DNA from: a virus | Direction: 5' to 3' (one strand) | IMG/VR virus record: IMGVR_UViG_3300031857_000110 | Length of the DNA: 64,000 nucleotides | Shown: positions 1 through 64,000 of the stretch, one piece after another | Layout of the letters: each line of letters starts with the position of its first letter | How positions within the stretch are numbered: position 1 is the first letter of the stretch | The notes under the pieces: model-generated | Told to the model about the DNA's origin: nothing | What the model saw: the letters and a program-made list of their open reading frames with translations, nothing else | The model's database searches: none | Translations under genes and position numbers: made by a program

Positions 1-10
1 TTAAGGCTAG

Positions 11-58
11 GGTCACCTTTTAAAGTGGCCTAAGCTTTCTACACTCACCCTCAAAATC
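11..58. repeat. 48-bp direct repeat, copy 1 (identical to 1201..1248); contains imperfect palindrome GGTCACCTTTTAAAGTGGCC
   Basis: Exact 48-nt identity with 1201..1248 read directly; both lie about 35-40 nt upstream of an ATG. Confidence 0.9.
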
Positions 59-94
59 TACTATACTATTAAAGGTTAAATACAATTCCTAATT

Positions 95-649
95 ATGAGT
101 ACATTTAATCCAACACTATTCACTCAAATGGAGCTACCATCTAGTTCTTACGACATCGAAAACCTATCATTGGAAGAACTAGATGCTTTATTGCCAGAAC
201 TTGAAACTAAATTGCAGTCTCTAGAAACACCCCCAATTGATGAGGTAGTTGAACAAAAGTTTAATAATGAATGGGAATTAATTTTTGGTTGTCTGGAAGA
301 GGAGTATAACTCAGATTTAAATACAACAAAACAGGTGCTATATATCTATACTGCTTTTGAAAATTTACTTAAAGAACTAATTGGAGATGAAAATACAAAA
401 TTATTTCTGAGGATCTCTAAACAATGTATCAACGAGAAGTCATTTAAATATGTTAATCGTATATATTCAAAAGTTGATACGCCGGTTGAAAATGCTACAA
501 TTAAGCTATTTTTCAGCATTCTACAGAACAAGTTTGGTAAACTCAAGAATTGGGAATTGAAAAGTAATATTAATTATATTACCACAGAATATCCAGAGCT
601 AAAAGAAACCTGCTCCATTCTTAAAGAACTTCAAATCATTACCTTTTAA
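95..649 (+). CDS. hypothetical protein (184 aa)
   Basis: ORF track; preceded by the 48-bp repeat; no recognisable motif. Confidence 0.5.
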   Translation: MSTFNPTLFTQMELPSSSYDIENLSLEELDALLPELETKLQSLETPPIDEVVEQKFNNEWELIFGCLEEEYNSDLNTTKQVLYIYTAFENLLKELIGDENTKLFLRISKQCINEKSFKYVNRIYSKVDTPVENATIKLFFSILQNKFGKLKNWELKSNINYITTEYPELKETCSILKELQIITF

Positions 650-655
650 TTCATC

Positions 656-1189
656 ATGCAAACACTCCAAAATCCCCAAGAAGTCAAATCACTAATTGAA
701 CAAATCAAAAGGCGTAAATTTGAGATTGAAAATTCAAAGACAATTAAAGATTTAATTGCAGATTCTTTTCGTGAAAGATGGGAAAGAGTTGAAAAAAATA
801 AAATTGAAAAATTTCAAAAAGTTATTCAACATGCTCAAACTTCTCTAAGAGTTGAAATCTCAATCATTGAATCCCTGCGTCAACTTGTAGATGATGAATT
901 TGTTCAGAATCTAGAATATGGATTTTCGCTCGTTCGTAAAACAAATGATTTGCGCTCTATTAAGAGTGTTTATTCTAAATATCAACATGATGAGAAACTT
1001 CGCCAGGTTTTGAAGCTTATCACTTGCGTTTATAAGTATAATACTGAAACTGATAAGCTAGCATTAAACATGATTAAGTTTAATTTAAAATCTAGAATTA
1101 AATATGCAATTCTTTGTCCGCATTGTGGAGAAGTCGCTAAAAGTATTCTAACAAATATTCAAAACACCAAGGTTCTTCAGCTTCCATAG
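656..1189 (+). CDS. hypothetical protein with C-terminal CPHCG zinc-ribbon-like motif; paralog of 44878..45357
   Basis: C-terminus KYAILCPHCGEVAKSIL resembles KYATICPHCGSLAAEFI in 44878..45357. Confidence 0.55.
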   Translation: MQTLQNPQEVKSLIEQIKRRKFEIENSKTIKDLIADSFRERWERVEKNKIEKFQKVIQHAQTSLRVEISIIESLRQLVDDEFVQNLEYGFSLVRKTNDLRSIKSVYSKYQHDEKLRQVLKLITCVYKYNTETDKLALNMIKFNLKSRIKYAILCPHCGEVAKSILTNIQNTKVLQLP

Positions 1190-1200
1190 GATTTATCAAA

Positions 1201-1248
1201 GGTCACCTTTTAAAGTGGCCTAAGCTTTCTACACTCACCCTCAAAATC
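1201..1248. repeat. 48-bp direct repeat, copy 2
   Basis: Identical to 11..58. Confidence 0.9.
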
Positions 1249-1262
1249 CATTATTCTACATC

Positions 1263-1538
1263 ATGACAGCAGAACCCCTTTTCGTTTATGAAAATTCTTG
1301 GTCATCACCACGATTTCTATTCAAACAAAACATTGGTGACTTTGTTGGTGCTACTTCTTTAAGTATCAATCTTGATGAGTTTACTGAAAATAAAACATTT
1401 TTCGGAAGATCTGGAAGTTTTAAAGTAAGTGGAGATTACTCAAATGTAAAGAGATTTGGTCAACTTCTTGAACGAGAATATGGTAAATATCTTTCGCTTG
1501 AAGCTGACTGGCCCTACTACGATTCACTTGTTTATTAA
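1263..1538 (+). CDS. hypothetical protein (91 aa)
   Basis: ORF downstream of repeat copy 2. Confidence 0.45.
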   Translation: MTAEPLFVYENSWSSPRFLFKQNIGDFVGATSLSINLDEFTENKTFFGRSGSFKVSGDYSNVKRFGQLLEREYGKYLSLEADWPYYDSLVY

Positions 1539-1548
1539 TTTTTAGAAC

Positions 1549-2247
1549 ATGTTCATCTCATTTGCTCTAGCGCACACCCTTAGCACTGCACCAGTACAAA
1601 TTCCATTTCTTGTCACTGAGCCTGTAACAATTGCTCGTAGTTATGGGAGCCGCTCTAGTTCTTTTCGCTCTAGTTCTTTTCGCTCAAGTTATTCTGCACC
1701 ATCTCGTATTCGTGTAAACTCTACATCTGTTCAAAGGGTTTCACCTCCAAGGACAATTAATATCTCTAAACCAGCCAATTCATCTTTAACACCAAAACTT
1801 GGGCCAACTCTACAGAAAACAACCTTGAAAAGGTTGGCAGATAAAAATGGGATGGTTCCAATTACTAAATCTGCTCCACCAAAACCAGTTCTAGTTTCGG
1901 CACCAAAAACAACTCCACCTAAAACTATTATTTCTGCTCCTCGTCCAAAAAATACAATTGCTGCACCATCAACCTCAAGGTATTATCCACAGCCATCAAA
2001 TTCACCAGTAATTATTCATCAAGATTCATCATTTTCAAATCCTTGGATGTGGATGTATCTTATGGATAACCGAAACCAAGCTCCTCAAATTTCAACAAAT
2101 GCTGCACTTAGAAATTTGAATGGTGATACTGTCAGCACCAAAATTGTGACACGGGAAGAGAGAAATCCACTTAAGGATTTTCTTCTTATTTCTCTTGGTC
2201 TTGGTTGTGGTATTCCTGTTGGGTATCTTTTCTTAAACAAAAAATGA
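1549..2247 (+). CDS. Pro/Ser-rich hypothetical protein with SSSFRSSSFRSS tandem peptide repeat and C-terminal hydrophobic anchor
   Basis: ORF track; low-complexity PS-rich sequence; C-terminal LLISLGLGCGIPVGYLFL hydrophobic stretch. Confidence 0.5.
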   Translation: MFISFALAHTLSTAPVQIPFLVTEPVTIARSYGSRSSSFRSSSFRSSYSAPSRIRVNSTSVQRVSPPRTINISKPANSSLTPKLGPTLQKTTLKRLADKNGMVPITKSAPPKPVLVSAPKTTPPKTIISAPRPKNTIAAPSTSRYYPQPSNSPVIIHQDSSFSNPWMWMYLMDNRNQAPQISTNAALRNLNGDTVSTKIVTREERNPLKDFLLISLGLGCGIPVGYLFLNKK

Positions 2248-2290
2248 AAACTCCAGAATGATTCATATGGCTCATAACTGAGCCTTTAAC

Positions 2291-2374
2291 CGGCCTCTGA
2301 TGGAATAGGTAGACATAGTGGACTTAAAATCCCCTGTCCGTAAGGGCGTAAGAGTTCGAGTCTCTTGGGGCCGA
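2291..2374 (+). tRNA. tRNA-Leu (anticodon UAA), class II with long variable arm; no encoded 3' CCA
   Basis: Manual fold: acceptor CGGCCTC/GGGGCCG (7 bp, one GU), D-stem ATG/CAT, anticodon stem GTGGA/TCCCC, loop CTTAAAA, variable arm GTCC-GTAA-GGGC, T-arm AAGAG-TTCGAGT-CTCTT, discriminator A. Confidence 0.7.
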
Positions 2375-2381
2375 TTTAAAC

Positions 2382-2436
2382 GATAAAGAATCCTTATCAA
2401 AAACACCTTGACAGTTCAAACCACTTCGGTTATCGT
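2382..2436 (+). promoter_or_regulatory. hairpin GATAAagaatccTTATC followed by sigma70-like promoter TTGACA-N17-TATCGT
   Basis: TTGACA at 2408..2413, 17-nt spacer, TATCGT at 2431..2436; same hairpin-plus-promoter layout recurs downstream in the window. Confidence 0.5.
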
Positions 2437-2462
2437 TAAATCAACCAAGCAAATGAGCCTCA

Positions 2463-2825
2463 ATGAACTTAATCAATTTGATTATAGAAGGAATCCCAAC
2501 AAAAAATGACCATACCTTAAAGGTGAATAAGCCACTACTAATTTTTAAAATTGCAATTCAAGCTCCATTTCAGATCTTTAACATACTTTCTAGTCAAATT
2601 GCTTTCCTTAGTGCCAAAGGAATTGATTTTCTATACATTGTTATACGAAAACCACACATTAGTACAATTGTATTTTCCAGTCTTCTGGGAGCTTTAAATC
2701 TTCTTTTTGATCAAATTTCTGAAATTTGTAGAAAATTGATTCAAGCAATTGATTTCATTTTCCCAAAATACTATCACTACATTCAATTATCATCCAAAGA
2801 GCAAGAAACAAATGAACATTCTTAG
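2463..2825 (+). CDS. hypothetical small protein
   Basis: ORF track only; overlaps next ORF in another frame. Confidence 0.3.
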   Translation: MNLINLIIEGIPTKNDHTLKVNKPLLIFKIAIQAPFQIFNILSSQIAFLSAKGIDFLYIVIRKPHISTIVFSSLLGALNLLFDQISEICRKLIQAIDFIFPKYYHYIQLSSKEQETNEHS

Positions 2826-3048
2826 AGCCTGGATCTTAAAACTTAATAGAGCAGATCGTAATGCAACTGTAAACTGGTTAAACATAATCATTCGGTTATT
2901 GATTATCTCTATTATTCTTTTCCCCAGTGCATTACTCATAATCTTAGTTGAGATTATTAATAAGGTTTTAAATGGAATTTATGATAAAACTTATAATTTT
3001 ATTGATATGTGGTTCCCACCAGTAAAATATACAAAAATTACCAAGTAA
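2749..3048 (+). CDS. hypothetical small membrane protein
   Basis: Hydrophobic segment IIIRLLIISIILFPSALLIILV. Confidence 0.3.
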   Translation: MISFSQNTITTFNYHPKSKKQMNILRAWILKLNRADRNATVNWLNIIIRLLIISIILFPSALLIILVEIINKVLNGIYDKTYNFIDMWFPPVKYTKITK

Positions 3049-3311
3049 TCAAACCCAACCAATCAACCAATCAAAGAACAATGGCATTCAAAGTTTCGTT
3101 TACCACTAAAACCAAAAAAATCACCATTTACCCACATTGGCTCATTCTTGAAATTTGTATTGCGGTTCCACTGATTATTATTGGTGTATTGGTTTTAATT
3201 GGCTATGGCTTATTTGCCACTCTTCTATTTGCTATTAACAAGATGATTGATACAGTTCAATATCTTATCCCATCTGGAATTAACGTAAGCGATAGAGAGC
3301 AAAATAAATAA
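3009..3311 (+). CDS. hypothetical small membrane protein
   Basis: Hydrophobic segment LILEICIAVPLIIIGVLVLIGYGLFATLLF. Confidence 0.3.
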   Translation: MVPTSKIYKNYQVIKPNQSTNQRTMAFKVSFTTKTKKITIYPHWLILEICIAVPLIIIGVLVLIGYGLFATLLFAINKMIDTVQYLIPSGINVSDREQNK

Positions 3312-3330
3312 TTTCAGTTGCAATGATAAA

Positions 3331-3609
3331 ATGGACTACACCATCACAACTTGTTTTAGATGGTTACTGTTCCCAAAAAATAAAAAGGAGATCGTAAAAA
3401 TCTACAAGATTGAAGGATTTCCTTTTTCATTTGACCGTCTTCCTGAACTAGCAAGAAATGAACCTGAAATAATCAGCGAAGCTAATGAAAAAATGGCAAT
3501 AAGAATTGAACAAATGTCTAGGTGGTCTAATTATCTAATAGCAGAAGAAGCACATCCATTTTTCTTTGATTTGAAACTAAAAAATCCAGAAGAACTTCCA
3601 ACTATTTAA
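3331..3609 (+). CDS. hypothetical protein (92 aa)
   Basis: ORF immediately upstream of the giant structural gene. Confidence 0.35.
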   Translation: MDYTITTCFRWLLFPKNKKEIVKIYKIEGFPFSFDRLPELARNEPEIISEANEKMAIRIEQMSRWSNYLIAEEAHPFFFDLKLKNPEELPTI

Positions 3610-3626
3610 ATACTCATTCATAAATA

Positions 3627-6600
3627 GTGCATAAGTTATTTTATGCACTAAGAATGGGGTTATCAAGACTTAGCCAACTGTTATCAAATATAACCGGAAG
3701 AACTTTATATGTAAACCCTGATTCAATAGATGCAACAGATTCTATTGAAAATCGTGGCAATTCTCCAACAAGACCTTTTAATGGTCTAAACCGTGCAATC
3801 GCAGAAGCTGTAAGATTCTCATATCAAACTGGACCAAATAATGATAGATTTGCTAGATGCACCATTATTCTTTCCCCTGGTTATCATAGAGTAACTAATC
3901 GCCCTGGATGGATTCCAGATGGTTCAAATAATTTCATATTAAGAAACGGAACAACTTCAAGTAATTTCTCTCAATGGGATATTAATACTAATTTTGATTT
4001 TAATTCAAGCAATAATGCACTCTATAAATTAAATTCAATACATGGTGGAATTTTTCTACCTCGTGGTGTTAGCATTATTGGTCAAGATTATAGAAAAACT
4101 ATAATTGTTCCAGATTATATTCCAAATCCTGAAAATGATTTAATTGAAAGATGTGGAGTTTTTCTTCTTACTGGTCAGAACTTTATTAATGAAATAACCA
4201 TTGAAGACCCTTCAGAGAGTGTTTATATTGATTACACAAATAATAGATATTCTCCAAAATTTTCACAACATAAATTAACAAACTTTGAAATGGCAGATGG
4301 TGTAAATCCAGTTGCCATAAATGATGGAATTATTGAATATTCATCTACTAGAACCGATCTTCAAATGTATTATGAGAAGATCGGTCTAGTTTTTGGTGCA
4401 TCTTCAGGTAGAGAAATAAAACCAGATTATCCCTCATCTTCAGTTGATATTCAACCAAGAATTGATGAATATAGAATTGTTGGTTCAAGAGGAAAGGAAG
4501 TCTTATTAAGTGCAATACAAGCTGGAAATGGTATTACCGCCACAACCACAATTACTGCAACTCTCTCAGAGCCTATTAATGATTTAGATGTAAATACTCC
4601 AATTAGAGTTCAAGGTGTTCCAGTTTCTGGATATGACGGCCAATTTATAATTAAACAAATCATTAGTCCAACTCAAGTAGTTTATGAAGTTTCAGTTGCT
4701 CCAATAGTTGCAAATCCATCTTTAGCTTCATCAACTGCAACTTTAAATATTTCTGTTGATACTATCACATCTTCTTCGCCTTATCTTTTTAATCTAGCAA
4801 GTAAAACTGTTTGGGGGAGAAATGGCCTTGATGTTGATGGCTCTAAAATTTCTGGCTTTAAGTCAGTTGTAGTAGCTCAATTTACTGGAATTGGCCTACA
4901 AAAAGATCCCAAAGCATTTGTAAAATATAATACAGCTTCTGGAATTTTTGAAGATTTTTCTGCTTCAGGTAACGAAAATATTCAAACATCTAGTAGAGCA
5001 TATTATAAACCCTCTTATGAAAACTTTCATATTAAGGCGAGTAATGATGGTTATGTTCAAGTAGTTTCAGTATTTGCTATCGGTTATGCCCATCAATTTT
5101 TATCAGAAAGTGGTGCAGATCAATCCATCAATGCTTCAAACTCTAATTTTGGTTCAAAAGCCTTAGTTTCTCGTGGATTTAGAAGTTCAGCATTTGTTCG
5201 TGATGATGTTGGTTATATTACACACATTATTCCACCGAAAGAAATTAAAACTACTGAAAATGCAATCACATACGATTCAATTGATGTTGGCATTACAACC
5301 TCAGTTGGACTAGCATCTCGCTTGTATTTTTATAATAAAAAATCTCTCGCTTCTCCCCCAGATTCTGTCATTGAAGGATTTAGAATTGGTGCAAACCCTT
5401 ATGATTCATTAAGAGTTGTTATTAATTCTAGAGAATATTTTTCAACAATTGTGATGCCAAACTCGGCTAAAACGGGTGAAAAATCATATTCTGTTGGTAG
5501 AAGTAATGCTGGAATCAATAGTATCACTTCAGATACATTTACATTAACTGAAACTCATACATTTGTATCTGGGGAATCTGTAAGAGTTATTAGTGAAACT
5601 GGGCAACTTCCAAATAGTCTAAATTCTGGATTGTATTATGTCATTACTACTGGTAATCCAAATGAAATTAAACTTGCTCAAACCTTCACAGATGCCTTAA
5701 CAGGAACAGAACTGTCTGTGAGCCCCTCTGGGGGGCCTCTGAGCATCGTTAGTCGGGTCTCAGACAAAGTGGCCGGAGAAATTGGACATCCTATTCAATT
5801 TGATCCTAATAATGGTTGGTATATCACTGTAGCAGTTTCTTTTGATAATCTTTTAAATAGCATCTATTATAGTTTGAATACAGTTTCAAGAATAGCGACT
5901 CAAAGAACATATTTTTATCGTAGAAATGACAATCGTAGTTTGGGTGATACAATATATAAGCTTCGTTATGTTATTCCATCATCTGTTGATGCGGCTAGAC
6001 CTCCTCTTGACGGCTATATTATTCAAGAGACTAATAGTACAATTGGCAAATCAAATACTGAAGTTGAGTCACAATTTAATCCATCAACAACTACATTAAA
6101 TTCAACATTCCAACTAAGAAACCAAAAGTTGATTGCCAATGCAAGTTGGTCAGCAAATACTGCAACTTTTGAATGTGAAGTTTCTCATAAACTCTCCATT
6201 GGTTCTGAAGTTGAAATAAAAAATGTAAAGAGCACTAATAATACAACTAGCCTAGATAACTTAGGTTATAATGGAACATTCATTGTTACTGAGATTGTTA
6301 ATGGAAAAATATTCAAAGTCATCCTTGAAACTAATCCTGGAACATTTACAAACAACACATCACAAAGAACCGTAGATTCACCTTATTTTATAAGAAAAAA
6401 ATATAATAATATCTTCTACATTTATAAAGTTGAAGAGACTAAAAAACATATTCCCGGTGTTCAAGATGGAGTTTATTATCTTACTATACTGAATTCGTCA
6501 AATTATCCTGCAGTAGAACCCTTTAGGAATAAAGGATATTCTCAACCAATTCAAAATCTTTATCCTCAGAAGAATAGGGACAATCCAATTTCTGATCCAA

Positions 6601-9600
6601 AGGAAACGGCTTGTTATACTCTTCCTGATCCTCTTGGGCAGGTTGTTGTAAATAATCCACAATACTCACTCACAAAAGAAACTTTACAAAGAGTTTTTCT
6701 TGAGAATGCTATTGGTATTGGTGTCACAAATATCATTTCAAATAGTGCTGGAACCGCTCACACAATTTATACCACATTAGATCATGGACTTGATCCAATT
6801 ACTTCAGTTTCAATTACGTCTCCTGGAAATGGTTATGGAATTGGATCTGGGAGTAATGAAACTTACTATAATGCTAAATTAGTTAATATTTCTTCATCCG
6901 GTGAAAATGCAACAGCGAGTATTATTGTAAATTCAAGTGGATCTATCTCTAGTATTCGTATTATGGATGGTGGCAGCAATTATAATGTTGGAGATAGATT
7001 AAGTGTGGTTGGAATTGCAACGACAACTGGATATACAGTTGGAATTGTAAGTGTTGCATCAATTTATAGTCATGTTGGAGAAACAATAAAGGTCAATAAA
7101 ACTTTAGACCGATACAATACCAGTTATAGAATTACTGGAATTACAAGTAGTAGAGCGATTCAAGTAAGTTCTGCCTCTTCAATAATCTCTCCATCTATAT
7201 CTGGAATTGGAAGTGTTTCAATTGGACAATGTTATGCTGAATTGACCGGAAAAGCCATTGCAATCTCATCAGTCGTCCATTCATCTGGAATTGCAACTAT
7301 AACAACAATTGATTCACATGATTTATACGTTGACAATAAAATTCTTTTTGGTGGATTTACTGAAAGTCCATTTAATAGAGAGTTTTTAGTGAATGGTGTT
7401 GTTGGTCTCAATACATTTACAGTAGCTACAGGTAGTACAAATATTTCTGTATCTTTCACTCAAACTCCATATGCCTATAGACAAGGTGCAGCTTCTAATG
7501 GTGGCTCTTATACTAATGACAATGAAGGTTTAAGAACTAGAATGATTCCTTTATATTCTGGAATCACTACAACTTTATCTGGAAACATTAATTCCACTAT
7601 AACTACAATTAATGTTTCAAATGCAGTTAATTGTGGTCTAAAAATTGGAGACTATTTACAAATTGATGAAGAATTTGTAAGAATTTCAACAACAGTTGTT
7701 TCCAATACCCTTACTGTTTTTCGTGGGGTTTTGGGTTCAAGAAGTTCTTCACATTCTTCTGGAGCTATTGTTTATAAGATTGGCATTGTTCCCATTGAAC
7801 TTAGACGCAACTCTTTACTTCGGGCAAGTGCACATACATTTGAATATAATGGCTTTGGATCTGGAAATTATTCATCAGCTCTACCAGATAGACAAGATAG
7901 AACCTTATCCCAACAGGAAGAATTATTAGCACAATCAACCAAAGAAAATGGCGGCATCGTTGTTTTTTCTGGGATGAATGCAAATGGTAGTTTTTATGTT
8001 GGAAATAAAAAAGTTAATTCTGCAACTGGAACCGAAGAAATTTTTGAGACTCCAATACCTACTATTACTGGCGAAGATGTCAGTACATTAAGTGGTTACA
8101 ATAATGTAAATACATTTGAAGCGACTATTAATCGCTCTCTGTTTGTTGAAGGTGGGGCTAACAAAAATCTTATTTCACAATTTGATGGACCCGTTGTTTT
8201 TAATAATAAAATAGTTTCAAATTCTGAAAGAGGATTTGAAGCATCTTCAATGCTATTATATGGTCAAGGATTAACACCAAGAAATTATACAATTGGTTCA
8301 TCTGAACCGAAATTATCTGGAAATCCTGGTGATGTTCAATATAATTCAGAGCCAATAAGTGGTGGATTTTTAGGTTGGGTCTATACCACAAATAATCGTT
8401 GGGAAAAATTTGGAAAAATCGGAAGCAGTGGATTATCTGTTGATAATAGTGTCGGAGTTTCTAGTAATGGCTCTTTTGTTGGACTTTCAACTCTTATTGA
8501 CTTTAAGACAAGTGGAATTGTTCTGACTTCTTCATATGATTCAGTAAGCGGGATTACAACATTAAATTTTTCTGGTGCTTCACCTTTAGGTAATAGTATT
8601 GGTATTTCAACTGGTTCTAATAATTTTGTTGGAATGGCAACTCAAATTAATTTTGTCGGTAGTCCAAATATTGATATAATTGGAACTGGTGGAACGGGAA
8701 TTAATACAATAAGAGTCGGAATTTCATCTACTTCTTCAATATTAGCTTCAGGTTTCATTAAAAGAGGTGCAACCGGAACCAATTTCTTAAAAGCTGATGG
8801 GTCAGATGCAACCATTACTTACAATGAGGTTACCAATGCCTTAGGTTATGTTCCTGCAAATTCAGGTTCAGTCTCTGGTGGTTCTGAAACTGGTAATTCA
8901 ATTATTTTAGATCAATTATCATCTTTTAATGGAATTACTTCTACATTTGATTTAAAACTTAATGGGAATCTTTTTGTTCCCCCTGGTGGACCTGCTAATT
9001 TAATTGTATCTCTTGGCGGAATTATTCAAAGGCCAGGAACTGATTATTTTATTCCTCAAAATGCTGGAATTAATACAAGCAAGATACAATTTACTGATGT
9101 ACCTTTATCTGGTCTTTCACACTTTATTGTTAGTCTTGGTGGTCAAGGATCCCTATTAAGTAATGGATCTTGGAACTCTAAAGGAGATTTAGTTGTTGGT
9201 CTTACTGATAATAATGCAGGTATTTTAAGTGTTGGTGCTAATGGTCAGGTTCTTACCGTTGATAGTAATTCTCCAGTTGGAGTAGCTTGGACTGATGGCC
9301 CAAAAATAATTTTAGCTGGATCTCAAAATACAAGCAGTGGAAATTCAATTAGTTATACAGACATTCCAAGCTGGGCTAAAAAAATTACAATATCATTTGA
9401 AGGGGTTGGTATTAATGGTTCTGGAGATATTCTAATTCAATTAGGAACTAATAGTATAATAACTTCTGGATATGAATCAACAAGTTCAAAAGTTAGTACG
9501 GCTGTTGCAACAATAAATTCAACCAATGGATTCATTGTTGAGAGTGATGGTTTCACTGCCCTAATAGGTGGCCATTTTACTTTAACTACAAATGGAGGAA

Positions 9601-9761
9601 ATAAGTGGATTAGTAGTCATACTATGAGAGGTGGCCTTTCTGCTTCTTATTTCGGAGCTGGAAATGTTACATTATCTTCATTATTACAACAAATTCATAT
9701 TAGTATTACAAACTCAAATAGTTTTACTTCTGGTTCTATTAATGTCATTTACGAGGGCTAA
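3627..9761 (+). CDS. giant (2044 aa) Ser/Thr/Gly/Asn-rich structural protein, probable tail fibre or tailspike with N-terminal right-handed beta-helix-like region
   Basis: Single uninterrupted 6.1-kb ORF; N-terminus RGNSPTRPFNGLNRAIAEAV...ILSPGYHRV resembles tailspike or pectate-lyase-fold starts; S/T/G/N-rich, repetitive beta-rich composition. Confidence 0.8.
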   Translation: MHKLFYALRMGLSRLSQLLSNITGRTLYVNPDSIDATDSIENRGNSPTRPFNGLNRAIAEAVRFSYQTGPNNDRFARCTIILSPGYHRVTNRPGWIPDGSNNFILRNGTTSSNFSQWDINTNFDFNSSNNALYKLNSIHGGIFLPRGVSIIGQDYRKTIIVPDYIPNPENDLIERCGVFLLTGQNFINEITIEDPSESVYIDYTNNRYSPKFSQHKLTNFEMADGVNPVAINDGIIEYSSTRTDLQMYYEKIGLVFGASSGREIKPDYPSSSVDIQPRIDEYRIVGSRGKEVLLSAIQAGNGITATTTITATLSEPINDLDVNTPIRVQGVPVSGYDGQFIIKQIISPTQVVYEVSVAPIVANPSLASSTATLNISVDTITSSSPYLFNLASKTVWGRNGLDVDGSKISGFKSVVVAQFTGIGLQKDPKAFVKYNTASGIFEDFSASGNENIQTSSRAYYKPSYENFHIKASNDGYVQVVSVFAIGYAHQFLSESGADQSINASNSNFGSKALVSRGFRSSAFVRDDVGYITHIIPPKEIKTTENAITYDSIDVGITTSVGLASRLYFYNKKSLASPPDSVIEGFRIGANPYDSLRVVINSREYFSTIVMPNSAKTGEKSYSVGRSNAGINSITSDTFTLTETHTFVSGESVRVISETGQLPNSLNSGLYYVITTGNPNEIKLAQTFTDALTGTELSVSPSGGPLSIVSRVSDKVAGEIGHPIQFDPNNGWYITVAVSFDNLLNSIYYSLNTVSRIATQRTYFYRRNDNRSLGDTIYKLRYVIPSSVDAARPPLDGYIIQETNSTIGKSNTEVESQFNPSTTTLNSTFQLRNQKLIANASWSANTATFECEVSHKLSIGSEVEIKNVKSTNNTTSLDNLGYNGTFIVTEIVNGKIFKVILETNPGTFTNNTSQRTVDSPYFIRKKYNNIFYIYKVEETKKHIPGVQDGVYYLTILNSSNYPAVEPFRNKGYSQPIQNLYPQKNRDNPISDPKETACYTLPDPLGQVVVNNPQYSLTKETLQRVFLENAIGIGVTNIISNSAGTAHTIYTTLDHGLDPITSVSITSPGNGYGIGSGSNETYYNAKLVNISSSGENATASIIVNSSGSISSIRIMDGGSNYNVGDRLSVVGIATTTGYTVGIVSVASIYSHVGETIKVNKTLDRYNTSYRITGITSSRAIQVSSASSIISPSISGIGSVSIGQCYAELTGKAIAISSVVHSSGIATITTIDSHDLYVDNKILFGGFTESPFNREFLVNGVVGLNTFTVATGSTNISVSFTQTPYAYRQGAASNGGSYTNDNEGLRTRMIPLYSGITTTLSGNINSTITTINVSNAVNCGLKIGDYLQIDEEFVRISTTVVSNTLTVFRGVLGSRSSSHSSGAIVYKIGIVPIELRRNSLLRASAHTFEYNGFGSGNYSSALPDRQDRTLSQQEELLAQSTKENGGIVVFSGMNANGSFYVGNKKVNSATGTEEIFETPIPTITGEDVSTLSGYNNVNTFEATINRSLFVEGGANKNLISQFDGPVVFNNKIVSNSERGFEASSMLLYGQGLTPRNYTIGSSEPKLSGNPGDVQYNSEPISGGFLGWVYTTNNRWEKFGKIGSSGLSVDNSVGVSSNGSFVGLSTLIDFKTSGIVLTSSYDSVSGITTLNFSGASPLGNSIGISTGSNNFVGMATQINFVGSPNIDIIGTGGTGINTIRVGISSTSSILASGFIKRGATGTNFLKADGSDATITYNEVTNALGYVPANSGSVSGGSETGNSIILDQLSSFNGITSTFDLKLNGNLFVPPGGPANLIVSLGGIIQRPGTDYFIPQNAGINTSKIQFTDVPLSGLSHFIVSLGGQGSLLSNGSWNSKGDLVVGLTDNNAGILSVGANGQVLTVDSNSPVGVAWTDGPKIILAGSQNTSSGNSISYTDIPSWAKKITISFEGVGINGSGDILIQLGTNSIITSGYESTSSKVSTAVATINSTNGFIVESDGFTALIGGHFTLTTNGGNKWISSHTMRGGLSASYFGAGNVTLSSLLQQIHISITNSNSFTSGSINVIYEG

Positions 9762-9934
9762 TTAATGTCAAAAACTCAAGCAGAGATTTACAAAGATTCA
9801 ACAATTAATGAAAATGATTTAGCAACAGATTCAGTAACAACTCCAAAAATTAAAGATGAGAATGTTACTAGAAGTAAGCTGAGTAATGATGTAAAACCTT
9901 CACCATTTACAACTAGAGGATTTAATTTACCAAT

Positions 9935-10276
9935 TTAACCATCTTCAGGAATAATTAAAATGTTGTAGGAAGCAGTTCCTCCAGATAAAGCTAAAGTAAT
10001 TGATCTAGTGTGTGGAATATAAACCTCTGTTGGAATTGCAGTAGAAATTCTATCTAGCCCAACTGTCATAAATTCCTCCCTTCTAATGGACTTGCCAAAG
10101 GCTCTAGCTGCTGGAGAATTAATAATTGCATTAGCAGCATTCATTGAAATTCCTAATCCTTGAGCTGGAGTATAGACATCACTTGCCCCAAAGTAATTAA
10201 TTACAACTCTTACATTACCCCCAGTATTATTAGTCCAAGAGACATTGCCAGTACCAGAAAGAATTGTTGCTGCCAT
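9935..10276 (-). CDS. hypothetical protein (113 aa), only convincing minus-strand gene
   Basis: No competing + strand ORF; 500-bp noncoding region upstream on the minus strand; non-repetitive sequence. Confidence 0.4.
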   Translation of the reverse strand: MAATILSGTGNVSWTNNTGGNVRVVINYFGASDVYTPAQGLGISMNAANAIINSPAARAFGKSIRREEFMTVGLDRISTAIPTEVYIPHTRSITLALSGGTASYNILIIPEDG

Positions 10277-10679
10277 GAGAATACAAAATTATTGAACTAT
10301 TTATTAGAATGGTGGTGATCTTGAATTATTATCCAAATTTACTAAATGGTCTTGATTGGACAGTTTTACTATTGGACTGAACTGCACCACAAGGCCTCTG
10401 AATGGTTCTATAATGTCCTTGATAAATGAAAACAAAATGTCAATTAGTGAAAGAATAATTTTCATCATGTGTTTTATGTGGTTCATGAATTGGGCTACAA
10501 GAGTAATGGAATTATTGATTCGTTACGTTTTTTATTAACTTAACTTTGTTATCTACACTAGCACCTCTTTCAAAATTTGTCAAGTCCCTTCAGTAATGTC
10601 AAGAAACCCTGACGTAGTATAAGTACTTATTGACAGACCTTCAATAATCATGTACGCTCAGCTTTGTCAAAGATGATGC

Positions 10680-10785
10680 ACGATAACTTAAGTGACTTAA
10701 AGAACTTAAATACTCTTAAAGATTCTTAAGTTACTTAAATACTCTTAAGTTATTTAAAGATTCTTAAAGATACTTAAGTAACAAT
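10680..10785. repeat. about ten degenerate 9-11 bp CTTAA(A/G)-containing tandem units (helical phasing)
   Basis: gacttaaa gaacttaaa tactcttaaa gattcttaag ttacttaaa tactcttaag ttatttaaa gattcttaaa gatacttaag. Confidence 0.7.
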
Positions 10786-10792
10786 TAATAAA

Positions 10793-11533
10793 ATGATTCA
10801 TTATCTCTTACAATCAGGAAACATTCTATCCACTGAAAAATCTGCATGTCTTAGAACAGAACATAAAATTACATGGACTGCTCATTCAAATCTTTTTAAT
10901 ACTATCAATCATCTTCTATTAACAGATAAACTTTCAGATATTATTCCTGTAGGATCTGTAGAATTTTGTAGAACTTATACTGAAATTGTAGGACTTGAGT
11001 TACCTGATGATTTTTCATATGGTTCAGTAGATATTTCTTTAATAGAACCATATTTAAAAAGAAAAATCAATAAAACAACTTTTGCGTTAGCAAAAGAATG
11101 TAGTTTCATTAAGCCGGTCTACACTAAACTTTTTACTGGAGACATTAAGAATCGCATTAATGATTCATCGCTTTCAGAATTTGAAGTATGGGAATCTGAA
11201 CCTGTAGAATTTACAGCAGAATTTAGATTCTATATCTATAGGGATAAAGTTATTGGTTATTCTCGTTATGATGATTTAGACTGTGATTGTAAAGAACTAG
11301 ACCACCATTTAATTGAAAAAATTATTAAAGTGCAAAACTCTTTCCCAATTGCTTATTCAATTGATATTGGTTGGCGAAATGATATTAATGAGTGGAGTCT
11401 TATTGAATTAAATGATGCATGGGCCTTGGGTTTTTATAATAATAGTGATACCTCTTCAAAACCCCCAAAAAGCAGTGATTATGCTCTAATGATTGCAGAA
11501 AGGTGGAGAGAAATTGTAAATGGACAGATTTGA
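10793..11533 (+). CDS. hypothetical protein (246 aa)
   Basis: ORF track; no secure motif. Confidence 0.5.
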   Translation: MIHYLLQSGNILSTEKSACLRTEHKITWTAHSNLFNTINHLLLTDKLSDIIPVGSVEFCRTYTEIVGLELPDDFSYGSVDISLIEPYLKRKINKTTFALAKECSFIKPVYTKLFTGDIKNRINDSSLSEFEVWESEPVEFTAEFRFYIYRDKVIGYSRYDDLDCDCKELDHHLIEKIIKVQNSFPIAYSIDIGWRNDINEWSLIELNDAWALGFYNNSDTSSKPPKSSDYALMIAERWREIVNGQI

Positions 11534-11572
11534 AAGTGTCTATAAAATTTTCAACAGCTTGAAAAGTGATGT

Positions 11573-11977
11573 ATGATTTTGTTGTCAGATACTAGACTTA
11601 ATAAAAAGATTAAAATCAAAATGAAAGCCTATAAAATTGAAATTCTCGTCATTGATAATGAGAATATTGGAGAAGAATCTATTAAAGAATACATTAAAAA
11701 TGCCAAGTACATTTATCCATCAATTTTATCAATAAAATCTAAAGAAATTGGTGATTGGTCAGATGATCATCCACTTAATAAGAAAGAAACATTTTCCAAA
11801 ACTGCTAAAGACTTATTTAACCATATAAGTCATGAAAAATTAAAAGAATGGATTGAAGATCAAGAATACTATTTGGGTTCTCCAGAAGACATTGGAGATG
11901 GTCAACATTTTGAATATTATATTCAACCACATACTTTAGAGCAATTAATTGAGTTAGCACTTGAGGAGTTATCATGA
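11573..11977 (+). CDS. hypothetical protein
   Basis: ORF; 3' end overlaps next start (ATGA). Confidence 0.45.
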   Translation: MILLSDTRLNKKIKIKMKAYKIEILVIDNENIGEESIKEYIKNAKYIYPSILSIKSKEIGDWSDDHPLNKKETFSKTAKDLFNHISHEKLKEWIEDQEYYLGSPEDIGDGQHFEYYIQPHTLEQLIELALEELS

Positions 11978-12366
11978 CAGATCAAAATGTTATAGATTTA
12001 GTTAAATTACTTCAAAAAGCTTATTCTTCAGTTCCATGGGTGCGAGAAGAAGAACTCAATAAAATTCTTGAAGAAGCAGTTAGTTTAGCTAATAAAATTG
12101 AAGATGATGAAAATAATTCTAGACATTTTTTATTAAACGATCTTAAAGAAGATCTAATGCGTCTTGAAAAAGGTATATTAGCTAAAAAGAACCAAATTAG
12201 AGAAAAAAGACTAGAATGTAAAAACTCTAAACAAGAATGGTTAAAACCATTGATAAGAGGAACAATAGAAACAATGGAAAAAACCTTGAAAAGTATGGAA
12301 GAAAGAAGAGAAATTATTAAAGAGCAATTGGACACTTTAAAATCTGACCTTGACCATACAGATTGA
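11974..12366 (+). CDS. hypothetical coiled-coil protein
   Basis: Charged heptad-like sequence; overlapping start. Confidence 0.45.
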   Translation: MTDQNVIDLVKLLQKAYSSVPWVREEELNKILEEAVSLANKIEDDENNSRHFLLNDLKEDLMRLEKGILAKKNQIREKRLECKNSKQEWLKPLIRGTIETMEKTLKSMEERREIIKEQLDTLKSDLDHTD

Positions 12367-12380
12367 GGTAATTTGAGTTT

Positions 12381-12629
12381 ATGATATTCTTAGATCAAAC
12401 ACCACCGATCAAAATGAAAATCAAACAGATCACGGGCCGGCATCGTCGGGACTTCACTGCAATTTATGAGTGTGAACATTGTGGTGTAACCTACAAAGGA
12501 AGCGGATATGACGACGCCAATTTCCACGATAACGTGATACCTGCGATGAAGTGTTCATCTTGTGGCAAGACTGCAAGTGATGATTATCAACCACTTCAGC
12601 CACGGTATCCTGAATCTTTTGTCATTTGA
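12381..12629 (+). CDS. small zinc-ribbon protein (CxxC...CxxC)
   Basis: CEHCG ... CSSCG pairs; region locally GC-richer. Confidence 0.45.
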   Translation: MIFLDQTPPIKMKIKQITGRHRRDFTAIYECEHCGVTYKGSGYDDANFHDNVIPAMKCSSCGKTASDDYQPLQPRYPESFVI

Positions 12630-13063
12630 TTCTGATGGACGCCTTTATCCCTAGCCCGCACAATCTATCGGCCACATTTAAATCATCATTTACAGTCCAC
12701 CAGAGAAGTAATAATATCGGCGGCTTACCATACTATCCACCAAATGAAACAATGCAGGAACGACTGGCGCGATGCATTGAGCATGAGTTGTATTATGGTG
12801 GCAATCATGTGGCTGCAGCCGCTGCAATCGTTAGGGACATTAGTGAAGGTTACATCCAATTCTCCGATGTTCTAGAAGGTGTAAAGGTTGAGCGCGACCT
12901 AGCCATTCGTATGTTGGCTAAATGGTGCACATCCGTTGAATTAAAAGGCTCTGACTGGGATGCCTGGGACGAGCACTATAAAAATGCTGCTCACCGGCCG
13001 GGTCCTTTGCGTGAACTTCTAGACGCAGCCATTATGGAGATCAAGGTGGAGAAAGAGGCATGA
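12626..13063 (+). CDS. hypothetical protein (GC-rich island)
   Basis: ORF; overlapping start; GC content visibly above neighbours. Confidence 0.45.
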   Translation: MILMDAFIPSPHNLSATFKSSFTVHQRSNNIGGLPYYPPNETMQERLARCIEHELYYGGNHVAAAAAIVRDISEGYIQFSDVLEGVKVERDLAIRMLAKWCTSVELKGSDWDAWDEHYKNAAHRPGPLRELLDAAIMEIKVEKEA

Positions 13064-13326
13064 ACCACTATAACGAGTCTAACAATACTTCTTATCCTTC
13101 TGATACTTTGGATGACACTAAAGAAGAGCATATGGAATTCCGTGCAACTGGTAGAATTCTTAATATCCTTAATGAACTTCGCGACAACTACAATCTGAGC
13201 AGGTCTGAAATTATTCGCAGGGCCATTGCTCTTTTCTTCATTGCGAAGAGAGAACAAAAAAGGGGTAACAGATTGGTAGTCTTGAATAGTGATGATGAAC
13301 TTATCTCTGAGATCACCTCTATTTAA
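13060..13326 (+). CDS. ribbon-helix-helix (CopG/Arc-like) DNA-binding protein
   Basis: LSRSEIIRRAIALFF resembles the RHH beta-strand plus helix signature. Confidence 0.5.
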   Translation: MNHYNESNNTSYPSDTLDDTKEEHMEFRATGRILNILNELRDNYNLSRSEIIRRAIALFFIAKREQKRGNRLVVLNSDDELISEITSI

Positions 13327-13369
13327 ATCTCACAATTATGAAACCTGTCAATCGCTTTCAAACTAAACA

Positions 13370-13645
13370 ATGACAATAAGAAACTTAAGTAATTATTATC
13401 TATCAAAAGATTATGAAGCCTTATATGAATTGGCGCAGAAACAATCTGTGGTCTGTATAGTAGATTATTTTAGCTGTAGGGATGTTTGTCAAACTTTATA
13501 TAATTCTTATTCAAATGTTATTGAAGTATGCTCCAGAGGTCATGGTTACATTTTTGCTGAAAATATGGAAGACTTTATAGCTATCTGTGAACCTTTGAAT
13601 CTTGAATGGATTGTCCCGACGCTTTGTGAGCTGTCACATTCTTGA
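13370..13645 (+). CDS. hypothetical protein
   Basis: ORF. Confidence 0.4.
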   Translation: MTIRNLSNYYLSKDYEALYELAQKQSVVCIVDYFSCRDVCQTLYNSYSNVIEVCSRGHGYIFAENMEDFIAICEPLNLEWIVPTLCELSHS

Positions 13646-13695
13646 TTACAAATGCTCAAAGTTATTGATAACATTACATCAGCTAACTACACCCT

Positions 13696-13905
13696 ATGAA
13701 TCATCCCACTTCTAAATGGGTAACATTTACCCGAACAATTTGTCCTAAAACTGGAATTCATTATCTTGATGCTCTTGATGAACATGGTCGTCATTGGGCG
13801 GCTCAAATGCACTATGGGCCAGAAAGGTGGCTAACTTTTATTCCAAATGAAAACTGGGCGCCCAGAACCATGTCACAGCCCCTTGAAACATTCACTCAAC
13901 CATGA
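13696..13905 (+). CDS. hypothetical protein
   Basis: ORF; overlaps next start. Confidence 0.4.
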   Translation: MNHPTSKWVTFTRTICPKTGIHYLDALDEHGRHWAAQMHYGPERWLTFIPNENWAPRTMSQPLETFTQP

Positions 13906-14381
13906 AACTCTCAGACATTAAAAATGGTGACTTTCTTTATTATACAGAAAGACCTTTTAGTAATTATGCAGATTCTTTAGTTGAAATTTTGGAAATTAAT
14001 GGTGAATTGGTCGGACATACTGTATGCACTAATTGGGAAGGTCAATATATTAATGTTCCCTATGAAGAGTCGGAAGATCTTCCACTAGCTCCATATTATG
14101 ATGAGAACTGTTGGTATCCAACAACTTATTCTTTAAAAGATGGAGATGCCTCAATATGGATGAATAAAACTTATCCACCAGATAAGCCATCTATTATACC
14201 AGTGAAAGAAATATATGCTCTTTATAAATCCTCTATGTTTTATCCTTATGCTAGTAAAATTGTTGGATTATTTACTGATAAAAATTTACTTGAATTAGCA
14301 ATGAATTCCATAAATGTTTCTAATAGTAGTGTTTTCAAATTTTATTACGAAACATATGAACCCAACAAAATTGGAGACTGA
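13902..14381 (+). CDS. hypothetical protein
   Basis: ORF. Confidence 0.45.
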   Translation: MKLSDIKNGDFLYYTERPFSNYADSLVEILEINGELVGHTVCTNWEGQYINVPYEESEDLPLAPYYDENCWYPTTYSLKDGDASIWMNKTYPPDKPSIIPVKEIYALYKSSMFYPYASKIVGLFTDKNLLELAMNSINVSNSSVFKFYYETYEPNKIGD

Positions 14382-14383
14382 TC

Positions 14384-14767
14384 ATGAAAGTTTTTGTTCT
14401 TTATGTAGGTGAAAGGCTTGGACCAATTGATAAAATTATAGGAATCTATACGAATGAAGAACTTGCAAAGAATGCCCTTTCACTATGTCCAAAGTCTACA
14501 TATGAATATTATTATTCATATTTTGAACAAGACCTAAATGTAATCCCAAATCATCCTGAAGGTACTAAAGCCTTTATTTGCTCTATTAGAAATAATGAAG
14601 TACAATATCTAAGACAATTTTCAATCCTTGAAGATACTAGAAGTATTCATCTTTTTCCTAGTGTTCATAAAAATGGGAATGAATGTACTGTATATTGTTG
14701 GGCAACTGATGAAAAACATGCTGGGCAAATAGCCCTAGACCACTTTAAAAACTGTCATGAGTCCTAA
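14384..14767 (+). CDS. hypothetical protein
   Basis: ORF. Confidence 0.45.
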   Translation: MKVFVLYVGERLGPIDKIIGIYTNEELAKNALSLCPKSTYEYYYSYFEQDLNVIPNHPEGTKAFICSIRNNEVQYLRQFSILEDTRSIHLFPSVHKNGNECTVYCWATDEKHAGQIALDHFKNCHES

Positions 14768-14782
14768 CCACTGGGCCATATT

Positions 14783-15643
14783 TTGAGCCATAATAACAAG
14801 GTCAACCAAACACCGACACCTCAAATGGCCAAAGTGATTGAAAATGCTAAAGATGCAATTGAATTTTTTGGTGAACCAGTGGTAGCTAGGAGAAAAACTA
14901 AAGTTAGGATCCGAGAAACAAATGGCGTTGAAACATTTGTGAGCAAATATGGACAAGGCACTCTTACGGCCAAACAGGGAATTGATTATGTAGTCATTCC
15001 TGTTGACGGCTCTGATCCATATCCATGCAAGATTGACATCTTTCATAATACTTGGGAAGAGATTGATGGAACAGGAACTTATCGTAAGACTGGATTGTGT
15101 AGGTTCATTCCAATTCCTGAAGGTACTACAGTGGAGCTTAAAACACTGGAGGGGCCAGTAGAAGTTTCGCATCCAAATTACATTGCTCTCGGTGCTGAAG
15201 GGGAAGTTTATTCATATAGTAAAGAATTCATTGAGAAAAATCTTGATTTAATTTATGTTGTCTTTGGTGAAGATTATCTTATATTCGGTGTGTACTCAAC
15301 TCTTGAACTTGCTGAAAAATGTAAAGGGGTAAAACCTGGCAGTTTTATTGGTTATTATTCAATAGATGTAGTTACTCCTCCAGATTTTCTTTTATGGCAA
15401 GTCTGCATCTTTACGAAAACTGGCAAGATCGACTCAATTGAACAAATTGATTCATTTAGCTTTGAATATGTAATGCGGTGTGCTGAACAAAATCCTTTCA
15501 GTTTATTTTATGCTAGTTACTGTTTCAGGGTCAAAGCTGAAACCAAAGAAGAAGCTGCAAAAATAGCACAGGAAAAATTCAAAGAAGCATTTAAAAATGA
15601 TGCGGAACTAGCACTCGAAAAATTTGAAAATGAAACCAATTAA
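14783..15643 (+). CDS. hypothetical protein (286 aa)
   Basis: ORF. Confidence 0.5.
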   Translation: MSHNNKVNQTPTPQMAKVIENAKDAIEFFGEPVVARRKTKVRIRETNGVETFVSKYGQGTLTAKQGIDYVVIPVDGSDPYPCKIDIFHNTWEEIDGTGTYRKTGLCRFIPIPEGTTVELKTLEGPVEVSHPNYIALGAEGEVYSYSKEFIEKNLDLIYVVFGEDYLIFGVYSTLELAEKCKGVKPGSFIGYYSIDVVTPPDFLLWQVCIFTKTGKIDSIEQIDSFSFEYVMRCAEQNPFSLFYASYCFRVKAETKEEAAKIAQEKFKEAFKNDAELALEKFENETN

Positions 15644-15736
15644 TCTCTTAGTCATTGTCCTCGTCTTTTTGCATTTCTTCTGAATAATCATAAGGCTGCT
15701 GTGAGAAATAAATACAGCAGCCATTTTATTAAAACT

Positions 15737-16030
15737 ATGAAAAACCTTTTTGGATTTTTAACATCCTTGTTACTTCTTTTACAATTTGTTTCTCCAGCTT
15801 TTGCTAAAATTCCTAGTGGAGCAATCCCACTAGAATGGAGACCAAACTATAAAGAACAGGTTGAATATATCATTAATAATAAATGTGAATCTAATGGAAT
15901 TGTCCCATATTATGGATACACATATTACACTTGTCCTTCAGGTGAAAAATTCTGGGCGGAAGTTTTAGTTCCTGTTGATAATTCTATTCTATATTTCAAG
16001 AACCGAGACAAACATTCAGATGAATATTAA
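15737..16030 (+). CDS. small secreted protein (signal peptide MKNLFGFLTSLLLLLQFVSPAFA)
   Basis: Typical n-h-c signal peptide with AFA cleavage motif; start trimmed to the internal Met. Confidence 0.5.
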   Translation: MKNLFGFLTSLLLLLQFVSPAFAKIPSGAIPLEWRPNYKEQVEYIINNKCESNGIVPYYGYTYYTCPSGEKFWAEVLVPVDNSILYFKNRDKHSDEY

Positions 16031-16032
16031 TT

Positions 16033-16398
16033 ATGAAAATCTCTACAACACATAAAAGATTTGCAGATCATTTAGATGACCAAATCGCTCTAGAATACCC
16101 TGCACGTTTTCTAGGACCCAATTGGAAGAATGTATTGAACTTCTGGATCTATTTGGATACTTTGAGTGGTGAAGAATTTAGGTTAATTTTTGATCGTTAT
16201 TGGGCTTTAGATGAAGATGCTAGAGTTTCTGCTATAAATAATGCTCATAAAGCGGCTGAAGCGACTATAGATATTCATTATACATATACAACTCGTGGTG
16301 CCGCCCTTACACTTGCACCTGCTTATGCATCCCTTGAACTCATTGGTTCTCATAAGCTAGAGTCTCTTAATTTTCTTCCTTTGTTTCTAAACCAGTGA
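16033..16398 (+). CDS. family-A hypervariable small protein, member 1
   Basis: MKISTTHKRFADHL..LEYPARFLGPNWKNVLNFWIYLDTLS N-block and ELIGSHKLESLNFLPLFLNQ C-block. Confidence 0.75.
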   Translation: MKISTTHKRFADHLDDQIALEYPARFLGPNWKNVLNFWIYLDTLSGEEFRLIFDRYWALDEDARVSAINNAHKAAEATIDIHYTYTTRGAALTLAPAYASLELIGSHKLESLNFLPLFLNQ

Positions 16399-16766
16399 AA
16401 ATATCTTCTTCTCATCAAAAATTTGCAGATCGGTTAAATAACCAAACTGCTCTAGAATACCCTGAACGTTTTCTGGGACCTAATTGGAAGGATGTATTGA
16501 ATTTCTGGATTTATTTGGATACTTTGAGTCGTGAAGAGCTTGATAAAGTCTATGAGCATCATCGTGGTTTGAAAGACATACATATATCAAGGCGTCTTGC
16601 TTGGTGTGCTGCTAAGGATACTATAGGTTATGATTATACAAATGCAGCTGCATTTGCATATTATGTTAATTGTTATAATGCCGCTGGATGTCATGCAACC
16701 AGTGAACTCATTGGTTCTCATAAGCTTGAGACCTTGACGTTTTTTCCTTTGTTCATAAATTTTTAA
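16395..16766 (+). CDS. family-A member 2 (GTG start overlapping previous TGA)
   Basis: Same conserved N and C blocks; variable middle. Confidence 0.7.
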   Translation: MKISSSHQKFADRLNNQTALEYPERFLGPNWKDVLNFWIYLDTLSREELDKVYEHHRGLKDIHISRRLAWCAAKDTIGYDYTNAAAFAYYVNCYNAAGCHATSELIGSHKLETLTFFPLFINF

Positions 16767-16774
16767 ACTTATTC

Positions 16775-17923
16775 ATGAATTTACTTAATGGCATTGTAGA
16801 TATATTCCCATCAATAGAACCACAAAATTTTTTGGAAACTCCAAAAAGAATTAAACTTGGATTTGATCCAACAACAGATTTTTTACATTTAGGTCATGCT
16901 GTTCTTTTAAGAAAATTAAGGCAATTTCAAAATGAAAATCATACTCCTGTAATAATTATAGGTGACTTTACTGCAAGAATTGGAGATCCAACAGGAAAAT
17001 CAAAAACTAGAAAACAATTAACCAAAGAAGAAGTAGAATTCAATACCAATGAATTTTTGAATACTCTTTCAAATTTTATTGACCCCGAAAAATCTGAAAT
17101 TATTTTTAATTCTAAACATTTAGAACAATTATCTCTATCTACAATTATACAATTACAATCATTGGTAACAGTAAATCAACTCCTAGCGAAAAGGGATTTT
17201 CATCAAAGATTTGAATTACAAAGCCCTATCAGTTTGCATGAATTTATGTATCCACTACTTCAAGGATATGATAGTCATGTAATATCATCTGAAATAGAAC
17301 TTGGAGGAATTGATCAAAAATTTAACATCTCAATGGGTAGAGATGTTCAAAGACATTTCAAAAATAAAAATGAACAAATTGGAATGTTAATGCCAATTTT
17401 ATGTGGTACTGATGGTGCCAATAAAATGTCTAAAAGTTTGAATAATGCAATAAAAATTGATGAACATCCTTTAATAATGTTTTCTCAATTGGAAAAAATT
17501 CCAGATAATTTAGTAGATGAATATATTCTTCTACTCACCGACTGTAATTTGGGAGATTTTTCTCCAGATCCTAGAGAAAGGCAAAAACAAATGGCCTTTG
17601 AGATTGTTTCAGAATTTTATGGTTCTGAAGTTGCTCTAAAGTCTATGAATGAATCTCAACAGATCGTTTTGTCTAATTCAAATATATCAGATGTCCCAGA
17701 GATAGTTGTTTCACATTTGCAGTTTCCATTACCTCTTGCAACTTTATTGAGAGAAACTAAATTATCAGATAGTTCATCTGCAGCAAGAAGATCAATTCGT
17801 TCAGGTTGTATTAAATTAGATGGGATTAAAATTACAGATGAAAATATTATGGTTGATATAAATGATATTGAAAATAAAATTATAAGAATGTCAAAGAACT
17901 CTTTTCATCGTTTTGTCATGTGA
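16775..17923 (+). CDS. tyrS: tyrosyl-tRNA synthetase (class I aaRS with C-terminal S4-like domain)
   Basis: HLGH (HIGH) motif, KMSKS motif, GGIDQ, C-terminal ARRSIRSGCIKLDGIKITD S4-like; length 382 aa. Confidence 0.75.
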   Translation: MNLLNGIVDIFPSIEPQNFLETPKRIKLGFDPTTDFLHLGHAVLLRKLRQFQNENHTPVIIIGDFTARIGDPTGKSKTRKQLTKEEVEFNTNEFLNTLSNFIDPEKSEIIFNSKHLEQLSLSTIIQLQSLVTVNQLLAKRDFHQRFELQSPISLHEFMYPLLQGYDSHVISSEIELGGIDQKFNISMGRDVQRHFKNKNEQIGMLMPILCGTDGANKMSKSLNNAIKIDEHPLIMFSQLEKIPDNLVDEYILLLTDCNLGDFSPDPRERQKQMAFEIVSEFYGSEVALKSMNESQQIVLSNSNISDVPEIVVSHLQFPLPLATLLRETKLSDSSSAARRSIRSGCIKLDGIKITDENIMVDINDIENKIIRMSKNSFHRFVM

Positions 17924-17940
17924 CAGTAGTTAAACTGTCA
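17921..17940 (+). repeat. inverted repeat TGACAGT-agttaa-ACTGTCA at tyrS stop
   Basis: Perfect 7-bp arms; no T-tract. Confidence 0.4.
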
Positions 17941-18349
17941 CTATGGAATACACACACTTCACTTCAGTTTGCTAAGATGAAAAAGAAACTTGGAGATTCC
18001 CCATGTTTAAAAGTAAGTTCTTTCCTTTAATTCTTTATCTTAGTTTACTCTTTATTGGAATTTCTTTTCCCTTTGCTATTCTAATGATTTATCCAGTATC
18101 GCCCACTCACAAAATTTTTTATGAATTCTGACAACTTTATTTTATGTTATTGTGTTACTCTTCTTTTTGGTTTCGTGGGGTTTGTTAGTTATGGTACTAT
18201 TAAAAATCAACCAGAATCTCTATATAGAGAAACTTTTAATAGATCTATTTCTTGTCGTGAAACTATAGGACTAAAACAAATAACAAATTTAGACTATATT
18301 TGTGGCAAACTTCCTCAAATCTCCGAATTCCATACACCTTCTAAATAAA

Positions 18350-19222
18350 ATGACACTCAAACTTACTGCAGTACATTTAGTTGATGAGGGATCTTATTTG
18401 GTTAAGTTCCCATATAATAATAAAAATATCTTGGTTTCTGGAGTTGTACCTGAAAGTTGCAATTATGTTGTAGTTTCTAGCCTTGATGAAATTGTAGAAC
18501 TTTATACACCATCAGCAATTCTAACGCATTATACAAATGATAATGATCCAACTCAAACCATAACCCCAACAATCTATCAACAACAAGTTGATATCCTTCG
18601 TGCTAAAGGAAATTATGATGATTTTTCTGGAGAATTAGTTTTCACAAATCTTGATGATGAATATGCATATAAAAAATTCATTAAAACTTGGAACCCTTTT
18701 TATGTTAAACAAGAAACCATAAAAAGACCAGTTGAAATTGAAATAACTGAAATTCGCACAAATTCTGGAGATCCAGATATTGTATCTTTATGGAACTCTC
18801 CTGCACTAGGAGTTGATCGTAAACTGTATTCAATTAATCGTCTGGATTTAGCTGTCAAAACTTTAAGAGCCATATGTGGTGATAATAATTGGAATCTTGA
18901 GATCCCAACACATTCTGGAATTTTATATGCAAAAATTAACAATAGTTATGTTTTTAAAGGTAATGAATTTAAATTTGAGACACATTTTATTGGCACTCTT
19001 GAACAATCAAAGAGTGAAAAAGCAAGAATTATTAAACTGATCAATGATGTAATAGCCATCCGTAATGCATGTAGGAATAAGATTAATAAAAGAACTGCTG
19101 GATATGTTTTAGGAAATCTTAGAATCATTAGTTACAGTGTTCAGTCTTCTACTAAATCTAATATATCAATGAAAATTAATGATCTTATTACTGATATTGA
19201 GAATGAGCTGATTAAGGAATGA
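18350..19222 (+). CDS. hypothetical protein
   Basis: ORF; start moved to an internal ATG preceded by taaa. Confidence 0.5.
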   Translation: MTLKLTAVHLVDEGSYLVKFPYNNKNILVSGVVPESCNYVVVSSLDEIVELYTPSAILTHYTNDNDPTQTITPTIYQQQVDILRAKGNYDDFSGELVFTNLDDEYAYKKFIKTWNPFYVKQETIKRPVEIEITEIRTNSGDPDIVSLWNSPALGVDRKLYSINRLDLAVKTLRAICGDNNWNLEIPTHSGILYAKINNSYVFKGNEFKFETHFIGTLEQSKSEKARIIKLINDVIAIRNACRNKINKRTAGYVLGNLRIISYSVQSSTKSNISMKINDLITDIENELIKE

Positions 19223-19423
19223 AAGCACCCAAAGAGTACAAACAATGGATCAATAGACTGAGAGCTTTATATTCCTCTTAGATAATCCACATATGGAAAG
19301 GAAATTAAACAACAATAAAAAGCATAGAAAAATAAAAATTGAGACAATTTAACAACTGTCCACCAAATCTCAAAATTCACAAAAAATCCCTTAGTATTAA
19401 CCTACAATCAACCAAAATCAACC

Positions 19424-19960
19424 ATGAGTGAACTTCCTGAATTTATTGCATTTCCTAAAATTCCACGTCTTCAAAAAGATTGTGTAGTTACTGAAAAAAT
19501 TGATGGCACTAATGGTGTTATCTACATCACTCTTGATGGTGATATGTTTATTGGGAGCCGAAATCGTTGGATTACTGCAGACTCAGACAATGCTGGGTTT
19601 CATCGTTGGGTGATGGAAAATAAAGCTGAATTAGAGAAACTTGGACCAGGTAGACATCATGGTGAATGGTGGGGAAGTGGAATTGGTCGGGGATATAATC
19701 TCCCCAAAGGAGAAAAGCGTTTTTCTCTTTTCAATGTTCATGTTTGGAATGAAGAGAATATTCCTAGCTGTTGTCATGTAGTTCCAACTCTTTACACTGG
19801 AGAATTCAATACTAATGAAATTGAAAATGCAATGTTAAGTCTCCAAGAAATGGGTTCCCATGCTGCTCCCGGTTATATGAATCCTGAAGGAGTTATGGTC
19901 TATCATGCTGCTGCTTGTATGTACTTCAAAGCTCCATTTGACAAAAACCACAAAGGTTAA
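19424..19960 (+). CDS. minimal RNA-ligase-like nucleotidyltransferase (motif I EKIDGTN, HHGEWWG, EGVMV, FKAP)
   Basis: Covalent nucleotidyltransferase motifs I, III/IV and V arranged as in Rnl5 or RNA_ligase (PF09414)-type enzymes. Confidence 0.55.
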   Translation: MSELPEFIAFPKIPRLQKDCVVTEKIDGTNGVIYITLDGDMFIGSRNRWITADSDNAGFHRWVMENKAELEKLGPGRHHGEWWGSGIGRGYNLPKGEKRFSLFNVHVWNEENIPSCCHVVPTLYTGEFNTNEIENAMLSLQEMGSHAAPGYMNPEGVMVYHAAACMYFKAPFDKNHKG

Positions 19961-19969
19961 AACAAATCA

Positions 19970-20734
19970 ATGAAATCTGAACTATTTCAATTTGCTGAAG
20001 TTGGTGGAGCTGTTCGGGATTCTTTTCTCGGAGTTCCTTCAAAAGATATAGACTTTGTTGCAATCCCAAATAATACAAATGATTGGAATTATGCAGATGA
20101 GGCTTTTACTAATTTAGTACAGGAATTATTTCATCTAGGATTCAAAGGATTTGATAGTAATAGTGGGAACTTCATTCTAAAGCCTGAATTTTTCACTGCT
20201 AGAGTGCAAGTCCCTAAAGAGAACCCTCTTCATCAACGTACAGTTGTGGCAGATTTTGTTCTATCACGTAAAGATGGACCAAGTTCTGATGGACGTAGAC
20301 CCGATTATGTTCTACCTGGAACTTTGCTTGATGATCTTAAGCGTAGAGATTTTACCATTAATGCAATGGCAGTCTTAGACGGCGAATTGGTAGATTATTT
20401 CGGCGGTCAAAAAGATCTAGAGGATCGCTTAATTCGCTTTGTTGGAGATCCACACGAAAGAATTGCAGAAGATGGTTTAAGAGTTATGAGAGCTTTAAGA
20501 TTTGTAATCACTAAAGATTTTATGCTCCATCCAGAGACCTATGATGCTATTAATTGCAGTTTAGGTGCACAGATGTTGACAAAAGTTTCTATTGAACGTA
20601 TTAGAGAAGAGCTGGAGAAAATGTTCACCTCAAATACATTGAAAACGATTTCTATTCTCAGTGGCCTTAAAGCTGATCTTCAAGAAGCAATTTTTAGAGA
20701 TGGTTTGCGTCTGATGCCGTCTTTGAAGCATTAG
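19970..20734 (+). CDS. cca: tRNA nucleotidyltransferase (CCA-adding enzyme or poly(A) polymerase head domain)
   Basis: GGAVRDSFLG...DIDF motif of class II tRNA nucleotidyltransferases; RDFTINA motif. Confidence 0.75.
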   Translation: MKSELFQFAEVGGAVRDSFLGVPSKDIDFVAIPNNTNDWNYADEAFTNLVQELFHLGFKGFDSNSGNFILKPEFFTARVQVPKENPLHQRTVVADFVLSRKDGPSSDGRRPDYVLPGTLLDDLKRRDFTINAMAVLDGELVDYFGGQKDLEDRLIRFVGDPHERIAEDGLRVMRALRFVITKDFMLHPETYDAINCSLGAQMLTKVSIERIREELEKMFTSNTLKTISILSGLKADLQEAIFRDGLRLMPSLKH

Positions 20735-21053
20735 ATTGTGACAGATTAAAATGTGTCACCGCAAGAACCCAAACCGAGTTCCCTTGCCATATGATAATAG
20801 AGCATTAAACAAACCCTCATGCCTTTCTAGTCAATGCTTGTAAGAATTATTGGAACTGCAATTGGAGTGTCTCTCTTACTTTTCATTCTTCTCTTGAGGG
20901 GACTTCCGGTTCTGTTTCTTCTTAAAATGATTCCTCTAGGAATTCTACTTTTTGTTGCTATTGCATTCATTTATGCTGGCGTAGCAAAAGATAGCTGATC
21001 AAAATCTCTGATCTTACTGTTTAACTTACCCATTCACTTCACCCTTTTTAACT

Positions 21054-21866
21054 ATGTCTCTCGTAAAAGTTGGTCTAGGTCTTGGTGCTGGCGTCCTGGT
21101 TCTTGCACTTATTTCCGGGCAATGGACAACAATCAATACAGGTGAAAACGGACTTTACACTGGATTTGATGGCCAGGTAAAGAATGAAGTTCTCACCCCC
21201 GGTATTAAATATGATGGTTTTGGTTCAATTAAAGTCTTCAATACTCGTAAGATTACGGTGACGGCAAATGACCTTCGCCCCAAGACTAAAGATAACACCA
21301 TCATGAAGGAGATGGATGTGACCGTAACCTACAGTATCAATCCCACCTCTCTCTATGATTTCTATACTGGTTATGATATGACCAATCACTCTATCAGCGA
21401 AAATGGACAAATTCAACTCATGTCCAGTTACATTGCTCGTCTGATTACTTCTGCTGTCAATCAATCTGTGGACGAATTCCCCGCTTTGGTTGTAAACAGC
21501 AGCCTTGGACAGGTTCAAGATACGATTAAGATTAATCTAAGCGAATCTCTAAAGAAAAATGGTCTTGAGGGAAAGATTACCATTGATTCAATCATTGTTG
21601 GTAAAGCTGATCTTCCTGATACTCTTGTTGAATCTGTGAACCGTGTGGTTGCGGCCCAATCTGCAAATAAAGAGCAACAAGTGAAGACTGAAACTGCCCA
21701 ATTGAAAGCTGAAGAGAACAAGGCTCTTGCATCTACTGTGACGGCACAATCTCTTGAGTATCAACGTCTTGAAGTTCTTCGTGAAGCGATGAGGAATGGT
21801 AGCATTCAAAAAATTCTGATTAATGGTGCCAATGTTCTTTCACTTTCTGATAATGTTTTTAAGTGA
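21054..21866 (+). CDS. SPFH/band-7 (prohibitin/HflK-like) membrane protein
   Basis: N-terminal TM helix; coiled-coil QSANKEQQVKTETAQLKAEENKALA...YQRLEVLREA typical of SPFH C-termini; locally higher GC. Confidence 0.5.
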   Translation: MSLVKVGLGLGAGVLVLALISGQWTTINTGENGLYTGFDGQVKNEVLTPGIKYDGFGSIKVFNTRKITVTANDLRPKTKDNTIMKEMDVTVTYSINPTSLYDFYTGYDMTNHSISENGQIQLMSSYIARLITSAVNQSVDEFPALVVNSSLGQVQDTIKINLSESLKKNGLEGKITIDSIIVGKADLPDTLVESVNRVVAAQSANKEQQVKTETAQLKAEENKALASTVTAQSLEYQRLEVLREAMRNGSIQKILINGANVLSLSDNVFK

Positions 21867-21901
21867 TAAATAATAATACCTGATATACGGCAATCTTCAG
21901 G

Positions 21902-21927
21902 AGGAGGGTGAAATTCCCTCCTTTTTA
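21902..21927 (+). terminator. rho-independent terminator AGGAGGG-tgaaatt-CCCTCCT-TTTTT
   Basis: 7-bp GC-rich stem plus T-tract read directly. Confidence 0.7.
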
Positions 21928-22121
21928 GTACCAATAGTAATGCCGTCTATTAGAGTAGAATTATGCTATCACGCATTTATACATACAAATTACTTTTGAA
22001 TAAGTTCCATACTATTATTATGGTAGTAAGAAAAAAAAAATAAGTGATGACACCTCTCAAACTTAAAAAGATCACTTCACAAACTGTCCCTCCATAACTC
22101 AACCAACCACCCAAAGGTACT

Positions 22122-22388
22122 ATGATACTCTCATACACATTGGAACTCCAAATGTTTGATGCCTACAATGACTATCCTTTTGAGCTGCTCCAGTTTTATG
22201 AAGTTATTCTTTCTTCGTCAAGGAAATCAACCATGGATCTTGAACACATTAAGCAGCAGTTAAACTGCTCAGAAGCATGTGCAAAGGATGTTTATCATTT
22301 GAGGAGTTCCCTTGATTGGTCTCTAGAAAAAGAACAAGAGCTAATTAATCTTCATAGTGCTGGTGTTTCTTTGTTGAGCCATGAGTAA
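22122..22388 (+). CDS. hypothetical protein, paralog of 25441..25890 (shared C-terminus EQELINxHxAGV)
   Basis: CSEACAKDVYHLRSSLDWSLEKEQELINLHSAGV versus CSSGCAIDVYLLRRKLDWTREQELELINTHNAGV. Confidence 0.5.
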   Translation: MILSYTLELQMFDAYNDYPFELLQFYEVILSSSRKSTMDLEHIKQQLNCSEACAKDVYHLRSSLDWSLEKEQELINLHSAGVSLLSHE

Positions 22389-22767
22389 CAATATTACAGA
22401 TGTTTTTAAGTTCAATAAAAACCCCACAGGCTTAACGTCAACTTACACTTATGAGGTTCTTTCCAAAATTTTTGATAATAATTGGCTAACTTATCTTTTT
22501 ACTGGGAAAAAACAAAGAGTTAGATATTATATTAGAGAGAGAGAAACATATAGGTATAATAAATGGTCTAATAATTCATTTTCAACATTTAGAGTTTTAC
22601 ATTACTTATCTGATTATAGTTTTTATTCATTGAGTGACTGGACATTTGTTCTCTTTTGGGATGATCCATCAGAACCACAAAGAATAATTACAGAAGCAAA
22701 GCTCAGGTATTTTGACAATACTAACATTAATGATGTTATTTTTTCCTCTGACGACATTCCAATTTAA
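22381..22767 (+). CDS. hypothetical protein
   Basis: ORF. Confidence 0.4.
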   Translation: MSNNITDVFKFNKNPTGLTSTYTYEVLSKIFDNNWLTYLFTGKKQRVRYYIRERETYRYNKWSNNSFSTFRVLHYLSDYSFYSLSDWTFVLFWDDPSEPQRIITEAKLRYFDNTNINDVIFSSDDIPI

Positions 22768-23018
22768 TTCAAACTAATCATGAAACTTCTAGTCATTGAT
22801 CTCAAAAATCCTGAAAATTCTCATTATAGCGATCCACATAAAATTGCAAGCTTTATGATGGCTAAAACTGTTAAAAATTATCCAATGTTTGCTGTTAGTG
22901 ATGGAACCAATTCTTACAACAACTTGTGACTGTGGTGAACTTCAACTGCAAGTTTTGGGACAAATTCATCATAAACGCCATCAACATAAACATACACAAT
23001 AAACTTGGCATAATCTAA

Positions 23019-23114
23019 ATGGAGAAAAAATTCAATCGGAAAAAGAATGAAACTAAAGGACACTTTATGGAGAAAAAATTCAATCGGAAAAAGAATGAAA
23101 CTAAAGGACACTTT
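23019..23114 (+). repeat. perfect 48-bp tandem duplication (x2)
   Basis: atggagaaaaaattcaatcggaaaaagaatgaaactaaaggacacttt repeated twice; in frame on + strand it encodes MEKKFNRKKNETKGHF twice. Confidence 0.9.
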
Positions 23115-23194
23115 AATGACTGACACATTGATCTGAGGTGTAGTGAGCCAGGTGATATGCTGAACTTGTTCAACACACAACGTTAAAAACCCTA

Positions 23195-23746
23195 ATGAAA
23201 ATTGACCTTTCACATTATGTCAGAAAAACTGTAAAAGTTAGATATGCCAATGGCAATGAAGCATTTGGTATAATTACAGTAAGACAATATCTACCTAGTA
23301 AATTTCTTCAATATAGACTTGTAGATAAAAACCAAAATAGAATTACAGATCATTACGCTTCTGGTAAGTGTTACTATTTTACAGAAAGTTATGACATTGT
23401 ACAAATTGAACCTATAACTACTGAAAAAACTATGGATAAACTAGATCTTATGAGCAATTTCTTTAATGCCAAAGATGCACACAAATTGTCAAGTCTTAGT
23501 GATCCAAATCAACTATTAAAAATAATTCTTGCAGAAATAGAGGAAGTAGCAAGGAATGGAAAATGGAAATATATTACTCGTTCTTATGGTTTTGGCGAAA
23601 GTGTTCTCTATGATATTGAAAACAATTATCCAACTAAAATTAAAGAAGTTTTGAATATGTTGCGTGATTTGGGGTTTACTGCTAAAATTGTAATACATGA
23701 AAATCAGTTTGTTGATATTTTTCTGCAGGTTACTTGGAATACATAA
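23195..23746 (+). CDS. hypothetical protein (183 aa)
   Basis: ORF. Confidence 0.5.
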   Translation: MKIDLSHYVRKTVKVRYANGNEAFGIITVRQYLPSKFLQYRLVDKNQNRITDHYASGKCYYFTESYDIVQIEPITTEKTMDKLDLMSNFFNAKDAHKLSSLSDPNQLLKIILAEIEEVARNGKWKYITRSYGFGESVLYDIENNYPTKIKEVLNMLRDLGFTAKIVIHENQFVDIFLQVTWNT

Positions 23747-24143
23747 AAAACTTCTATCATTGTCAAAAAATGCGCAGCCGGAACGGAGAATAAAGTGAAG
23801 GACACTTTAACGACTGGCACACACCCATACACTTTGACAAGCGTGCTCCTGCTATGATGAATCTGTTCAGCCAACAAATCTCTAATGATTGGAACAAAGG
23901 TTAGCACAGACTTAGTTGCACGAGTCCAAATTGAAAGGTTTGTAATTTCTATGGATGACCTTAAAGAGTATATGAGAAAAAAATTTAGTGCTGGTGGTTG
24001 GTATGATGTTGAGTTTCGGATCAATATCTTCTCCCCAGATTCATTAATAATTATATCACGGAAAAGAATAGTTAAGGTGTAAAAGAACATATAGATCTTG
24101 TTAATTCTGTCTGCAATCCCCACTTCTCATTTATCTAAACAAA

Positions 24144-24506
24144 ATGACTTCTACCACTCCAACTCAAACAATGAAAAAGAAAATTACTAAGGCATTAGTT
24201 TGGAATTTGACCAATATAGTGGAATTGTTTCTCATCTACCAGTGGATTTTTAATGATGTTTATTGGGCAGGAAATCTCATTAAATTTTGGATTGTATTTA
24301 TTTTTATTTGTACTCTTGCTGTTATATCTTCACCCGAAGCTGTAAAAAGACAACGTGAAATTGGACGATCTGTTCCTAAAATTTTAGCATATATTTCTTA
24401 TATTTTATCAATTGCTTTGATCGTATCTCAAGGCCATTTTGTTTTTGGTGCACTTTATACACTTTCTGCTTGTTTTGAAATTTATAATTTTGATGGAACT
24501 GATTAA
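24144..24506 (+). CDS. hypothetical multi-pass membrane protein
   Basis: Several hydrophobic helices. Confidence 0.45.
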   Translation: MTSTTPTQTMKKKITKALVWNLTNIVELFLIYQWIFNDVYWAGNLIKFWIVFIFICTLAVISSPEAVKRQREIGRSVPKILAYISYILSIALIVSQGHFVFGALYTLSACFEIYNFDGTD

Positions 24507-24509
24507 AAT

Positions 24510-24789
24510 GAAAACCTCTCCTTGGATTGTTGATGGTCATTGTGCAATTCGTGTGTTGAATGGTAGTAATTCTGACCAAATCAAAAATAGGATTGCATTC
24601 ATTGAAAAATCTCCTCGTATTCGGTTATCATCCTATACGGGTGATAACGATTATGAAAATTGGGCATATGGCCCTAAAGGAAGCAGTGGTGGAAATCCTG
24701 AAATAGACTTGACTTATGGATTTGATCCCATTTCTCGTCAATGGTGCGATGAACAATTAACTGCTATTGGTTACACACTAGGAGAATAA
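24510..24789 (+). CDS. hypothetical protein
   Basis: ORF trimmed to an internal ATG after the previous stop. Confidence 0.4.
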
Positions 24790-24791
24790 AA

Positions 24792-25106
24792 ATGAAACGC
24801 AGAATCTACAGAAAATATTGGAACCTTATCTTTAAGAAAGTTTTCAATAAGTGTCATATGCATGGCGAAGACATTGAGATTACTTGTTCAAAAATCAGAA
24901 AATATAGAAAGTATCTTCAGAGAATGAAGTATCATCATCAACAAAGTGAACAGGATTATCGTAGTGGATATGAGACTTATGGTTATGAAAGTATTGTAGA
25001 CATTGAGACCAGTCTTCTCTACATTTCAGACAGGTTTCATTCTGGATTTCGTTTAGCATGGTTAGTTAATGTTCCTGAAGAAGTTGATAAATTAATGAAC
25101 ACCTGA
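24792..25106 (+). CDS. hypothetical basic protein
   Basis: ORF. Confidence 0.4.
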   Translation: MKRRIYRKYWNLIFKKVFNKCHMHGEDIEITCSKIRKYRKYLQRMKYHHQQSEQDYRSGYETYGYESIVDIETSLLYISDRFHSGFRLAWLVNVPEEVDKLMNT

Positions 25107-25147
25107 CCATCTTGTAGAATCTCTCACTTCACACTCATCTAACCATT

Positions 25148-25360
25148 ATGAAAAACTACAGGATTAAAAAAGTAACAGAATCAAATTGTATTATGTATTT
25201 TCCGCAAAGAAAAATTCTTGGATTGTTTTGGATTGATATGTTTAGATATAACCCGTATTATGATGGGTTTGATTCTTATGAAAATGCACATGAAGCACTT
25301 TATAATGCTATTTGTAAACCTGAAGTTGAATACATTGATGTATATTTTGAAAATGAATGA
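25148..25360 (+). CDS. hypothetical protein
   Basis: ORF. Confidence 0.4.
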   Translation: MKNYRIKKVTESNCIMYFPQRKILGLFWIDMFRYNPYYDGFDSYENAHEALYNAICKPEVEYIDVYFENE

Positions 25361-25440
25361 ACACCTGATCATCTGGCACACCTCTATTCACTTTGAGGGG
25401 TGTGCTCGTGCTATGCTGCTTTCAGCAACCAAATTCCAAA

Positions 25441-25890
25441 ATGACTTCTCTTCATCTTGATTCCTCGGTTAGCGGACACCTTTTCAAAGATATTAAAATT
25501 TCTCTTTCTGATGATGAACAAGTTAATATCACACGGTTCATTAAAATTTATTATTTTGGTGATGATGAAATAACAAATGAAGAGATCTTAGACTATCCAA
25601 ATGATGTTGTAGAAGGATACACTGCTGCTCTTGGTAGGTTAAGAGGTGGGTGGTCTACAACACTTTCAATGTCTTTTAATCACAATGGGAATCCTTGTAT
25701 TAAAATTTCCGAATATGACATTGCTGGTTATGACGAAATTGACAAAATAAAAGAACAAATAGGTTGTTCTTCAGGTTGTGCAATTGATGTATATTTGCTT
25801 AGAAGAAAATTGGATTGGACACGAGAACAAGAACTTGAGCTAATCAATACTCATAATGCCGGTGTTCCATCACATGTTACATTGCTTTGA
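25441..25890 (+). CDS. hypothetical protein, paralog of 22122..22388
   Basis: Shared C-terminal block. Confidence 0.5.
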   Translation: MTSLHLDSSVSGHLFKDIKISLSDDEQVNITRFIKIYYFGDDEITNEEILDYPNDVVEGYTAALGRLRGGWSTTLSMSFNHNGNPCIKISEYDIAGYDEIDKIKEQIGCSSGCAIDVYLLRRKLDWTREQELELINTHNAGVPSHVTLL

Positions 25891-26278
25891 TATGAAAGCT
25901 AAAATTTCTGAGGATCTCTTCAAATTTTCTGAAAATCTATATGGCAATTTTACAATAAAGTGCACACATATGAAATTTTATCCAAAAGCACTCCAACAAA
26001 CTTGTTTACTTATCTTTTTACCATGAATCTCTCAGTCAATAGTTTTTATAAAAATTAATGAATAGACAGAATAAGAAGTGGCACAAAGTTAAAGATTTTT
26101 CACCCGAGACCATATATTATTAGAGAGTTCACCATCCAGCAAATGACTAACCGACAGCTTTGTATTTTGGTATTTTCCTTGTCTACTCTAGCATTCGCAC
26201 TTCAAATTAATAGCCTAATTTTAACATCATTAGTAATAAACATATCCGCAATTTTCGCTATTTACACAAGAAACTAAA

Positions 26279-26485
26279 ATGGAACCTTTTGATCTTTCTA
26301 CATCCCAAAAATTTGAGATTGAGCGCTTTAATCGCGCTATTGATAATACCACAAATATTGAAGATTTGCGTAAAATTGCTAAGCAACTTTTACAGGCTTG
26401 GTTTGTTCAAAAATCAGCAACAAGATGGGTAATGGAAGGCTCTTTAAATCGTAATTTGCCTTCTATTCCACCTCAACCAGAATAA
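26279..26485 (+). CDS. hypothetical protein
   Basis: ORF. Confidence 0.35.
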   Translation: MEPFDLSTSQKFEIERFNRAIDNTTNIEDLRKIAKQLLQAWFVQKSATRWVMEGSLNRNLPSIPPQPE

Positions 26486-26489
26486 ATTT

Positions 26490-26687
26490 ATGTTTGTTCA
26501 AATTTCTCCTGAAAAAAACATTGAAGTCTATTATATGAACAAGGAGAAGTGTGATAGCTATAATGATTTTCATGGGTATAATGAAAATGACAGTAATTAT
26601 ATCAGAGAAGGATATTATTATGAGAATATGATTGGAAATTTTAAAAGTCAGAAAGAAGCAATTGAACATGCCAAAGCTAAACTATGA
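26490..26687 (+). CDS. hypothetical protein
   Basis: ORF; ATGA overlap with next gene. Confidence 0.4.
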   Translation: MFVQISPEKNIEVYYMNKEKCDSYNDFHGYNENDSNYIREGYYYENMIGNFKSQKEAIEHAKAKL

Positions 26688-27040
26688 AAATCTCTACAAC
26701 ACATAAAAGATTTGCAGATCGGTTAAGAGGCCAACCTGCCCTAAAATATCCTGAATATTTCTTAGGACCTAATTGGAAGGATGTATTGAATTTCTGGATT
26801 TATTTGGATACTTTGAGTGATGATGATATTAGGTTAATTGATATGAGATATTTTGCTTTATGGGATTTAAATACCTTAAGGAATCTTGCTTGGAAAGCTG
26901 CTAAGGATACTATAGGTGTGTATTATGCAGAAGCATCTATTCTCACTCCTACATATGCTGGGACTTATGTAACCAGTGAACTTATTGGTTCTCATAAGCT
27001 TAAGTCTCTTAAGTTTCTCCCTTTGTTTTTAAACCTATGA
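26684..27040 (+). CDS. family-A member 3
   Basis: Conserved N and C blocks. Confidence 0.75.
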   Translation: MKISTTHKRFADRLRGQPALKYPEYFLGPNWKDVLNFWIYLDTLSDDDIRLIDMRYFALWDLNTLRNLAWKAAKDTIGVYYAEASILTPTYAGTYVTSELIGSHKLKSLKFLPLFLNL

Positions 27041-27408
27041 AAATCTCTACAACACATAAAAAATTTGCAGATCGGTTATGGGACCAACCTGTTTTAGAAT
27101 ACCCTGAACGATTTCTAGGACCTAATTGGAAGAATGTATTGAACTTCTGGATTTATTTGGATACTTTGAGTGCTGAGGATACTGATATAATTCATATGCG
27201 CTATTTGGTTTTAGGTGAAGATGCTATAGTTTATGCTGAAAACCATGATTGGAAAGCTGCTAGGGATACTATAGGTTTTACATATGCAGATGCAACTTGT
27301 CATATAACTTTTACATTTCCAAGCATTTATACAACTCTTGAACTCATTGGTTCTCATAATCTTGAGTATTTGACTTTTCTTCCATTGTTTTTAAAACATA
27401 AAATTTAA
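27037..27408 (+). CDS. family-A member 4
   Basis: Conserved N and C blocks; ATGA overlap. Confidence 0.75.
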   Translation: MKISTTHKKFADRLWDQPVLEYPERFLGPNWKNVLNFWIYLDTLSAEDTDIIHMRYLVLGEDAIVYAENHDWKAARDTIGFTYADATCHITFTFPSIYTTLELIGSHNLEYLTFLPLFLKHKI

Positions 27409-27627
27409 TCAATTATATCCATTAATCTATAATAATATTTTCACGGACACCTTTTCAACTGGCACATTATGAAAACTCTGAAAGATGTTGTTGAGCTAAA
27501 ATAAAAAAGTTCACACAAAAATCATGATTCTCTTCATTACTGTTGCAGCAATTGTGCCAGAATCAATCGCATATTCTTTAATTCTTTTTAATCTCCCTCT
27601 TGTTTGAAAAATTATTCATAACAAACA

Positions 27628-28866
27628 ATGGAACTCCGACTGCAACAAAAAAAGGCCATTGAAGTTCTTTCTCAGGCAAATAGAGGAATTATTGCAATGG
27701 CTCCAGGCTCAGGGAAAACTCTCATTCAAATTCATGATTCAAAAAGAATTTTTGAACAATCTGAAGAACCACAGACTGTTGTAGTTGTAGCGCCAAGAAT
27801 ACTTCTTGCTTCGCAGTTATCTTTTGATTATGGAAAGCACATTAATTGTGCTAAGTATCTCCATGTTCACTCAAAAATTGGAAAGGTAAATCATTATCAT
27901 ACAACAGATAAAGAAAATATCAGACAATGGTGTGAAATTCATAAGGAGCACCATAAACTAATTTTTACCACCTATCATTCACTCAAAAAGATTTATAAAT
28001 CAGGGATTACGGTAAATACATATATGTTTGATGAATCACATAATTCAACATCTGCTGGGTTTCATGAATATGTGAAAAAGGTAAGTGATAATAATCAAAG
28101 ATGCTTCCATTTTAGTGGTACACCTAGATTTAGCAGGGCACCTAAAAATCCGAAAAAGACAAAAAAACCTGGAATGAATGATCCAGTTTATGGTGAAATT
28201 ATAGTAAAAGCCACAGCAGCAGAAATGATTAAGCATGGTTATATCTTAAAGCCAAGGGTCATTTCTCATTATCTTGAATGGGTTGAAGAGAGAACTGCAC
28301 AACATGATGCAACAGATATCTTAAATATCATTAAGACATACAATCTTTCTAAACTTCTTATAAACGTAAGAAAAACATCAAATATGATGGAAATGCTTTC
28401 AGAGACAAATTTTCAAGAGTCTTTGAGAGAACTTGGCTATGATTTATTACATATTACTTCAAATTATGGTCCAGTGTATAATGGTAAAAAAATTAAAAGG
28501 GACAGATTTTTCCAACTCTTAGATAAGCTTGGTGAATCTATGGATAAAAAATATGTCATTTTAAATTATTCAATTTTAGGTGAAGGAATAAACATTAAAT
28601 CATTAGATGCTGTACTCTTACTAAGGCAACTAAATCTAATAAAACTTATTCAAACTATAGGGCGAGCAATCAGACTCTCTTCTGAGGATCAAAGGGCTAT
28701 TGATAATGGAAGCTTAAAGGCATGTGATTATATGAATTATCTTAAACCTGAAGGTTTAGTAATTATACCTGTTTATGATAAAAGACTTTTAGAGCAATCT
28801 AAAAGTATTACAACCACTGTTGAAGATGTCTATGAAAAGGGAGAACTCCCAATTATGCAAGTTTAA
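27628..28866 (+). CDS. SF2 DExH-box helicase (ResIII-like)
   Basis: Motif I APGSGKT, motif II DESH, motif III SGTP, motif VI QTIGRAIR. Confidence 0.7.
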   Translation: MELRLQQKKAIEVLSQANRGIIAMAPGSGKTLIQIHDSKRIFEQSEEPQTVVVVAPRILLASQLSFDYGKHINCAKYLHVHSKIGKVNHYHTTDKENIRQWCEIHKEHHKLIFTTYHSLKKIYKSGITVNTYMFDESHNSTSAGFHEYVKKVSDNNQRCFHFSGTPRFSRAPKNPKKTKKPGMNDPVYGEIIVKATAAEMIKHGYILKPRVISHYLEWVEERTAQHDATDILNIIKTYNLSKLLINVRKTSNMMEMLSETNFQESLRELGYDLLHITSNYGPVYNGKKIKRDRFFQLLDKLGESMDKKYVILNYSILGEGINIKSLDAVLLLRQLNLIKLIQTIGRAIRLSSEDQRAIDNGSLKACDYMNYLKPEGLVIIPVYDKRLLEQSKSITTTVEDVYEKGELPIMQV

Positions 28867-28870
28867 ACTC

Positions 28871-29230
28871 ATGAAAATCTCTTCAACACATCAACAATTT
28901 GCAAATGATTTAAAAGACCAAACTGCTCTAGAATACCCTGAACGTTTTCTAGGACCCAATTGGAAGAATGTCCTGAACTTCTGGATTTACTTGGATACTT
29001 TGAATGATGAAGAGAGTGAGTTAATTAATAAGCGTTATTGGGCTTCAGAAGATTTAATGAATTTAACAAATCTTTCTTTTAAAACTGCTGAAGCTATTAT
29101 AGGGCATGAAAATGCATCTGTAGCTTGGAGTGTCACTCCTTCATTTTCATCTGCTTGTGCAACCTGTGAACTCATTGGCTCACATAATCTAGAGTCTTTT
29201 AAGTTTCTTCCATTGTTTCTAAATATGTGA
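28871..29230 (+). CDS. family-A member 5
   Basis: Conserved blocks; start trimmed to MKISSTHQQ. Confidence 0.7.
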   Translation: MKISSTHQQFANDLKDQTALEYPERFLGPNWKNVLNFWIYLDTLNDEESELINKRYWASEDLMNLTNLSFKTAEAIIGHENASVAWSVTPSFSSACATCELIGSHNLESFKFLPLFLNM

Positions 29231-29303
29231 CACTTTAAAAACTGCCCACCTGCACACAACAACATGATAGATTTTGCTATGATTACTGTGAATTTAAGAA
29301 CCG

Positions 29304-29816
29304 ATGAACATTTTTGCAACCTCTTTTTGTCCAGAACAGTCTGCAATTGTTCTCCCAGATTTACATATTAAAAAGATGCCAATTGAATGCTGTCAAATGC
29401 TTGCTTATGTTGCATCTCCTTGGATTCACAATTACGGAACTATTCCTAAAAAAGATGGAACACCATACATGACAAAAAGAAACAGCCCTCGCCTTAAACA
29501 TCCATGTACGCTATGGGTAGCAGAATCTATTCATAATGCTCATTGGCTAATTTATCATGGGTTTATGTTGTGCGAGGAATATTTTAGACGTTATGAAAAA
29601 CAAATTGCATGTTATGGATCTCTTTTAAATGCTCTAGAAATATTTCCTGATGGTGACTTTAATAAGATTACACCATTTATTAGAGCTATGCCTGATCATT
29701 TGAAGTTTGATAAGACAATTGACACATTTACAGCCTATAAAAAATATCTTGCATCAAAATCATGGGCAGCAAACAATTATAAAAAACTTCCATCCCGCAA
29801 ACCAAATTGGATTTAA
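29304..29816 (+). CDS. hypothetical protein; weak resemblance to pyrimidine-dimer DNA glycosylase (DenV/Pyr_excise) family
   Basis: N-terminal start pattern and NAHWLIYHGFMLCEEYFRRYEK versus family block GHVLFFYDKGLYLQKRYDE, both recalled from memory; weak. Confidence 0.3.
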   Translation: MNIFATSFCPEQSAIVLPDLHIKKMPIECCQMLAYVASPWIHNYGTIPKKDGTPYMTKRNSPRLKHPCTLWVAESIHNAHWLIYHGFMLCEEYFRRYEKQIACYGSLLNALEIFPDGDFNKITPFIRAMPDHLKFDKTIDTFTAYKKYLASKSWAANNYKKLPSRKPNWI

Positions 29817-29822
29817 TTATAA

Positions 29823-30197
29823 ATGAAAATCTCAACTTCTCTTAAATATTTTCAAGACAACTATCACTATGATATTCCTAAACTTGGTTCCAATTATAAG
29901 AATATTTTAAACTTTTGGATTTTTATTGATACATTAAATATCAACCAATGGAATAAAATTGAAAAAGCTTTTTATCTAATTGAACAAGGTTACAATCTAA
30001 CAGAAATTAAACACTTTGCTGCGGATTTAAACGGCTATGCATATGAAATTCAACTTTCCACATGGGGATGTCCATATAAAAAATATAATTTATCACTAAG
30101 ATCTCCAATATTTGCAGCTTATGAACTAATTGCAATGGATAAAATTCTTGATGAAGGAAAAACTCTACAGATTTTACCACTATTTTTAGATTTATGA
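29823..30197 (+). CDS. family-A divergent member 6
   Basis: MKISTS..NYKNILNFWIFIDTL and C-terminal LQILPLFLDL. Confidence 0.55.
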   Translation: MKISTSLKYFQDNYHYDIPKLGSNYKNILNFWIFIDTLNINQWNKIEKAFYLIEQGYNLTEIKHFAADLNGYAYEIQLSTWGCPYKKYNLSLRSPIFAAYELIAMDKILDEGKTLQILPLFLDL

Positions 30198-30781
30198 ACC
30201 CCATAAGAAAAACCAACTATCTTTCTATTGATTTAGAACTTAATACTGATGGAACACAAACATATGAAATTTGCGAAATTGGAGTAGCTCTAGGAAATAT
30301 TGATGAAATATTTTTAACAGATTCAAGGGTTATTAAAATTAAGCAGCCTCTATTTGAAAAAACTACAGAAATTACCAAAATTACACAAGAAGAGATTGAT
30401 TCTGGGATCTCATTAAATGAAGCTGCTCAATGGCTTTCTGAAATAATTGATACTCATAAGCCTTTTGTAAATCCAGTACAATGGGGTGTTAGTGATTCTT
30501 TTGAATTGTTAGCTGAATTTAAACAGAACAATATTAATTTTCCATATTTTGGAAGACGAATTATTGATGTAAAACACATCTTTCTTTTTATTGAAGCTGC
30601 ATATGGTAGAAGTCTTTCTGGTGGATTAAGAAGTGCAATGGGTAAACATAAGCTCAAATTTTTCGGTACTCCACATAGAGCAGAGTGTGATGCTCACAAT
30701 ACTTTAAGATTATTTTTTCACCTTTTGAAACGACAAAGAAGTCTTGAAGAAATTATAGTTAAATCTAAATCCATTTTTTAA
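30194..30781 (+). CDS. DEDDh 3'-5' exonuclease (DnaQ-like)
   Basis: Exo I LSIDLELN, C-terminal HRAECDAHNT (H-x4-D). Confidence 0.6.
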   Translation: MNPIRKTNYLSIDLELNTDGTQTYEICEIGVALGNIDEIFLTDSRVIKIKQPLFEKTTEITKITQEEIDSGISLNEAAQWLSEIIDTHKPFVNPVQWGVSDSFELLAEFKQNNINFPYFGRRIIDVKHIFLFIEAAYGRSLSGGLRSAMGKHKLKFFGTPHRAECDAHNTLRLFFHLLKRQRSLEEIIVKSKSIF

Positions 30782-30783
30782 TA

Positions 30784-31290
30784 ATGAAAATATATACTGG
30801 TATTGGAAGCCGTTCAACACCTGAACACATCATAACATTAATTCATGGAATTTCAAAAAAGTTGAATGAACAAGGATTTTTATTGAGATCTGGTGGAGCT
30901 AATGGGGCAGACTCGGCATTTGAGAAATTCTCAACAAATAGAGAAATCTATTTACCTTGGGATGGATTTAATAGAAGAACACATGATGGATCATCTTATT
31001 TTGAGTTTTTGAAGTGCCCTGCGTGGACCACAGCAACTTCTAGTGTTAATACTTTTCATCCATATCATGAAAAACTTTCATCATCTGCTAGACTTCTAAT
31101 GGCTCGCAATTTTATGCAAATTATGGGCGCAGACGGTAAGACTCCCACCAATTTTGTGATATGTTGGACTAAAGAGGGAAAAGATATTGGAGGAACTTCA
31201 CAGGCACTGAGAATCGCAAGACATGAAAATATTCCTGTTCTCAATTTGGGGAATCTTAAGATAGAAAGACACTTTACAAACTGGCTGTAA
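30784..31290 (+). CDS. DprA/Smf-like SLOG-domain protein
   Basis: GIGSRSTPE and LRSGGANGADSAFEKF resemble the DprA Rossmann-like signature; small (168 aa). Confidence 0.5.
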   Translation: MKIYTGIGSRSTPEHIITLIHGISKKLNEQGFLLRSGGANGADSAFEKFSTNREIYLPWDGFNRRTHDGSSYFEFLKCPAWTTATSSVNTFHPYHEKLSSSARLLMARNFMQIMGADGKTPTNFVICWTKEGKDIGGTSQALRIARHENIPVLNLGNLKIERHFTNWL

Positions 31291-31346
31291 AGTGATCTGT
31301 TGGTCTAAAAATTTTGATATGGTAAGCAAGATACACAAGAGAATTT

Positions 31347-32054
31347 ATGGATCTCATTCCAGTTTCTTCGGGCAGATTTGATTCATTTAGGTATCATAAT
31401 GAAACTTTCTATAGATTGAGATTTCAAGATGGTGCTAAATGGTATCGTTATCAATCATCGTTGGAAAGTTTTAAAGAGTTATTATGTGAATATATTTTAA
31501 TCTCAAAGTTAGAAGAAGAATATTCTCTTTTTATACGCCCAATTAAAAAACTCACCGAAAACAAGTCTGAACTTAATACAGAAGAAGTTTTCAATTTTGT
31601 GGTTGATGCAATTAAAAATAGAACCAATTATACAAGCTTCAATCAGCAGCCAAATAGTACCAATAAATTAATTGTAGAAAGTAACTCTAAATGCTCATCT
31701 CTCTATATCTGCAGTAAACGAGATGCATATCTGAATAGAAATACTGTGGCAGCATTTTATGATGACCATTGTATAGTGTTTCCATTAGAGAATGTCATCA
31801 GGGTAAATTTAAAGAAATTATATGGATTGTTGTTCTTATTTTTACACCGAGAATATTCAATTCAACTCTATCATTATAGAGAAAATAAAAATGGTTATAC
31901 CCAACAAATTTGGAGACATAAAATTAACCCATCTGCGAATAAAAATGAGAAGATGTTTAGAAATTTTGATGAACCAATTACAATACTTTTTCGTAAAATC
32001 ATTAATGATAATGATGACAATTTTACAAATTCCAATCATAAAACTGTCCACTAG
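31347..32054 (+). CDS. hypothetical protein
   Basis: ORF. Confidence 0.45.
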   Translation: MDLIPVSSGRFDSFRYHNETFYRLRFQDGAKWYRYQSSLESFKELLCEYILISKLEEEYSLFIRPIKKLTENKSELNTEEVFNFVVDAIKNRTNYTSFNQQPNSTNKLIVESNSKCSSLYICSKRDAYLNRNTVAAFYDDHCIVFPLENVIRVNLKKLYGLLFLFLHREYSIQLYHYRENKNGYTQQIWRHKINPSANKNEKMFRNFDEPITILFRKIINDNDDNFTNSNHKTVH

Positions 32055-32101
32055 AACCACCAAACCTTCCAATTTGATTCTAAAATATCAATGCCTTACA
32101 A

Positions 32102-32626
32102 ATGAAAACATGCATGTCAGTTCCTAAATTTAAGATTGGAGATATTATTATCTCTAAACTAGGTACAAAACCTGGTAAAATTACCTACACAACCTGGAGC
32201 GATTATTATGAAGTAACATATCTTCATAATAATCGCTCTGGGGCAATCTCAAAAACCAATGCAATTCTTTATCACGGAGACTCAACAATGACTCAAGATT
32301 CGCTATTTTCTTTCATCAAAGATGATGGATCCATCGGATATGCAACATACCTTGCAACCAATAGTGCAGGAGAATGGGTGGTTGAAGAGAAAGGTAGCTC
32401 AGTTATTCATACCAAACCTAAAGATAGCTTCACTGAAGTTGTTCCATTTACATTTTCTGCAAAATCTGGAAGTCAGACTGTTTCTTTTACCTGCGATGAA
32501 TATAAAGTCTTAGTTGGTGAGCTTCTTCTCCTTGATGGTTCAATTTATCAAGTTACAGGATTAAATACAAAGGCTAAAAATGCACCAAAATTCACTGGAG
32601 TACGCCTAGTAACCAAACCCTTTTGA
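32102..32626 (+). CDS. hypothetical protein
   Basis: ORF. Confidence 0.45.
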   Translation: MKTCMSVPKFKIGDIIISKLGTKPGKITYTTWSDYYEVTYLHNNRSGAISKTNAILYHGDSTMTQDSLFSFIKDDGSIGYATYLATNSAGEWVVEEKGSSVIHTKPKDSFTEVVPFTFSAKSGSQTVSFTCDEYKVLVGELLLLDGSIYQVTGLNTKAKNAPKFTGVRLVTKPF

Positions 32627-32688
32627 TAATATTTGGGGCTCAATTTAATGAGCCCTTTCCATTAATTAAAACCATCTAATAAATCACC

Positions 32689-34233
32689 ATGTCACTTAAA
32701 ATTTCCGAAAAAGCTAATCTTAATTATCTTGCAAAAGTTGTAAAACTAACAAATCTTAGAAAGCATCCAAATGCAGATAAATTACAGATAACCACTATTG
32801 ATGGAAATAATATCATTACTGGCTTAGATGCTAAGGATGGTGATCTTTATGTGTATTTTTCTCTTGAAAGTTCAATCAATTTGAATTATATTTCATTTTC
32901 AAATGGATTTAGGGAAAGCTCTTTAAATACTAATAAAGAAGTTGTTGGATTTTTTGAACCAAGAGGTAGAGTGCGGGCGATCTCTCTTCGGGGTGAAAAA
33001 TCATGTGGATATATTTGTCCAGTAAAAAATATCAATGAATGGCTTAATACCTTTACGTCTTTCAATATTACTGAAGAACATCAAGATGTAGAATTTGATA
33101 TGATTTGTGATACGGTAATGTGCGAAAAATATATAAATCGTGAAGCACTTCTTAAAATCTTAAAGGCCAATAAAACTCCAAAGGGTATTAAAAAATTAGC
33201 AAAAGAAACAAAGCTAATTGAAGGTCAATTCGCATTTCATGTTGATACTGCACATCTTCAAAAATATATCTATAAAATCAATCCGCATGATATCATTCAT
33301 ATTTCCAAAAAGCTTCATGGAACTTCTGCTATTGTTGGAAATATTTTGTGTAAGCGTAAATTATCGCTTAAAGATTCCATTGCAAGATTTTTTGGGGTAA
33401 ATGTAAATGAAACAGAATATCAATTGATTTGGTCTTCTAGAACAGTTGTAAAGAATGGCAACTATTATTTGTCTTGGCAAGAAACCCTCTGGAAAAATTT
33501 TCTATATTATCTCAGCAGTTACAAAAAACCATTTGAATCTTGGGTATCCTTGATTTTAGCTGAAGGTGACCAGAAAAGAGAAGAATTTTTTGGTGATTTG
33601 CAATATCATAGATCAACTCCTTTGCAACTCTATAAAGATTTGCAAGAGTGGAGTAAAATTATCAAAAATCCACAAACATCTAATCATTATTATTCATATG
33701 ATATTTGGAGGGATGTTGCTATCCAGCTTGAAGATTTTCTTTATAAAGGAATGACATTTTATTGTGAAGTTGTTGGTTATACAAAGGAAGGAGCATATCT
33801 TCAAAAGGGTTATGACTATGGTTGCGATCTAGGAAACTTTGCAATTTACATCTATCGCATCACATATACAAATCCTTCAGGGAAGATATTTGAATTTTCA
33901 ACTCAGCAAGTGAAGGCATATTGCAATAAACTTGGCCTAAACATGGTCCCAGAACTTTATTATGGGAGAGCAAAAGACCTATTTGACATTCCTGTAGATG
34001 ATAATTGGCATGATAATTTTATTGAATTAGTTAGCCAGAATTATCTTGAAAAGGATTGTGACATGTGTGTAAATAAAGTTCCAGATGAAGGTATTGTACT
34101 CCGTAAGGAAGATATTGACATTGAACCATACAAATATATAAGTTTTGCATTTAAACTGCGAGAAACAAAAAATGCAGATAATGGCGAAATTGATCTAGAA
34201 ACAATTGAATCTGAACAGTTAGGTGATGCATAA
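32689..34233 (+). CDS. RNA ligase (Rnl2-like nucleotidyltransferase) with N-terminal tRNA-binding OB (EMAP/Myf-like) domain
   Basis: N-terminus LRKHPNADKLQITTIDGNNIITGLDAKDGDLYV matches the tRNA-binding domain signature; motif I KLHGTS, motif IV EGIVLRKE, motif V FKL. Confidence 0.65.
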   Translation: MSLKISEKANLNYLAKVVKLTNLRKHPNADKLQITTIDGNNIITGLDAKDGDLYVYFSLESSINLNYISFSNGFRESSLNTNKEVVGFFEPRGRVRAISLRGEKSCGYICPVKNINEWLNTFTSFNITEEHQDVEFDMICDTVMCEKYINREALLKILKANKTPKGIKKLAKETKLIEGQFAFHVDTAHLQKYIYKINPHDIIHISKKLHGTSAIVGNILCKRKLSLKDSIARFFGVNVNETEYQLIWSSRTVVKNGNYYLSWQETLWKNFLYYLSSYKKPFESWVSLILAEGDQKREEFFGDLQYHRSTPLQLYKDLQEWSKIIKNPQTSNHYYSYDIWRDVAIQLEDFLYKGMTFYCEVVGYTKEGAYLQKGYDYGCDLGNFAIYIYRITYTNPSGKIFEFSTQQVKAYCNKLGLNMVPELYYGRAKDLFDIPVDDNWHDNFIELVSQNYLEKDCDMCVNKVPDEGIVLRKEDIDIEPYKYISFAFKLRETKNADNGEIDLETIESEQLGDA

Positions 34234-34276
34234 TAATTATCCTTTACTTTAACATTATTGTATTGTTTCTAAACCA

Positions 34277-34645
34277 GTGAAAATCTCCACCACCCATCAA
34301 AAATTTGCAGATCAGTTAGGCGACCAAACTGCTCTAGAATACCCTGAACGTTTTCTAGGACCTAATTGGAAGGATTTTTTGAACTTCTGGATTTATTTGG
34401 ACACTTTAAGCGCCGAAAAGCGTAAGATAGTTAGTAAGCGCTATAGTGCTTTAGCTGATACTTCAGTAATAAGTTTAACTCATGGTTCTCACTGGGTTCT
34501 TACATGGAATGCTGCTCAAGATATTATAGGTAATGAATGTGTATGGTCAGCTTTCCGGGTGATTGGGAGCAGTGTGAACATTGAACTCATCGCTTCACAT
34601 AAACTTGAGTCTCTTAAGTTTCTTCCCCTGTTTTTGAATTTATGA
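34277..34645 (+). CDS. family-A member 7 (GTG start)
   Basis: Conserved blocks. Confidence 0.7.
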   Translation: MKISTTHQKFADQLGDQTALEYPERFLGPNWKDFLNFWIYLDTLSAEKRKIVSKRYSALADTSVISLTHGSHWVLTWNAAQDIIGNECVWSAFRVIGSSVNIELIASHKLESLKFLPLFLNL

Positions 34646-34995
34646 AAATCTCTAGAACACATAAAAGATTTGCCGATCATTTAGATGACCAAACTGCTTT
34701 AGAATACCCTGAACGATTTCTAGGACCCAATTGGAAAGATGTACTGAACTTTTGGATTTATTACGATACTTTGAGTGATGATGTTCTTAGGTTAATTATT
34801 AGGCGCCATCAGGCTATAGAGGATTTAAATTATGTAAAGAATCTTTCTTGGAATGCTGCTGAAAATACTATAGGTGAGTATTATACGCGGGTAGCTTATG
34901 ATGTTACACATTCTCTTAGTTATTTAACCTGCGAACTCATTGGTTCACATAAGCTTGAGACTCTCAATTTTCTTCCTTTGTTTTTGAATTTATGA
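34642..34995 (+). CDS. family-A member 8
   Basis: Conserved blocks; ATGA overlaps on both sides. Confidence 0.75.
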   Translation: MKISRTHKRFADHLDDQTALEYPERFLGPNWKDVLNFWIYYDTLSDDVLRLIIRRHQAIEDLNYVKNLSWNAAENTIGEYYTRVAYDVTHSLSYLTCELIGSHKLETLNFLPLFLNL

Positions 34996-35450
34996 AACAT
35001 CTTCCATCTCTGCTTATTTTATGTGGACTTCCTGGTTCAGGTAAGAGCACTTATTGTAAACAATATTCAAATTCAAATTTTGTAAGACTTTCATCAGATG
35101 ATTATATTGAAAAAGTGGCAAGAGACCAAGGAAAAACATACAATGAAGTTTTTTCATATGCAATTAGAGATGCTGATAGATATTTTAAACAAAAATTAGA
35201 CTATTATGCAGACACTGAATATAACATAATTATTGATAGAACAAATCTTACTGTAAAAACTAGAAGAAAGATTATCAACAAATTTAAAAATCATCAAAAG
35301 ATGATTGTATTTTTTAATGTGCCATTAAATACCATAAAAGAAAGAAACATCAGGCCTGGAAAAATATTTTCTGAAGAAATGTTAGATGATATGTATAGTA
35401 GATTGGAAATACCAACAGAACTTGAAGCTCAAGTTGTGACAGTTAGCTAA
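34992..35450 (+). CDS. P-loop polynucleotide 5'-kinase (T4 Pnk kinase-domain-like)
   Basis: Walker A GLPGSGKST and IIDRTNL (compare T4 Pnk IISDTNL). Confidence 0.65.
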   Translation: MKHLPSLLILCGLPGSGKSTYCKQYSNSNFVRLSSDDYIEKVARDQGKTYNEVFSYAIRDADRYFKQKLDYYADTEYNIIIDRTNLTVKTRRKIINKFKNHQKMIVFFNVPLNTIKERNIRPGKIFSEEMLDDMYSRLEIPTELEAQVVTVS

Positions 35451-35501
35451 CTGTCCAAAGGTGACAGACTACAAAGGTACTCAATGTTATGATATGTATT
35501 A

Positions 35502-36206
35502 TTGATTCGGAAACTAATGAATTGCGTTCTTGTTGGGGACATTCATTCTCAATTTTCAAAACTTCAAAATGCTCTTAATTACATTGAAAATACTATTGAG
35601 GATTATTATATCATATTTTTAGGAGATGCATTTGATTCAAGATGTGAAGAATCAAATTCTGTTGGAGTCTACAAAACAATTAAAAATTTACAAGATAAAA
35701 ACAAAGCAACTCTCATTCATTCAAATCATCAATGGAAACTTCAACGATATCTTTATGGAAATCCTGTAAGAATTGATCAATCTCTACAGAGAACTCTTGA
35801 TGATTTTCAGAGTTCAGATGTTACATCTATTGAACTTTTAACTTGGCTTGAGTCTTTACCATTTGCTTGTGCATTTAAAGATATTAATGAACAAGAATAT
35901 CGCTGCGCCCATGCATATCATAGTTCTAAGCTTCTTATTCCTAGAACTTATGATGGCATACATTGTACTTATAAAGTAAGTGCAAAAATGCGAGATAAAT
36001 TGATTTATGGTGCATTATATGAGGGAACCCGGCTGTCATGGTGGGAACATGAATCAACAAATGAATGGATTCGGGTTTCTGGACATTATCATACTGTTGA
36101 AATCTCATATACAAAAAAAGCATTGGTATTGGATTCATGTTGCGGGGATGAAAATGGTCTTCTCTCTGTTTTTAATGTAAACACATGGGAGATTTTTCAA
36201 TTTTGA
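35502..36206 (+). CDS. calcineurin-like metallophosphoesterase (candidate 2',3'-phosphatase, bacterial Pnkp-like)
   Basis: GDIHS, GDAFDSR, SNHQ motifs. Confidence 0.6.
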   Translation: MIRKLMNCVLVGDIHSQFSKLQNALNYIENTIEDYYIIFLGDAFDSRCEESNSVGVYKTIKNLQDKNKATLIHSNHQWKLQRYLYGNPVRIDQSLQRTLDDFQSSDVTSIELLTWLESLPFACAFKDINEQEYRCAHAYHSSKLLIPRTYDGIHCTYKVSAKMRDKLIYGALYEGTRLSWWEHESTNEWIRVSGHYHTVEISYTKKALVLDSCCGDENGLLSVFNVNTWEIFQF

Positions 36207-36727
36207 ATATTAAGGATCATCTTATTGAAAGACATGTTGATCTAAATCTGCATAAGCCACTTCTAGATGATGAAAACATCTCTGCCATATTTTTATGCTA
36301 TAATTTATCTGGACAATTATGTGGCTATCAGAGATATAGGCCATTAGGAGATAAAAAGATTTTTAATAATCCATATCATGGTCGGTATTACACATATAGA
36401 AAGCAACAAACTGTTACAGTTTGGGGAGCAGAATCTTATTTCATTTCAAATGGCCCAATCTTTATAACTGAGGGAATTTTTGATGCAGCAAGAATTACAG
36501 AAAGAAATTGTAGTGCCTTTGCTATGTTATGTAATAGTCCACCAAAAGACTATAAAAATTGGCTCCAAATGTTAGCTAGACCAACTATTGCAATTTGCGA
36601 TAATGATCAGGCTGGCATTGAGCTTTCCAAGTTTACTGATTTTTATGAGATTGCTCCAGATGGTGATTTAGGTTCTTCTCCAAATGACTACGTTTCTTAT
36701 CTTTTAACTAAATATGCCAGTCTTTGA
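36185..36727 (+). CDS. Toprim-domain protein
   Basis: ITEGIFDA conserved Glu and ICDNDQAG DxD motif. Confidence 0.5.
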   Translation: MGDFSILNIKDHLIERHVDLNLHKPLLDDENISAIFLCYNLSGQLCGYQRYRPLGDKKIFNNPYHGRYYTYRKQQTVTVWGAESYFISNGPIFITEGIFDAARITERNCSAFAMLCNSPPKDYKNWLQMLARPTIAICDNDQAGIELSKFTDFYEIAPDGDLGSSPNDYVSYLLTKYASL

Positions 36728-36927
36728 AGTGTCCATTCTAAGTGAACTTTATTAAAATCTCTGCTAAGTTAATAAAACCTCCTGAGGAATTCTAAATTTA
36801 TGATTCGCGCTCCTCCCAATCAACCAACTGTCCACTCTCTCACCCAAACTCACAGATCTCTGTTATCTTATAGGGGTGAGAGACAAAAACTCTCCACAAA
36901 CCCTCAACTCTACAAAATAACTGCATT

Positions 36928-37197
36928 ATGTCTTCTTTCTCTAACGCTCTTCAGCAACAAGATCCTTCTGCTGTTGTGTATCTGGATGTGAACGGTAACG
37001 TGATCGCTCTGATGCCCAACGAATACGAGGGGAAAACCCTGACCCAACTTTTCACCGACTTTGGTTCCCGACTCGGCACTAACGTTTCCCGCGTTACAAG
37101 CTTCACTATCAATGGTCAACAAGTGGGCGCCACCGCCGTTGTCCGCCCAGGCGAAACCGTTCGCGGCAACGTTCAAACTGACAGCAAGCAAGCCTGA
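36928..37197 (+). CDS. small GC-rich protein (89 aa), candidate beta-grasp or ubiquitin-like partner
   Basis: Size and position upstream of JAB and E1 genes; high-GC codons; no C-terminal GG. Confidence 0.35.
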   Translation: MSSFSNALQQQDPSAVVYLDVNGNVIALMPNEYEGKTLTQLFTDFGSRLGTNVSRVTSFTINGQQVGATAVVRPGETVRGNVQTDSKQA

Positions 37198-37213
37198 TCA
37201 TCCTTCAGATTAA

Positions 37214-38377
37214 TTGACCATGAGTCTACCTAGTTTCTGGGTAGACTCTATTTCTTTATCTTTTATTATGACATCTTCTAGATTCCTAAATCTTTATGCT
37301 AATTATCATGGTGATCAAACCGTTCTTGAGAATCCTGAGCAAGTTCTAGGACCAAATTGTAAAAGTATTTTAGACTTTTGGGAGAGCCTAGATGAAAGTG
37401 TTCTTAGAACTGAATTTGATGGTTCATTTGAGATCTATTCCTGTCCATGGGGGAAATATCTTAGGCCTTGCCGGGATCCTCTAGCTAATTCAGTAATAAC
37501 AAAAGAAAATTATGATAAGTTTGAAGTCGCAGAAAATGTCAATAAAATTCCATCAGATATTTGGACTGCATGGATTCTTCTCTGTTTTCATTTTGTGGAT
37601 AAAGTTCCAACAAAAATGGAAGTTCTTGTTCGTTTCTTGAGAAATGAAGAAAATCCATCTCAATTTATGGCAGTCGTCCCTAAACAATCTGTTACAGGGG
37701 TATCAGTAAAAGTTGGAAACTTTAATGATTGCTGTAACCTCTTAACTGGAGAAAAATACACATCATATCCACCAGAAGGTTGGATTCCATGTGGTTCTAG
37801 TCATAGCCATAATACATTGTTTTCTGGCTGGAGTGATGAAGATAATAAATATGAAATTCCAGATCCAGGGATTCATATTACGGTTGGGGAAATCAACTCA
37901 ACAAAACGAACATATCAAATTGCCGCTTCAGTGACAGGAAATTTGAAAAGATTCAAGATTAATTATACTCATCTCATTGATACAACATTTGATGAAGACT
38001 CTAAATTTCATAAAAATGTATTAGAATATGTTGAAATTAGTACAACAAAATATCAATCATGGCCTACGAATGTTAATTATAAACCCCTGCAGCGAAAACT
38101 TCCTCCAGCCAAAACAACTTTCAGCAATATTGAAGAATATCGTGAGTTTATGTATGGGGAATTCACTGATTTTGATGCCTATAAAAAAATTAGTAGAGAT
38201 CCATTTCATTATAGCGATTCGTTTAGATATGTAACTAATACATTAGAGGTTCATCAAATAGCTGATAGCATTGAAGATTTTATCAAAGAGAATCGCAATG
38301 ATGCTGATCAACTAGAAGAGTTGCAAAATACTCTGTCTTCATGTCTTATTGATCTTCAACTTGAACTAAACTCATGA
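37214..38377 (+). CDS. family-A N-terminal module fused to JAB/MPN+ (JAMM) metalloprotease-like domain
   Basis: N-terminus ENPEQVLGPNCKSILDFWESLDES aligns to the family-A block; HSHNTLFSGWSDED matches the JAMM motif HxHx7Sx2D exactly. Confidence 0.5.
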   Translation: MTMSLPSFWVDSISLSFIMTSSRFLNLYANYHGDQTVLENPEQVLGPNCKSILDFWESLDESVLRTEFDGSFEIYSCPWGKYLRPCRDPLANSVITKENYDKFEVAENVNKIPSDIWTAWILLCFHFVDKVPTKMEVLVRFLRNEENPSQFMAVVPKQSVTGVSVKVGNFNDCCNLLTGEKYTSYPPEGWIPCGSSHSHNTLFSGWSDEDNKYEIPDPGIHITVGEINSTKRTYQIAASVTGNLKRFKINYTHLIDTTFDEDSKFHKNVLEYVEISTTKYQSWPTNVNYKPLQRKLPPAKTTFSNIEEYREFMYGEFTDFDAYKKISRDPFHYSDSFRYVTNTLEVHQIADSIEDFIKENRNDADQLEELQNTLSSCLIDLQLELNS

Positions 38378-39195
38378 CATCCATTCTTTTTCCCGAAACG
38401 CTTCCTTCTGGGCTTGTTAATCTATTTCCACCAAAAATCAGTGCAATTTCATATAATTATTCTGGAGATGGATTGCTTTTAAGGGCTCATATGAAAGATA
38501 AATTTAGACGTTTGCAACAAGATGGTGAATATGCTGCAAACTTTCTTATGTGTCCCATGATTTTTCAGCAAACTTTGGAAATTAATAACCCTGAAACTAG
38601 ATTTCAAGTAAGAGAAACTCCCAGCCATTATCCAGAAACCAGAGTATATTTACAGGGAACAAAAATAGTAGATAATAATATTTTTACAACAGTAAAGGAT
38701 AATATGTCAAATGTATGTGATAGCACTTTTTTAGTTTGCTGGGGTGGAAATTTTAATGTAAAGAGTATAAAAACAATGAAAGGATTTATTGATCTTTTCT
38801 TTAATAGTTATTTTAATGGTGATTATACTTCACCAAAGGCATTAAGGACATCTGAAGAAAATTGTATTGAGATTAGAGGTGAAATTGCAGAAGATTCTTT
38901 TGAGGCCACTAATTATAAGCTCATTTCAAAGGATGCAAATGCAATCTATACTATTCATAGGCATGATAATCCTTCCATTTTCTTTTGGCTTAAATCTGCC
39001 GGATTTAATCCAATTGTAGAAAATTCTGACATTATGTTAGTTCCACTTAAGAGTGTTATCCTAACGGATAATGGAATTGATTATCCTGGATTTGTAACAC
39101 CTATTGATCTTTGCCGTAAGAAATGGTTCATTCTCCCTGATGGGAAATTTGTTGGGCAGATGTCCAGTTCACAGACTGTCCGTAACCCCACGTAA
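38374..39195 (+). CDS. hypothetical protein (273 aa), operon partner of JAB and E1
   Basis: ATGA overlap with upstream gene; no secure motif. Confidence 0.45.
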   Translation: MTSILFPETLPSGLVNLFPPKISAISYNYSGDGLLLRAHMKDKFRRLQQDGEYAANFLMCPMIFQQTLEINNPETRFQVRETPSHYPETRVYLQGTKIVDNNIFTTVKDNMSNVCDSTFLVCWGGNFNVKSIKTMKGFIDLFFNSYFNGDYTSPKALRTSEENCIEIRGEIAEDSFEATNYKLISKDANAIYTIHRHDNPSIFFWLKSAGFNPIVENSDIMLVPLKSVILTDNGIDYPGFVTPIDLCRKKWFILPDGKFVGQMSSSQTVRNPT

Positions 39196-39242
39196 AATCC
39201 CTAAAACCTCCTAGATTAAAAAAGCCTACAACACACTCAAAA

Positions 39243-39956
39243 ATGTTTGATAAAGTTTATCTGCTCGGAATTGGCGGGGGTGGAAGTCACCTTGCTCCAG
39301 TTCTCGTCCAAACTCTCCGCTCACACCCAAAAACTTCATATAGTACAATCACCTTTATTGATGGTGATAAATTTGAGAAAAAAAACCAGAGCCGACAGCT
39401 TATGGAGCCTAGCGATGTTGGCCTTAACAAGGCTACTTCAGTTGCTAGAATCTGTGAAGATCGTGGATTTTCTGATGTATATTCAATTGAAGATTATGCA
39501 AACTTTGAGAATCTAGTTCCACTTCTTGAAGATGCTCAGTCTCCACTTGTGATTGCATGTGTAGATAACAATGCAACCAGGGCAGCTATCATTGATGCGA
39601 TCCAAAAAGTTTGCATTGATGATAACAAGAAGAACTTCTTCTTTATCACACCTGGTAATAGTGATGCGACCGAAGACCCTAAGGGTCAAGTTTGTTGGTG
39701 GGGGGCAATCAACGGGAAAACTTATGGTCAAAACCCCAAAGAATATGATCTAGACATTCAAAATCCTGATGATTTTATTCCAAGGATTGGTGGATGTATG
39801 GATATGAGCGAATCTCATCCACAAGTTCTTTCAGCAAATCATCTTGCGGTGTCTCTCACCCTTTCTCTCGTTCAAACACTGTTGGATGAGAAATTGGATC
39901 ATCGTAAGTCTCAAATTCGCTTCAACTGCTACAATCTTACCACTGCCATTTCCTGA
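39243..39956 (+). CDS. E1-like / ThiF-MoeB family adenylyltransferase
   Basis: GIGGGGS Rossmann loop; IDGDKFEKKNQSRQLMEPSDVGLNKATSV matches the ThiF D-x-D...N-R-Q...G-x-K block; IACVDNNATRAAI. Confidence 0.65.
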   Translation: MFDKVYLLGIGGGGSHLAPVLVQTLRSHPKTSYSTITFIDGDKFEKKNQSRQLMEPSDVGLNKATSVARICEDRGFSDVYSIEDYANFENLVPLLEDAQSPLVIACVDNNATRAAIIDAIQKVCIDDNKKNFFFITPGNSDATEDPKGQVCWWGAINGKTYGQNPKEYDLDIQNPDDFIPRIGGCMDMSESHPQVLSANHLAVSLTLSLVQTLLDEKLDHRKSQIRFNCYNLTTAIS

Positions 39957-39961
39957 AAATC

Positions 39962-48869: not shown

Positions 48870-48929
48870 CGCCGCTTGACAAGCCCGCGTGAATCCCCTA
48901 GTATCAATGAGCAACTAGGGGATTCCCCC

Positions 48930-50363
48930 ATGATCATTCTCAGCTCTGAACAGAAACTGGCAATTGAAGCCGCAAGAAGACAGAATAGTAATTTAATTAT
49001 TGAAGCTGTCGCAGGAGCAGGAAAAACTTTCACACTAATTGAAATTCTCAAAATACTAGAGGGTTCAATTGCCTTTACAGCTTACAATAAAGATATTGCA
49101 ACTGAAATATCCCAAAGAATTTCTCCACTGAATCTTGATAATGTAAATGTTGGTACAATACATTCAATGGGGTTTGGTTCTATTCGTAGAGCATTCAAAA
49201 ATGTTAAGGTTGATGGAAATAAACTCAATAAATTAGCCAAAGAAGAGTTTAATGGAGAATATGAATATCTACGTGATATCGCAATAAAGGGTGCAGAATT
49301 GGCAAAACAAGTAATGCCAAAAACCTTTGAAGACTGGCATAAAATGTTTGATCATTATAATTTATGGGATATGGTTTCCGAAGATGCTGCAATTGATGCT
49401 GCTCAATATTTGTTAAATGTTTCAAATAGTGTTAAAAATGTTGTAGATTTTTCAGATATGATCTATATGCCAATTCAATTCAATTTAAGAATTTGGCAAT
49501 ATGATGTGATTCTATTAGATGAAGCTCAAGATACAAACCGAGCAAGACGAGAATTGATAAAGAAAATGTTAAAGCCTAATGGCATTCTTATTGCTGTAGG
49601 TGATCCTCATCAGGCGATTTATGGTTTCACTGGGGCTGACCACAATTCTTTAAACATAATCAAAGAAGAATTTAATTCAGAGGTTTTAAGGCTATCAACA
49701 ACCTATAGATGCCCAAAGAAAATTGTAGAATATGCTCAAAAATGGGTAGGACATATTAAAGCACATGAATCTGCACCTGAAGGACTATTAGATTTCTGTA
49801 AAATTACAGATATAAATCCTAATCCAAATGATGCAATAATTTGTAGAAATACTCGCCCCTTAATTGAAATTGCTTACAAACTATTAAGAGAAAATATCTC
49901 ATGTAAAGTTGAAGGTAGAAAAATCGGTGAAGGGTTAATTAAATTAATTAATAAGTGGAAGAGTGTCAAAACTGTTTGTCAATTAGAACAAAAATTAGAC
50001 GAATGGGCCGAAAAAGAAATACAAAAAAATAAAGATAAAGAAAAATTCACAGTATGTCAAGATATTGAAGATAGAGTTCAAACAATTAAAGTTTTTATTG
50101 AGCAATGTGAAGAAACTGATGGAATTGCAATTTTAATTCAAAAAATAAAGTCTTTATTTGAAGATAATACTAGCGGTTGTGTTATTCTTTCTACAATTCA
50201 TAAAGCAAAGGGAAGAGAATGGAATCACGTTTATGCATTAGGAATGAATAAGTATTCTCCAAGTAAATGGGCCAAAATGGAATGGGAAATTAAACAAGAA
50301 AAAAATCTTTGTTATGTCCAAGTTACTAGATCTAAACATCATCTTACTATTGTTGAAGCATAA
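48930..50363 (+). CDS. SF1 UvrD/PcrA-like helicase
   Basis: SEQKLAIEAA...IIEAVAGAGKT (UvrD motif I), DEAQD (motif II), C-terminal ILSTIHKAKGREWNHVY (UvrD_C); start at an ATG behind an AGGGGATTCCCCC RBS. Confidence 0.7.
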   Translation: MIILSSEQKLAIEAARRQNSNLIIEAVAGAGKTFTLIEILKILEGSIAFTAYNKDIATEISQRISPLNLDNVNVGTIHSMGFGSIRRAFKNVKVDGNKLNKLAKEEFNGEYEYLRDIAIKGAELAKQVMPKTFEDWHKMFDHYNLWDMVSEDAAIDAAQYLLNVSNSVKNVVDFSDMIYMPIQFNLRIWQYDVILLDEAQDTNRARRELIKKMLKPNGILIAVGDPHQAIYGFTGADHNSLNIIKEEFNSEVLRLSTTYRCPKKIVEYAQKWVGHIKAHESAPEGLLDFCKITDINPNPNDAIICRNTRPLIEIAYKLLRENISCKVEGRKIGEGLIKLINKWKSVKTVCQLEQKLDEWAEKEIQKNKDKEKFTVCQDIEDRVQTIKVFIEQCEETDGIAILIQKIKSLFEDNTSGCVILSTIHKAKGREWNHVYALGMNKYSPSKWAKMEWEIKQEKNLCYVQVTRSKHHLTIVEA

Positions 50364-50375
50364 GCAACACTGATC

Positions 50376-50413
50376 AATAAGAGCTTGACAGACCACACTC
50401 AAGCTCTTATAAT
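50376..50413 (+). promoter_or_regulatory. consensus sigma70-like promoter TTGACA-N17-TATAAT embedded in perfect 11-bp inverted repeat ATAAGAGCTTG / CAAGCTCTTAT
   Basis: Read directly; same palindrome at 52148..52185. Confidence 0.65.
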
Positions 50414-50442
50414 GTTAAAGATGCCAACCTACCAATTCTACA

Positions 50443-50940
50443 ATGTCTAATCTTTTCGCCTGGAATGAAACCATTCAAAATCTTTACCCAGTTCAACCAA
50501 TTCCTACAGTTCAACAAATTCTAGATGAAACTTCTGTTGGTAATGGTTTCCATAAATTTGCAGTTGAAGGTGGATTTGTTCACCTCACCACTGAAGTTTT
50601 CCGTCTAGCACTAGAAGATGCTTATGATCCCACCATGAGGGATTGGCAATTATCTGTTAAATTATGGGTATCGGATAAGACGGCAGAAACAAATTATTGG
50701 GAAAGAAGGTTACACCAAGCACTTATGAATGCAAGTGATGCATTATCAGGTGTCCATCATATTTTCACACAAAGATTGAAACGTGGTGAATGTAAAATAG
50801 AAGCTCGAGATCTTGAGAATTTAATGGGTGATTATGAAGTTTCAGTTAAAATTCTACAAGACTATGCTAAATATATGGAAAATCTCGTTAAAGATAAGGT
50901 AGAAAAAATCATAAGCAACCCTTATCAATCAACTCCTTGA
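50443..50940 (+). CDS. hypothetical protein
   Basis: ORF downstream of promoter. Confidence 0.5.
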   Translation: MSNLFAWNETIQNLYPVQPIPTVQQILDETSVGNGFHKFAVEGGFVHLTTEVFRLALEDAYDPTMRDWQLSVKLWVSDKTAETNYWERRLHQALMNASDALSGVHHIFTQRLKRGECKIEARDLENLMGDYEVSVKILQDYAKYMENLVKDKVEKIISNPYQSTP

Positions 50941-50992
50941 CACTGCCAGCCCCTTGGCATATACTTAAAAGGTCACACAGAGGACTCCAACC

Positions 50993-51214
50993 ATGATCCA
51001 TGCATTTTTAACCACGGGCGCGTGCATTAGTGGTCATATTGGTGACCTTAACTTTAGAAACAAATTAAGGAATGAATCGTCAAGCGTCACGGAGATTCAA
51101 GCTGATGAAGATGAACTAGCTAGAGCATGTTCATTATTGGGAAGAAATCTTCCGCCGGTAAGATTTTACCATTTTGTTGGGGTTAATGCCCAAGAAATTG
51201 CAGCAAATTGGTAG
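50993..51214 (+). CDS. hypothetical protein
   Basis: ORF. Confidence 0.35.
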   Translation: MIHAFLTTGACISGHIGDLNFRNKLRNESSSVTEIQADEDELARACSLLGRNLPPVRFYHFVGVNAQEIAANW

Positions 51215-51359
51215 GAATAATAAATTGCTCAAAGAATTAGGAGTTTAATTCTCCTCCAAATAAACTTTCAGATGGTTTATTTGTTCTCGCTTAGTGTAAT
51301 TGAGGTTCCTTATTTGGAACCTCTACCTGAGCACATTAGTTTATCATCAAGGAGCCACA

Positions 51360-51548
51360 ATGACAACTGAAACATTTGAAATTCAAATTTTAGTTGACAA
51401 TCAATGGACTAATGATGCCTCTTATTTGGGGCATGGTTGTAAACAAAGCCTGAATAAATTTGATGGTTTAGACACAGCTCAATCAGCAATAGAAAGTTTG
51501 ATTGCTGTTGGGTTTGATGGCTCAAAATTAAGAGTAACAAGCCCGTAA
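51360..51548 (+). CDS. hypothetical protein
   Basis: ORF trimmed to an internal Met. Confidence 0.3.
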   Translation: MTTETFEIQILVDNQWTNDASYLGHGCKQSLNKFDGLDTAQSAIESLIAVGFDGSKLRVTSP

Positions 51549-51589
51549 TACCCATAAGCTTTACTAATCATTCCAACCACCAACTAATC

Positions 51590-51931
51590 ATGAAGATCAG
51601 CCAAGAAGCAAAGATTGTCAGACATCCAATGTCCATTTTGACAATTGACAGGAAAAATGGTATTGAAACAAGGGTTATCAGTCAAATGCCACAAGGAATT
51701 TATGTTAATGATCGCTTATATTCTTATGCTGAGGCGATCCGTAAAGTAAATCCACTTAATCAGTTACACTGGCCGTCAGATGTTCATACACATGTTCATA
51801 TGAATGCTGTAACTGCATTCCTAAAAACCTTTGAAGCTGCATGTCTTAAAAAAGATTACATCCTTAAAGAGATTATTGTTAATGGTAATGGGTATATCTT
51901 TAATTTTGACTTGGAAAATCAATCACTCTAA
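51590..51931 (+). CDS. hypothetical protein
   Basis: ORF. Confidence 0.4.
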   Translation: MKISQEAKIVRHPMSILTIDRKNGIETRVISQMPQGIYVNDRLYSYAEAIRKVNPLNQLHWPSDVHTHVHMNAVTAFLKTFEAACLKKDYILKEIIVNGNGYIFNFDLENQSL

Positions 51932-51934
51932 ATC

Positions 51935-52135
51935 ATGGCGCTTTTCAGTTTTCTTATTTCTGCATACCCCTATGTATGTTTCATGGTGTTCGGATTTTTT
52001 GTAGGAATTTCAACCTCCAATTGTGAGAGAAACCCAACTATATTTGAGAAATTAGTGCTCATTTCAACTTCTGCAATTTTGGCAATTTTATGGCCAATTG
52101 TATTAATTATATTTTTTTGGTTGGTTGATCCATAA
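51935..52135 (+). CDS. small two-TM membrane protein
   Basis: Two hydrophobic helices in 66 aa. Confidence 0.4.
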   Translation: MALFSFLISAYPYVCFMVFGFFVGISTSNCERNPTIFEKLVLISTSAILAILWPIVLIIFFWLVDP

Positions 52136-52147
52136 GCAACACTGATC

Positions 52148-52185
52148 AATAAGAGCTTGACAGACCACCCTCAAGCTCTTATAGT
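52148..52185 (+). promoter_or_regulatory. sigma70-like promoter TTGACA-N17-TATAGT within palindrome ATAAGAGCTTG/CAAGCTCTTAT
   Basis: Read directly. Confidence 0.6.
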
Positions 52186-52211
52186 AAGAAAGTCAACTTC
52201 AACCACACAAG

Positions 52212-52631
52212 ATGGATACCAACGATTTTTTCACACTTCTCGGACTTGAGCATCATCATGTAATGATAGGCTCTAGAGCTTATATGAATACGCCATATTC
52301 TGATTATGATTATATGTGTTATATTTTCGATAAAGACGAAATATTACAGACACTTAATAATCGTGGAATTAAGTATAGTGTAAATGCTCACGGGACTATT
52401 CAAATTCTTGTTAGTTTTTTTAAAACTTCAAAATTTGAAATTCCTCAAACCACTCAAATTCACATATGCTTTATTAAGGATTTTGTAGCATGGGAGAAAG
52501 CAACTGATTGTATGAAAATAGTTTCTAAAAAAACTGAACTATTTTCTAATTGGTCTAAAAAAGATAGAATTAGTCTTTTCTGTGATTTTGTTGTGTATTT
52601 TGGTGGAGACAGGCCAAAAAACTGCTATTAA
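52212..52631 (+). CDS. hypothetical protein
   Basis: ORF. Confidence 0.45.
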   Translation: MDTNDFFTLLGLEHHHVMIGSRAYMNTPYSDYDYMCYIFDKDEILQTLNNRGIKYSVNAHGTIQILVSFFKTSKFEIPQTTQIHICFIKDFVAWEKATDCMKIVSKKTELFSNWSKKDRISLFCDFVVYFGGDRPKNCY

Positions 52632-52722
52632 ATGGGGTTGATCCATAAGAAATCCTGATCAATGAGAGCTTGACAAACCACGCTCAAGCTCTTATAGTAA
52701 GAAAGTCAACCTCACTTGCACC

Positions 52723-52977
52723 ATGGACAACAAGAGCATTCAAGTCGGTCGGTTGTGGACAGCTTCCCTAGCATGGAAAGATGCTGCAGAAGTATATTTA
52801 ATTGCAGGAGATCTCAATAAGTATCGACACTGCAAGAAAGAACAGGCTGATCTTCTTTTGATGAGAGCAAAGATTCTTAAAGAGATTGCTGATGGAAATA
52901 ATTCTCCTGATTATGTCTGGAAAGCTAAGATTTCCACATCAGCAGTGCAATTGCCCATAAGCAACACTGATCAATAA
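52723..52977 (+). CDS. hypothetical protein
   Basis: ORF behind a promoter cassette at 52660. Confidence 0.45.
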   Translation: MDNKSIQVGRLWTASLAWKDAAEVYLIAGDLNKYRHCKKEQADLLLMRAKILKEIADGNNSPDYVWKAKISTSAVQLPISNTDQ

Positions 52978-53032
52978 GAGCTTGACAGAATCTCAAAAAT
53001 CCATTAGTTTACCTTCATCCGCAACACTGATC

Positions 53033-53275
53033 ATGAACAACAAGGAATTGTTTGAATCGCATTTGAACGAGGCATACATTGATTTATTTCAAAATGATGC
53101 AGACTATTCTTATGCAGCAGCCAGAAAAACTCCTGCTGAATTGGCATCTTTAATGACAGTTTCTTTAGCCAGGGGTGAAGCCAATTTGGAAGGTGAGGGT
53201 ATAACAAGAGCCTGCAAAGCTGTAGGAATAAAGAAAACCCGTAAAGCAATTAAAGAATTTTTGAATAAGCCATAA
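53033..53275 (+). CDS. hypothetical protein
   Basis: Start trimmed; the TTG at 52982 is the -35 box. Confidence 0.45.
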   Translation: MNNKELFESHLNEAYIDLFQNDADYSYAAARKTPAELASLMTVSLARGEANLEGEGITRACKAVGIKKTRKAIKEFLNKP

Positions 53276-53317
53276 AATCTAAAAGATAATTTTAGTCTTA
53301 ACCCATTCAACACTCCA

Positions 53318-53539
53318 ATGGAAAATCTTTTTGTCAACATCAACCGACGGTCTGATCCAGATTCACCTAAATGGGTTAGATTGAGTGAGATTCTTACATT
53401 TCATGATACAATTTTCGGTGTTAGAGTAATTTGCAAGGGAGGACATAAGTTTACCGGAACATTGAAATCAAAATTTCTAATGCATGTAATTGCAAAAACT
53501 ACAAATACTACATTGAATGATATTGACTATTCCATTTGA
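53318..53539 (+). CDS. hypothetical protein
   Basis: ORF. Confidence 0.4.
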   Translation: MENLFVNINRRSDPDSPKWVRLSEILTFHDTIFGVRVICKGGHKFTGTLKSKFLMHVIAKTTNTTLNDIDYSI

Positions 53540-53542
53540 TTA

Positions 53543-53806
53543 ATGAAAATCATTAAATTAAGACATCTTTCGCAAAACTCACTCATGAATTATTCAATAG
53601 GGCATTGGTATATGAAAGGTTGCCTTGCATGTTATAGAAATGCCTTTCTAAATGAAGAAATTTTTTATAACAAAGAGACTCTACTAATTTCTATTGAGAA
53701 TGTGAAAAATTCTCGTAATAGTTATATTACAGAAGAGGCATATCAAACTGTTTTGAGACATTTTGAGGCTGGACTTCTTCTTTTTGAATGTCAAAATAAA
53801 CCATAA
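53543..53806 (+). CDS. hypothetical protein
   Basis: ORF. Confidence 0.4.
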   Translation: MKIIKLRHLSQNSLMNYSIGHWYMKGCLACYRNAFLNEEIFYNKETLLISIENVKNSRNSYITEEAYQTVLRHFEAGLLLFECQNKP

Positions 53807-53890
53807 GCAACACTGATCATTCAATAGCTTGACAGCAGCTCAAAAACCCATTAACTTACTTTCATCCACATCAGGGAGGTTTCCCCGCTC

Positions 53891-54541
53891 ATGATTACTG
53901 AATCTGAAGTCAATTCTGCGGTTTATACGCTTCTGCGGTCTAAGAATCTTGAGCATCTTAATGCTCATTCGGGGCTTATTGCCAGGATCAGGAGAGAATG
54001 GAATTCTTTCAAGAAATCTGCAATAAGTCTAGGGTTTAACCCAGAAGAACACCGCTTAACTGCATACAATATTGCTGAAGGTGATCTATGGGATCATGCT
54101 GCACATGACTGGATTTTAACTAGAGAAGGTTGTGGGTGTGGTTTCTGGGATGGTGATTGGGAAAAGAATATGGGAGAAAAGCTAACCGAATTGTCCAAGA
54201 CTTTCGGGGAGTTGGATGTATATTCTGAACGGGGCTATGTTTATAGCGAGTTCCCATGTAATATCAATAAGATTGCAACTTATTGTTTTATTAAATATAA
54301 AAACTTCAGCCAACGCGGGGCCAGCCTCATTCAATTCCCACAGAAAAACGCAACTTCATATCTGGTTAAATTACCTGAGATTGATAAACACTGGAGAAGG
54401 ATTAACTGTAGATGTGTATCTATAGATGGTGGGTTTGAATTTATAGATTGGTGTCATGTGAAGGGAGAAAAAATTTGTCTAGGGAATATATTAGGTAGAA
54501 TTTATGTACCTGTAGATGATGTTGTTAAAGTTGAACTATAA
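53891..54541 (+). CDS. hypothetical protein, family B (paralog of 56882..57508)
   Basis: Alignable throughout: EVNSAVY...RIRREWNSFKKSAISLGFNPEEHR...DLWDHAAHDWIL...IATYCFIKYK...KLPEIDKHWRRI; GGGAGGTTTCCCC leader. Confidence 0.6.
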   Translation: MITESEVNSAVYTLLRSKNLEHLNAHSGLIARIRREWNSFKKSAISLGFNPEEHRLTAYNIAEGDLWDHAAHDWILTREGCGCGFWDGDWEKNMGEKLTELSKTFGELDVYSERGYVYSEFPCNINKIATYCFIKYKNFSQRGASLIQFPQKNATSYLVKLPEIDKHWRRINCRCVSIDGGFEFIDWCHVKGEKICLGNILGRIYVPVDDVVKVEL

Positions 54542-54619
54542 TGGATTCTAATCAATGGAGGCTTGACAGCGAGAGATAAACCCCTTACAGTAACAGAGTA
54601 ATCCACCACACTCAAAACA

Positions 54620-55156
54620 ATGTCAACAAAAAGAGAGCTTCAAAGTGAAATTGAAAGTTTGAAAAGAGACATAGATTGCATAACCAATAGAATTAAAGAA
54701 AGAGAAGAAGAATTATCTAAGTATTCAGCACCAGATCGCATTAGAGATGCTGATGTTGGTGAAACATTGGCAGATGGTTGTGTATTGATAGATTTTCTAC
54801 GTGGCAAAGACCGAGCATGGGCAATTCTAGGCGCACCCGTAGAAACCATTCAGTACACTACGCTTAAAGATATGGATAAAATTAAAAAAGAATTATCATT
54901 AGGCCCAGAATGGTTTCTACCTACACACCAAATTGCTAAAAGTATTTGCATTGATCCTTGCCATTTTGAACTTCTCCCGGTGGGTGAGTATTGGACATCT
55001 ATTTCTGAGAATGAATATATTCTCATTGCGGAGAATAACGCGCTTGTATTTGCCACCTTAAGATACGCGAATAACAACAATCTTTCTAGACTGGCTTGGT
55101 ATTGTAAGATTGTTGAGTTTAGTGTGCATCCATCATACGATTATTTACCTTATTGA
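54620..55156 (+). CDS. hypothetical protein
   Basis: ORF behind promoter 54563. Confidence 0.45.
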   Translation: MSTKRELQSEIESLKRDIDCITNRIKEREEELSKYSAPDRIRDADVGETLADGCVLIDFLRGKDRAWAILGAPVETIQYTTLKDMDKIKKELSLGPEWFLPTHQIAKSICIDPCHFELLPVGEYWTSISENEYILIAENNALVFATLRYANNNNLSRLAWYCKIVEFSVHPSYDYLPY

Positions 55157-55238
55157 TCTATAAGAACGACTTATCAATAAAAGCTTGACAAGCCATAATT
55201 CTTCCCCTATCATTAAAAAGTCTTCAACACTTGAATCA

Positions 55239-55532
55239 ATGACTGATCAAACTGCTCGCCAGCGTGCAATCCATGCAGCTAACATGCAATGGGCTGCACA
55301 CCTAAAGCGAACCGCTCAAAAAGCTGCTCAAGATGCAGATAAAGCTTCTCTAGCAGCCTCTCAAGCACATGACCGAGTAAACACTCTTCGTGCAGCATTA
55401 GCGGCTGCTCATGCTAATCTTCAAAGTTCAATAGCAGCAGCCATCACAACACAAGATATTTCAAATAATGCTAAGCTAAATGCCATAGATGCTCGTACAG
55501 ATTACCATACTTTTATGGATAGTATCAAATAA
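55239..55532 (+). CDS. Ala-rich coiled-coil protein (GC-rich)
   Basis: Start trimmed; the TTG at 55185 is the -35 box. Confidence 0.45.
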   Translation: MTDQTARQRAIHAANMQWAAHLKRTAQKAAQDADKASLAASQAHDRVNTLRAALAAAHANLQSSIAAAITTQDISNNAKLNAIDARTDYHTFMDSIK

Positions 55533-55539
55533 TTGTATC

Positions 55540-55695
55540 ATGAAAAACGGTTCATATTGGTCGGATAAAAGAGACATTCCAAGCGGAAAATATGGTAAGA
55601 CTAAGCTGCCTGACTGTGAATGTACTGGTATATTTACATGTAGAGTCTGTTTAGATTATAGTATTATTAGGGACAAAATCTTTCCAAACTCATGA
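55540..55695 (+). CDS. small Cys-rich protein (51 aa)
   Basis: CECTGIFTCRVC; ATGA overlap with the next gene. Confidence 0.3.
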   Translation: MKNGSYWSDKRDIPSGKYGKTKLPDCECTGIFTCRVCLDYSIIRDKIFPNS

Positions 55696-56180
55696 AAAGT
55701 TTTCACCAACAACTGGCAACATTCAAAGCTCTTGACAAACAAAAAAGAGAGAATCCTTTTCGTAAGGAATGGATAAATTCACAGTCTCTCCATTATACAG
55801 AAAGATGGAAAAAAGAAGCTGATATTATTAAAAGGTATGTTGAATTATCACGAGGAAAGTTTCCTGATTTTGTTCTAGAGAATTTTTATTGCTTAAAATA
55901 TATGATAACAGGGGAAGCTTTTAATCTTGGCTGGGGTTTTGAATGTAATAATGTAATTTATTGGAAAGATACAAAAAGAGAGATAATGGCTGAATGGATG
56001 GATAGATATAATCACACATGCGATTATCTAGGACCAATTAAAAGAGTAACCATGCTGGAAAGTATGCTGTATAATAGATTCAATTTTATAGGGCCAATTG
56101 AACGAAAAATCTTGCATGAAAGTATGCGGAGTGACTCATATGGAATTCTAATGCCTCAAGGTCTTGACAAAAGCACTTGA
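55692..56180 (+). CDS. hypothetical protein; 3' end contains the next promoter
   Basis: ORF. Confidence 0.45.
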   Translation: MKSFHQQLATFKALDKQKRENPFRKEWINSQSLHYTERWKKEADIIKRYVELSRGKFPDFVLENFYCLKYMITGEAFNLGWGFECNNVIYWKDTKREIMAEWMDRYNHTCDYLGPIKRVTMLESMLYNRFNFIGPIERKILHESMRSDSYGILMPQGLDKST

Positions 56181-56219
56181 GACATTCTAGTATAAACAAG
56201 TAATCCACAGAGGGTTCCC

Positions 56220-56726
56220 ATGGCTCCTATTCACTTCCACCGCGACAATAATTTGAAAGAAGTAATTGTTGCAACAAATAAAATCAATAAAGTATGTAAT
56301 ATTATTCAACCGCAGATCATAGAAACTTTAAGACCTTTCAGGGGCAAAAAAATAATTAAGGTAACTCCTTATCGTACTCTAACGAGTAAAGTTTTTGAAG
56401 TTCTCAATCCAGTTTTAGAAGAATACCGAAAAACAATGGGAGGTATGTATATCTTGGATTATCAATCTAATTATAGTCTGTCTTTGAAAGTTCAGGTGCC
56501 GTATAAATTGCATTATGATGATGGGGGGTTTCAAGGCAGTTTGTCTCATTTTCTTTATTTGGGTTTTTTGGAAAACAGTACTTACCTTAAGGACGAAGAT
56601 CTAAAGTTATGTAAGAGTAAGGAAGATTATGATTTTGATGAAATTAAGTTGAAAATGGTGCAGCTTAAACAGTTGGAAGAACAATTTGATGCATTAAAGA
56701 GTGAATTATCGCGCTTCTTGCGATAA
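56220..56726 (+). CDS. hypothetical protein
   Basis: ORF behind promoter 56164 with GAGGGTTCCC leader. Confidence 0.5.
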   Translation: MAPIHFHRDNNLKEVIVATNKINKVCNIIQPQIIETLRPFRGKKIIKVTPYRTLTSKVFEVLNPVLEEYRKTMGGMYILDYQSNYSLSLKVQVPYKLHYDDGGFQGSLSHFLYLGFLENSTYLKDEDLKLCKSKEDYDFDEIKLKMVQLKQLEEQFDALKSELSRFLR

Positions 56727-56751
56727 GGAATAGACCATATTACTCCCCGGT

Positions 56752-56816
56752 TTGCTAGTCTTACTGGGGATTTTTTGTGTTTAATGTTTTAATGTGACAC
56801 TTTAAGAACTGGCACA
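56752..56816 (+). repeat. about 65-nt reiterated element GCTAGTCTTACTGGGGATTTTTTGTG(T/C)TTAATGTTTTAATGTGACACTTTAAGAACTGGCACA, copy 1 (second copy at 57907..57971)
   Basis: Near-identical copies read directly. Confidence 0.85.
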
Positions 56817-56881
56817 TTCTTAACCACCTTTCCGCCCTTACCTGCTGTAGGATAAACAAGCAAACAAAGGGAGGTTCCCCC

Positions 56882-57508
56882 GTGACTACACAATCTGAAG
56901 TTAATGCTGCAATTGCAGCATTGTATATTTCCGATGAATTTGATGATAAAAAGGTTACTAAATCTCTAAACTCTCGTATAAAAAGAGAATGGTTATCATT
57001 CAAAGCTTCTGCTATAAATATAGGTTTTGACCCTGAAAAACATAGAACATTTACGCTAGATAAATCTAAAGAAGACTTATGGGGTTATGTTGCACATGAC
57101 TGGATAATGATTCGTAATTTGGGATTTTTAGACGGCCATTGGCAAAAAGATAAGGCAGAGAAATTAGCAGAAATTGCAAAATCTTTTGGCCGGTTGGAAG
57201 TATTTCAACAGGGTGATTATATCTTTCCACGTTCAGATGAGTATATCAATAAGATTGCAACTTACTGCTTTCTTAAGTATAAAGAAGTGTCACACTCACA
57301 TTTGAATAAAGATGGTTATGGTAAGACTTCATCGCCATATATGATTAAGTTACCCGAGATTGATAATCAATGGAGGAGAATATATTCTTTATGCTATTCT
57401 AATACATCAACCGAAATCATTACAATAAAAGGTGAAACATTATTATTGGGGAATCTATTATCGGATTTTTGTATAGCAGTTGGAGATACAGTTAAGATTA
57501 ATTTGTAG
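56882..57508 (+). CDS. hypothetical protein, family B (GTG start)
   Basis: Paralog of 53891..54541. Confidence 0.6.
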   Translation: MTTQSEVNAAIAALYISDEFDDKKVTKSLNSRIKREWLSFKASAINIGFDPEKHRTFTLDKSKEDLWGYVAHDWIMIRNLGFLDGHWQKDKAEKLAEIAKSFGRLEVFQQGDYIFPRSDEYINKIATYCFLKYKEVSHSHLNKDGYGKTSSPYMIKLPEIDNQWRRIYSLCYSNTSTEIITIKGETLLLGNLLSDFCIAVGDTVKINL

Positions 57509-57603
57509 GTATAACAAGCTCTCATAAGAGATGCTAATGCCTTAAGGGTTGACAGATCCCCTTAAGACATTCTAGTATAAACAAGTAATCCACAGAGGTT
57601 TTT

Positions 57604-57906
57604 ATGCACTCCCAACATCCAGCAATTATTGAATGTTTGAATAGTTTCAATTTTGAAAATGTTCACAAAATAATGGTACTTCTAGATTGGAAATATGCTA
57701 TGCCTGCACCACCATATTATGCTGAGGTTCCTAATATAGAACGGCTGAAGGAATGCGCAGAATATCTATTGCGTCTATCTGTGCAGCATAGATGTGATTG
57801 GAGTAGTGGTGGATTTGAAGCGAAATATATTGTCGGGTGGGATGGTTTTGTTAAGCTTCGCTTATGCTTCGTGGCAGTTGATTGTCAGGTGAATTGTAAA
57901 GAATAA
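57604..57906 (+). CDS. hypothetical protein
   Basis: ORF. Confidence 0.45.
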   Translation: MHSQHPAIIECLNSFNFENVHKIMVLLDWKYAMPAPPYYAEVPNIERLKECAEYLLRLSVQHRCDWSSGGFEAKYIVGWDGFVKLRLCFVAVDCQVNCKE

Positions 57907-58031
57907 GCTAGTCTTACTGGGGATTTTTTGTGCTTAATGTTTTAATGTGACACTTTAAGAACTGGCACAGTCTAGAGAACCATCCAGCCCTTAGCTGCTT
58001 TATGATATGGAGGTATTCATCCAGGTATTTC

Positions 58032-58328
58032 ATGGCTACGCCAGCATTCAAAACAAAAAAAGGTGACCTTACAGCTTATGCCTTGGCTTGTGGATATATT
58101 GAAAAGGTGGAAATTGGAGATGATATAATAGTTCTGCAAGCTTTGGATTGCCCTAATGTATATCTCGTTTCGTTGTGGGAAGGTAAATATAATTCCCATG
58201 ATAAAGATTATCGCTTGCTAACTGATGCACGAAGAGAGTTTAAGAAGCTCGTCTCTATGAAAAAACGTGCTGACACTTTAAGAACTGGCACGTTCTCAAC
58301 CACCTTTCCGCCCTTAGCTGCTGTATGA
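58032..58328 (+). CDS. hypothetical protein (start uncertain; C-terminal codons run through a reiterated leader)
   Basis: ORF. Confidence 0.35.
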   Translation: MATPAFKTKKGDLTAYALACGYIEKVEIGDDIIVLQALDCPNVYLVSLWEGKYNSHDKDYRLLTDARREFKKLVSMKKRADTLRTGTFSTTFPPLAAV

Positions 58329-58358
58329 TGACAAGGTAAACAAAGGGAGGTTCCCACC

Positions 58359-58874
58359 ATGCCCATCACAATCTATGAATTCGGTGAATTGTCAGATGAA
58401 GCAAAAAGCATTGCATTAAATACCTTTCGTTATATCAATGTTGACTGTAACTGGCATGAAACTGTATGCGAAGATGCAGAAGTAATCGGATTAAAGATTA
58501 CAGAATTTGATATTGATAGAAATACCATAAAGGGACATTTGAAACAAGATTTTTTGGATGTATGTAGGCTAATAAGAAAAAATCACGGTAAAGATACGGA
58601 AACAAGAGACACCGCCAAAAAGTATCTTAAAGAATATATTGCAGAATACTATCGTTATAGGGGCAATGATACACAAAATTTACCAGATTTGCTGAAAGGC
58701 TTCCAATGTGAAGATGAAGCAAAGGATATAGAGATAGATTTTGCCCTCGCACTTTTGGAGGATTATTTCATCATGTTGAGAAGAGAATATGAATATCTCA
58801 CATCTGATGAAGCAGTTAAAGAATCAATTGAATTAAATGAGATGAAATTTCTAGAGAATGGTAATGTGACATAA
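58359..58874 (+). CDS. hypothetical protein
   Basis: AAGGGAGGTTCCCACC leader. Confidence 0.5.
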   Translation: MPITIYEFGELSDEAKSIALNTFRYINVDCNWHETVCEDAEVIGLKITEFDIDRNTIKGHLKQDFLDVCRLIRKNHGKDTETRDTAKKYLKEYIAEYYRYRGNDTQNLPDLLKGFQCEDEAKDIEIDFALALLEDYFIMLRREYEYLTSDEAVKESIELNEMKFLENGNVT

Positions 58875-58954
58875 GCAGTGCTTATCAATAAAGGCTTGAC
58901 AATCCATATTCTTACCTGTAGTATTCTTTCATCCACATCAGGGAGGTTCCCACT

Positions 58955-59497
58955 ATGTCTCAAATTCGTCTCACCGGCCTTGATCTATTGAAGCATCATA
59001 AAAGTCAACATGAAACAAGGCACTTAAAGGTGATGTTTGCTGGATATATTAAAGATGGATTTAAGCCATCATATACAGAATACTATTCAGCATTACTTCC
59101 ACTAATGTTATGGAATAAAAAGTATGAAAATACAATGAACAATGGAGGTTCTAAAATTGTTCAAAGTCTAGTGACACATCTGGTGGCGGGTGCAGATTAT
59201 CAGAAAGAAAATGATCGGGTGTGTTATTTGAGTAATGGTGATGCTGCTATTTACTATTATGGGCAGTTAATATGCATTGTAAATTTTAATAATAATTATA
59301 TAACGATTCAGCCCAATTTAATGAGAACAAAATCCACAAAAGAACGTTTGAATAGAATTTTGATGAAATTCACTGGATGTCAACTATTTCAAAAAGAAAA
59401 GAAGTGGTATGTTTATGATCCAGAAAGAGATCAAGATAGTTTAGTGCCTGAGGGAGCTTGCTTCAGAGTAGATTTTATCGGCTCCTGTCCAGAATAG
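58955..59497 (+). CDS. hypothetical protein, family C
   Basis: Paralog of 47936..48400. Confidence 0.5.
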   Translation: MSQIRLTGLDLLKHHKSQHETRHLKVMFAGYIKDGFKPSYTEYYSALLPLMLWNKKYENTMNNGGSKIVQSLVTHLVAGADYQKENDRVCYLSNGDAAIYYYGQLICIVNFNNNYITIQPNLMRTKSTKERLNRILMKFTGCQLFQKEKKWYVYDPERDQDSLVPEGACFRVDFIGSCPE

Positions 59498-59587
59498 GAC
59501 ATAAGAGATACTAATGCCTTAAGTGATTGACAGATCCCCTTAAGGCATTCTAAGATAATCAAGTAAACCAAGGGAGGTTCCCCAATC

Positions 59588-60004
59588 ATGGCTCAAACTT
59601 TCAACAATTGGTCTGAAGTTCCTGCATCAATTGAAGCAAAGATCCGAAAAATTTGGAATGGTGACGGAGCTTCAACATACGAAAAAAGTCATGATGAAAA
59701 CGGTGAAGAAATTACAGTCTATAAATTATCAGACTACAAAGTGATTTTCAATACTGATTTTTTGACCGATGCTCAGAAAATTAAATTCTTTGAGTTGGCA
59801 TGGACCTATAGATTAAATCTTGCAGACTTTCTGCATAATTTAACATTTGAACCTGAATGTGTAAGGATATATGATGAAGTATATCATATCCCCGGAATTG
59901 TTGTAGGAACCTGGCCACATTGCAACCTATATGGTGGGATGGATGAAAACGGACATATTCATACTCAATTATGGTTCAGCTTTCTTAAATCTTATCAGAG
60001 CTAA
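59588..60004 (+). CDS. hypothetical protein
   Basis: Promoter plus leader. Confidence 0.5.
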   Translation: MAQTFNNWSEVPASIEAKIRKIWNGDGASTYEKSHDENGEEITVYKLSDYKVIFNTDFLTDAQKIKFFELAWTYRLNLADFLHNLTFEPECVRIYDEVYHIPGIVVGTWPHCNLYGGMDENGHIHTQLWFSFLKSYQS

Positions 60005-60106
60005 AAACATGTAGGCCTATAAGAGATACTAATACCTTAAGGTCTTGACAAAAGCCCTTAAGGTATTTTAGTATAATCAAGTAAACACATCAGGGAGGTT
60101 CCCACC

Positions 60107-60439
60107 ATGATTGATTCTTTATATCAAGATGGAGAGATTAGATTTTTGAGGCATTTTTCTACAAGAGGAGGTAGATATATTTCAAATAGGCTAAATCTAA
60201 AGGGAAAAAATGCAGAAAAAATTAGCAATAGTCTGTCAGGTTTCTTCTGGAATTTACATGCTGCAATTGTGGTTAAAAATTTGAATGAAATGAAAGCCAA
60301 TAAAATTACTAATCCATATGTAAATGGCTGCAAAATGATATATGAAGAAATTCTTGAGAATCCGCAATATATGTTTCTTCCAAAATGGGTTAAGGACGAT
60401 TTAGTTATTGCTGGTAAATTTTTGAGTTACGAAAAATAA
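60107..60439 (+). CDS. hypothetical protein
   Basis: Promoter plus leader. Confidence 0.5.
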   Translation: MIDSLYQDGEIRFLRHFSTRGGRYISNRLNLKGKNAEKISNSLSGFFWNLHAAIVVKNLNEMKANKITNPYVNGCKMIYEEILENPQYMFLPKWVKDDLVIAGKFLSYEK

Positions 60440-60547
60440 GACAATCTTCCATCTCTAGGGTGACACTTTAAGAACCGGCACACCCTAGAGAACCTTCTGG
60501 CCCTTAGCTGCTGTAAAATAAGCAAGTAAACCACAAGGGAGGTTCCT

Positions 60548-60889
60548 TTGACTGCAACAATCTATCAACAATTACTTGAGCACTCTAAAGGTTTAATAGA
60601 GATTCATGAAACTGATTTAACCATTCACGATCAAAACAGAATAAAGACATTTGAGCCAGGTTCAAAATGGTTATGGGTTTGTTATCAGTGTGGAACATAT
60701 TTAACAAAATGGGAGAGTAAATTCACATCAGAACTTTTATATTATATCGTGGAGAGGAATGGCTGTCCAGATTGCAAAGTCTTCATCATTGAATGTAATG
60801 AAGAATTAAATGGAAATGTTATAGAGAAACAAGCAGCAGAATTGTGGATTCAAAAGAAATATGAGAATTCCTTATCAATAAAGGCTTGA
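60548..60889 (+). CDS. zinc-ribbon protein (CYQCG...CPDCK), TTG start
   Basis: Leader AAGGGAGGTTCC then TTG. Confidence 0.4.
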   Translation: MTATIYQQLLEHSKGLIEIHETDLTIHDQNRIKTFEPGSKWLWVCYQCGTYLTKWESKFTSELLYYIVERNGCPDCKVFIIECNEELNGNVIEKQAAELWIQKKYENSLSIKA

Positions 60890-60941
60890 CAAACCATACT
60901 CTTACCTGTAGTATTCTTTCACTCACATCAGAGAGGTTCTC

Positions 60942-61346
60942 ATGTTTTTAGGTAAACATCAAAAAGGTCTCATTACTTATCTCGTAAAACGGAAAAATTA
61001 CACTGGCATTTGTGGCCAAGATATGAGAGATGTTCTTAATAGGCTAGTAAAAAGAGGTATAATTAAGTATAAAAAAATTGAGTATAATTATGGAACATAT
61101 GAATATGAAGTAACATTAACTATTCCAGATATTCATTACATTACATCTGAAGAAGCTAATAATATGAATAGTTTTCAGCGATATAAAGAGCTTAGGGGTG
61201 AACCTTATAGAGAAGGATTCTTTTTTATTACAAACCCACAATTACTTTCTAATAAGACACATTATTCACGACAACATGAAGAATTTGGACCATTCTCTAG
61301 TATAGAAGAAGCTGTTGTATTTTATGCAAGTAATAGAAAATTTTAA
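60942..61346 (+). CDS. hypothetical protein
   Basis: Promoter 60886 plus leader. Confidence 0.5.
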   Translation: MFLGKHQKGLITYLVKRKNYTGICGQDMRDVLNRLVKRGIIKYKKIEYNYGTYEYEVTLTIPDIHYITSEEANNMNSFQRYKELRGEPYREGFFFITNPQLLSNKTHYSRQHEEFGPFSSIEEAVVFYASNRKF

Positions 61347-61530
61347 TAAAATGTGTTTTTAATCGTTTTTATTGATAATCATTCTCAATAAGGTGTTTTA
61401 AGTGTTTTATTGATCTTATTGATAATCATTCTCAATAAGGTGTTTTAAGTATATTGAAGGTCTTAAATGTTTTATTGATAATCATTCTCAATAAGGTATT
61501 TTAGGTATTTTAGGTATTTTAAGTGTCTTA
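61347..61530. repeat. three copies of an iteron-like palindrome TTATTGATAATCATTCTCAATAAGGT(G/A)TTTTA(A/G)GT plus GGTATTTTA tandem units
   Basis: Perfect inverted repeat TTATTGA/TCAATAA inside each of 3 direct repeats; followed at 61538..61639 by the distant inverted repeat ATCTTAGCGG ... CCGCTAAGAT. Confidence 0.85.
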
Positions 61531-61658
61531 TTGGTCTGATGATCTTAGCGGACTAGGACCACACACTCTAAGACACTCAAGGACAGAAGAAAAACCGGCA
61601 CAATAAAACCCACAGAACGATCATAACCGCTAAGATGTAAAAGTCATTCAATCATTCC

Positions 61659-61874
61659 ATGGCCACCCACAACATTTTTCCAGCCTACAAAGGGCTAGTT
61701 AAAGTGTCCAAACTGCGCAAAAAGATTGGCCAACAAAGATATACAATCTCAGCAAAAATCACCCCAGACTTTACATTTGAAACAATAATTCCAGCATATA
61801 ACAGAGAGGATGCAATTTTCCGTGCTACAGCATACTTTCCAAATGGAAGATTCGTCAAAGTGAATAACAAATGA
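61659..61874 (+). CDS. hypothetical protein
   Basis: ORF. Confidence 0.4.
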   Translation: MATHNIFPAYKGLVKVSKLRKKIGQQRYTISAKITPDFTFETIIPAYNREDAIFRATAYFPNGRFVKVNNK

Positions 61875-61962
61875 GACTGTGACACTTTAAGAACTGGCAT
61901 GTTCTCAACCACCTTTCCGCCTTTAGCTGTAGGATATGGAGGCAAACAAAGGGAGGTTTCCC

Positions 61963-62184
61963 GTGAAATTGATCAGTAATCACGAGGATAACATTAAAAG
62001 GGAGCTTTATACAATTGAAAATAATGGGGATAAATTTACACTCATTTGGTATGTTAATCCAACTACAAAAACAATTATTGATGTTGAACTGAGAGATGCA
62101 TCCGGGGTATCTGTTTTTGATCCTGCCTTACTTGAGGAGATTGAAACCTTTGTAGTTGATACACTTATTGAACGTCAATCTTAA
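61963..62184 (+). CDS. hypothetical protein (GTG start after GGGAGGTTTCCC leader)
   Basis: Leader homology. Confidence 0.4.
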   Translation: MKLISNHEDNIKRELYTIENNGDKFTLIWYVNPTTKTIIDVELRDASGVSVFDPALLEEIETFVVDTLIERQS

Positions 62185-62264
62185 GATAAGCATTTCTTAT
62201 CATAGACTCTAGAGTGCTCAAAGTGTGCTAGAGTCTTAACTATAAATCAAGGGAGGTTCCCGCA

Positions 62265-62648
62265 ATGGCTAAAGAAACCACATCACAGATTGTTTCAAAG
62301 TATAAGTGTCTCATTGTAAACATTTTAGCAGGAGCTAAAATAACCAAACCGACGGGTCTTGAGCTTATGGGGCAATTGAGTAATTTGTGGTCAGATGAAG
62401 AATTTAGCAGCTTGTCATTATATGCAAAGGAAGAACTATTTGAATACTCAGACAATAAAAGGATACAGCTTACTGATGAATATACAGTATCACTTTACAC
62501 TGATGATAATGGCAATAAAAGTATATCAAACAAAACCGAATTTGCATGTGAGCCATCCATTTATTGGTATGAAGTCAAAGAGATATGCTCAAATGATGGA
62601 ACAATGGTAATAATCAAAACACCTACAGATAAAGTATATCTTGAGTAA
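62265..62648 (+). CDS. hypothetical protein
   Basis: Leader GGGAGGTTCCCGCA then ATG. Confidence 0.5.
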   Translation: MAKETTSQIVSKYKCLIVNILAGAKITKPTGLELMGQLSNLWSDEEFSSLSLYAKEELFEYSDNKRIQLTDEYTVSLYTDDNGNKSISNKTEFACEPSIYWYEVKEICSNDGTMVIIKTPTDKVYLE

Positions 62649-62756
62649 GTCTTATAGGTATATTAAGCTCTCATAAGAGATGCTAATGCCTTAAGTGATT
62701 GACAGATCCCCTTAAGGCATTCTAGTATAGTCAAGTAAACCAAAGGGAGGTTCCCC

Positions 62757-62927
62757 ATGGCTAAAGAAAGTTTCAGGGAAAAGATCATCGGCTTGGCTAT
62801 AGGTTGTGATTATACACATGATGACTCCTGCGCAACATGGGAATCAATAGCACGGGAGCTGATTGCTCAGATGAGCGAACAAGATTGCCAGGATTTCTAT
62901 GATTATTTCATGGACAATTGCATGTAA
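62757..62927 (+). CDS. small protein (56 aa, below ORF-track cutoff) starting MAKES like its upstream neighbour
   Basis: Promoter 62699 plus leader AAAGGGAGGTTCCCC then ATG. Confidence 0.4.
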   Translation: MAKESFREKIIGLAIGCDYTHDDSCATWESIARELIAQMSEQDCQDFYDYFMDNCM

Positions 62928-62969
62928 CTGATAAGCTCCAATCTTTCCACCAACACCGCTTTTTTCACC

Positions 62970-63569
62970 ATGGCTAATTTGATTGATTCTGGAATTGACT
63001 ACGGAATGGGACGGACTAATGTTGATATGGATAATGGGATCCGTTACGGCTTCATTCCCGCTAATGATCTTGCATCCCACGCATGGGATACTATCATGAA
63101 CGACGGTGAAGATTTAGACTATACGGAAGCAATTGAAAATTTGAAAGATGAATTAGCTAGAACGATAAAAAGCACAGTGGAAGACTATGATCCCCGTTTC
63201 GACTGCAAACAAGCAGCAGAGGATATAGTGGATGCAATGGAATTTATTCTAGAGTCTAGCGGAGATTGCACAAGGTACAAATACGAAAATAAAGGGTTGG
63301 AATTTTCTACGTTATCCGATGGCGATTTAGTAGTGATAAAATCCCCGTACTTTACCTACTGCGGCCACTGTTCCCCTTGCGCGCCTGGTGGAGGTTATCT
63401 TAAGTCTGGGGGATCTGTAAAGACCTACTGTCTTGGACCGGAATGGTTTGACGAGAATTCCCCTATACCCTACGTTTGCTATAGAGTGTCAGACGGATCC
63501 CCCTTGTCTCCTCATGACTACTTGCATCCACAAGACGGGCTAGTTTTAACTGTTTCAATAGAACCTTAA
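62970..63569 (+). CDS. hypothetical protein (Cys-rich C-terminus)
   Basis: ORF. Confidence 0.45.
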   Translation: MANLIDSGIDYGMGRTNVDMDNGIRYGFIPANDLASHAWDTIMNDGEDLDYTEAIENLKDELARTIKSTVEDYDPRFDCKQAAEDIVDAMEFILESSGDCTRYKYENKGLEFSTLSDGDLVVIKSPYFTYCGHCSPCAPGGGYLKSGGSVKTYCLGPEWFDENSPIPYVCYRVSDGSPLSPHDYLHPQDGLVLTVSIEP

Positions 63570-63784
63570 AAGAATAAAGGAAATAAGGCAACCAAAATCT
63601 ATTAAGAGACTTCAATAAGCGATGGAATAATTCTAGTATTTGATTGCAGATACTCTGCTCATTATATCAATCCTTGTGGCTTTTAGGTATATCAGGCTCC
63701 CATAAGGTATTCTTATCATTCAAAGCTTGACAAGCCATAATTTTAGTCTTATTGTTCCTTTGTTCACTCATTCAGGTTTCAATC

Positions 63785-64000
63785 ATGCGCAAAATTGAAG
63801 AAAAGATGATTGATGCAATCAATTATCGCAAAAATTGGTCTTGCGATAACACAATGGTTGAGATTTTTGATAATGAAATTATCGTCAAATTACATTTTCA
63901 CCCCATCGCTAGAATTAATAAAAATAGCATTAAACTTTCATCGTTTGGTTATGAAACAAGAACCACAAAATCTAGACTTAATGCTATTCTTAGTCACTTT
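63785..64000 (+). CDS. family C paralog, 3'-truncated by window end
   Basis: Promoter 63727; FGYETRTTKSRLNAILSHF similar to the family C block. Confidence 0.4.
   Translation, partial: MRKIEEKMIDAINYRKNWSCDNTMVEIFDNEIIVKLHFHPIARINKNSIKLSSFGYETRTTKSRLNAILSHF

What the first reader, a model, noticed from the sequence alone, without database searches (positions are those of the whole stretch)
16775..20734. tRNA maintenance cluster: TyrRS, minimal RNA-ligase-like enzyme and CCA-adding enzyme, with a CCA-less tRNA-Leu elsewhere (2291..2374)
A phage-encoded TyrRS (HIGH, KMSKS, S4 domain) is unusual. The adjacent 178-aa protein carries ligase motifs (EKIDGTN, HHGEWWG, EGVMV) at roughly half the length of standard RNA ligases. 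The CCA enzyme (GGAVRD) would be needed to mature the phage tRNA, which lacks an encoded CCA. It could also repair CCA ends removed by host nucleases.
Basis: partly seen in the sequence, partly recalled or inferred. Interest (0 to 1): 0.6.

Follow-up and report, generated by a model that had tools for sequence, protein, structure and literature searches.

The report
Cyanophage tRNA repair and charging genes
A large cyanophage-like virus carries, side by side, a complete tyrosyl-tRNA synthetase, a half-size RNA-ligase-like enzyme and a half-size CCA-adding enzyme; all three are real and probably keep tRNAs working during infection, but each belongs to a gene family already seen in large phages.

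Summary
16775-17923 is an intact bacterial type-2 TyrRS, with HLGH, KMSKS, YPLLQGYD and an S4-like C-terminal domain. 19424-19960 is a 178-aa ligase nucleotidyltransferase domain with motifs I-V and no extra domain. 19970-20734 is a 254-aa class-II CCA-type enzyme with head and neck only and motifs A-E invariant. tRNA-Leu(UAA) at 2291-2374 has no encoded CCA.

The window resembles Synechococcus phages B3/B23 (Kyanoviridae). The small ligase and the short CCA enzyme are not oddities. Each belongs to a family with thousands of metagenomic homologues of the same length.

Ligase-CCA adjacency is limited to close relatives. In one related viral contig the two genes share a 6-kb island with Rnl1, a polynucleotide kinase and a HAD phosphatase. 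In distant phages the small ligase sits among DNA-replication genes and has no conserved neighbour.

The 306-aa gene inside the cluster is a cyanophage backbone gene of unknown fold.

Phage aaRS, CCA-adding and tRNA-ligation genes are already described. I found no biochemistry for the 178-aa ligase family. Verdict: new member of a known kind, modest interest.

The parts
16775..17923 (+). Tyrosyl-tRNA synthetase, 382 aa. Bacterial type 2 (Thermus/TyrZ-like), with a C-terminal S4-like domain.
   Evidence: TIGR00234 330 bits, cut-off 113.8. Pfam tRNA-synt_1b 4e-67, S4, SYY_C-terminal. Best solved relatives are 6bqy (E 2e-75) and 1h3e, Thermus TyrRS. HLGH 38-41, KMSKS 217-221, YPLLQGYD 159-166. 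Nearest named cellular relative is a Prochlorococcaceae TyrRS at 51%.
18121..18348 (+). 75-aa ORF of unknown function. Not evidently tRNA-related.
   Evidence: ORF list. A same-size gene is called at the same position in the syntenic contig L006.
18302..19222 (+). 306-aa conserved cyanophage protein of unknown function. The true start is probably the ATG at 18350.
19424..19960 (+). 178-aa ATP-dependent RNA-ligase-like enzyme. It is a nucleotidyltransferase domain only, with no OB or C-terminal domain.
   Evidence: PF09414 44.3 bits. phrog_548. Motifs I (K25), Ia (R46), III (E81), IIIa (F103/N104), IV (E155-G156) and V (K169) are invariant in 43 homologues. AF2 pLDDT 88.4. Best folds are Naegleria NgrRnl and T4 Rnl2, TMq about 0.6. 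The family profile aligns motifs I-IIIa to T4 Rnl2, E 0.004.
19970..20734 (+). 254-aa class-II CCA-type tRNA nucleotidyltransferase. Head and neck domains only. It starts 9 nt after the ligase stop codon.
   Evidence: PolyA_pol and PolyA_pol_RNAbd. phrog_24229 and phrog_2244 'tRNA nucleotidyltransferase'. Matches only the N-terminal part of solved CCA enzymes, ending at residue 248 of the 420-residue 6ibp chain and residue 204 of the 404-residue 1miv chain. Motif A-E residues are invariant in 31 family members, together with a conserved C-terminal peptide. 61% identical to the annotated CCA enzyme of Synechococcus phage B23.
2291..2374 (+). tRNA-Leu(UAA), type II with a long variable arm, no encoded CCA.
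   Evidence: ARAGORN. RF00005 41.7 bits. The 3' flank is TTT. Phage B23 has an 84-nt tRNA-Leu-TAA that also lacks CCA.
32689..34233 (+). Second RNA ligase, 514 aa, with an N-terminal OB fold plus a nucleotidyltransferase domain (DraRnl/Rnl5-type architecture).
   Evidence: PF21189 PHA02142 OB at 14-112 and PF09414 at 327-483. phrog_968 'RNA ligase' 1.6e-53. Read by eye from the translation: KKLHGTS, FYCEVVGY, DEGIVLRKE. Not a recent paralogue of the small ligase.
34992..35450 (+). P-loop polynucleotide-kinase-like protein, 152 aa. Candidate 5'-end healing enzyme.
   Evidence: AAA_33 3.4e-19, KTI12, Zeta_toxin. phrog_505 'polynucleotide kinase'. Matches the kinase segment of the 737-position profile phrog_8238.
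35502..36206 (+). Calcineurin-like metallophosphoesterase, 234 aa. Candidate 3'-end healing enzyme.
   Evidence: PF00149 Metallophos. Matches positions 174-302 of phrog_8238, directly after that profile's kinase segment.
45388..45765 (+). cREC domain protein, 125 aa (cyclic-phosphate-processing receiver domain).
   Evidence: PF20274 cREC_REC 87.5 bits. The domain is proposed to act on 2',3'-cyclic RNA ends and is reported as linked to RNA ligases (PMC7824862).

Best explanation
The stretch lies in the variable early-gene region of a large T4-like cyanophage related to Synechococcus phages B3/B23 (Kyanoviridae). It encodes three enzymes that act on tRNA.

1. A complete TyrRS, probably captured from a picocyanobacterial host. 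It charges tRNA-Tyr independently of the host enzyme.
2. A 178-aa ligase made only of the covalent nucleotidyltransferase domain. It would form a Lys25-AMP adduct and seal 3'-OH/5'-PO4 breaks in RNA.
3. A 254-aa head-plus-neck CCA-type nucleotidyltransferase, probably co-transcribed with the ligase. It would rebuild or complete tRNA 3' ends.

These genes work alongside a second cassette 12 kb downstream (OB-fold ligase, Pnk-like kinase, metallophosphoesterase) and a cREC protein. Together they form a dispersed toolkit that heals, seals, re-tails and recharges tRNA. The most likely role is to keep translation running when host tRNA-targeting nucleases or starvation responses damage the tRNA pool. 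Maturing the phage's own CCA-less tRNA is a secondary role.

Shown: domain identities, motif integrity, gene order, and conservation in relatives.
Inferred: all enzymatic activities, the substrates, the co-transcription, and the counter-defence role.
For: - Domain and motif identity of all three enzymes.
- Ligase fold: AF2 pLDDT 88.4, best matches NgrRnl and T4 Rnl2.
- Only 9 nt separate the ligase stop from the CCA start.
- The block TyrRS / 75 aa / 306 aa / ligase / CCA / Band7 is conserved at 94-97% identity in an independent assembly, L006 and L007.
- Other RNA-repair genes in the window: OB-ligase, kinase, metallophosphoesterase, cREC, RNase T.
- L015, a 140-kb viral contig, carries Rnl1, a kinase, a HAD PNKP phosphatase, the small ligase and the CCA enzyme within 6 kb.
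- In L004/L005 the small ligase is about 1 kb from an Rnl1-type ligase and about 8 kb from a HAD_PNKP gene. In L008/L009 it is about 4 kb from the CCA gene.
- Related TyrRS genes sit in similar contexts. In L094 TyrRS lies among Rnl1, phosphoesterases, an OB-ligase and NADAR. In L096 the order is PTH2, TyrRS, phosphoesterase, with 7 tRNA genes in the 21-kb locus, all within about 4 kb of TyrRS.
- Phage affiliation: the CCA enzyme (61%) and the UvrD helicase (56%) both hit Synechococcus phage B23 best. A Kyano_Gp96 domain is also present.
- The concept has precedent in jumbo and huge phages (PMC7824862; PMC7162821).
Against: - No activity has been measured for this ligase family or for the short CCA family in anything I could find.
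- Removing the extra domain from characterised relatives cripples them. DraRnl without its N-terminal domain loses overall nick sealing and self-adenylylation and keeps only sealing of a pre-adenylylated nick (PMC1807946). A domain-less ligase may therefore not be a complete ligase on its own.
- Across 91 loci the small ligase has no conserved neighbour.
- In Caulobacter, Rhizobium and Mycobacterium phages it lies among DNA-replication and nucleotide-metabolism genes.
- The CCA-type enzyme lacks the body and tail domains and scores below every NCBIfam equivalog cut-off, 135 against 290 at best. Its product (CCA, CC, A or poly(A)) cannot be read from sequence.
- No tRNA-Tyr is present in the 64-kb window.
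- Promoter and terminator scans are at background level, so an operon is not demonstrated.
Confidence: 0.6

Rival explanations
1. The adjacency is coincidental. These are three independently acquired accessory genes that landed in a hyperplastic region of a cyanomyovirus and work separately. TyrRS would be a translation-boosting auxiliary gene. The CCA enzyme would be for routine tRNA maturation and turnover. The small ligase would be a nick sealer serving replication or recombination, for example at RNA-DNA junctions, rather than tRNA repair.
For: - No conserved neighbour for the small ligase in 91 loci; CCA adjacency in only 4.
- In CcrBL9 the ligase sits between DNA polymerase I and a Dda-like helicase. 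In Rhizobium phage RHph_Y1_10 it sits near an HNH endonuclease, a DNA methylase and RusA. In Mycobacterium phage Zaka it sits between ThyX and DNA Pol I.
- B23 has the CCA enzyme but neither a TyrRS nor a small-ligase hit.
- The intervening 306-aa gene is a backbone gene unrelated to tRNA.
- L006 has an extra 214-aa gene inserted between the 306-aa gene and the ligase, which shows the region is fluid.
Against: - Within the cyanophage-like clade (at least 70% ligase identity) the ligase repeatedly lies near RNA-repair genes: L015, L004/5, L008/9.
- TyrRS relatives also sit in tRNA/RNA-repair neighbourhoods.
- The ligase matches RNA-ligase models (PF09414, Rnl2, NgrRnl) better than DNA ligases.
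Confidence: 0.25
2. The 178-aa protein is not an autonomous polynucleotide ligase. It may be a partial enzyme that only self-adenylylates, or only seals pre-adenylylated ends, and needs a separate RNA-binding partner. Or it may use the ligase fold for another adenylyl-transfer reaction.
For: - It lacks the N-terminal OB domain of Rnl5/DraRnl and the C-terminal domain of Rnl2.
- DraRnl without its N domain cannot adenylylate itself or seal a 5'-PO4 nick (PMC1807946).
- The family has features not seen in the aligned segment of T4 Rnl2: invariant C116-C117, and a conserved N-terminal F7/F10/K12/R15 segment.
Against: - All six ligase motifs, including the motif V lysine, are invariant across a very large family of constant length. 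That argues for complete ligase chemistry under strong selection.
- No conserved partner gene was found next to it.
Confidence: 0.1
3. The 254-aa nucleotidyltransferase is not a CCA-adding enzyme. It would be a poly(A) polymerase, an A-adding or CC-adding enzyme, or an RNA-tailing enzyme that marks host or damaged RNA for decay.
For: - Class-II CCA enzymes and bacterial poly(A) polymerases share the head and neck motifs.
- The protein also hits pcnB models: 85 bits to TIGR01942, and PDB poly(A) polymerases at E about 1e-16.
- It is below all CCA equivalog cut-offs.
- The body and tail domains, which I recall as helping to bind tRNA and set specificity, are absent.
Against: - The best matches are consistently bona fide CCA-adding enzymes: 6ibp at 5.7e-27, 1miv at 6e-25, PRK13299 at 135 bits.
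- The EDxxR nucleotide-templating motif and the segment between the head strand and motif B are present and invariant.
- The gene sits with tRNA-related genes here and in L015.
Confidence: 0.05

Closest known systems
Phage T4 tRNA repair pathway (Pnkp plus Rnl1, with Rnl2) and the RNA-repair gene sets described for jumbo phages (PMC7824862)
   Same: A phage carries ATP-dependent RNA ligase(s), a 5'-kinase, 3'-phosphoesterases, a cREC domain and a CCA-adding enzyme. The presumed role is to reverse damage by host tRNA nucleases. The window holds all of these component classes.
   Different: The kinase and the phosphatase are separate genes. The phosphatase is a metallophosphoesterase, as in bacterial Pnkp, not a HAD domain as in T4 Pnkp. 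No Rnl1 gene was found among the window ORFs scanned. One of the two ligases is a bare nucleotidyltransferase domain. The genes are dispersed over about 30 kb rather than forming one operon.
T4 Rnl2 and Naegleria/Deinococcus Rnl5-type nick-sealing RNA ligases (NgrRnl, DraRnl)
   Same: Same nucleotidyltransferase fold, TMq about 0.6. Motifs I, Ia, III and IIIa align residue for residue with T4 Rnl2. Motifs IV and V are conserved in the family.
   Different: 178 aa against 335-342 aa. There is no C-terminal domain (Rnl2) and no N-terminal OB domain (Rnl5). In DraRnl that domain is needed for adenylylation and for sealing a 5'-PO4 nick. The segment between motifs IIIa and IV is about 50 aa, which I recall as much shorter than in Rnl2. 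Sequence similarity is marginal: E 0.004 by profile, none by single sequence.
Class-II bacterial CCA-adding enzymes (Geobacillus 1miv, Planococcus 6ibp)
   Same: Head and neck domains with motifs A-E: GGxVRD...DxD, RRD, EDxxR, and the motif E glutamate.
   Different: About 150 C-terminal residues (body and tail) are missing. In their place is a short conserved peptide, AIFRDGLRLMPxLK. There is an insertion of about 30 aa after motif A. The score is below the curated equivalog cut-offs.
Bacterial type-2 TyrRS (Thermus thermophilus 1h3e; 6bqy), and phage or huge-phage aaRS genes
   Same: Full catalytic domain, tyrosine-binding residues, KMSKS and the C-terminal S4-like domain. Phage-borne aaRS that are related to but distinct from host enzymes are documented. 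TyrRS is annotated in several jumbo phages.
   Different: It is slightly shorter, 382 aa against chains of 408-432 aa. It is only 51% identical to the nearest named cellular TyrRS, from Prochlorococcaceae. The TyrRS search of the cultured-phage collection listed no cyanophage among the 30 rows shown or the named organism groups. Related copies occur only on a few metagenomic contigs of 140-280 kb.

Membership tests
Tyrosyl-tRNA synthetase (class Ic, TIGR00234) | Whole-protein HMM score above the curated equivalog cut-off, and higher than for TrpRS | tested here: met
   tyrS 330.1 bits against 113.8. trpS 50.1 bits against 176.75.
Tyrosyl-tRNA synthetase (class Ic, TIGR00234) | HIGH and KMSKS signature motifs | tested here: met
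   HLGH at 38-41 and KMSKS at 217-221.
Tyrosyl-tRNA synthetase (class Ic, TIGR00234) | Tyrosine-binding residues (Asp in GD...GDP; Tyr, Gln and Asp in YPxxQxYD) | tested here: met
   GDFTARIGDP at 63-72 and YPLLQGYD at 159-166, aligned with the same residues of 6bqy. Which residues bind tyrosine is from my own knowledge of Bacillus TyrRS.
Tyrosyl-tRNA synthetase (class Ic, TIGR00234) | C-terminal S4-like tRNA-binding domain of bacterial TyrRS | tested here: met
   PF01479 S4 at 320-364 and PF22421 at 304-364.
Tyrosyl-tRNA synthetase (class Ic, TIGR00234) | Aminoacylation of tRNA-Tyr | not testable with these tools
   Needs an enzyme assay.
ATP-dependent polynucleotide ligase, RNA ligase family PF09414 | Motif I KxDGxN with the nucleophilic lysine | tested here: met
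   TEKIDGTN, with K25 invariant in 43 sequences. Aligns with EKIHGTN of T4 Rnl2; I take its lysine to be K35, from memory.
ATP-dependent polynucleotide ligase, RNA ligase family PF09414 | Motifs Ia, III, IIIa, IV and V | tested here: met
   R46, E81 (GEWWG), F103/N104 (FSLFN), E155-G156 and K169 are invariant. Motifs I-IIIa align with Rnl2. Pfam 44.3 bits against 27. Motifs IV and V were assigned by position and conservation, not by an explicit alignment to a solved ligase.
Rnl2 family (T4 Rnl2 type) | C-terminal helical domain appended to the nucleotidyltransferase domain | tested here: not met
   The protein ends 9 residues after the motif V lysine (178 aa). Family lengths are about 175-200 aa.
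Rnl5 family (DraRnl/NgrRnl, TIGR02306) | N-terminal OB-like domain, and a score above the TIGR02306 cut-off | tested here: not met
   Only 18 residues precede motif I. TIGR02306 scores 15.4 bits against 151.15. The window's other ligase, at 32689-34233, does carry the OB domain.
Class-II CCA-adding enzyme | Head-domain motif A (GGxVRD...DxD) and motifs B-E (RRD, motif C, EDxxR, motif E) | tested here: met
   G12, G13, R16, D17, D26, D28, R125, R126, D127, E167, D168, R171 and E214 are invariant in 31 sequences. Pfam head and RNA-binding (neck) domains are above cut-off.
Class-II CCA-adding enzyme | Body and tail domains, and a score above the curated equivalog cut-off | tested here: not met
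   The alignment ends at residue 248 of the 420-residue 6ibp chain and residue 204 of the 404-residue 1miv chain, and the protein is 254 aa. The best NCBIfam score is 135.3 bits against 290.
Class-II CCA-adding enzyme | Template-independent synthesis of exactly C-C-A on tRNA | not testable with these tools
   Needs an enzyme assay. Sequence cannot separate CCA, CC, A or poly(A) specificity once the C-terminal half is absent.
Phage heal-and-seal tRNA repair system (T4 Pnkp/Rnl type) | A 5'-kinase, a 3'-phosphoesterase and an RNA ligase encoded together | tested here: met
   These lie at 32689-36206, outside the finding's coordinates: ligase, AAA_33 kinase, Metallophos. Within 16775-20734 there is only a ligase domain and the CCA enzyme.
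Phage heal-and-seal tRNA repair system (T4 Pnkp/Rnl type) | Demonstrated reversal of damage by a host anticodon nuclease | not testable with these tools
   The host and its defence systems are unknown.

The most novel reading that the evidence does not exclude
The 178-aa protein stands for a very abundant, biochemically untouched family of self-sufficient 'bare nucleotidyltransferase-domain' RNA ligases. These would be the smallest polynucleotide ligases known. They would do without the accessory domain that the characterised Rnl2 and Rnl5 ligases carry. In cyanophages the ligase would work as a streamlined pair with an equally pared-down head-plus-neck CCA-adding enzyme to restore broken tRNAs.
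Probability: 0.3. Interest if true: 0.6.

Novelty: new member of a known kind. Interest (0 to 1): 0.35.

Why it matters
This adds a T4-like cyanophage lineage to the phages known to carry their own synthetase together with tRNA repair and 3'-end rebuilding enzymes. That implies hosts of this lineage, probably picocyanobacteria judging by the phage's relatives, attack or starve the tRNA pool during infection.

It also draws attention to two very abundant 'half-size' enzyme families: a 178-aa ligase and an enzyme of about 250 aa of the CCA-adding type. I found no biochemical characterisation of either. If the bare ligase domain is a complete ligase, it would revise the view that an accessory domain is required for adenylylation and nick sensing. 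It could also be a compact tool enzyme.

The gene set itself fits established ideas about large-phage counter-defence and is not surprising to a specialist.

Tried and rejected
1. Megablast of 16000-21000 against cultured phages found nothing. The phage was placed by protein similarity instead.
2. I tested whether the 'nucleotidyltransferase' next to the small ligase in Caulobacter phage CcrBL9 matches the window's CCA enzyme or the 306-aa protein. It matches neither, and it has no Pfam hit.
4. I looked for a conserved partner gene of the small ligase by clustering all + strand ORFs within 3 kb in 91 loci. None is shared by more than 8 loci.
5. Single-sequence pattern scans for TyrRS relatives in viral and genome collections were unproductive, because the patterns were too lineage-specific. 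An exhaustive HMMER search replaced them.
6. Promoter and terminator scans across the cluster were at background level, so they give no operon evidence.
7. A single-sequence PDB search with the small ligase found nothing. A profile search plus a fold search was needed.
8. The 180-aa gene at 36185-36727, which follows the CCA gene in L008-L010, looked like a possible repair partner. It is the Toprim part of a DNA primase.
9. The afdb50 fold library was unavailable.
10. Literature searches found no biochemical study of the roughly 180-aa ligase family or of phage head-plus-neck CCA enzymes.

Full report
**Setting.** The window is 31-39% G+C, and nearly all sizeable ORFs are on the + strand. It is packed with small ORFs. 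It has no near-identical DNA match among cultured phages.

Protein similarity places it near Synechococcus phages B3 and B23 (Kyanoviridae, about 244 kb). The CCA-type enzyme is 61% identical to theirs and the UvrD-like helicase 56%. The ORF at 58955-59497 matches Pfam Kyano_Gp96. B23 also carries an 84-nt tRNA-Leu-TAA. Related metagenomic contigs of 140-280 kb carry cyanophage hallmark genes: Fe_bilin_red, AdoMet_dc, Photo_RC and pentapeptide proteins.

**Check of the observation.**

*TyrRS, 16775-17923 (382 aa).*
- It matches Pfam tRNA-synt_1b (4e-67) plus the S4 and SYY C-terminal domains.
- It scores 330 bits on the tyrS equivalog TIGR00234 (cut-off 113.8) and only 50 bits on trpS.
- HLGH (38-41), KMSKS (217-221), GDFTARIGDP (63-72) and YPLLQGYD (159-166) are all present.
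- The best solved relatives are type-2 bacterial TyrRS: 6bqy at E 2e-75, then Thermus 1h3e.

*Small ligase, 19424-19960 (178 aa).* It matches PF09414 RNA_ligase at 44 bits against a cut-off of 27, and phrog_548.

*CCA-type enzyme, 19970-20734 (254 aa).* It matches the PolyA_pol head and the RNA-binding neck domain, and the phage 'tRNA nucleotidyltransferase' PHROGs.

*tRNA.* ARAGORN finds a single tRNA, Leu(UAA), at 2291-2374. Rfam confirms it at 41.7 bits in the sensitive run. The discriminator base is followed by TTT.

**The small ligase.**
- A database search returned at least 7,990 homologues. Nearly all of the 120 listed are 175-213 aa and reach up to 87% identity.
- In a 43-sequence alignment these residues are invariant: K25 in TEKIDGTN (motif I), R46 (Ia), E81 in GEWWG (III), F103/N104 (IIIa), E155-G156 (IV), K169 (V) and K177. 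A C116-C117 pair is invariant too.
- The AlphaFold model is confident, with mean pLDDT 88.4.
- Its best PDB matches are the Naegleria nick-sealing RNA ligase NgrRnl and T4 Rnl2, with TM-score about 0.6 on the query. DNA ligases follow.
- A family profile aligns motifs I to IIIa with T4 Rnl2 at E 0.004. A single-sequence search finds nothing.

So this is a bare nucleotidyltransferase domain of the Rnl2/Rnl5 kind. It has neither the Rnl2 C-terminal domain nor the Rnl5 N-terminal OB domain. That matters for function. DraRnl deprived of its N domain loses self-adenylylation and 5'-PO4 nick sealing, and keeps only sealing of a pre-adenylylated nick (PMC1807946).

In cultured phages the family is annotated 'RNA ligase'. 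Hits include Caulobacter CcrBL9 at 55%, Rhizobium RHph_Y1_10, and many Mycobacterium phages. I found no biochemical study of it.

**The CCA-type enzyme.**
- It matches only the N-terminal part of solved CCA-adding enzymes. The match ends at residue 248 of the 420-residue Planococcus chain 6ibp and residue 204 of the 404-residue Geobacillus chain 1miv. Those regions are the head and neck domains. The body and tail are absent.
- Its scores on the NCBIfam CCA equivalogs are best among all families but below cut-off, 135 against 290.
- The family of 241-255 aa proteins is very large, with 7,557 hits. Matches occur in 465 cultured-phage records.
- In 31 members the catalytic residues of motifs A-E are invariant. 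A C-terminal peptide, AIFRDGLRLMPxLK, is conserved in place of the missing domains.
- The identity of the product (CCA, or another tail) cannot be decided from sequence.

**Is it a cluster?**
- The ligase stop and the CCA start are 9 nt apart. There are gaps of about 200 nt after TyrRS and before the ligase.
- A 35-kb scaffold from an independent assembly (L006) has the same order at 94-97% identity: TyrRS, 75 aa, 306 aa, ligase, CCA, Band7. It has one extra 214-aa gene before the ligase.
- Beyond that, conservation is patchy. I clustered all + strand ORFs within 3 kb of the ligase in 91 loci: the window, 80 IMG/VR contigs and 10 other loci. The commonest neighbour family occurs in only 8 loci. 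The CCA enzyme is adjacent in 4.
- In Caulobacter, Rhizobium and Mycobacterium phages the ligase lies among DNA polymerase, helicase, RusA, ThyX and RNR genes.
- Within the cyanophage-like clade (at least 70% ligase identity) an RNA-repair association recurs:
  - L015 has Rnl1, an AAA_33 kinase, a HAD PNKP phosphatase, DUF6717, two unknown genes, the small ligase, one unknown gene, and the CCA enzyme, all within 6 kb.
  - L004/L005 have an Rnl1-type ligase about 1 kb away and a HAD_PNKP gene about 8 kb away.
  - L008/L009 have the CCA gene about 4 kb away, plus RNase T.

**The 306-aa gene inside the cluster.** It is not tRNA-specific. It has 49 homologues and a confident model. It has no informative structural match. 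It lies next to TyrRS in L094. It also occurs in psbA-bearing cyanomyovirus contigs that lack TyrRS.

Twelve kilobases downstream lies a fuller heal-and-seal cassette:
- A 514-aa ligase with an N-terminal PHA02142 OB fold and a PF09414 domain, at 32689-34233.
- A 152-aa AAA_33 polynucleotide-kinase-like protein, at 34992-35450.
- A 234-aa calcineurin-like metallophosphoesterase, at 35502-36206.

The kinase and the phosphoesterase match consecutive segments of the 737-position PHROG 8238, labelled 'RNA ligase'. That layout, kinase then phosphoesterase in one long protein, is the one I recall for bacterial Pnkp.

A cREC domain protein lies at 45388-45765, and an RNase T-like exonuclease at 30194-30781. 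cREC is proposed to act on cyclic phosphate ends and is reported as linked to RNA ligases (PMC7824862).

**Origin and relatives of the TyrRS.**
- An exhaustive HMMER search found only three representatives at 47% identity or above.
- One, at 51%, is a cluster that includes a Prochlorococcaceae cyanobacterium TyrRS. This points to capture from a picocyanobacterial host.
- The other two are on large phage-like contigs.
  - L094 (282 kb, 58%) has Rnl1, a phosphoesterase, TyrRS, the 306-aa homologue, an OB-type RNA ligase, NADAR, another phosphoesterase and Band7.
  - L096 (142 kb, 47%) has PTH2, TyrRS and a phosphoesterase. Seven tRNA genes lie in the 21-kb locus, all within about 4 kb of TyrRS, and NAD-salvage genes are nearby.
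- TyrRS thus repeatedly sits in translation-rescue and RNA-repair neighbourhoods.
- The TyrRS search of the cultured-phage collection listed no cyanophage among the rows shown or the named organism groups. Its hits include annotated TyrRS genes in jumbo phages of enterobacteria and Xanthomonas, plus unannotated metagenomic records and short or fragmentary records labelled as phage.

**Most likely mechanism (inferred).** Host nucleases that cut tRNA typically leave 2',3'-cyclic phosphate and 5'-OH ends. The proposed steps are:
1. cREC and the metallophosphoesterase would clear the 3' end.
2. The kinase would phosphorylate the 5' end.
3. The OB-ligase and/or the small ligase would seal the break through a lysyl-AMP intermediate.
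4. The CCA-type enzyme would rebuild damaged or missing 3' termini, and complete the phage's own CCA-less tRNA.
5. TyrRS would recharge tRNA-Tyr independently of the host enzyme.

None of these activities has been shown for these proteins. The main rival is that the genes are independent accessory genes that merely share a hyperplastic region. In that reading the small ligase serves DNA or RNA-DNA nick sealing, as its context in distant phages suggests.

**Comparison with what is known.** Large phages carrying tRNA synthetases, CCA-adding enzymes and genes for ligating cleaved tRNAs are documented (PMC7162821). So are RNA-repair gene sets with Rnl1/Rnl2 ligases, kinases, phosphoesterases, cRec and CCA-adding enzymes (PMC7824862).

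- The TyrRS is a full member of its family.
- The small ligase passes the motif tests of the ligase superfamily. It fails the domain-architecture tests of both Rnl2 and Rnl5.
- The CCA-type enzyme passes the catalytic-motif tests. It fails on domain completeness and on the curated score.

Both are best described as abundant, uncharacterised short variants of known families.

**Verdict.** This is a new member of a known kind, of modest interest. The most interesting open question is whether the 178-aa bare ligase domain is a complete ligase.

Noticed in passing
window 16033-16398, 16395-16766, 26684-27040, 27037-27408, 28820-29230, 29823-30197, 34277-34645, 34642-34995, 40439-40858, 42108-42512, 44014-44643 (C-terminal part), 45723-46211, 46258-46854 (C-terminal part): At least 13 paralogous copies of a protein module of about 120 aa are scattered through 64 kb. 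The module reads 'MKISTTHKRFAD...ALEYPERFLGPNWKxVLNFWIYLDTLS...ELIGSHKLExLxFLPLFLN'. Two copies lie directly upstream of TyrRS and two lie between the OB-ligase and the kinase. None of the copies scanned has a Pfam hit, and one has no PHROG hit. This is an unusually expanded family of unknown function.
   Followed up: partly
window 32689-36206: A second RNA-repair cassette that is not in the finding: a 514-aa OB-fold RNA ligase, a 152-aa Pnk-like kinase and a 234-aa metallophosphoesterase. Two copies of the paralog family are inserted between the ligase and the kinase.
   Followed up: yes
window 45388-45765: A stand-alone cREC (cyclic-phosphate-processing receiver) domain protein, 87.5 bits. 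The literature proposes that this domain acts with RNA ligases.
   Followed up: partly
window 10793-11533: An R2K-clade ATP-grasp protein: PF18299 7e-22, PF14243. It matches phrog_7313, of unknown function.
   Followed up: no
window 36928-39956: A ThiF/E1-like protein at 39243-39956 follows two ORFs with no Pfam hit (387 and 273 aa) and a small 89-aa ORF. This could be a ubiquitin-like or adenylation system. It was not examined.
   Followed up: no
window 3627-9761: A 2,044-aa ORF with no Pfam match at all.
   Followed up: no
window 29304-31290: Three adjacent genes: a DenV-like pyrimidine-dimer glycosylase (Pyr_excise), an RNase T-family exonuclease and a DprA-like/SLOG protein (phrog_768). 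The same trio is conserved in L006.
   Followed up: partly
window 21054-21866; L006 5243-6059: An SPFH/Band 7 protein follows the CCA gene. It is the most conserved flanking gene, 79-95% identical in five related loci and 86% in L094. In L006 and L007 it is called as two ORFs of 100 and 164 aa, which may reflect a frameshift or an assembly error.
   Followed up: no
L006 2733-3377 versus window 19223-19423: The near-identical relative has an extra 214-aa gene between the 306-aa gene and the small ligase. It has no Pfam hit. The window has only a 201-nt A-rich spacer at that position. This is an insertion or deletion inside the 'cluster'.
   Followed up: partly
L096 9186-14803: In a 142-kb contig, the TyrRS homologue is flanked by an archaeal/eukaryotic-type peptidyl-tRNA hydrolase (PTH2) and a metallophosphoesterase. 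Seven tRNA genes lie nearby. NAD-salvage genes (NAMPT, a NadR-like/NUDIX protein, NAPRTase) follow.
   Followed up: partly
window 2291-2374: The Rfam whole-window run at gathering threshold reported no tRNA. The same model scores 41.7 bits, above its 29-bit gathering score, when only 261 bases are searched. This is probably a speed-filter miss and is worth remembering when a 'no Rfam hit' result is used as evidence.
   Followed up: yes
window 36185-36727; L008 8731-9246; L092 15474-15989: A 180-aa stand-alone Toprim segment of a DNA primase (phrog_849 4e-31). It follows the phosphoesterase in the window, and directly follows the CCA gene in L008-L010. In phage B23 its homologue lies about 2.7 kb downstream of the CCA gene.
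   Followed up: partly

Follow-up and report, generated by a model that had tools for sequence, protein, structure and literature searches.

An RNA ligase, a polynucleotide-kinase-like protein and a metallophosphoesterase, encoded close together in a 64,000-nt stretch of viral DNA (the window; IMG/VR record IMGVR_UViG_3300031857_000110), probably form a three-gene heal-and-seal RNA repair module, the mechanism of which we deduce from homology. The virus looks like a ~250-kb, jumbo-cyanophage-like phage. Kits of this sort are already known in phages; jumbo-phage comparisons have described repair sets of RNA ligase, Pnk and phosphoesterase, occasionally with calcineurin-like phosphatases (PMC7824862). 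An earlier sequence-only reading of the window had proposed a cassette of ligase, Pnk-type kinase, calcineurin-type phosphoesterase and Toprim protein, with two genes of a family termed A interleaved. The three enzymes are matched by RNA_ligase, AAA_33 and Metallophos HMMs, all six ORFs of 32689-36727 were confirmed on the plus strand, and the quoted ligase and kinase motifs are all present in the translations. The features discussed are as follows.

27628-28866, plus strand: SF2 helicase (ResIII/DEAD and Helicase_C), 412 aa; Pfam and PHROG matches.
30194-30781, plus strand: DEDDh (RNase_T-type) 3' exonuclease, 195 aa; PF00929, E 3.5e-9.
32689-34233, plus strand: Rnl5-type ATP-dependent RNA ligase, 514 aa; PF21189, PF09414 and phrog_968 matches, and a fold match to NgrRnl.
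32728-33024, plus strand: N-terminal OB domain of the ligase (about aa 14-112).
33310-33312, plus strand: motif I lysine K208 of the ligase, within KLHGTS.
33463-33696, plus strand: clade-specific helical insertion of the ligase, ~75 aa (aa 259-336), between motif Ia and motif III.
34277-34645, plus strand: family-A ORF, 122 aa.
34642-34995, plus strand: family-A ORF, 117 aa.
34992-35450, plus strand: stand-alone P-loop 5'-OH polynucleotide-kinase-like protein, 152 aa; AAA_33, phrog_505 and PDB profile matches.
35502-36206, plus strand: stand-alone binuclear metallophosphoesterase of the Pnkp-phosphatase type, 234 aa from a TTG start or 229 aa from the alternative ATG at 35517; Metallophos, phrog_8238 and 4j6o matches.
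36185-36727, plus strand: DnaG-like Toprim/primase-core fragment, 180 aa; phrog_849.

The six genes are co-oriented and close-set: neighbouring ORFs share 4 nt at 34642 and at 34992, and the Toprim gene begins on the same strand within the last 22 nt of the phosphoesterase gene; no operon-defining promoter or terminator signal was found. Database homologues of the phosphoesterase are 229 aa long, so that translation probably starts from the ATG (35517) and not from the TTG (35502).

By architecture and predicted fold, the ligase is a member of the Rnl5 clade (DraRnl/NgrRnl). It comprises an N-terminal OB domain and a nucleotidyltransferase (NTase) with no C-terminal domain, the arrangement by which the clade was defined in 2004-2007, phage homologues included (PMC1807946, PMC7261155). 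In addition to HPNADKL (aa 26-32), KLHGTS (aa 208-213), EGIVLRKE (aa 467-474) and FKL (aa 488-490), the protein contains motifs Ia (SSRTVVKN), III (E360), IV (E467-G468) and V (K482/K484), and K208, E360, E467-G468 and K482 are invariant in an alignment of 20 ligase sequences. HMMs recovered the ligase through PF09414 RNA_ligase (E 9.9e-7), PF21189 PHA02142 OB-fold (E 1.7e-6) and phrog_968 'RNA ligase' (E 1.6e-53). Among the other Pfam profiles named in the sequence-only reading, AAA_33 and Metallophos matched their proteins, but tRNA_bind stayed below its cut-off on the ligase (E 0.011; 16 bits against 27) and the Toprim protein had no Pfam match. With TIGR02306, the DraRnl family model, the ligase scored 35 bits, far short of the cut-off (151).

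In profile searches of the PDB, the ligase matched the T4 Rnl2 NTase (1.2e-5) ahead of the NgrRnl N domain (0.012), so that the previous assignment to Rnl2 applies to the NTase sequence alone and not to the architecture. The 13 best Foldseek matches of the AF2 model (pLDDT 80) are all NgrRnl over its full length (E 2.8e-12 to 1e-10), and the OB domain is homologous to PheRS-B2/Trbp-type OB folds. The helical insertion, modelled at pLDDT < 50, is missing in most homologues of the alignment, with P0076 and P0061 having a shorter insert at the same site. The fusion of a tRNA-binding-type domain to the ligase, which had been called unusual, is the defining Rnl5 architecture, with its own Pfam domain and at least 877 database relatives; 379 deposited phage records match, many of them annotated 'RNA ligase'. 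Nor does the OB domain point to tRNA repair, as had been suggested, because its NgrRnl counterpart serves mainly in lysine adenylylation, which it promotes, and the nicks sealed by Rnl5 enzymes are in duplexes (PMC7261155).

The kinase (GSGKST, aa 15-20; IIDRTNL, aa 80-86) matched AAA_33 (E 1.1e-20), KTI12 (1.9e-11) and phrog_505 'polynucleotide kinase' (1.8e-14). Against the PDB, the profile of its clade ranked PSTK (1e-14), T4 Pnk (1.1e-13), CthPnk (1.5e-9) and Pnkp1 (2.7e-9) ahead of UMP kinases (8.5e-6 at best), and its nearest solved relatives are polynucleotide/tRNA kinases. With the ligase motifs recovered by HMMs and the kinase grouped in this way, the sequence-only reading withstands both of its own refutation tests. 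Its description as T4-Pnk-like holds for five of six essential residues of T4 Pnk (K15, S16, D35, D85 and ~R126; PMC2831316), the kinase retaining K18, S19, D36 (general base), D82 and lid residues R118/R121, but not for Arg38, which is replaced by an Ile39 invariant throughout the clade. Mammalian PNKP, which prefers duplex nicks and gaps, likewise has no Arg38 equivalent (PMC2831316).

The phosphatase module of bacterial Pnkp is the nearest match to the phosphoesterase in sequence profile as well as in predicted fold, and the enzyme is a predicted 2',3'-cyclic phosphodiesterase/3'-phosphatase. It matched Metallophos (E 2.4e-10); its family profile retrieved the CthPnkp phosphatase 4j6o from the PDB at 8.7e-11 (runner-up, 5e-4), and 4j6o also came first in Foldseek with the AF2 model (pLDDT 94; E 2.2e-12, TMq 0.78), with lambda phosphatase ranked lower (4.4e-10, TMq 0.57), which bears out the view that the enzyme resembles bacterial Pnkp and not the HAD type of T4. 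Invariant in the family are D13, H15, D42, R47, N75, H76, H137, H195 and D211; these include counterparts of the CthPnkp essentials D187, H189, D233, N263, H264, H323, H376 and D392 (PMC3675462), while the counterpart of Arg237 is displaced by one residue (GDxFDS-R47). Both healing enzymes match models of fused Pnkp-type proteins: TIGR04075 bacter_Pnkp aligns with the kinase at model positions 9-135 (E 8.1e-8) and with the phosphoesterase at 218-293 (E 5.9e-8), and phrog_8238, a 737-aa kinase-phosphoesterase-ligase profile, also matches both, aligning with the phosphoesterase at 174-302 (E 2.4e-12).

At 48 of 88 ligase loci, a Pnk-like kinase is encoded no more than 10 kb from the ligase, nearly always on the same strand. 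When ligases were de-replicated by clustering at 60% identity, 21 of the resulting 42 phage lineages had such a kinase within 10 kb; 11 of these carry ~300-aa kinase plus DxDGT HAD Pnkp proteins and 10 carry stand-alone kinases. In the clade of the window, a stand-alone kinase and a metallophosphoesterase take the place of the T4-type kinase-HAD Pnkp. The ligase thus stays the same while its 3'-healing partner changes between HAD and metallophosphoesterase, a swap that a single pathway would predict. A compact helicase-ligase-kinase-x-metallophosphoesterase block is kept at eight loci (L009, L016, L021, L024, L045-L048), whose ligases are ~41-52% identical to that of the window (35% in L021; best tblastn segment). 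Linkage is not obligatory, as about half of the ligase lineages are without a kinase within 10 kb and the kinase homologue of Synechococcus phage B23 lies ~40 kb from the ligase, but recurrence in many independent phage lineages shows that ligase-kinase(-phosphoesterase) clustering is no chance juxtaposition.

The ligase directly follows the helicase gene in L001, L009, L015, L016, L021, L024 and L044-L048 and follows it at a distance of 5-7.5 kb in L003, L005 and L012; in the window, ~3.8 kb of other genes intervene. A DEDDh exonuclease is found within 10 kb of the ligase at 11 loci, directly upstream in L007, L017, L019 and L020, paralleling the operon of DraRnl with the DEDDh-like DR_B0095 (PMC5397189). 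Genes of DNA metabolism (for the SF2 helicase, a DenV-like glycosylase, the DEDDh exonuclease and a DprA-like protein) form the immediate surroundings, and the window also has genes for tRNA-Leu, TyrRS, a CCA-adding enzyme and a second minimal RNA ligase. Family A, two genes of which had been described as interleaved in the cassette, has at least 14 paralogs scattered across 16033-46854. Two lie between ligase and kinase; such genes occur only in the closest relatives (L003, L005) and are missing from the sister clade, which retains the repair module. They have no match in Pfam, PHROG, PADLOC or the PDB. The two are not module-specific, but neighbours with no demonstrable membership in the cassette.

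We consider it quite unlikely that the three enzymes are mere neighbours with unrelated jobs, the ligase acting alone, the phosphoesterase being a NinI/lambda-type protein phosphatase or Ap4A/nucleotide-signal hydrolase and the kinase a nucleotide or small-molecule kinase. Relatives of the phosphoesterase have been deposited as Ser/Thr phosphatase or 'PhoS', it also matches PrpE (2.4e-7), phrog_246 NinI-like (E 7.8e-7) and ApaH (2.1e-6), and lambda phosphatase and ApaH are its next structural matches; S-CBWM1, absent from the list of phages with ligase matches, carries the phosphoesterase, and the 12.7 kb examined around that gene contain no ligase; and AAA_33 is broad, with weaker UMP/CMP-kinase matches to the kinase. 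Pnkp-specific matches nevertheless rank above these alternatives, the fused models cover both healing enzymes, and the neighbourhood recurs in half of the de-replicated lineages, with the three-gene block persisting down to ~35% ligase identity. Still less probable, to the point of being very improbable, is the earlier inclusion of the Toprim protein as a fourth component, perhaps an end-trimming or end-generating nuclease like RNase M5 or an OLD-type Toprim. The gene overlap, its position kept in L003, an 'exonuclease' label on one deposited homologue and a B23 homologue ~3 kb from a CCA-adding enzyme gene would fit such a role. However, the protein (E96 in TEGIFD; D139-x-D141 in DNDQAG) has profile matches to DnaG-type primases only, namely phrog_849 'DNA primase' (positions 148-304 of 435, E 4.1e-31) and, non-significantly, PDB entries (E 0.35), with none in NCBIfam. 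The nearest relative, L003, has a copy, interrupted by an in-frame TAA, and the other 86 loci have none; the homologue is ~70 kb from the ligase in B23 and adjoins DNA helicase and Pol I in a Jerseyvirus. It is probably a replication protein and not a member of the module.

A more serious, if still unlikely, alternative keeps the three enzymes together but assigns them nicked duplex DNA or RNA-DNA junctions in the phage genome (3'-phosphate/5'-OH nicks, ribonucleotide-containing nicks, primer remnants). The healing of ends would fall to kinase and phosphatase, by analogy with mammalian PNKP in single-strand-break repair, the ligase would seal nicks with ribonucleotides on the 3'-OH side, and the SF2 helicase and DEDDh exonuclease might take part. 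Nick sealing by Rnl5 enzymes is template-directed and tolerates DNA both as the 5'-phosphate strand and as the template, and the sole genetic result on them points to DNA-damage recovery, as loss of DraRnl, which itself is encoded near a 5'-OH kinase gene, delays genome reassembly after irradiation (PMC5397189). The helicase conserved directly beside the ligase in the sister clade, the recurrent exonuclease, the DenV-like glycosylase and DprA-like protein encoded between helicase and ligase, the missing Arg38 equivalent and a weak phosphoesterase match to the ligase-associated DNA-damage-response PdeM model (E 1.4e-4) point the same way. Against it, DraRnl and NgrRnl require RNA at the 3'-OH end (PMC5397189, PMC7261155), the phosphoesterase matches the CthPnkp RNA 2',3'-phosphatase best by a wide margin, with no recognisable DNA-repair metallophosphoesterase in its 50 best Foldseek matches, the partner elsewhere is T4-type Pnkp, a classic tRNA-repair enzyme though DNA-active too (PMC3592404), and the gene set of the phage is rich in tRNA-centred functions.

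In the RNA repair reading that we prefer, an RNA would be broken by a host RNase, e.g. an anticodon nuclease or other metal-independent ribotoxin. The Pnkp-type metallophosphoesterase would strip the cyclic or 3' phosphate to leave a 3'-OH, and the kinase, with D36 as general base, would move the gamma-phosphate of an NTP onto the 5'-OH. The ligase, adenylylated at K208 with help from its OB domain, would then pass AMP to the 5'-phosphate and join it to the 3'-OH RNA end. As sealing by the characterised Rnl5 enzymes takes place at duplex nicks, base pairing most likely holds the broken ends together; structured RNA (tRNA or rRNA stems) or annealed halves are candidate substrates. The ancestral layout was probably the compact helicase-ligase-kinase-x-phosphoesterase block, into which dispersed family-A paralogs and other genes were later inserted in the lineage of the window, making the split, interleaved appearance of the cassette secondary. 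The probable target is RNA that serves translation, a process in which this phage has invested heavily, with tRNA as one candidate.

Six open reading frames on the + strand were recovered at the boundaries that the sequence-only reading had assigned to a split Pnkp-type RNA repair cassette, and the peptide motifs quoted in that reading were found in their translations:

32689-34233, + strand, RNA ligase, 514 aa
34277-34645, + strand, member of a repeated gene family (family A)
34642-34995, + strand, family-A gene
34992-35450, + strand, stand-alone kinase, 152 aa
35502 (TTG) or 35517 (ATG) to 36206, + strand, calcineurin-type phosphoesterase
36185-36727, + strand, Toprim protein, 180 aa

Based on homology and conserved synteny, a heal-and-seal pathway composed of the phosphoesterase, kinase, and ligase is the best-supported account of this region. 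The phosphoesterase would convert 2',3'-cyclic or 3'-phosphate ends to 3'-OH, the kinase would phosphorylate the 5'-OH, and the Rnl5-type ligase, adenylylated at K208, would seal the nick, probably in a base-paired context. The observation itself holds up and is coherent, and it represents at most a modest variant of known systems.

Profile searches recovered both parts of the ligase (RNA_ligase, PF09414, E 9.9e-7; PHA02142 OB-fold, PF21189, E 1.7e-6 at aa 14-112), and phrog_968 ('RNA ligase', PHROGs) spans the entire protein (E 1.6e-53); tRNA_bind reached only E 0.011 in the Pfam scan, short of its threshold. Across an alignment of 20 homologues, K208 in KLHGTS (motif I), E360 (motif III), E467-G468 (motif IV), and K482 (motif V) are invariant, K484 is near-invariant, and S250-R251 (SSR) and Y389-R390 are invariant or nearly so. 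Motif V stops near aa 490, and the remaining ~25 of the 514 aa form a short acidic helix; there is no C-terminal domain. The OB fold is joined to motif I by a conserved linker of ~90 aa, and a helical insertion of ~75 aa (33463-33696, aa 259-336) lies between motifs Ia and III. This insertion is found in the nearest clade only; two homologues that are more distant carry a shorter insert at the same site.

While a single-sequence PDB search with the ligase was weak (T4 Rnl2 only, E 1e-3), profile comparison and structure prediction settled its identity. The profile of 20 homologues matched the T4 Rnl2 nucleotidyltransferase (NTase; E 1.2e-5), and its N-terminal part matched the N domain of the Naegleria gruberi RNA ligase, NgrRnl (E 0.012). 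The AlphaFold model (mean pLDDT 80) is poor solely at aa 163-173 of the linker and at the insertion, aa 259-336. In a Foldseek search of the PDB with this model, the top 13 matches were all NgrRnl over its full length (E 2.8e-12 to 1e-10, target-normalised TM 0.58-0.67), followed by T4 Rnl2 and REL1 for the NTase part only, and by PheRS beta subunits and Trbp-type tRNA-binding proteins for the OB part only. Only the N domain aligns with TIGR02306, the DraRnl equivalog, and the score of 35.4 bits lies far under the cut-off of 151, which places the protein in a separate phage subfamily (PHA02142 / phrog_968) that shares the Rnl5 architecture.

The domain combination had been taken for an unusual fusion, and this was not borne out: an N-terminal OB fold followed by an NTase without a C domain is the known signature of the Rnl5 family. 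In DraRnl, which has 'no C domain at all', the N-terminal module is distinctive and resembles the PheRS B2 OB fold; a DraRnl homologue occurs in Aeromonas phage 44RR2.8t (PMC1807946). Rnl5 ligases are present in bacteria, bacteriophages, archaea, and unicellular eukarya (PMC7261155), and the family of the present ligase is itself common, with at least 877 database relatives and 379 matching phage records, including hundreds of mycobacteriophages annotated 'RNA ligase'. The further claim that the tRNA-binding domain indicates a tRNA substrate is rejected on the literature: Rnl5 enzymes seal duplex nicks with RNA as the 3'-OH strand (PMC7261155), and the OB fold is therefore no evidence for a tRNA substrate.

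The ligase shares with Rnl5 enzymes the domain order (OB, then nucleotidyltransferase, no C-terminal domain), all six ligase motifs with the lysine nucleophile, a predicted fold that follows NgrRnl along its whole length, and an N domain that matches both NgrRnl and TIGR02306. It differs in length (514 aa, compared with ~340 in Rnl5), in the ~90-aa linker and the ~75-aa clade-specific insertion, and in motif I, which reads K-L-H-G as in T4 Rnl2 rather than K-x-D-G as in NgrRnl; its NTase sequence is also nearer to T4 Rnl2 than to NgrRnl. A biochemical criterion for the Rnl5 clade is Mn-dependent sealing of 3'-OH/5'-phosphate duplex nicks with RNA on the 3'-OH side.

The kinase matched AAA_33 (E 1.1e-20), KTI12, phrog_505 ('polynucleotide kinase'), and positions 9-135 of TIGR04075 (bacter_Pnkp). 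A profile of the stand-alone kinase clade retrieved from the PDB PSTK (1e-14), T4 Pnk (1.1e-13), the CthPnkp kinase (1.5e-9), and Pnkp1 (2.7e-9), while UMP kinases scored no better than 8.5e-6 with the same profile; the proposed Pnk-type grouping thus held. T4 Pnk has six essential residues, K15, S16, D35, R38, D85, and R126 (PMC2831316). The likeness to T4 Pnk stood for the P-loop, the general-base Asp, the structural Asp, and the lid Arg, the counterparts of K15/S16/D35/D85/R126 being K18, S19, D36, D82, and R118 or R121, and failed for Arg38, whose place is taken by Ile39. The clade keeps K18, S19, D36, D82, and R118 without exception, and R121 varies; the lid Arg alignment is off by one position. 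Ile39 is likewise invariant (SSD-x-x-I-E), and other ligase-linked kinases retain D-x-x-R. Mammalian PNKP, which prefers nicks and gaps, also has no equivalent of T4 Arg38 (PMC2831316), and the loss of this residue therefore does not exclude polynucleotide kinase activity, although the enzyme does truly differ from T4 Pnk in this respect. No DxDxT HAD phosphatase is fused to the 152-aa protein, which is a kinase only.

The phosphoesterase matched Metallophos in Pfam (E 2.4e-10). Within phrog_8238, a 737-position kinase-phosphoesterase-ligase profile, positions 174-302 correspond to the phosphoesterase and positions 3-141 to the kinase. A single-sequence PDB search was weak (4j6o, E 0.02), and here too a profile and a predicted structure settled the identity. 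The family profile retrieved the CthPnkp phosphatase 4j6o with E 8.7e-11, the next PDB match being 5e-4, which supports the Pnkp-type assignment. The AlphaFold model (pLDDT 94) also had 4j6o as its best Foldseek match (E 2.2e-12, TMq 0.78, 21% identity), with lambda phosphatase (4.4e-10, TMq 0.57) and ApaH-type enzymes ranking lower. Nine residues are essential in the CthPnkp phosphatase: D187, H189, D233, R237, N263, H264, H323, H376, and D392 (PMC3675462). Eight of the nine have invariant counterparts (D13, H15, D42, N75, H76, H137, H195, and D211), and R47, invariant among close homologues, aligns one residue later than R237. A 36%-identical homologue, annotated 'putative serine/threonine protein phosphatase', is encoded at 6007-6714 of the Synechococcus phage S-CBWM1 locus (L092), where it adjoins an NMN adenylyltransferase and has a cluster of eight tRNA genes ~5 kb away; no ligase was found near it in the 12.7-kb stretch examined.

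To assess linkage, 80 IMG/VR loci with ligase relatives were fetched in addition to those fetched earlier, and their ORFs were searched with iterated HMMs. A Pnk-like kinase lies within 10 kb of the ligase in 48 of 88 ligase loci; in nearly all cases the two genes share a strand and are no more than 5 kb apart. Of these kinases, 29 are ~300 aa long and 19 are stand-alone; all inspected examples of the long form carry the DxD(G/A)(T/S) HAD motif and are T4-type Pnkp, and a metallophosphoesterase of the window's type occurs in 13 ligase loci. The 3'-healing enzyme is swapped beside the same ligase, between HAD and Pnkp-type metallophosphoesterase. The ligase-kinase linkage is not absolute: when ligases were clustered at 60% identity, a kinase was nearby in 21 of 42 lineages (11 long, 10 short) and absent from the vicinity in the other half, and ~40 kb separate the kinase homologue from the ligase in B23. 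Tandem Pnk-like kinase paralogs also occur, four of 160 aa just upstream of the ligase in one metagenomic phage (L083, 6207-8154) and two in another phage (L087, 8110-9205).

Eight relatives (L009, L016, L021, L024, and L045-L048) have a compact block of SF2 helicase, ligase, kinase, small acidic ORF, and phosphoesterase, which is followed by an HNH gene in L009 and B23. Since this block is compact in relatives, and the closest relatives, L003 and L012, share the arrangement of the window, the window appears to carry a module that was compact in its ancestor and was later expanded by insertions. A promoter and terminator scan gave counts no higher than shuffled controls and thus defines no operon boundaries. 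The acidic ORF of the sister clade (115-125 aa; ...FFFVDD...W..WSVKAPAV..LNEFR..I) always directly precedes the phosphoesterase gene and is itself preceded by the kinase or, in B23, by an HTH gene located downstream of the ligase; BLAST found no counterpart in the window. Its positions are as follows:

L009, 8865-9236, acidic ORF
L016, 9448-9810, acidic ORF
L021, 11854-12216, acidic ORF
L024, 7733-8095, acidic ORF
L045, 8994-9341, acidic ORF
L048, 9579-9923, acidic ORF
L001, 9643-10020, acidic ORF

The Toprim protein, initially counted as part of the cassette, and the interleaved family-A genes are treated here as neighbours. The Toprim protein has E96 and D139-x-D141, lacks a zinc finger, and matches positions 148-304 of the 435 in phrog_849, a DnaG-type primase (E 4.1e-31). 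Its profile retrieved only DnaG primases from the PDB, at a non-significant E of 0.35, and the single-sequence PDB search gave spurious lamin matches only. Among ligase loci a homologue is found in L003 only; elsewhere, homologues lie ~70 kb from the ligase in B23 and after a DNA helicase in Jerseyvirus. In the L003 copy (11834-12379, 79% DNA identity) the codon corresponding to GAA (Glu83) of the window is an in-frame TAA, which splits the gene into ORFs of 84 and 66 aa; a pseudogene, a sequencing error, and read-through are all possible explanations.

Family A comprises at least 14 scattered paralogs between 16033 and 46854, each a module of ~120 aa with the conserved pattern MKIS..H..FA...YPE.FLGPNWK.VLNFWIYLDTL...ELIGSHKL...FLPLFLN, which some genes fuse to other sequence. 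The copies start at:

16033, 16395, 26684, 27037, 28820, 29823, 34277, 34642, 40439
42108, 44014, 45723, 46258; also the N-terminus of 37214-38377

The family is confined to the closest relatives, is absent from the sister clade that retains the module, and had no match in Pfam, PHROGs, PADLOC, or the PDB; given this distribution and dispersal, it was rejected as a module component. PADLOC returned nothing relevant for the cassette genes.

The predicted module resembles CthPnkp-Hen1 of Clostridium thermocellum in combining a P-loop 5'-OH kinase with a binuclear metallophosphoesterase that would act as the 2',3'-phosphatase. The phosphoesterase is closest to the CthPnkp phosphatase domain by both profile and fold, and the kinase also matches CthPnk. 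However, three separate polypeptides stand here in place of one kinase-phosphatase-ligase protein, two unrelated genes separate ligase and kinase, the ligase fold is Rnl5-type rather than that of an Rnl4 domain, and the setting is a phage rather than a bacterial operon. No Hen1, nor any other methyltransferase family, was detected in the 64-kb window by Pfam scans that covered the cassette region, the genes on either side, and the majority of ORFs with at least 150 aa. Separate healing and sealing proteins, by which a phage would reverse RNA breakage, follow the same logic as T4 Pnkp with Rnl1/Rnl2 and as Pnkp1-Rnl-Hen1; the kinase is homologous to the kinase domains of both T4 Pnk and Pnkp1, and many relatives of the ligase adjoin genuine T4-type kinase-HAD Pnkp genes. 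In contrast to T4, the 3'-healing enzyme is an unfused metallophosphoesterase and not a DxDxT HAD phosphatase, the kinase has no Arg38 equivalent, and the ligase architecture is neither that of Rnl1 nor that of Rnl2. The module works like T4 Pnkp plus ligase and like bacterial Pnkp and is a member of neither, because it has no HAD domain, no fusion, no Rnl4 ligase, and, in the ORFs scanned, no Hen1; membership in the bacterial Pnkp group was rejected on the last three of these grounds.

Jumbo phages have been described as joining RNA ligases, assigned to the ATP-grasp fold in that paper's classification, with polynucleotide kinases, phosphoesterases, CCA-adding enzymes, and tRNAs (Iyer et al. 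2021, PMC7824862), a calcineurin-like phosphatase being part of a small number of these sets. The passages of the survey consulted name Rnl1, Rnl2, and RtcB ligases; an Rnl5-type ligase and the helicase-ligase-kinase-x-phosphoesterase block are not named there (PMC7824862).

The window as a whole is co-oriented, ~33% G+C, and phage-like. A database protein encoded on a 249,543-bp contig has exactly the sequence of the ligase, and among cultured phages the nearest relatives are Synechococcus phages B3 and B23 (~244 kb; ligase identity 42%); a megablast query with the 4-kb region had no hits among 50,697 phage records. Other genes identified in the window are:

2291-2374, tRNA-Leu(taa) gene
3627-9761, 2044-aa ORF, no Pfam match
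10793-11533, ATP-grasp protein, R2K clade
16775-17923, tyrosyl-tRNA synthetase
19424-19960, second, minimal NTase-only RNA ligase, 178 aa (PF09414 E 2.7e-11, phrog_548 E 4.8e-27)
19970-20734, CCA-adding tRNA nucleotidyltransferase, directly after the minimal RNA ligase
21054-21866, SPFH/Band-7 protein
36928-37197, 89-aa ORF of a candidate conjugation set
39243-39956, ThiF/E1-like protein (PF00899 E 1.4e-11, PADLOC BilD E 5.8e-7)
42540-43115, HNH endonuclease
48876-50363, UvrD-type helicase

The minimal ligase has the motifs KIDGTN, SRNR, GEWWG, and EGVMV, and a second RNA-centred gene group can be delineated at 16775-20734, plus the tRNA-Leu gene. Just downstream of the cassette, 36928-39956 may encode a ubiquitin-like conjugation set consisting of the 89-aa ORF, a 387-aa protein, and the ThiF/E1-like protein; the 387-aa protein has a family-A-like N-terminus and a JAMM-like motif, H-x-H-x7-S-x2-D (HSHNTLFSGWSDED), seen by eye only and without an HMM match.

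The surroundings bear on what the module would repair. The genes that precede the ligase encode, among others, an SF2 helicase, a DenV-like glycosylase, a DEDDh exonuclease, and a DprA-like protein, and these neighbours favour a DNA-linked role. The exonuclease recurrently adjoins the ligase in other phages, a pattern that recalls the DraRnl-DR_B0095 operon; with a DEDDh exonuclease and a 5'-OH kinase nearby, the surroundings of the ligase resemble the DraRnl locus (PMC5397189). The tRNA-Leu gene, tyrosyl-tRNA synthetase, CCA-adding enzyme, and second ligase favour an RNA- or tRNA-linked role, and the sequence data do not decide between the two. It is conceivable, and in our estimate rather improbable, that the module of this clade is specialised for duplex breaks instead of single-stranded anticodon loops, acting as a phage-encoded machine for single-strand-break repair on ribonucleotide-containing or RNA:DNA-hybrid nicks with 3'-phosphate/5'-OH ends. 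Its parts would then be the SF2 helicase, a nick-sealing Rnl5 ligase with a clade-specific insertion, a kinase that lacks Arg38 like mammalian PNKP, and the Pnkp-type phosphoesterase, with replicating phage DNA hurt by host nucleases as an example target. If true, this specialisation would provide a defined role for Rnl5 ligases, whose physiology is called uncharted.

The general heal-and-seal account provides function names for 'hypothetical protein' genes in jumbo cyanophages B3 and B23 and in many metagenomic phages, and delineates a phage family of Rnl5-type ligases that regularly occur beside enzymes for end healing. Heal-and-seal repair by phages has been described before, as have calcineurin-type phosphatases in some jumbo phages (PMC7824862). 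The main remaining interest is a tractable system for Rnl5 ligase physiology: the phage clade with the compact block has cultivable members, in which a role of Rnl5 in RNA repair could be tested against one in the repair of ribonucleotide-containing DNA.

Follow-up and report, generated by a model that had tools for sequence, protein, structure and literature searches.

PeSLs have been defined, and their mechanism described, for T4-type phages (PMC2839356, PMC4122927), and in T4 recombination patches of <50 bp suffice (PMC2839356). The repeated cassettes described here match, in mechanism too, these PeSL/PmSL "mobile regulatory cassettes", which occur in the hyperplastic regions of other T4-type phages. 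They were found in a 64,000-nucleotide stretch of viral DNA (the window) from a phage of ~250 kb, whose relatives, judged from the helicase (closest matches in B23/B3, 56% amino-acid identity), appear to be the Kyanoviridae phages B3 and B23; B23 is assigned to Kyanoviridae, and its annotation includes T4-like baseplate genes. The array of small genes begins past the conserved helicase gene and, in an identical metagenome contig, runs on to ~67.2 kb. Gene order in B23 and Syn9 is helicase, small genes, baseplate, and the helicase flank is common to the relatives, whereas array content differs between them.

The initial annotation had listed 21 TTGACA hexamers as promoters, and all 21 were present on the plus strand, with 48875 corrected to 48876. 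The hexamer was not enriched in the window (63 occurrences vs. 62.6 expected) and a loose sigma-70 scan gave a weak excess (74 sites vs. 56.7 ± 7.6 in shuffles); 22 of the 27 plus-strand sites of the form TTGAC[AT]-N15-19-TAnnnT fell in 44-64 kb, and the whole minus strand held 6. The listed sites were located 21-33 nt upstream of start codons and lay within repeats of 50-100 nt that form families. A point missed by the initial annotation is that the predicted promoters are not isolated hexamers but belong, with the leader, to repeated composite cassettes of 80-140 nt and of three types (A or A2, B and C), in which an inverted repeat or a terminator is combined with a promoter, the common leader and a Shine-Dalgarno site, and among which repeat families D1-D14 were found (Table 1). 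In types A/A2 and B the promoter is of the host sigma-70 type and close to consensus (TTGACA, 17-18 nt, TAnnnT), with the inverted repeat before the -35 box in type A and around it in A2 and B. A further five genes, likewise missed, are predicted to be served by another kind of promoter, one without TTGACA; it belongs to a new element, the type C cassette, built on the core 22-bp palindrome GTGACACTTTAAGAACTGGCAC, which is preceded by a canonical intrinsic terminator and followed after 29-32 nt by a -10 box, the -35 box being absent. The common leader ends types B, C and some type A cassettes. Inverted-repeat energies ranged from -12 to -22 kcal/mol (z -3 to -7), and the type B repeats contained two compensatory pairs, with a covariation score reached in only 4 of 500 shuffles; the type A stem-loops, by contrast, were of 5 bp only and energetically not significant, which counts against the cassette explanation. 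Because the A2 and B hairpins have no U-tracts, a terminator function is doubtful for them; an action at the level of DNA is one alternative.

Table 1. Coordinates of the cassettes and array genes; IR, inverted repeat.
Feature	Coordinates	Strand	Details
Upstream continuation of cassette system	43989..48929	+	outside reported range; genes among its type A cassettes include paralogues 44068/45762/46258
Upstream type A cassettes	43989-44067, 44801-44877, 46183-46257	+	
Upstream type A cassettes	47901-47983, 48398-48476, 48851-48929	+	
Type A2	50360..50442	+	TTGACA 50385, 17-nt spacer, TATAAT; upstream gene's stop codon within CATAAG; 12-bp IR ATAAGAGCTTGA/TCAAGCTCTTAT around -35 box, -15.0 kcal/mol, z -6.1
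Type A	50911..50992	+	ATAAG-N5-CTTAT, TTGACA 50937, 17-nt spacer, TATACT; small IR TGCCA/TGGCA inside spacer
Type A2	52132..52211	+	TTGACA 52157, 17-nt spacer, TATAGT; 12-bp IR around -35, -15.1 kcal/mol
Type A2	52645..52722	+	TTGACA 52670, 17-nt spacer, TATAGT; IR around -35, -15.3 kcal/mol
Type A	52957..53032	+	TTGACA 52982, 17-nt spacer, TAGTTT
Type A	53804..53890	+	TTGACA 53829, 17-nt spacer, TAACTT; leader variant TTCATCCACATCAGGGAGGTTTCC at end
Type A-like	54538..54619	+	TTGACA 54563, 17-nt spacer, TACAGT; without Shine-Dalgarno site
Type A	55160..55238	+	TTGACA 55185, 17-nt spacer, TATCAT; without Shine-Dalgarno site; 92% identity to cassette at 48421 (family D11)
Type B	56137..56219	+	TTGACA 56164, 18-nt spacer, TAGTAT, degenerate leader CAGAGGGTTCCC (D5, D8); IR ATGCCTCAAG/CTTGAGACAT around TTGACA, -12.4 kcal/mol
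Type C	56741..56881	+	intrinsic terminator CCCCGG..CTGGGG + T6 (56741-56778), 22-mer 56794-56815, 32 nt, TAGGAT, leader AAACAAAGGGAGGTTCCC, GTG start (D4, D7)
Type B	57520..57603	+	TTGACA 57549 in IR, 18-nt spacer, TAGTAT, degenerate leader; -15.9 kcal/mol
Type C	57907..58031	+	terminator remnant, 22-mer 57947-57968, 32 nt, TATGAT; left repeat of ORF58032 module
Type C without terminator	58270..58358	+	22-mer 58270-58291, 32 nt, TATGAT, leader; right repeat of ORF58032 module; overlaps final ~20 codons of ORF 58032-58328
Type A	58871..58954	+	TTGACA 58896, 17-nt spacer, TAGTAT, leader CATCCACATCAGGGAGGTTCCC (D6)
Type B	59500..59587	+	TTGACA 59527, 18-nt spacer, TAAGAT, leader; 11-bp IR AATGCCTTAAG/CTTAAGGCATT around TTGACA, -15.9 kcal/mol
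Type B	60018..60106	+	TTGACA 60045, then leader; IR -21.6 kcal/mol with compensatory G>A / C>T change
Type C	60451..60547	+	22-mer 60460-60481 within 11-bp IR TCTCTAGGGTG/CACCCTAGAGA, 32 nt, TAAAAT, leader, TTG start
Type A	60861..60941	+	TTGACA 60886, 17-nt spacer, TAGTAT, leader with 2 mismatches AGAGAGGTTCTC (D6)
Type C	61879..61962	+	22-mer 61879-61900 (last base T), 29 nt, TAGGAT, leader, GTG start
Leader copy AAATCAAGGGAGGTTCCCGCA	62243..62264	+	no recognisable -35/-10 pair; TATAAAT directly upstream
Type B	62672..62756	+	TTGACA 62699 in 11-bp IR, 18-nt spacer, TAGTAT, leader; -19.8 kcal/mol
Type A	63702..63784	+	TTGACA 63727, 17-nt spacer, TATTGT
Array, 31 small genes	50443..64000	+	51-216 aa; from ORF list and start choice
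Array genes	50443-50940, 50993-51214, 51360-51548, 51590-51931, 51935-52135, 52212-52631, 52723-52977, 53033-53275	+	
Array genes	53318-53539, 53543-53806, 53891-54541, 54620-55156, 55239-55532, 55540-55695, 55692-56180, 56220-56726	+	
Array genes	56882-57508, 57604-57906, 58032-58328, 58359-58874, 58955-59497, 59588-60004, 60107-60439, 60548-60889	+	
Array genes	60942-61346, 61659-61874, 61963-62184, 62265-62648, 62757-62927, 62970-63569	+	
Last array gene	63785 onward	+	cut by window end

The array itself was real, and its description as small, mostly individually promoted genes that have promoters of host type and share an unusually strong leader for ribosome binding held up, but the counts had been overstated. 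Instead of about 35 genes there were 30 complete genes and one cut by the window end, and instead of each having its own strong promoter, 21 of the 31 had a cassette of their own (16 with TTGACA-17/18-TAnnnT and 5 with the different promoter); the ten without one (51360, 51590, 51935, 53318, 53543, 55540, 55692, 61659, 62265 and 62970) count against the cassette explanation. The leader AGGGAGGTTCCC, said to precede nearly every gene from 53.8 kb, preceded 11 of 21, plus two degenerate copies (56220, 57604): ten copies at no more than one mismatch lay between 53873 and 62755 and another, at 60930, had two mismatches. At up to two mismatches the window as a whole held 12 matches, a number reached in none of 100 shuffles (mean 1.66). 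Within this ~25-nt leader lies a 9-nt Shine-Dalgarno site, AAGGGAGGT, of a kind that the rest of the genome rarely uses; Shine-Dalgarno-like sites preceded ~6 of 82 genes at 0-48 kb vs. 8 of 14 at 56-64 kb.

Two of the proposed non-ATG starts were supported, GTG at 56882 because the paralogue alignment starts from residue 1 and TTG at 60548 because a PHROG match runs from residue 1, while for GTG at 61963 there is an alternative in-frame ATG at 61936. Local paralogue families were confirmed, with family B (53891/56882) at 43% identity (E 1e-58). Family C was upheld for the pair 47984/58955 (E 4e-18); the Kyano_Gp96 domain was above the Pfam cutoff in 58955 and 63785 and weak, below the cutoff, in 47984. 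The proposed "MAKE-start pair" 62265/62757 proved not to be paralogous (no blastp match between the two), and the common N-terminus is cassette DNA extending into the first codons. All 31 genes resembled the long genes of this phage in codon usage, by what is a weak test. Pfam gave no match for 29 of the 30 complete array proteins, six array proteins had PHROG matches of unknown function, tblastn among 50,697 phage genomes found relatives of one array family only, no array protein had a sequence relative in the PDB, and the fold of the one that was modelled had no match there.

The type C palindrome was found well beyond this phage. Five copies of the 22-mer were present in the window (0 expected), and an exact 20-mer of it occurred in 13 IMG/VR contigs whose flanking sequences are unrelated, followed by TAnnnT 27-34 nt downstream in 7 of 9 distinct contexts. 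Genome matches to the 22-mer numbered 85, and among 50,697 phage records the matches listed with at least 70% query cover were all in cyanophages. A Cyano-1/Yfr2 sRNA gene began 38-50 nt from the palindrome in 9 of 16 cyanobacterial loci, and by this comparison the type C cassette appears to reuse a control element that host cyanobacteria hold upstream of Yfr2 sRNA genes. Three observations count against the cassette explanation: the palindrome is slightly asymmetric, and the -10 box is found on one side of it in host genomes but on the other in phages; Acidobacteriota, a group said to have no PlmA-type regulator, also commonly have the palindrome; and the first 100 kb of Syn9 held only one or two weak copies.

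Comparison of repeats and of a relative further showed the cassettes to be recombination junctions at which genes are added, removed and re-paired, a feature missed by the initial annotation. Four cassettes (63727, 64770, 64174 and 65152) form a 2x2 set of reciprocal chimeras joined at the -35 box, the cassette at 63702..63784 being one parent of those at 64174 and 64770, outside the window, and the end of ORF 58032 falls inside a cassette. In the relative L115 (~91% identical), a single hybrid type C cassette replaces the window's cassette-ORF58032-cassette, so that one ORF-plus-cassette module by which the two differ is bounded precisely by two cassette repeats; the crossover is within the 22-mer. 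Two more indels in L115, of 1.5 and 6.6 kb, each adjoined a cassette on one side; that L115 was the one sufficiently close relative found, and that two of its three indels were not cassette-to-cassette, one being at a 7-nt microhomology and one ending in a gene, count against the cassette explanation.

That crossover, the only cassette-to-cassette event seen, is also what would be expected if the 22-mer, instead of being a promoter element, were chiefly the place where a site-specific or homing-type enzyme recombines and moves gene cassettes, as are the identical 20-mer in unrelated phage contexts and the tandem arrays of the palindrome in Mic1. We consider this very unlikely, since general homologous recombination at 22-100-nt repeats is enough to explain the ORF58032-module event and the distance from 22-mer to -10 box is fixed at 29-32 nt in phages; the same spacing in hosts, before Yfr2 sRNA genes on the chromosome and before genes of Acidobacteriota, argues for a function in transcription. 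It is likewise unlikely, if slightly less so, that the leader serves beyond its Shine-Dalgarno role as an operator common to the whole gene set, at which a RegA-type translational repressor, or a RegB-like nuclease that cuts GGAG, would exert post-transcriptional control. T4 RegB cleaves GGAG within early Shine-Dalgarno sites, the conserved stretch CAAGTAAAC(C)AAAGGGAGGTTCCC exceeds the length that ribosome pairing needs, and the leader is confined to the array in a genome otherwise poor in such sites, but its identity is equally accounted for by common descent and cassette recombination, of which chimeras exist. Leader structure was not significant past a 3-bp GGG/CCC clamp, and no regA- or regB-like gene happened to be noticed in the window.

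An early host-takeover or anti-defence island, in which the cassettes only fire many small effectors right after infection and incidentally owe their repetition to selection for strong early promoters, is a possibility that we hold tentatively and that is compatible with, not exclusive of, the cassette explanation. The near-consensus host-type promoters and very strong ribosome-binding site would suit it, as would the small, phage-specific ORFans of the array and the cREC_REC (cyclic-phosphate processing) domain protein and pentapeptide-repeat protein encoded directly upstream; the region also resembles the SPO1 host-takeover module and the early regions of T4. However, no array product matched a known host-shutoff or anti-defence family (Pfam, PDB sequences and one modelled fold), and host-like promoters reportedly drive middle, not early, genes in T4-like cyanophages, so that "early" is no safe default. 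Selection for promoter strength also leaves unexplained the identical 50-100-nt flanks, the chimeric cassettes and the module-sized indels at cassette repeats.

The region is thus probably best read as a hyperplastic, ORFan-rich part of a T4-like cyanophage genome in which two thirds of the small genes form expression modules complete in themselves, with one of the three repeated cassettes at the head of each. All that is said of promoter use, start sites, timing and termination is deduced from sequence. Host RNA polymerase would start ~7 nt past each -10 box and produce short mono- or bicistronic mRNAs from the cassettes, the hairpins and terminators would insulate neighbouring modules, and the strong leader would give high translation, with type C promoters depending on a host dimeric regulator that would bind the palindrome.

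The array appears best explained, from its sequence, as a cyanophage version of the PeSL/PmSL (promoter-early/-middle stem-loop) system of mobile regulatory cassettes, and hence as belonging to a known kind. The initial annotation had described about 35 small genes, each behind its own promoter; our count came to 31, of which 16 had a sigma-70-type cassette, 5 had a type C cassette and 10 were without a promoter of their own. The TTGACA hexamers listed in that description were all present in the window. TTGACA as such was not enriched there (63 found versus 62.6 expected); the listed sites were parts of conserved 50-100-nt repeat families, and most had a TAnnnT box at 17-18 nt and a start codon 21-33 nt away. 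At least 27 cassettes (repeated units with an inverted repeat or terminator, promoter, leader and Shine-Dalgarno site) were found within 43.9-64 kb, with more as far as 67.2 kb.

Cassette types, mosaic members and other features by position (nt)
Feature	Position	Description
Type A		cATAAG-N5-CTTATCAwTmAArGCTTGACA, 17 nt, TAnnnT; upstream gene's stop codon inside
Type A2	50385, 52157, 52670	12-bp perfect inverted repeat ATAAGAGCTTGA/TCAAGCTCTTAT spanning the -35 box and ending at the -10 box
Type B	56164, 57549, 59527, 60045, 62699, more beyond the window	10-17-bp inverted repeat with TTGACA in the loop
Type C	56794, 57947, 58270, 60460, 61879	intrinsic terminator (full copies), GTGACACTTTAAGAACTGGCAC, 29-32 nt, TA(G/T/A)(G/A)AT, leader
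A-5' + A-3'	63727	mosaic member
B-5' + A-3'	64770	mosaic member
A-5' + B-3'	64174	mosaic member
B-5' + B-3'	65152	mosaic member
Cassette identity over codons 1-6	62757-62777 (window), 65778-65798 (extension, contig L106)	ATGGCTAAAGAAAGTTTC
Region upstream of gene 62265	62228-62264	leader, TATAAAT
23-bp near-palindrome	61369-61391, 61416-61438, 61472-61494	TTATTGATAATCATTCTCAATAA, three exact copies; gene-free gap 61347-61658
Four genes absent from L115	46385-47891	
Helicase and 13 small genes replaced in L115	48870-55454	
HNH endonuclease	42540-43115	
cREC_REC protein	45409-45765	
Weak pentapeptide-repeat match	48477-48869	15-nt tandem repeats at 48562-48636
tRNA-Leu(TAA) gene and type A-like cassette	2291-2440	
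Tyrosyl-tRNA-synthetase-like protein and RNA ligase	16775-17923, 32689-34233	
Mic1 palindrome array	~20000-26100 (locus coordinates)	L015, MN013189

The 5-bp stem of type A was not energetically significant, and several type A units had no Shine-Dalgarno site. Folding energies for the inverted repeats were -15 kcal/mol in type A2 (z approximately -5 to -6) and -12 to -22 kcal/mol in type B; two positions of the type B stem showed compensatory changes among nine copies, with a covariation score equalled in 4 of 500 shuffles, which lends modest support to conservation of the predicted stem. A canonical hairpin with a T-run, from which termination is predicted, occurred only in type C, the A2 and B hairpins being without U-tracts. 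The core of type C is a 22-bp palindrome (the 22-mer) in place of the -35 box, and the 29-32 nt following it held no -35 match. An Rfam search of 43-64 kb at a permissive threshold gave chance-level matches only, neither the cassettes nor the 22-mer corresponding to a described RNA family.

Types B and C had a common leader, CAAGTAAAC(C)AAAGGGAGGTTCCC, a variant of which, CATCCACATCAGGGAGGTTCCC, was found in several type A units; different promoter halves have thus been joined to one leader. The proposal that nearly every gene carries a near-identical leader held for 11 genes, with degenerate copies at 2 more and none at the rest. As AGGGAGGTTCCC, the leader was present in 10 copies with at most one mismatch between 53873 and 62755, and window-wide there were 12 matches at up to two mismatches against 1.66 expected. 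Because Shine-Dalgarno sites were rare elsewhere in the window (approximately 6 of 82 genes in 0-48 kb versus 8 of 14 in 56-64 kb), the leader appears to be a special property of these cassettes.

Upstream of gene 62265 the leader was present without a -35/-10 pair, and directly ahead of it stood TATAAAT, the core of T4-type late promoters. Gene 61659, itself without a recognisable promoter, was preceded by the three 23-bp repeats; their core, TGATAATCATTCTCA, matched 14 of 15 positions of the 7-1-7 Fur-box consensus. Among other possibilities, the repeats may serve as an operator responsive to iron or as an origin-like set of iterons.

Four neighbouring cassettes formed a complete 2x2 mosaic of type A and type B halves joined at the -35 hexamer. 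Cassette sequence also extended into coding regions at both ends of genes: the last ~20 codons of ORF 58032-58328 were encoded by a type C cassette, and cassette identity reached codons 1-6 of otherwise unrelated genes in the window and its extension. Cassette crossovers can therefore fall inside the N-terminus, which explains the two MAKE-start genes that had been paired as paralogues; the pair was not real, the DNA identity of the cassette simply running past the start codon. Paralogue families B (53891/56882) and C (47984/58955/63785), by comparison, were borne out, the Kyano_Gp96 domain of family C scoring above the Pfam cutoff in 58955 and 63785, with no more than a weak match in 47984.

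The sole relative compared for indels was L115, a 35-kb contig found through its 81%-identical homologue of gp58359 (the product of gene 58359), whose DNA was 87-92% identical to the window with three structural changes. Where the window has a terminator and 22-mer, ORF58032, another 22-mer and gene 58359 in succession, L115 had one hybrid cassette, its left half corresponding to the first window copy and its right half to the second; a 323-bp module of one ORF and one cassette was thus gained or lost via a crossover inside the 22-mer. The four genes absent from L115 left a junction of 7-nt microhomology directly abutting a type A cassette, and the helicase with its 13 small genes was represented by ~180 nt holding another palindrome variant, then 32 nt and then TATGAT. 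While the ORF58032 indel lay between two 22-mers, the other two abutted a cassette on one side. An origin of the cassettes from MITEs or transposons was rejected, as the sequence showed neither a transposase nor a target duplication.

The exact 20-mer of the palindrome occurred in 13 IMG/VR contigs with unrelated flanks, usually just past a stop codon. A TAnnnT box lay 27-34 nt downstream in 7 of 9 distinct phage contexts and in 6 of 7 copies in the window's phage (chance ~19%). Among the matches listed for sequenced phages, all those covering at least 70% of the query were cyanophages, including S-PM2, P-RSM4, S-TIM4, ACG-2014f, MED4-213, S-RIM12/14, S-CRM01, S-SRM01 and B3/B23; in S-PM2 a copy of the variant GTGCCACTTTTTGAACTGGCAC lay between genes at 20115, in a stretch of small hypothetical genes beside the tRNA cluster. 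The Microcystis siphovirus Mic1 gave 21 blast places and >40 copies at up to four mismatches, many of them in tandem. These copies alternated with TTGACA boxes at a 58/62-bp period, and single copies elsewhere in Mic1 preceded, at 16 nt, a TTGACA-17-CATAAT promoter whose leader was conserved (ACATAAGCAAAAAACAGGAG), an arrangement which indicates that the siphovirus has its own cassette system on the same element. Matches in Escherichia and Krischvirus (RB49) were 16-nt half matches inside a gene and were attributed to chance.

The sigma-54 promoter consensus is TGGCAC-N5-TTGC; the 22-mer did not fit this sequence or the consensus sequences for NtcA, CRP, LexA, CIRCE, HLR1 or the Pho box, and the NrdR box was fitted by the Mic1 variant (14/16) and by none of the others. 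Nor could the 22-mer be identified with the 'novel early element' of Doron et al. 2016, the first 100 kb of Syn9 containing only 1-2 weak copies.

When GTGMCACTTTNNNAACTGKCAC was scanned over one genome per bacterial species, 85 loci were recovered against an estimated ~17 expected by chance, almost all of them cyanobacterial or acidobacterial, with several in each genome. Of the 16 cyanobacterial loci, 9 had a Cyano-1 (Yfr2) sRNA gene that started 38-50 nt from the motif, reading outward, in the order motif, 30-31 nt, -10 box, ~7 nt and GTGTGTGAGGAG..., and the same motif/-10 arrangement stood ahead of signal-peptide-protein genes in Acidobacteriota. The acidobacterial palindromes, several per genome in Pyrinomonadaceae, Terracidiphilus and Bryobacterales (e.g. 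L019, L029, L030 and L064 among scan loci L018-L097), lay ~30 nt upstream of the -10 box of genes starting with signal-peptide-like sequences, and look like an undescribed regulon with an operator common to cyanobacterial Yfr2 promoters. Positions 7 and 16 make the palindrome slightly asymmetric; the -10 box was on the GTGACAC-TTT side in 48 of 80 host copies and on the AAC-TGGCAC side in 13 of 16 phage copies.

Yfr2 promoters in Synechocystis are very strong and light-stimulated (PMC2662882). In marine picocyanobacteria yfr2 is activated via CGRE1, a 21-22-nt palindrome bound by the GntR/PlmA-type PMM1637, which was described as GTTG/GTTA...CAAC/TAAC with a GTG(T)ACAC centre and a start at -55 to -57 and was stated to be restricted to marine strains, phage appearing in that paper only in the reference list (Lambrecht et al. 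2018, PMC6191309). The 22-mer is similarly a 21-22-nt palindrome with GTGnCAC, placed at about -35 to -65 from the yfr2 transcription starts, and its promoters, like those of CGRE1, have a -10 box and no good -35 box, the palindrome being an activator site in the CGRE1 system and a predicted one here. It differs in having GTGnCA(C) at both ends and in starting ~8-10 nt further upstream, near -64 to -66 from the inferred start site, so that it departs from the published CGRE1 in both sequence and position as these are described in writing. Given the common position class, length and GTGnCAC together with this misfit to a written description rather than to logos, we treat the 22-mer as a related or sister element; it could also be a shifted or overlapping definition of CGRE1, from which it is set apart by the written description only. 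The abundance of the motif in Acidobacteriota calls for caution over a PlmA-type regulator as the candidate activator. A literature search for 'CGRE1' returned no phage-related paper, and the literature searches run gave no paper linking the 22-bp palindrome to phages.

The long ORFs of the window were all on the + strand, and PHROG matches included a 2044-aa tail fibre and Dda/UvrD-type helicases. For the helicase at 48930-50363 the closest relatives (56% amino-acid identity) were in Synechococcus phages B23 and B3, 244-kb phages of the Kyanoviridae; B23 is annotated with the T4-like baseplate genes gp25/gp6/gp7, and in both B23 and Syn9 the homologous helicase is followed by a series of small genes, with baseplate genes after these. 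An IMG/VR relative, L104, had the helicase and the region upstream of it in common with the window and nothing downstream. Because the helicase flank is shared and the downstream content is not, the region is reported here as a lineage-specific hyperplastic segment of a T4-like cyanophage. An assembly artefact was ruled out, since several independent metagenome assemblies from several samples carried the window sequence at 99.9-100% identity. The exact gp58359 protein was found on a 249,543-bp contig, and one identical contig added 4.9 kb beyond the window, in which the array ended at ~67.2 kb and was followed by converging minus-strand genes. Compared at the nucleotide level with 50,697 phage genomes, the array gave no match, and searches of IMG/VR with exact cassette or leader patterns gave no true relatives, the pattern match L103 (50% GC) being a chance match.

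Elsewhere in the window we observed an RNA ligase (PHROG E 2e-53), a tyrosyl-tRNA-synthetase-like protein (E 8e-77) and a tRNA-Leu(TAA) gene followed directly by a type A-like cassette (ATAAAGAATCCTTATCAAAAACACCTTGACA, 17 nt, TATCGT). tRNA-Leu genes are also present in B23, S-PM2 and Syn9, with the anticodon annotated as TAA only in B23 and S-PM2. Directly upstream of the array were a cREC_REC (cyclic-phosphate processing receiver) domain protein (E 9e-26), an HNH endonuclease and a pentapeptide-repeat match below the Pfam cutoff, in a gene holding tandem repeats.

Among the 30 complete array proteins, one had a Pfam domain (Kyano_Gp96) and the other 29 had no Pfam match, six had PHROG matches, all of unknown function, and none had a sequence relative in the PDB. 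Relatives in sequenced phages were found by tblastn only for the N-domain of family B (in cyanophages, Gordonia phages, a Klebsiella phage and Brevundimonas jumbo phages) and for nothing else in the array. The family of gp58359 (58359-58874) is rare, a search of 5.8 billion proteins yielding 23 homologues; the model of gp58359 was very confident (pLDDT 95.9), matched no PDB fold and resembled only uncharacterised phage proteins, several from large myoviruses, the look-alikes including proteins of Salmonella phage 35, Escherichia phage vB_EcoM_bov22_2, Lactobacillus phage Satyr and Bacillus phage phiAGATE. From these database results, the gp58359 homologues and the confident fold, the genes look real. 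No anti-defence inhibitor was recognised among the 30 proteins by Pfam or PDB sequence searches, in libraries with few anti-defence families, and the roles in host takeover or anti-defence proposed in the initial annotation are neither supported nor excluded; the closest pointer to either, and a hint at most, is the pair of cREC_REC and pentapeptide-repeat proteins just upstream.

The SPO1 host-takeover module and the T4 early clusters consist of dense small genes of unknown function with strong host-type promoters and strong ribosome-binding sites, and the array resembles them in gene density, promoter type and ribosome-binding sites. Those clusters, however, are defined by measured early transcription and demonstrated host-shutoff activities, whereas the array is described here from its sequence; nor are they described with long identical cassettes like those of the array. 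Repeated composite cassettes are a feature of the PeSL/PmSL regions of RB49/phi1, PST/T4 and nt-1/KVP40 (Arbiol et al. 2010, PMC2839356; Comeau et al. 2014, PMC4122927), with which the array has in common a T4-type genome, a hyperplastic region and small non-conserved ORFans. As in PeSLs, a stem-loop or terminator, a sigma-70-like promoter, a Shine-Dalgarno site and a start codon follow in composite order and in many copies, and indels lie at cassettes (in the one relative, L115), as where crossovers between neighbouring PeSL units explain indels and replacements among close relatives. PmSLs carry an activator box, the Mot box, and a -10 box instead of a -35 box, and type C carries the 22-mer and a -10 box instead.

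The array also departs from these systems: the A2 and B inverted repeats enclose the -35 box whereas the PeSL stem lies upstream of it, type C has as its predicted activator box an element of the host where PmSLs have the MotA box of the phage, conservation of the leader far exceeds that in published PeSLs, and the host is a cyanobacterium. S-PM2, the one cyanophage examined for PeSLs, has an 'ORFanage' that is likewise a dispensable, variable ORFan block in a T4-like cyanophage; few PeSLs were reported in it, and its authors rejected the PeSL mechanism for the block (PMC4503421). It thus differs from the array in having few promoter/stem-loop units. As a cyanophage version of PeSL/PmSL, the array would be notable for its stems enclosing the -35 box, for the strong conservation of a super-Shine-Dalgarno leader in a genome where such sites are seldom used, and for one class of cassette based on a promoter element of the host that lies upstream of Yfr2 genes and is widespread in cyanophages.

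We advance tentatively, and with rather less than even confidence, the proposal that unrelated cyanophage lineages (marine and freshwater T4-like myoviruses, and Mic1) captured the host Yfr2 activator palindrome as a portable promoter cassette without a -35 box. ORFan expression would then depend on a stress-responsive dimeric regulator of the host, of PlmA/GntR type or other, that responds to light and nitrogen status; the 22-bp element would double as a crossover point, and the tandem arrays of Mic1 might titrate the host factor.

The array extends the PeSL mechanism to cyanophages and provides one of few concrete accounts of how large phages acquire and shuffle ORFans, with unusually clear sequence-level evidence, namely the reciprocal chimeras and the indel of a single module flanked by two repeats. 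The cassettes are compact promoter/RBS units, predicted to be strong, for cyanobacterial expression, and the 22-mer motif is a marker for cyanophage contigs. The 22-bp palindrome also offers a precise, testable connection between gene expression in the phage and a regulatory circuit of its host. Were the element activator-dependent, some of the phage's accessory genes would be tuned to the light or nitrogen status of the host, an arrangement similar to that proposed for cyanophage NtcA sites.

Follow-up and report, generated by a model that had tools for sequence, protein, structure and literature searches.

Repeated dyads in the window

The window, the whole stretch of 64,000 nucleotides analysed here, belongs to a T4-like cyanophage (Kyanoviridae). 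Between positions 56,752 and 61,962, five genes are each preceded by a near-identical copy of a 22-bp dyad, GTG[A/C]CA[C/G]TT-N4-AA[C/G]TG[G/T]CAC (Table 1). The preliminary description had reported a repeated motif at about 56795, 57940, 58275, 60463 and 61880, and we recovered these copies as GTGACACTTTAAGAACTGGCAC at 56794, 57947, 58270, 60460 and 61879, all on the + strand with 0-1 mismatch each; 100 dinucleotide-preserving shuffles gave zero matches. Its degenerate copies at 23806, 27447, 29226 and 40857 correspond to dyads at 23799, 27444, 29227 and 40855, and one given at 23085 is genuine but misplaced, its true position being 23105-23126 (AGGACACTTTAATGACTGACAC). Further dyads, absent from that list, lie at 17920 (overlapping the stop of the TyrRS gene), 20738, 31266 (weak), 35436 and 47653. 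A relaxed dyad pattern gave 13 matches in the window against 0.36 expected, and a weight matrix gave 12 sites against 0-1 in shuffles. All of these dyads, about ten degenerate ones included, are on the gene strand.

Table 1. Dyads, -10 hexamers and associated features of the window
Feature	Position	Strand	Details
Dyad copy 1, perfect (GTGACACTTTAAGAACTGGCAC)	56794..56815	+	weight matrix 31.1 bits
Copy 1 -10 hexamer TAGGAT	56848..56853	+	32 nt past dyad; gene 56882-57508
Copy 1 predicted start	~56860	+	SD GGGAGG ~56870; GTG start 56882
Dyad copy 2, perfect	57947..57968	+	pattern and weight matrix
Copy 2 -10 hexamer TATGAT	58001..58006	+	small gene ending 58328, likely start ATG 58033
Dyad copy 3 (CTGACAC...)	58270..58291	+	overlaps 3' end of ORF 58002-58328
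Copy 3 -10 hexamer TATGAT	58324..58329	+	gene 58359-58874
Dyad copy 4 (one C for T)	60460..60481	+	flanked by 10-bp inverted repeat CTCTAGGGTG/CACCCTAGAG
Copy 4 -10 hexamer TAAAAT	60514..60519	+	gene 60548-60889
Dyad copy 5 (last base T)	61879..61900	+	pattern and weight matrix
Copy 5 -10 hexamer TAGGAT	61930..61935	+	spacer 29 nt; gene 61963-62184
Dyad GTGACAGTAGTTAAACTGTCAC	17920..17941	+	27.6 bits; TAAGAT at 17973; small ORF from 18003
Dyad	20738..20759	+	20.0 bits; TATGAT at 20790
Weak dyad AGGACACTTTAATGACTGACAC	23105..23126	+	TATGCT 29 nt downstream; gene 23195-23746; read directly
Dyad	23799..23820	+	17.1 bits; TATGAT at 23853
Dyad	27444..27465	+	14.0 bits; TAAAAT at 27497; upstream of SNF2-type helicase gene 27628-28866
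Dyad	29227..29248	+	16.1 bits; TATGAT at 29278; gene 29304-29816
Weak dyad	31266..31287	+	8.9 bits; TATGGT at 31318; gene 31347-32054
Dyad	35436..35457	+	16.4 bits; TATGAT at 35488; gene 35502-36206
Dyad	40855..40876	+	14.3 bits; TATGAT at 40907; directly upstream of KTSC-like gene
KTSC-fold protein gene, 68 aa, candidate dyad reader	40958..41161	+	
Dyad	47653..47674	+	14.7 bits; TAAGAT at 47705
Upstream part of duplicated cassette, GCTAGTCTTACTGGGGATTTTTTGTG(T/C)TTAATGTTTTAAT	56754..56793	+	repeated at 57907-57946 without 5' arm

Promoter geometry and flanking sequence

All 12 weight-matrix sites in the window have TAnGAT or TAAAAT 29-32 nt to their right, in the gene direction, and none has it to the left. 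Across phages, a -10 hexamer assigned by geometry and consensus (TAnGAT in the window phage, TATAAT-like elsewhere) lies 29-33 nt from the dyad edge, so that the dyad spans about -64 to -43 and is centred near -54. The segment GCTGTAGGATAAAC...GGGAGGTTCCC aligns with the -10 and leader of TTGACA-N17/18-TAGTATAAT cassettes of the same phage, and a sigma70 scan detected those TTGACA cassettes and 0/5 motif copies. The -35 slot starts 8-9 bp past the dyad. It is empty in all five window copies and holds TTGACA in the Microcystis siphovirus Mic1. Promoters lacking a -35 are common in picocyanobacteria, and the empty slot alone is therefore no proof that an activator is needed. The geometry is kept in either orientation, and a single dyad can serve two divergent promoters, as in MED4-213 and P-HM2. 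The earlier view that the motif fits neither sigma70 nor sigma54 agrees with this arrangement: the 22-mer alone is unlike a -35/-10 sigma70 promoter and has no sigma54 features, and neither T4-late nor MotA features are present at the motif. The motif is promoter-associated, as had been suggested, but the 22-mer is an upstream dyad near -54 and not the promoter core.

What had been described as a conserved downstream leader is mostly untranscribed spacer plus the -10 hexamer, aligning with the sigma70-type cassettes of the same phage; the real leader is predicted to be only ~22 nt long and to carry the ribosome-binding site. The proposed downstream box CAACCACCTTTCCGCCCTTAGCTGCTGT is found without mismatch at 58297 and with 2 mismatches at 56821, but only its 3' half GCCCTTAGCTGCTGTA is kept in 4/5 copies; the 61879 copy has a 3-nt deletion within the box, which accounts for its shorter spacer. 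Likewise, AAGGGAGGTT followed by a start codon is found in 4/5 copies, but the 57947 copy has a different leader. The two copies said to share a T-tract unit do so, with 88% identity over 101 nt (56754-56854 vs 57907-58007). Both arms of the hairpin before the T-tract are kept only in the former, where the hairpin and T-run completed by the upstream part of the cassette are likely the terminator of gene 56220-56726.

Judging from sequence and position, we consider the motif to be, with good probability, a double-stranded-DNA protein-binding site forming the upstream half of a bipartite cyanophage early-promoter cassette. The host primary-sigma RNA polymerase would read the -10, and transcription would start ~7 nt past it at a conserved (A/G)T, giving a ~22-nt leader that bears AAGGGAGGTT. 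A dimeric or dimer-of-dimers regulator at -54 could then touch the polymerase from upstream in a class-I-type geometry.

The preliminary description had alternatively suggested an RNA processing or structure element in 5' UTRs, to be examined by covariance analysis; a protein-binding hairpin, or a position in 3' untranslated regions, belongs to the same reading. Consistent with such an element, the 22-mer is a near-palindrome, flanking sequence lengthens the stem to 9-10 bp at one IMG/VR locus as well as at copy 60460, some contigs have a hairpin and T-run after the motif, and KTSC, the fold of a candidate reader discussed below, has been called RNA-binding. However, the motif occurs in both orientations to genes at the same distance to the -10 and lies ahead of the predicted start site; positions 7 and 16 form a complementary pair in 38/227 sites against 88 expected, and variation at position 4 is nearly independent of that at position 19. 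For the five units, RNAalifold gave only -4.7 kcal/mol, with a covariation term of -0.32, and no Rfam family matched. Taken together, these results make an RNA element most improbable.

Distribution among phages and timing of expression

Hundreds of cyanophage contigs have the dyad with its -10 geometry, oriented either way. The exact 20-mer is present in 13 IMG/VR contigs whose flanks are unrelated, and a degenerate scan found at least 119 loci. A -10-like hexamer lies at 29-33 nt on at least one side in 118/139 non-redundant instances (on both sides in 38), compared with 7% of control windows. Among 120 metagenome loci with a perfect-arm dyad, 72/77 phage-like loci have the same geometry versus 10/43 others, and the loci that are not phage-like are terminator-like palindromes or repeated sequence not bacterial in look. 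An unbiased sample of Kyanoviridae loci has 0.29 sites per kb. Dyad arrays are also found in the unrelated Mic1, whose 49 sites all fall within 56.8-72.1 kb; a -10 scoring well with our matrix is at the expected distance for only 21/49 of them. The T7-like cyanophages P-SSP7 and Syn5, which have their own single-subunit polymerase, have no site in the early region (first 12 kb).

Such a distribution could in principle arise with no dedicated reader, the motif being kept only through recombinational copying or exchange of promoter cassettes, like the promoter-early stem-loop (PeSL) cassettes documented in other T4-like phages (Arbiol 2010, Comeau 2014; PMC2839356, PMC4122927). The five copies have 50-100 nt of flank in common, their small-gene region contains other repeated promoter cassettes, and exact 20-mers recur in different phages. 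The long identical flanks do reflect recent copying of the whole cassette in a hyperplastic region of small genes. Nevertheless, other phages keep the 22-mer and its distance to the -10 while flanks and spacer are unrelated, the conserved part consists of two half-sites with a variable centre, and the site is kept upstream of orthologous genes with 35-57% protein identity. We therefore regard copying without a reader as unlikely.

In both phages with published RNA-seq, the dyad promoters are of the early class. P-HM2 has 13 sites against 0 in shuffles, and 11/13 have a -10; the first downstream gene is Early (A) for 7/11 and Mid (B) for 4/11, and 0/11 sites precede Mid (C) or Late genes, with P values of 6e-6 and 1e-6 for P-HM2. 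Just two P-HM2 Early (A) genes, PHM2_135 and cobS, lie outside the main block, and each has a site of its own. In Mic1, the 49 sites surround the E1 immediate-early genes gp69-gp73.

These classes conflict with the earlier proposal of a middle or late promoter for a phage-modified RNA polymerase, also when it is widened to direct recognition by a polymerase or sigma factor that the phage encodes. Several observations favour that proposal: the five copies lack a -35, 4/11 P-HM2 sites are ahead of Mid (B) genes, and the left half of the dyad resembles the SP6 promoter core, GTGACACTATAGAA. In addition, MotA and AsiA are absent from T4-like cyanophages, whose middle mode is still unexplained (PMC2984593). 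Against it stand the predominance of Early (A) first genes in P-HM2, the location of the Mic1 sites within the immediate-early region, and hexamers of the form TAnGAT or TATAAT instead of T4-type late TATAAATA. Moreover, a fixed 29-33 nt to the -10 in either orientation fits an upstream operator and not a polymerase-specific core, and the T7-like cyanophages with a single-subunit polymerase of their own have no site in the first 12 kb. The RNA-seq classes thus largely refute this reading, to which we give very little probability.

Candidate readers of the dyad

If the motif is a protein-binding site, the best candidate reader is the small KTSC-fold protein encoded in the window, and a host cyanobacterial factor is the main alternative. 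The KTSC-like cluster is the only one of 215 protein clusters from site-bearing loci with a clear HMM match in Mic1, which has three KTSC-like paralogues (E 2e-6 to 8e-6); one other cluster has a marginal match to a Mic1 ATP-binding protein (E 0.002). A dyad lies upstream of the KTSC-like gene in the window, in MED4-213 and in 5/6 further genomes, with a binomial estimate of P ~4e-4, although these genomes are syntenic and hence not independent; sites precede many other early-gene families about as often. Syn9 lacks a KTSC-like ORF and has about five weak sites only, one or two good sites being retained. The link between KTSC and the dyad is one of guilt by association. The KTSC family is reported to be DNA-binding, and its characterised member reportedly binds single-stranded DNA and not a duplex dyad.

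The KTSC-like gene of P-HM2 belongs to Mid (B), but most genes driven from a site there are Early (A), which counts against KTSC as an early-gene activator. The timing fits a role of the phage protein in shut-off or feedback at least as well as activation: P-HM2 early genes drop once the Mid (B) KTSC-like gene is on, and expression of Mic1 cluster E1 is highest at 0.5 h and collapses afterwards.

Alternatively, the dyad may be the site of a host cyanobacterial transcription factor present before infection, in which case a phage protein would be unneeded. The site is common to unrelated phages (Kyanoviridae and the siphovirus Mic1) of Prochlorococcus, Synechococcus and Microcystis, its promoters fall in the earliest expression classes, and Syn9 keeps its one or two good sites with no KTSC-like gene. 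Conversely, an exact-match search of 185,579 species genomes found the 21-mer in 0 cyanobacterial ones, among the 120 perfect-arm metagenome loci the promoter geometry is restricted to those on phage-like contigs, and P-SSP7 and Syn5, with the same kinds of host, have early regions without the site. The dyad also does not match the cyanobacterial regulator sites of NtcA (GTA-N8-TAC), RpaB (HLR1) and LexA or the Pho box. We therefore hold a host factor to be possible, if somewhat doubtful. The dyad, used by many cyanophages, gives a concrete handle on how cyanophages turn their first genes on and off.

Comparison with known systems

To judge from the literature searched, the promoter element is new, with the exception of one listing. 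The Mic1 genome paper lists GTGCCAGTTYATAAAGTGTCAC followed by TTGACA as 8 repeats with a predicted promoter inside (PMC7156551). That sequence is the same as the one described here, but it is given as a repeat in one phage only, with the dyad operator unrecognised, and the listing is silent on the fixed promoter position, the spread in Kyanoviridae and the link to early expression.

PeSLs resemble the present cassette: in hyperplastic regions of T4-like genomes they, too, are early-promoter cassettes repeated between small genes, with near-identical copies within one genome and a terminator hairpin sometimes joined. However, what defines a PeSL is a stem-loop together with a sigma70 promoter that has both -35 and -10, whereas the cassette here is defined by a 22-bp dyad upstream of the -35 slot, lacks a -35 in five copies and has a complete hairpin in only one copy in the window. 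Cyanophages are not mentioned in the PeSL paper PMC4122927, and for the ORFanage region of S-PM2 one study considered shuffling by PeSLs unlikely. T4 middle promoters, with a MotA box and AsiA, likewise belong to a T4-like phage and combine a -10 with a phage-specific box replacing the -35. They differ in that the MotA box is at -30 and requires sigma appropriation, the dyad here being at -54 and of the early class, and in that cyanomyoviruses are without motA and asiA (PMC2984593).

NtcA-type activator-dependent cyanobacterial promoters, which cyanophages also use (PMC3037559), share with the present ones a -10 without a -35 and an upstream dyad for a dimeric factor. They differ from the dyad described here, which is 22 bp long, with GTG and CAC 16 bp apart, and centred at -54. 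The NtcA site, GTA-N8-TAC, is centred at -41.5.

P2/P4-type late promoters of phages with proteobacterial hosts have a poor -35 and a TGT-N12-ACA dyad near -55, at which a small zinc-finger activator (Ogr/Delta) contacts the polymerase from upstream. The position of the dyad and the poor -35 are alike; the sequence, the late class as opposed to early, the hosts and the zinc-finger activator, of which none was found here, are not. The phi29 protein p4 also binds upstream and contacts the polymerase, activating a -35-less promoter and repressing a strong one. It has no homology to KTSC, its sites are further upstream with another sequence, and it controls the early-to-late switch; nevertheless, the mix of -35-less copies in the window and TTGACA copies in Mic1 matches the dual action of p4.

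The repeated dyad and its promoters in the window

The element considered here, a 22-bp motif with two-fold symmetry (the dyad, or site), is real. On the + strand of the window, which carries every gene, GTGACACTTTAAGAACTGGCAC occurs at 56794, 57947, 58270, 60460 and 61879 with at most one mismatch each, as against no match in any of 100 shuffles of the window, which bears out the five copies of the preliminary description. A relaxed pattern gave 13 matches where 0.36 were expected, and a weight matrix trained on the sites of other phages found 12 sites, compared with 0-1 in shuffles. The degenerate copies reported earlier were recovered within a few bases, except that the one placed at 23085 does exist but lies at 23105-23126; extra sites are listed in the Table. 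The downstream box is exact at 58297 and near-exact at 56821, its 3' half is present in four copies, and AAACAAAGGGAGGTTCCC with a start codon follows in four of the five. The repeat finder aligned 56754-56854 with 57907-58007 at 88% identity over 101 nt, which points to a recent duplication of the whole cassette. Pfam and PHROGs gave no function for the genes downstream of the five copies.

Every site in the window is followed, 29-32 nt downstream, by TAGGAT, TATGAT, TAAGAT or TAAAAT, with no comparable hexamer on the opposite side. The repeat finder matched GCTGTAGGATAAACAAGCAAACAAAGGGAGGTTCCCC, taken from the motif units, to ATTCTAGTATAAACAAGTAATCCACAGAGGGTTCCCA in the consensus TTGACA-N17/18-TAGTATAAT cassettes of this phage. 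The hexamer thus occupies the -10 position relative to the ribosome-binding site, and most of what had been described as a conserved leader is therefore spacer that is not transcribed, followed by the -10. This leaves a predicted leader of 21-23 nt, with the 22-mer covering about -64 to -43. The hexamer is of the sigma70 -10 type (TAnnnT, at the correct distance from the start codon or leader); a sigma70-type -35 (TTGACA 16-18 nt upstream of the -10) is missing from all five copies in a two-hexamer scan that detects the TTGACA cassettes at 56164, 57549, 58896, 59527, 60045 and 60886. The -35 slot of the window copies reads CACCTT or similar, not TTGACA-like, and across phages the -35 signal is weak (TTnnAn, at most 0.26 bits). 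The site consensus is GTG[C/A]CA[G/C]TT-N4-AA[C/G]TG[G/T]CAC. In 156 aligned site-promoters from IMG/VR loci the hexamer is TAtaaT, then A, and (A/G)T stands at positions 12 and 13 from its start (T in 101 of 156); falling at the expected start, this pair is a putative conserved initiation dinucleotide. The spacing places the dyad at a fixed helical position upstream of the -35, as for class I upstream activators. In the spacer of three copies (56826-56832 and equivalents), CCTTTCC complements the ribosome-binding site GGGAGG about 40 nt downstream; because it lies upstream of the predicted start, such pairing could matter only in read-through transcripts.

A blastn search of the 6-kb region against GenBank phages returned no match. 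The 2044-aa ORF is a tail-fibre protein with about 50% identity to Synechococcus and Prochlorococcus T4-like myoviruses, and Kyanoviridae-specific families (Kyano_Gp96, DUF7717, DUF7326, DUF7249 and DUF6267) are found on neighbouring contigs, so that the window is judged, from sequence, to be a T4-like cyanophage with relatives in freshwater metagenomes. Three Kyano_Gp96 (PF23790) paralogues lie in the window (47984-48397, 58955-59494 and 63785-64000), and on other contigs this is the commonest protein family beside dyad sites (44 loci, 19 directly downstream). The window also holds a tRNA and RNA-repair gene set comprising tRNA-Leu(UAA), a tyrosyl-tRNA synthetase, two RNA ligase-like genes and a CCA-adding enzyme. 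Nine or more paralogues, each about 120 aa long ("family A"), are encoded between 16032 and 46856, with DNA identity of 60-100% in blocks; the dyad sites 29227 and 40855 begin right at family A stop codons.

Other elements are repeated in the window as well. Three tandem 47-56-nt units at 61367-61521, each with an inverted repeat TTATTGATAATCATTCTCAATAA, sit in the gene-free stretch 61347-61658 and look like iterons or an operator array. In the consensus sigma70 cassettes TTGACA-N18-TAGTATAAT, which are PeSL-like (see below), the -35 hexamer lies between the arms of an inverted repeat, ATGCCTTAAG...CTTAAGGCAT, which may act as an operator or form a hairpin. A second family of sigma70 cassettes, in which ATAAGnnnnnCTTATC precedes GCTTGACA, is present in 11 copies between 43989 and 63752.

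Other promoter classes and the RNA alternative

The preliminary description had seen no fit to sigma54, and we concur: of the sigma54 pattern (GG at -24, GC at -12; TGGCAC-N5-TTGC) TGGCAC is present, and the next element reads TTAAC, TAGAG or TCAAC. To our knowledge, sigma54 is absent from cyanobacteria. A T4-type late promoter (gp55) would have TATAAATA at -10 and no upstream element; here the hexamers are TAnGAT or TATAAT, and in the cyanophage P-HM2 no site lies ahead of any Late gene. A T4 middle promoter would carry a MotA box, (a/t)(a/t)(a/t)TGCTTtA, centred at -30; the conserved element lies instead at -64 to -43, and the -30 region differs from phage to phage. Both motA and asiA are missing from cyanomyoviruses (PMC2984593). 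A single-subunit polymerase promoter, considered for its resemblance to SP6, was rejected on the fixed distance to the -10 and the occurrence in both orientations, and the lack of a site in the first 12 kb of P-SSP7 and Syn5 also counts against it. Antitermination of the boxA/nut type, considered because CACTTTAAGAA resembles rrn boxA, was rejected since the site is orientation-independent and upstream of the -10.

The preliminary description had also allowed for an RNA processing or structure element and proposed a covariance analysis of the leader. This alternative did not hold up. The element works in either orientation, and pairing between positions 7 and 16 is avoided: they are complementary in only 38 of 227 sites, where 88 would be expected. 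Variation at position 4 is nearly unlinked to that at position 19. RNAalifold gave the five units -4.7 kcal/mol with a covariation term of only -0.32, and Rfam returned no match, so that neither a covarying structure nor a curated family was found. Copy 60460 and one IMG/VR copy are exceptions with extended stems.

Distribution and expression timing in other phages

Thirteen IMG/VR contigs carry the exact 20-mer, in flanking sequences that are unrelated. A search of 185,579 species genomes with the exact 21-mer gave two matches, neither cyanobacterial: one in Flavihumibacter (GC 49%), which is chance-like, and one on a short phage-like contig in a MAG. A tRNA fragment, an attachment site and a host repeat were rejected as sources on the same scarcity of genome matches. 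With a 30-mer, blastn against GenBank phages found mainly Synechococcus and Prochlorococcus myoviruses, plus the Microcystis siphovirus Mic1 (at least 21 places), and a degenerate scan found at least 119 loci; site density in unbiased Kyanoviridae loci is 0.29 per kb. The geometry is retained: a -10-like hexamer lies 29-33 nt away on at least one side in 118 of 139 non-redundant instances, compared with 7% of control windows, on the right only in 29, on the left only in 51 and on both sides in 38. The profile aligned on the hexamer shows the dyad, a very weak -35 (TTnnAn), TAtaaT+A, and (A/G)T at the expected start. One site can serve two divergent promoters, as in the cyanophages MED4-213 and P-HM2; at MED4-213 78556 and P-HM2 39293, one dyad has a -10 at 31-32 nt on both sides, facing divergent units, and both units at the latter are Early (A).

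Mic1 has 49 sites, often arrayed with a 56-62 bp period. In 37 of them TTGAC is found at a distance of 6-10 nt, placed relative to the site where myoviruses have the -35 slot; unlike the window copies, the Mic1 arrays do contain the -35 hexamer. In the cyanophage S-PM2 (20115-20280), the dyad precedes some 150 nt that hold two strong hairpins and a T-run, the next annotated ORF starting at 20282; the stretch could be a small RNA from a site-type promoter.

Phage-like loci made up 77 of the 120 metagenome loci that have a perfect-arm dyad, and 72 of these 77 had the geometry; the remaining 43 of the 120 were mostly terminator-like palindromes or repeated, not bacterial-looking sequence. Outside phages, as at L240 and similar metagenome loci, the perfect-arm palindrome GTGCCAGTT-N4-AACTGGCAC makes up the stem in hairpins resembling terminators and also lies within repeated, not bacterial-looking sequence (L277, L293 and others). 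These non-phage palindromes are chance occurrences, unrelated to the promoter element.

P-HM2 has 13 sites, against none in shuffles. Its expression classes come from a published clustering (PMC5082946, S2 Table), in which 20 genes are Early (A), namely PHM2_056-070, 072-074, 135 and 136 (PMC5082946). The genes downstream of the sites are classed in the Table; the binomial probabilities, taking sites as independent, are 6e-6 and 1e-6. Each isolated Early (A) gene, PHM2_135 and cobS, has its own site ahead of it. In Mic1, cluster E1 consists of gp49 and gp69-gp73, with expression peaking at 0.5 h and then falling quickly (PMC11237433). All 49 Mic1 sites lie between 56.8 and 72.1 kb, and gp69-gp73 (67.2-71.9 kb) are inside the site arrays. 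The placement in P-HM2 and around the Mic1 E1 genes indicates that the element marks early promoters; with seven P-HM2 sites before Early (A) genes and none before Mid (C) or Late ones, the middle or late role that the preliminary description had suggested has to be given up.

Sites and other features in the window and in P-HM2
Feature	Genome	n	Position or context
Extra sites beyond the list of the preliminary description	window		17920, 20738, 31266, 35436, 47653
Consensus sigma70 cassettes TTGACA-N18-TAGTATAAT	window		56133-56223, 57519-57601, 59496-59586, 60014-60104, 62668-62758
Second sigma70 cassette family, examples	window		58871-58921, 60861-60911
tRNA-Leu(UAA)	window		2291-2374
Tyrosyl-tRNA synthetase	window		16775-17923
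RNA ligase-like genes	window	2	19424-19960, 19970-20734
CCA-adding enzyme	window		32689-34233
Sites with -10, first downstream gene Early (A)	P-HM2	7	37627, 38152, 38255, 39293 (both directions), 39760, 125043, 127351
Sites with -10, first downstream gene Mid (B)	P-HM2	4	
Sites with -10, first downstream gene Mid (C) or Late	P-HM2	0	
Sites without -10	P-HM2	2	within large structural genes

A candidate reader, a proposed mechanism and known systems

The architecture is bipartite, with strict spacing, orientation independence and an association with early genes. The feature is a promoter element, as had been proposed, and in place of the middle or late core promoter or RNA element then envisaged it is most probably an operator that lies upstream in early promoters. 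More broadly, it would count as a regulator-dependent promoter or a promoter cassette; it is widely distributed in cyanophages and has a testable candidate reader. Under the proposed mechanism, host polymerase carrying the primary sigma would use the -10, and a dimeric protein bound to the dyad at -54 would touch it from upstream. Where the -35 slot is empty, as in the window promoters, this contact would be expected to aid recruitment; at TTGACA promoters, as in Mic1, the same contact, or an occluded upstream contact zone, could hold or block the polymerase. An upstream contact is known to do so in the case of phi29 p4. The sign of regulation could be activation or repression.

The candidate reader emerged when ORFs of the site-bearing loci were clustered and 215 cluster profiles were searched against Mic1. 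Only one cluster, a 70-95-aa family, gave a clear match, to three paralogues annotated KTSC inside the arrays; one other matched a Mic1 ATP-binding protein marginally (E 0.002). Profile-profile comparison of the family with KTSC gave 93.6% probability. In the window the family is represented by a 68-aa ORF (40958-41161) directly behind site 40855. Against Pfam KTSC (PF13619) this ORF scores 23 bits (E 6.6e-5), below the cut-off of 25; five of its 20 relatives match PF13619, and the ORF, with a structure model at pLDDT 94.7, has the KTSC fold. A homologue search with the single 68-aa protein gave two matches, and an alignment query was then used. The KTSC link to Mic1 is seen only with profile searches, RNA ligase being the sole protein shared with the window by blastp. 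One characterised KTSC protein is described as single-stranded-DNA-binding in the title of a reference listed in PMC11237433, and other authors call the domain DNA- or RNA-binding.

The MED4-213 orthologue of the KTSC-like gene appears to be driven by a site, and in five of six further genomes, which are syntenic and hence not independent, a site with its -10 lies 60-197 nt upstream of the gene. The association is indirect, and sites stand before other early families with about equal frequency. Among DUF6267-anchored loci the gene is present in just 1 of 79, and a related-locus search from Mic1 KTSC returned Mic1-like contigs only. In favour of a link, the cyanophage Syn9 lacks a KTSC-like ORF, even when matches up to E 10 are allowed, and its sites are weak and number only about five. 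Against it, the P-HM2 member, PHM2_053, belongs to Mid (B) and so comes on after most of the genes that sites drive; a phage protein produced slightly later than the early genes would suit shut-off or feedback better than activation. We regard it as possible, albeit rather doubtful, that small KTSC-fold proteins are sequence-specific readers of the 22-bp dyad that time cyanophage early transcription, constituting a regulator family and circuit (probably feedback shut-off, possibly activation) that replaces the missing Alt, Mod, MotA and AsiA and that Kyanoviridae and Mic1-like siphoviruses have exchanged along with its sites. Another possible reader is a pre-existing host factor; however, the geometry was not traced outside phage-like contigs among the 185,579 species genomes and 120 metagenome loci, and the early regions of the T7-like cyanophages P-SSP7 and Syn5 are without the site.

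The order of early and middle transcription in cyanomyoviruses, which are missing alt, modA/B, motA and asiA, is an acknowledged open question (PMC2984593). T4-like cyanophages are among the most abundant marine viruses, and the dyad is conserved at a fixed position ahead of experimentally early genes from Prochlorococcus and Synechococcus myoviruses to a Microcystis siphovirus. Its sequence is ready for use in annotating early promoters, both in genomes and in metagenomes; it can also serve as bait for the regulator, and it yields a specific hypothesis that is cheap to test, the KTSC-fold protein. If true, that hypothesis would assign a function to a domain that is widespread but of unknown role, and would provide cyanobacterial genetics with a portable promoter and operator pair. 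In the searchable literature, the dyad is mentioned only in the Mic1 genome paper, which lists its sequence among several repeats containing a predicted promoter (PMC7156551); the Syn9 transcriptome paper may describe it too.

Among known systems, late promoters of the P2 Ogr type have a dyad near -55 and a poor -35; the position is alike, whereas they differ in sequence, promoter class and protein. Conceptually, the nearest relative is the early-promoter cassette known as PeSL in T4-like phages, although an upstream dyad is absent from PeSLs. The PeSL study (PMC4122927) makes no mention of cyanophages, and a study of S-PM2 that looked for PeSLs judged the mechanism unlikely there (PMC4503421). 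A PeSL is an early sigma70 promoter with a stem-loop or terminator, repeated in hyperplastic regions, and the repetition and location of the window copies fit this description; unlike a PeSL, the window promoter is without a -35, and a hairpin with a T-run stands ahead of copy 56794 only.
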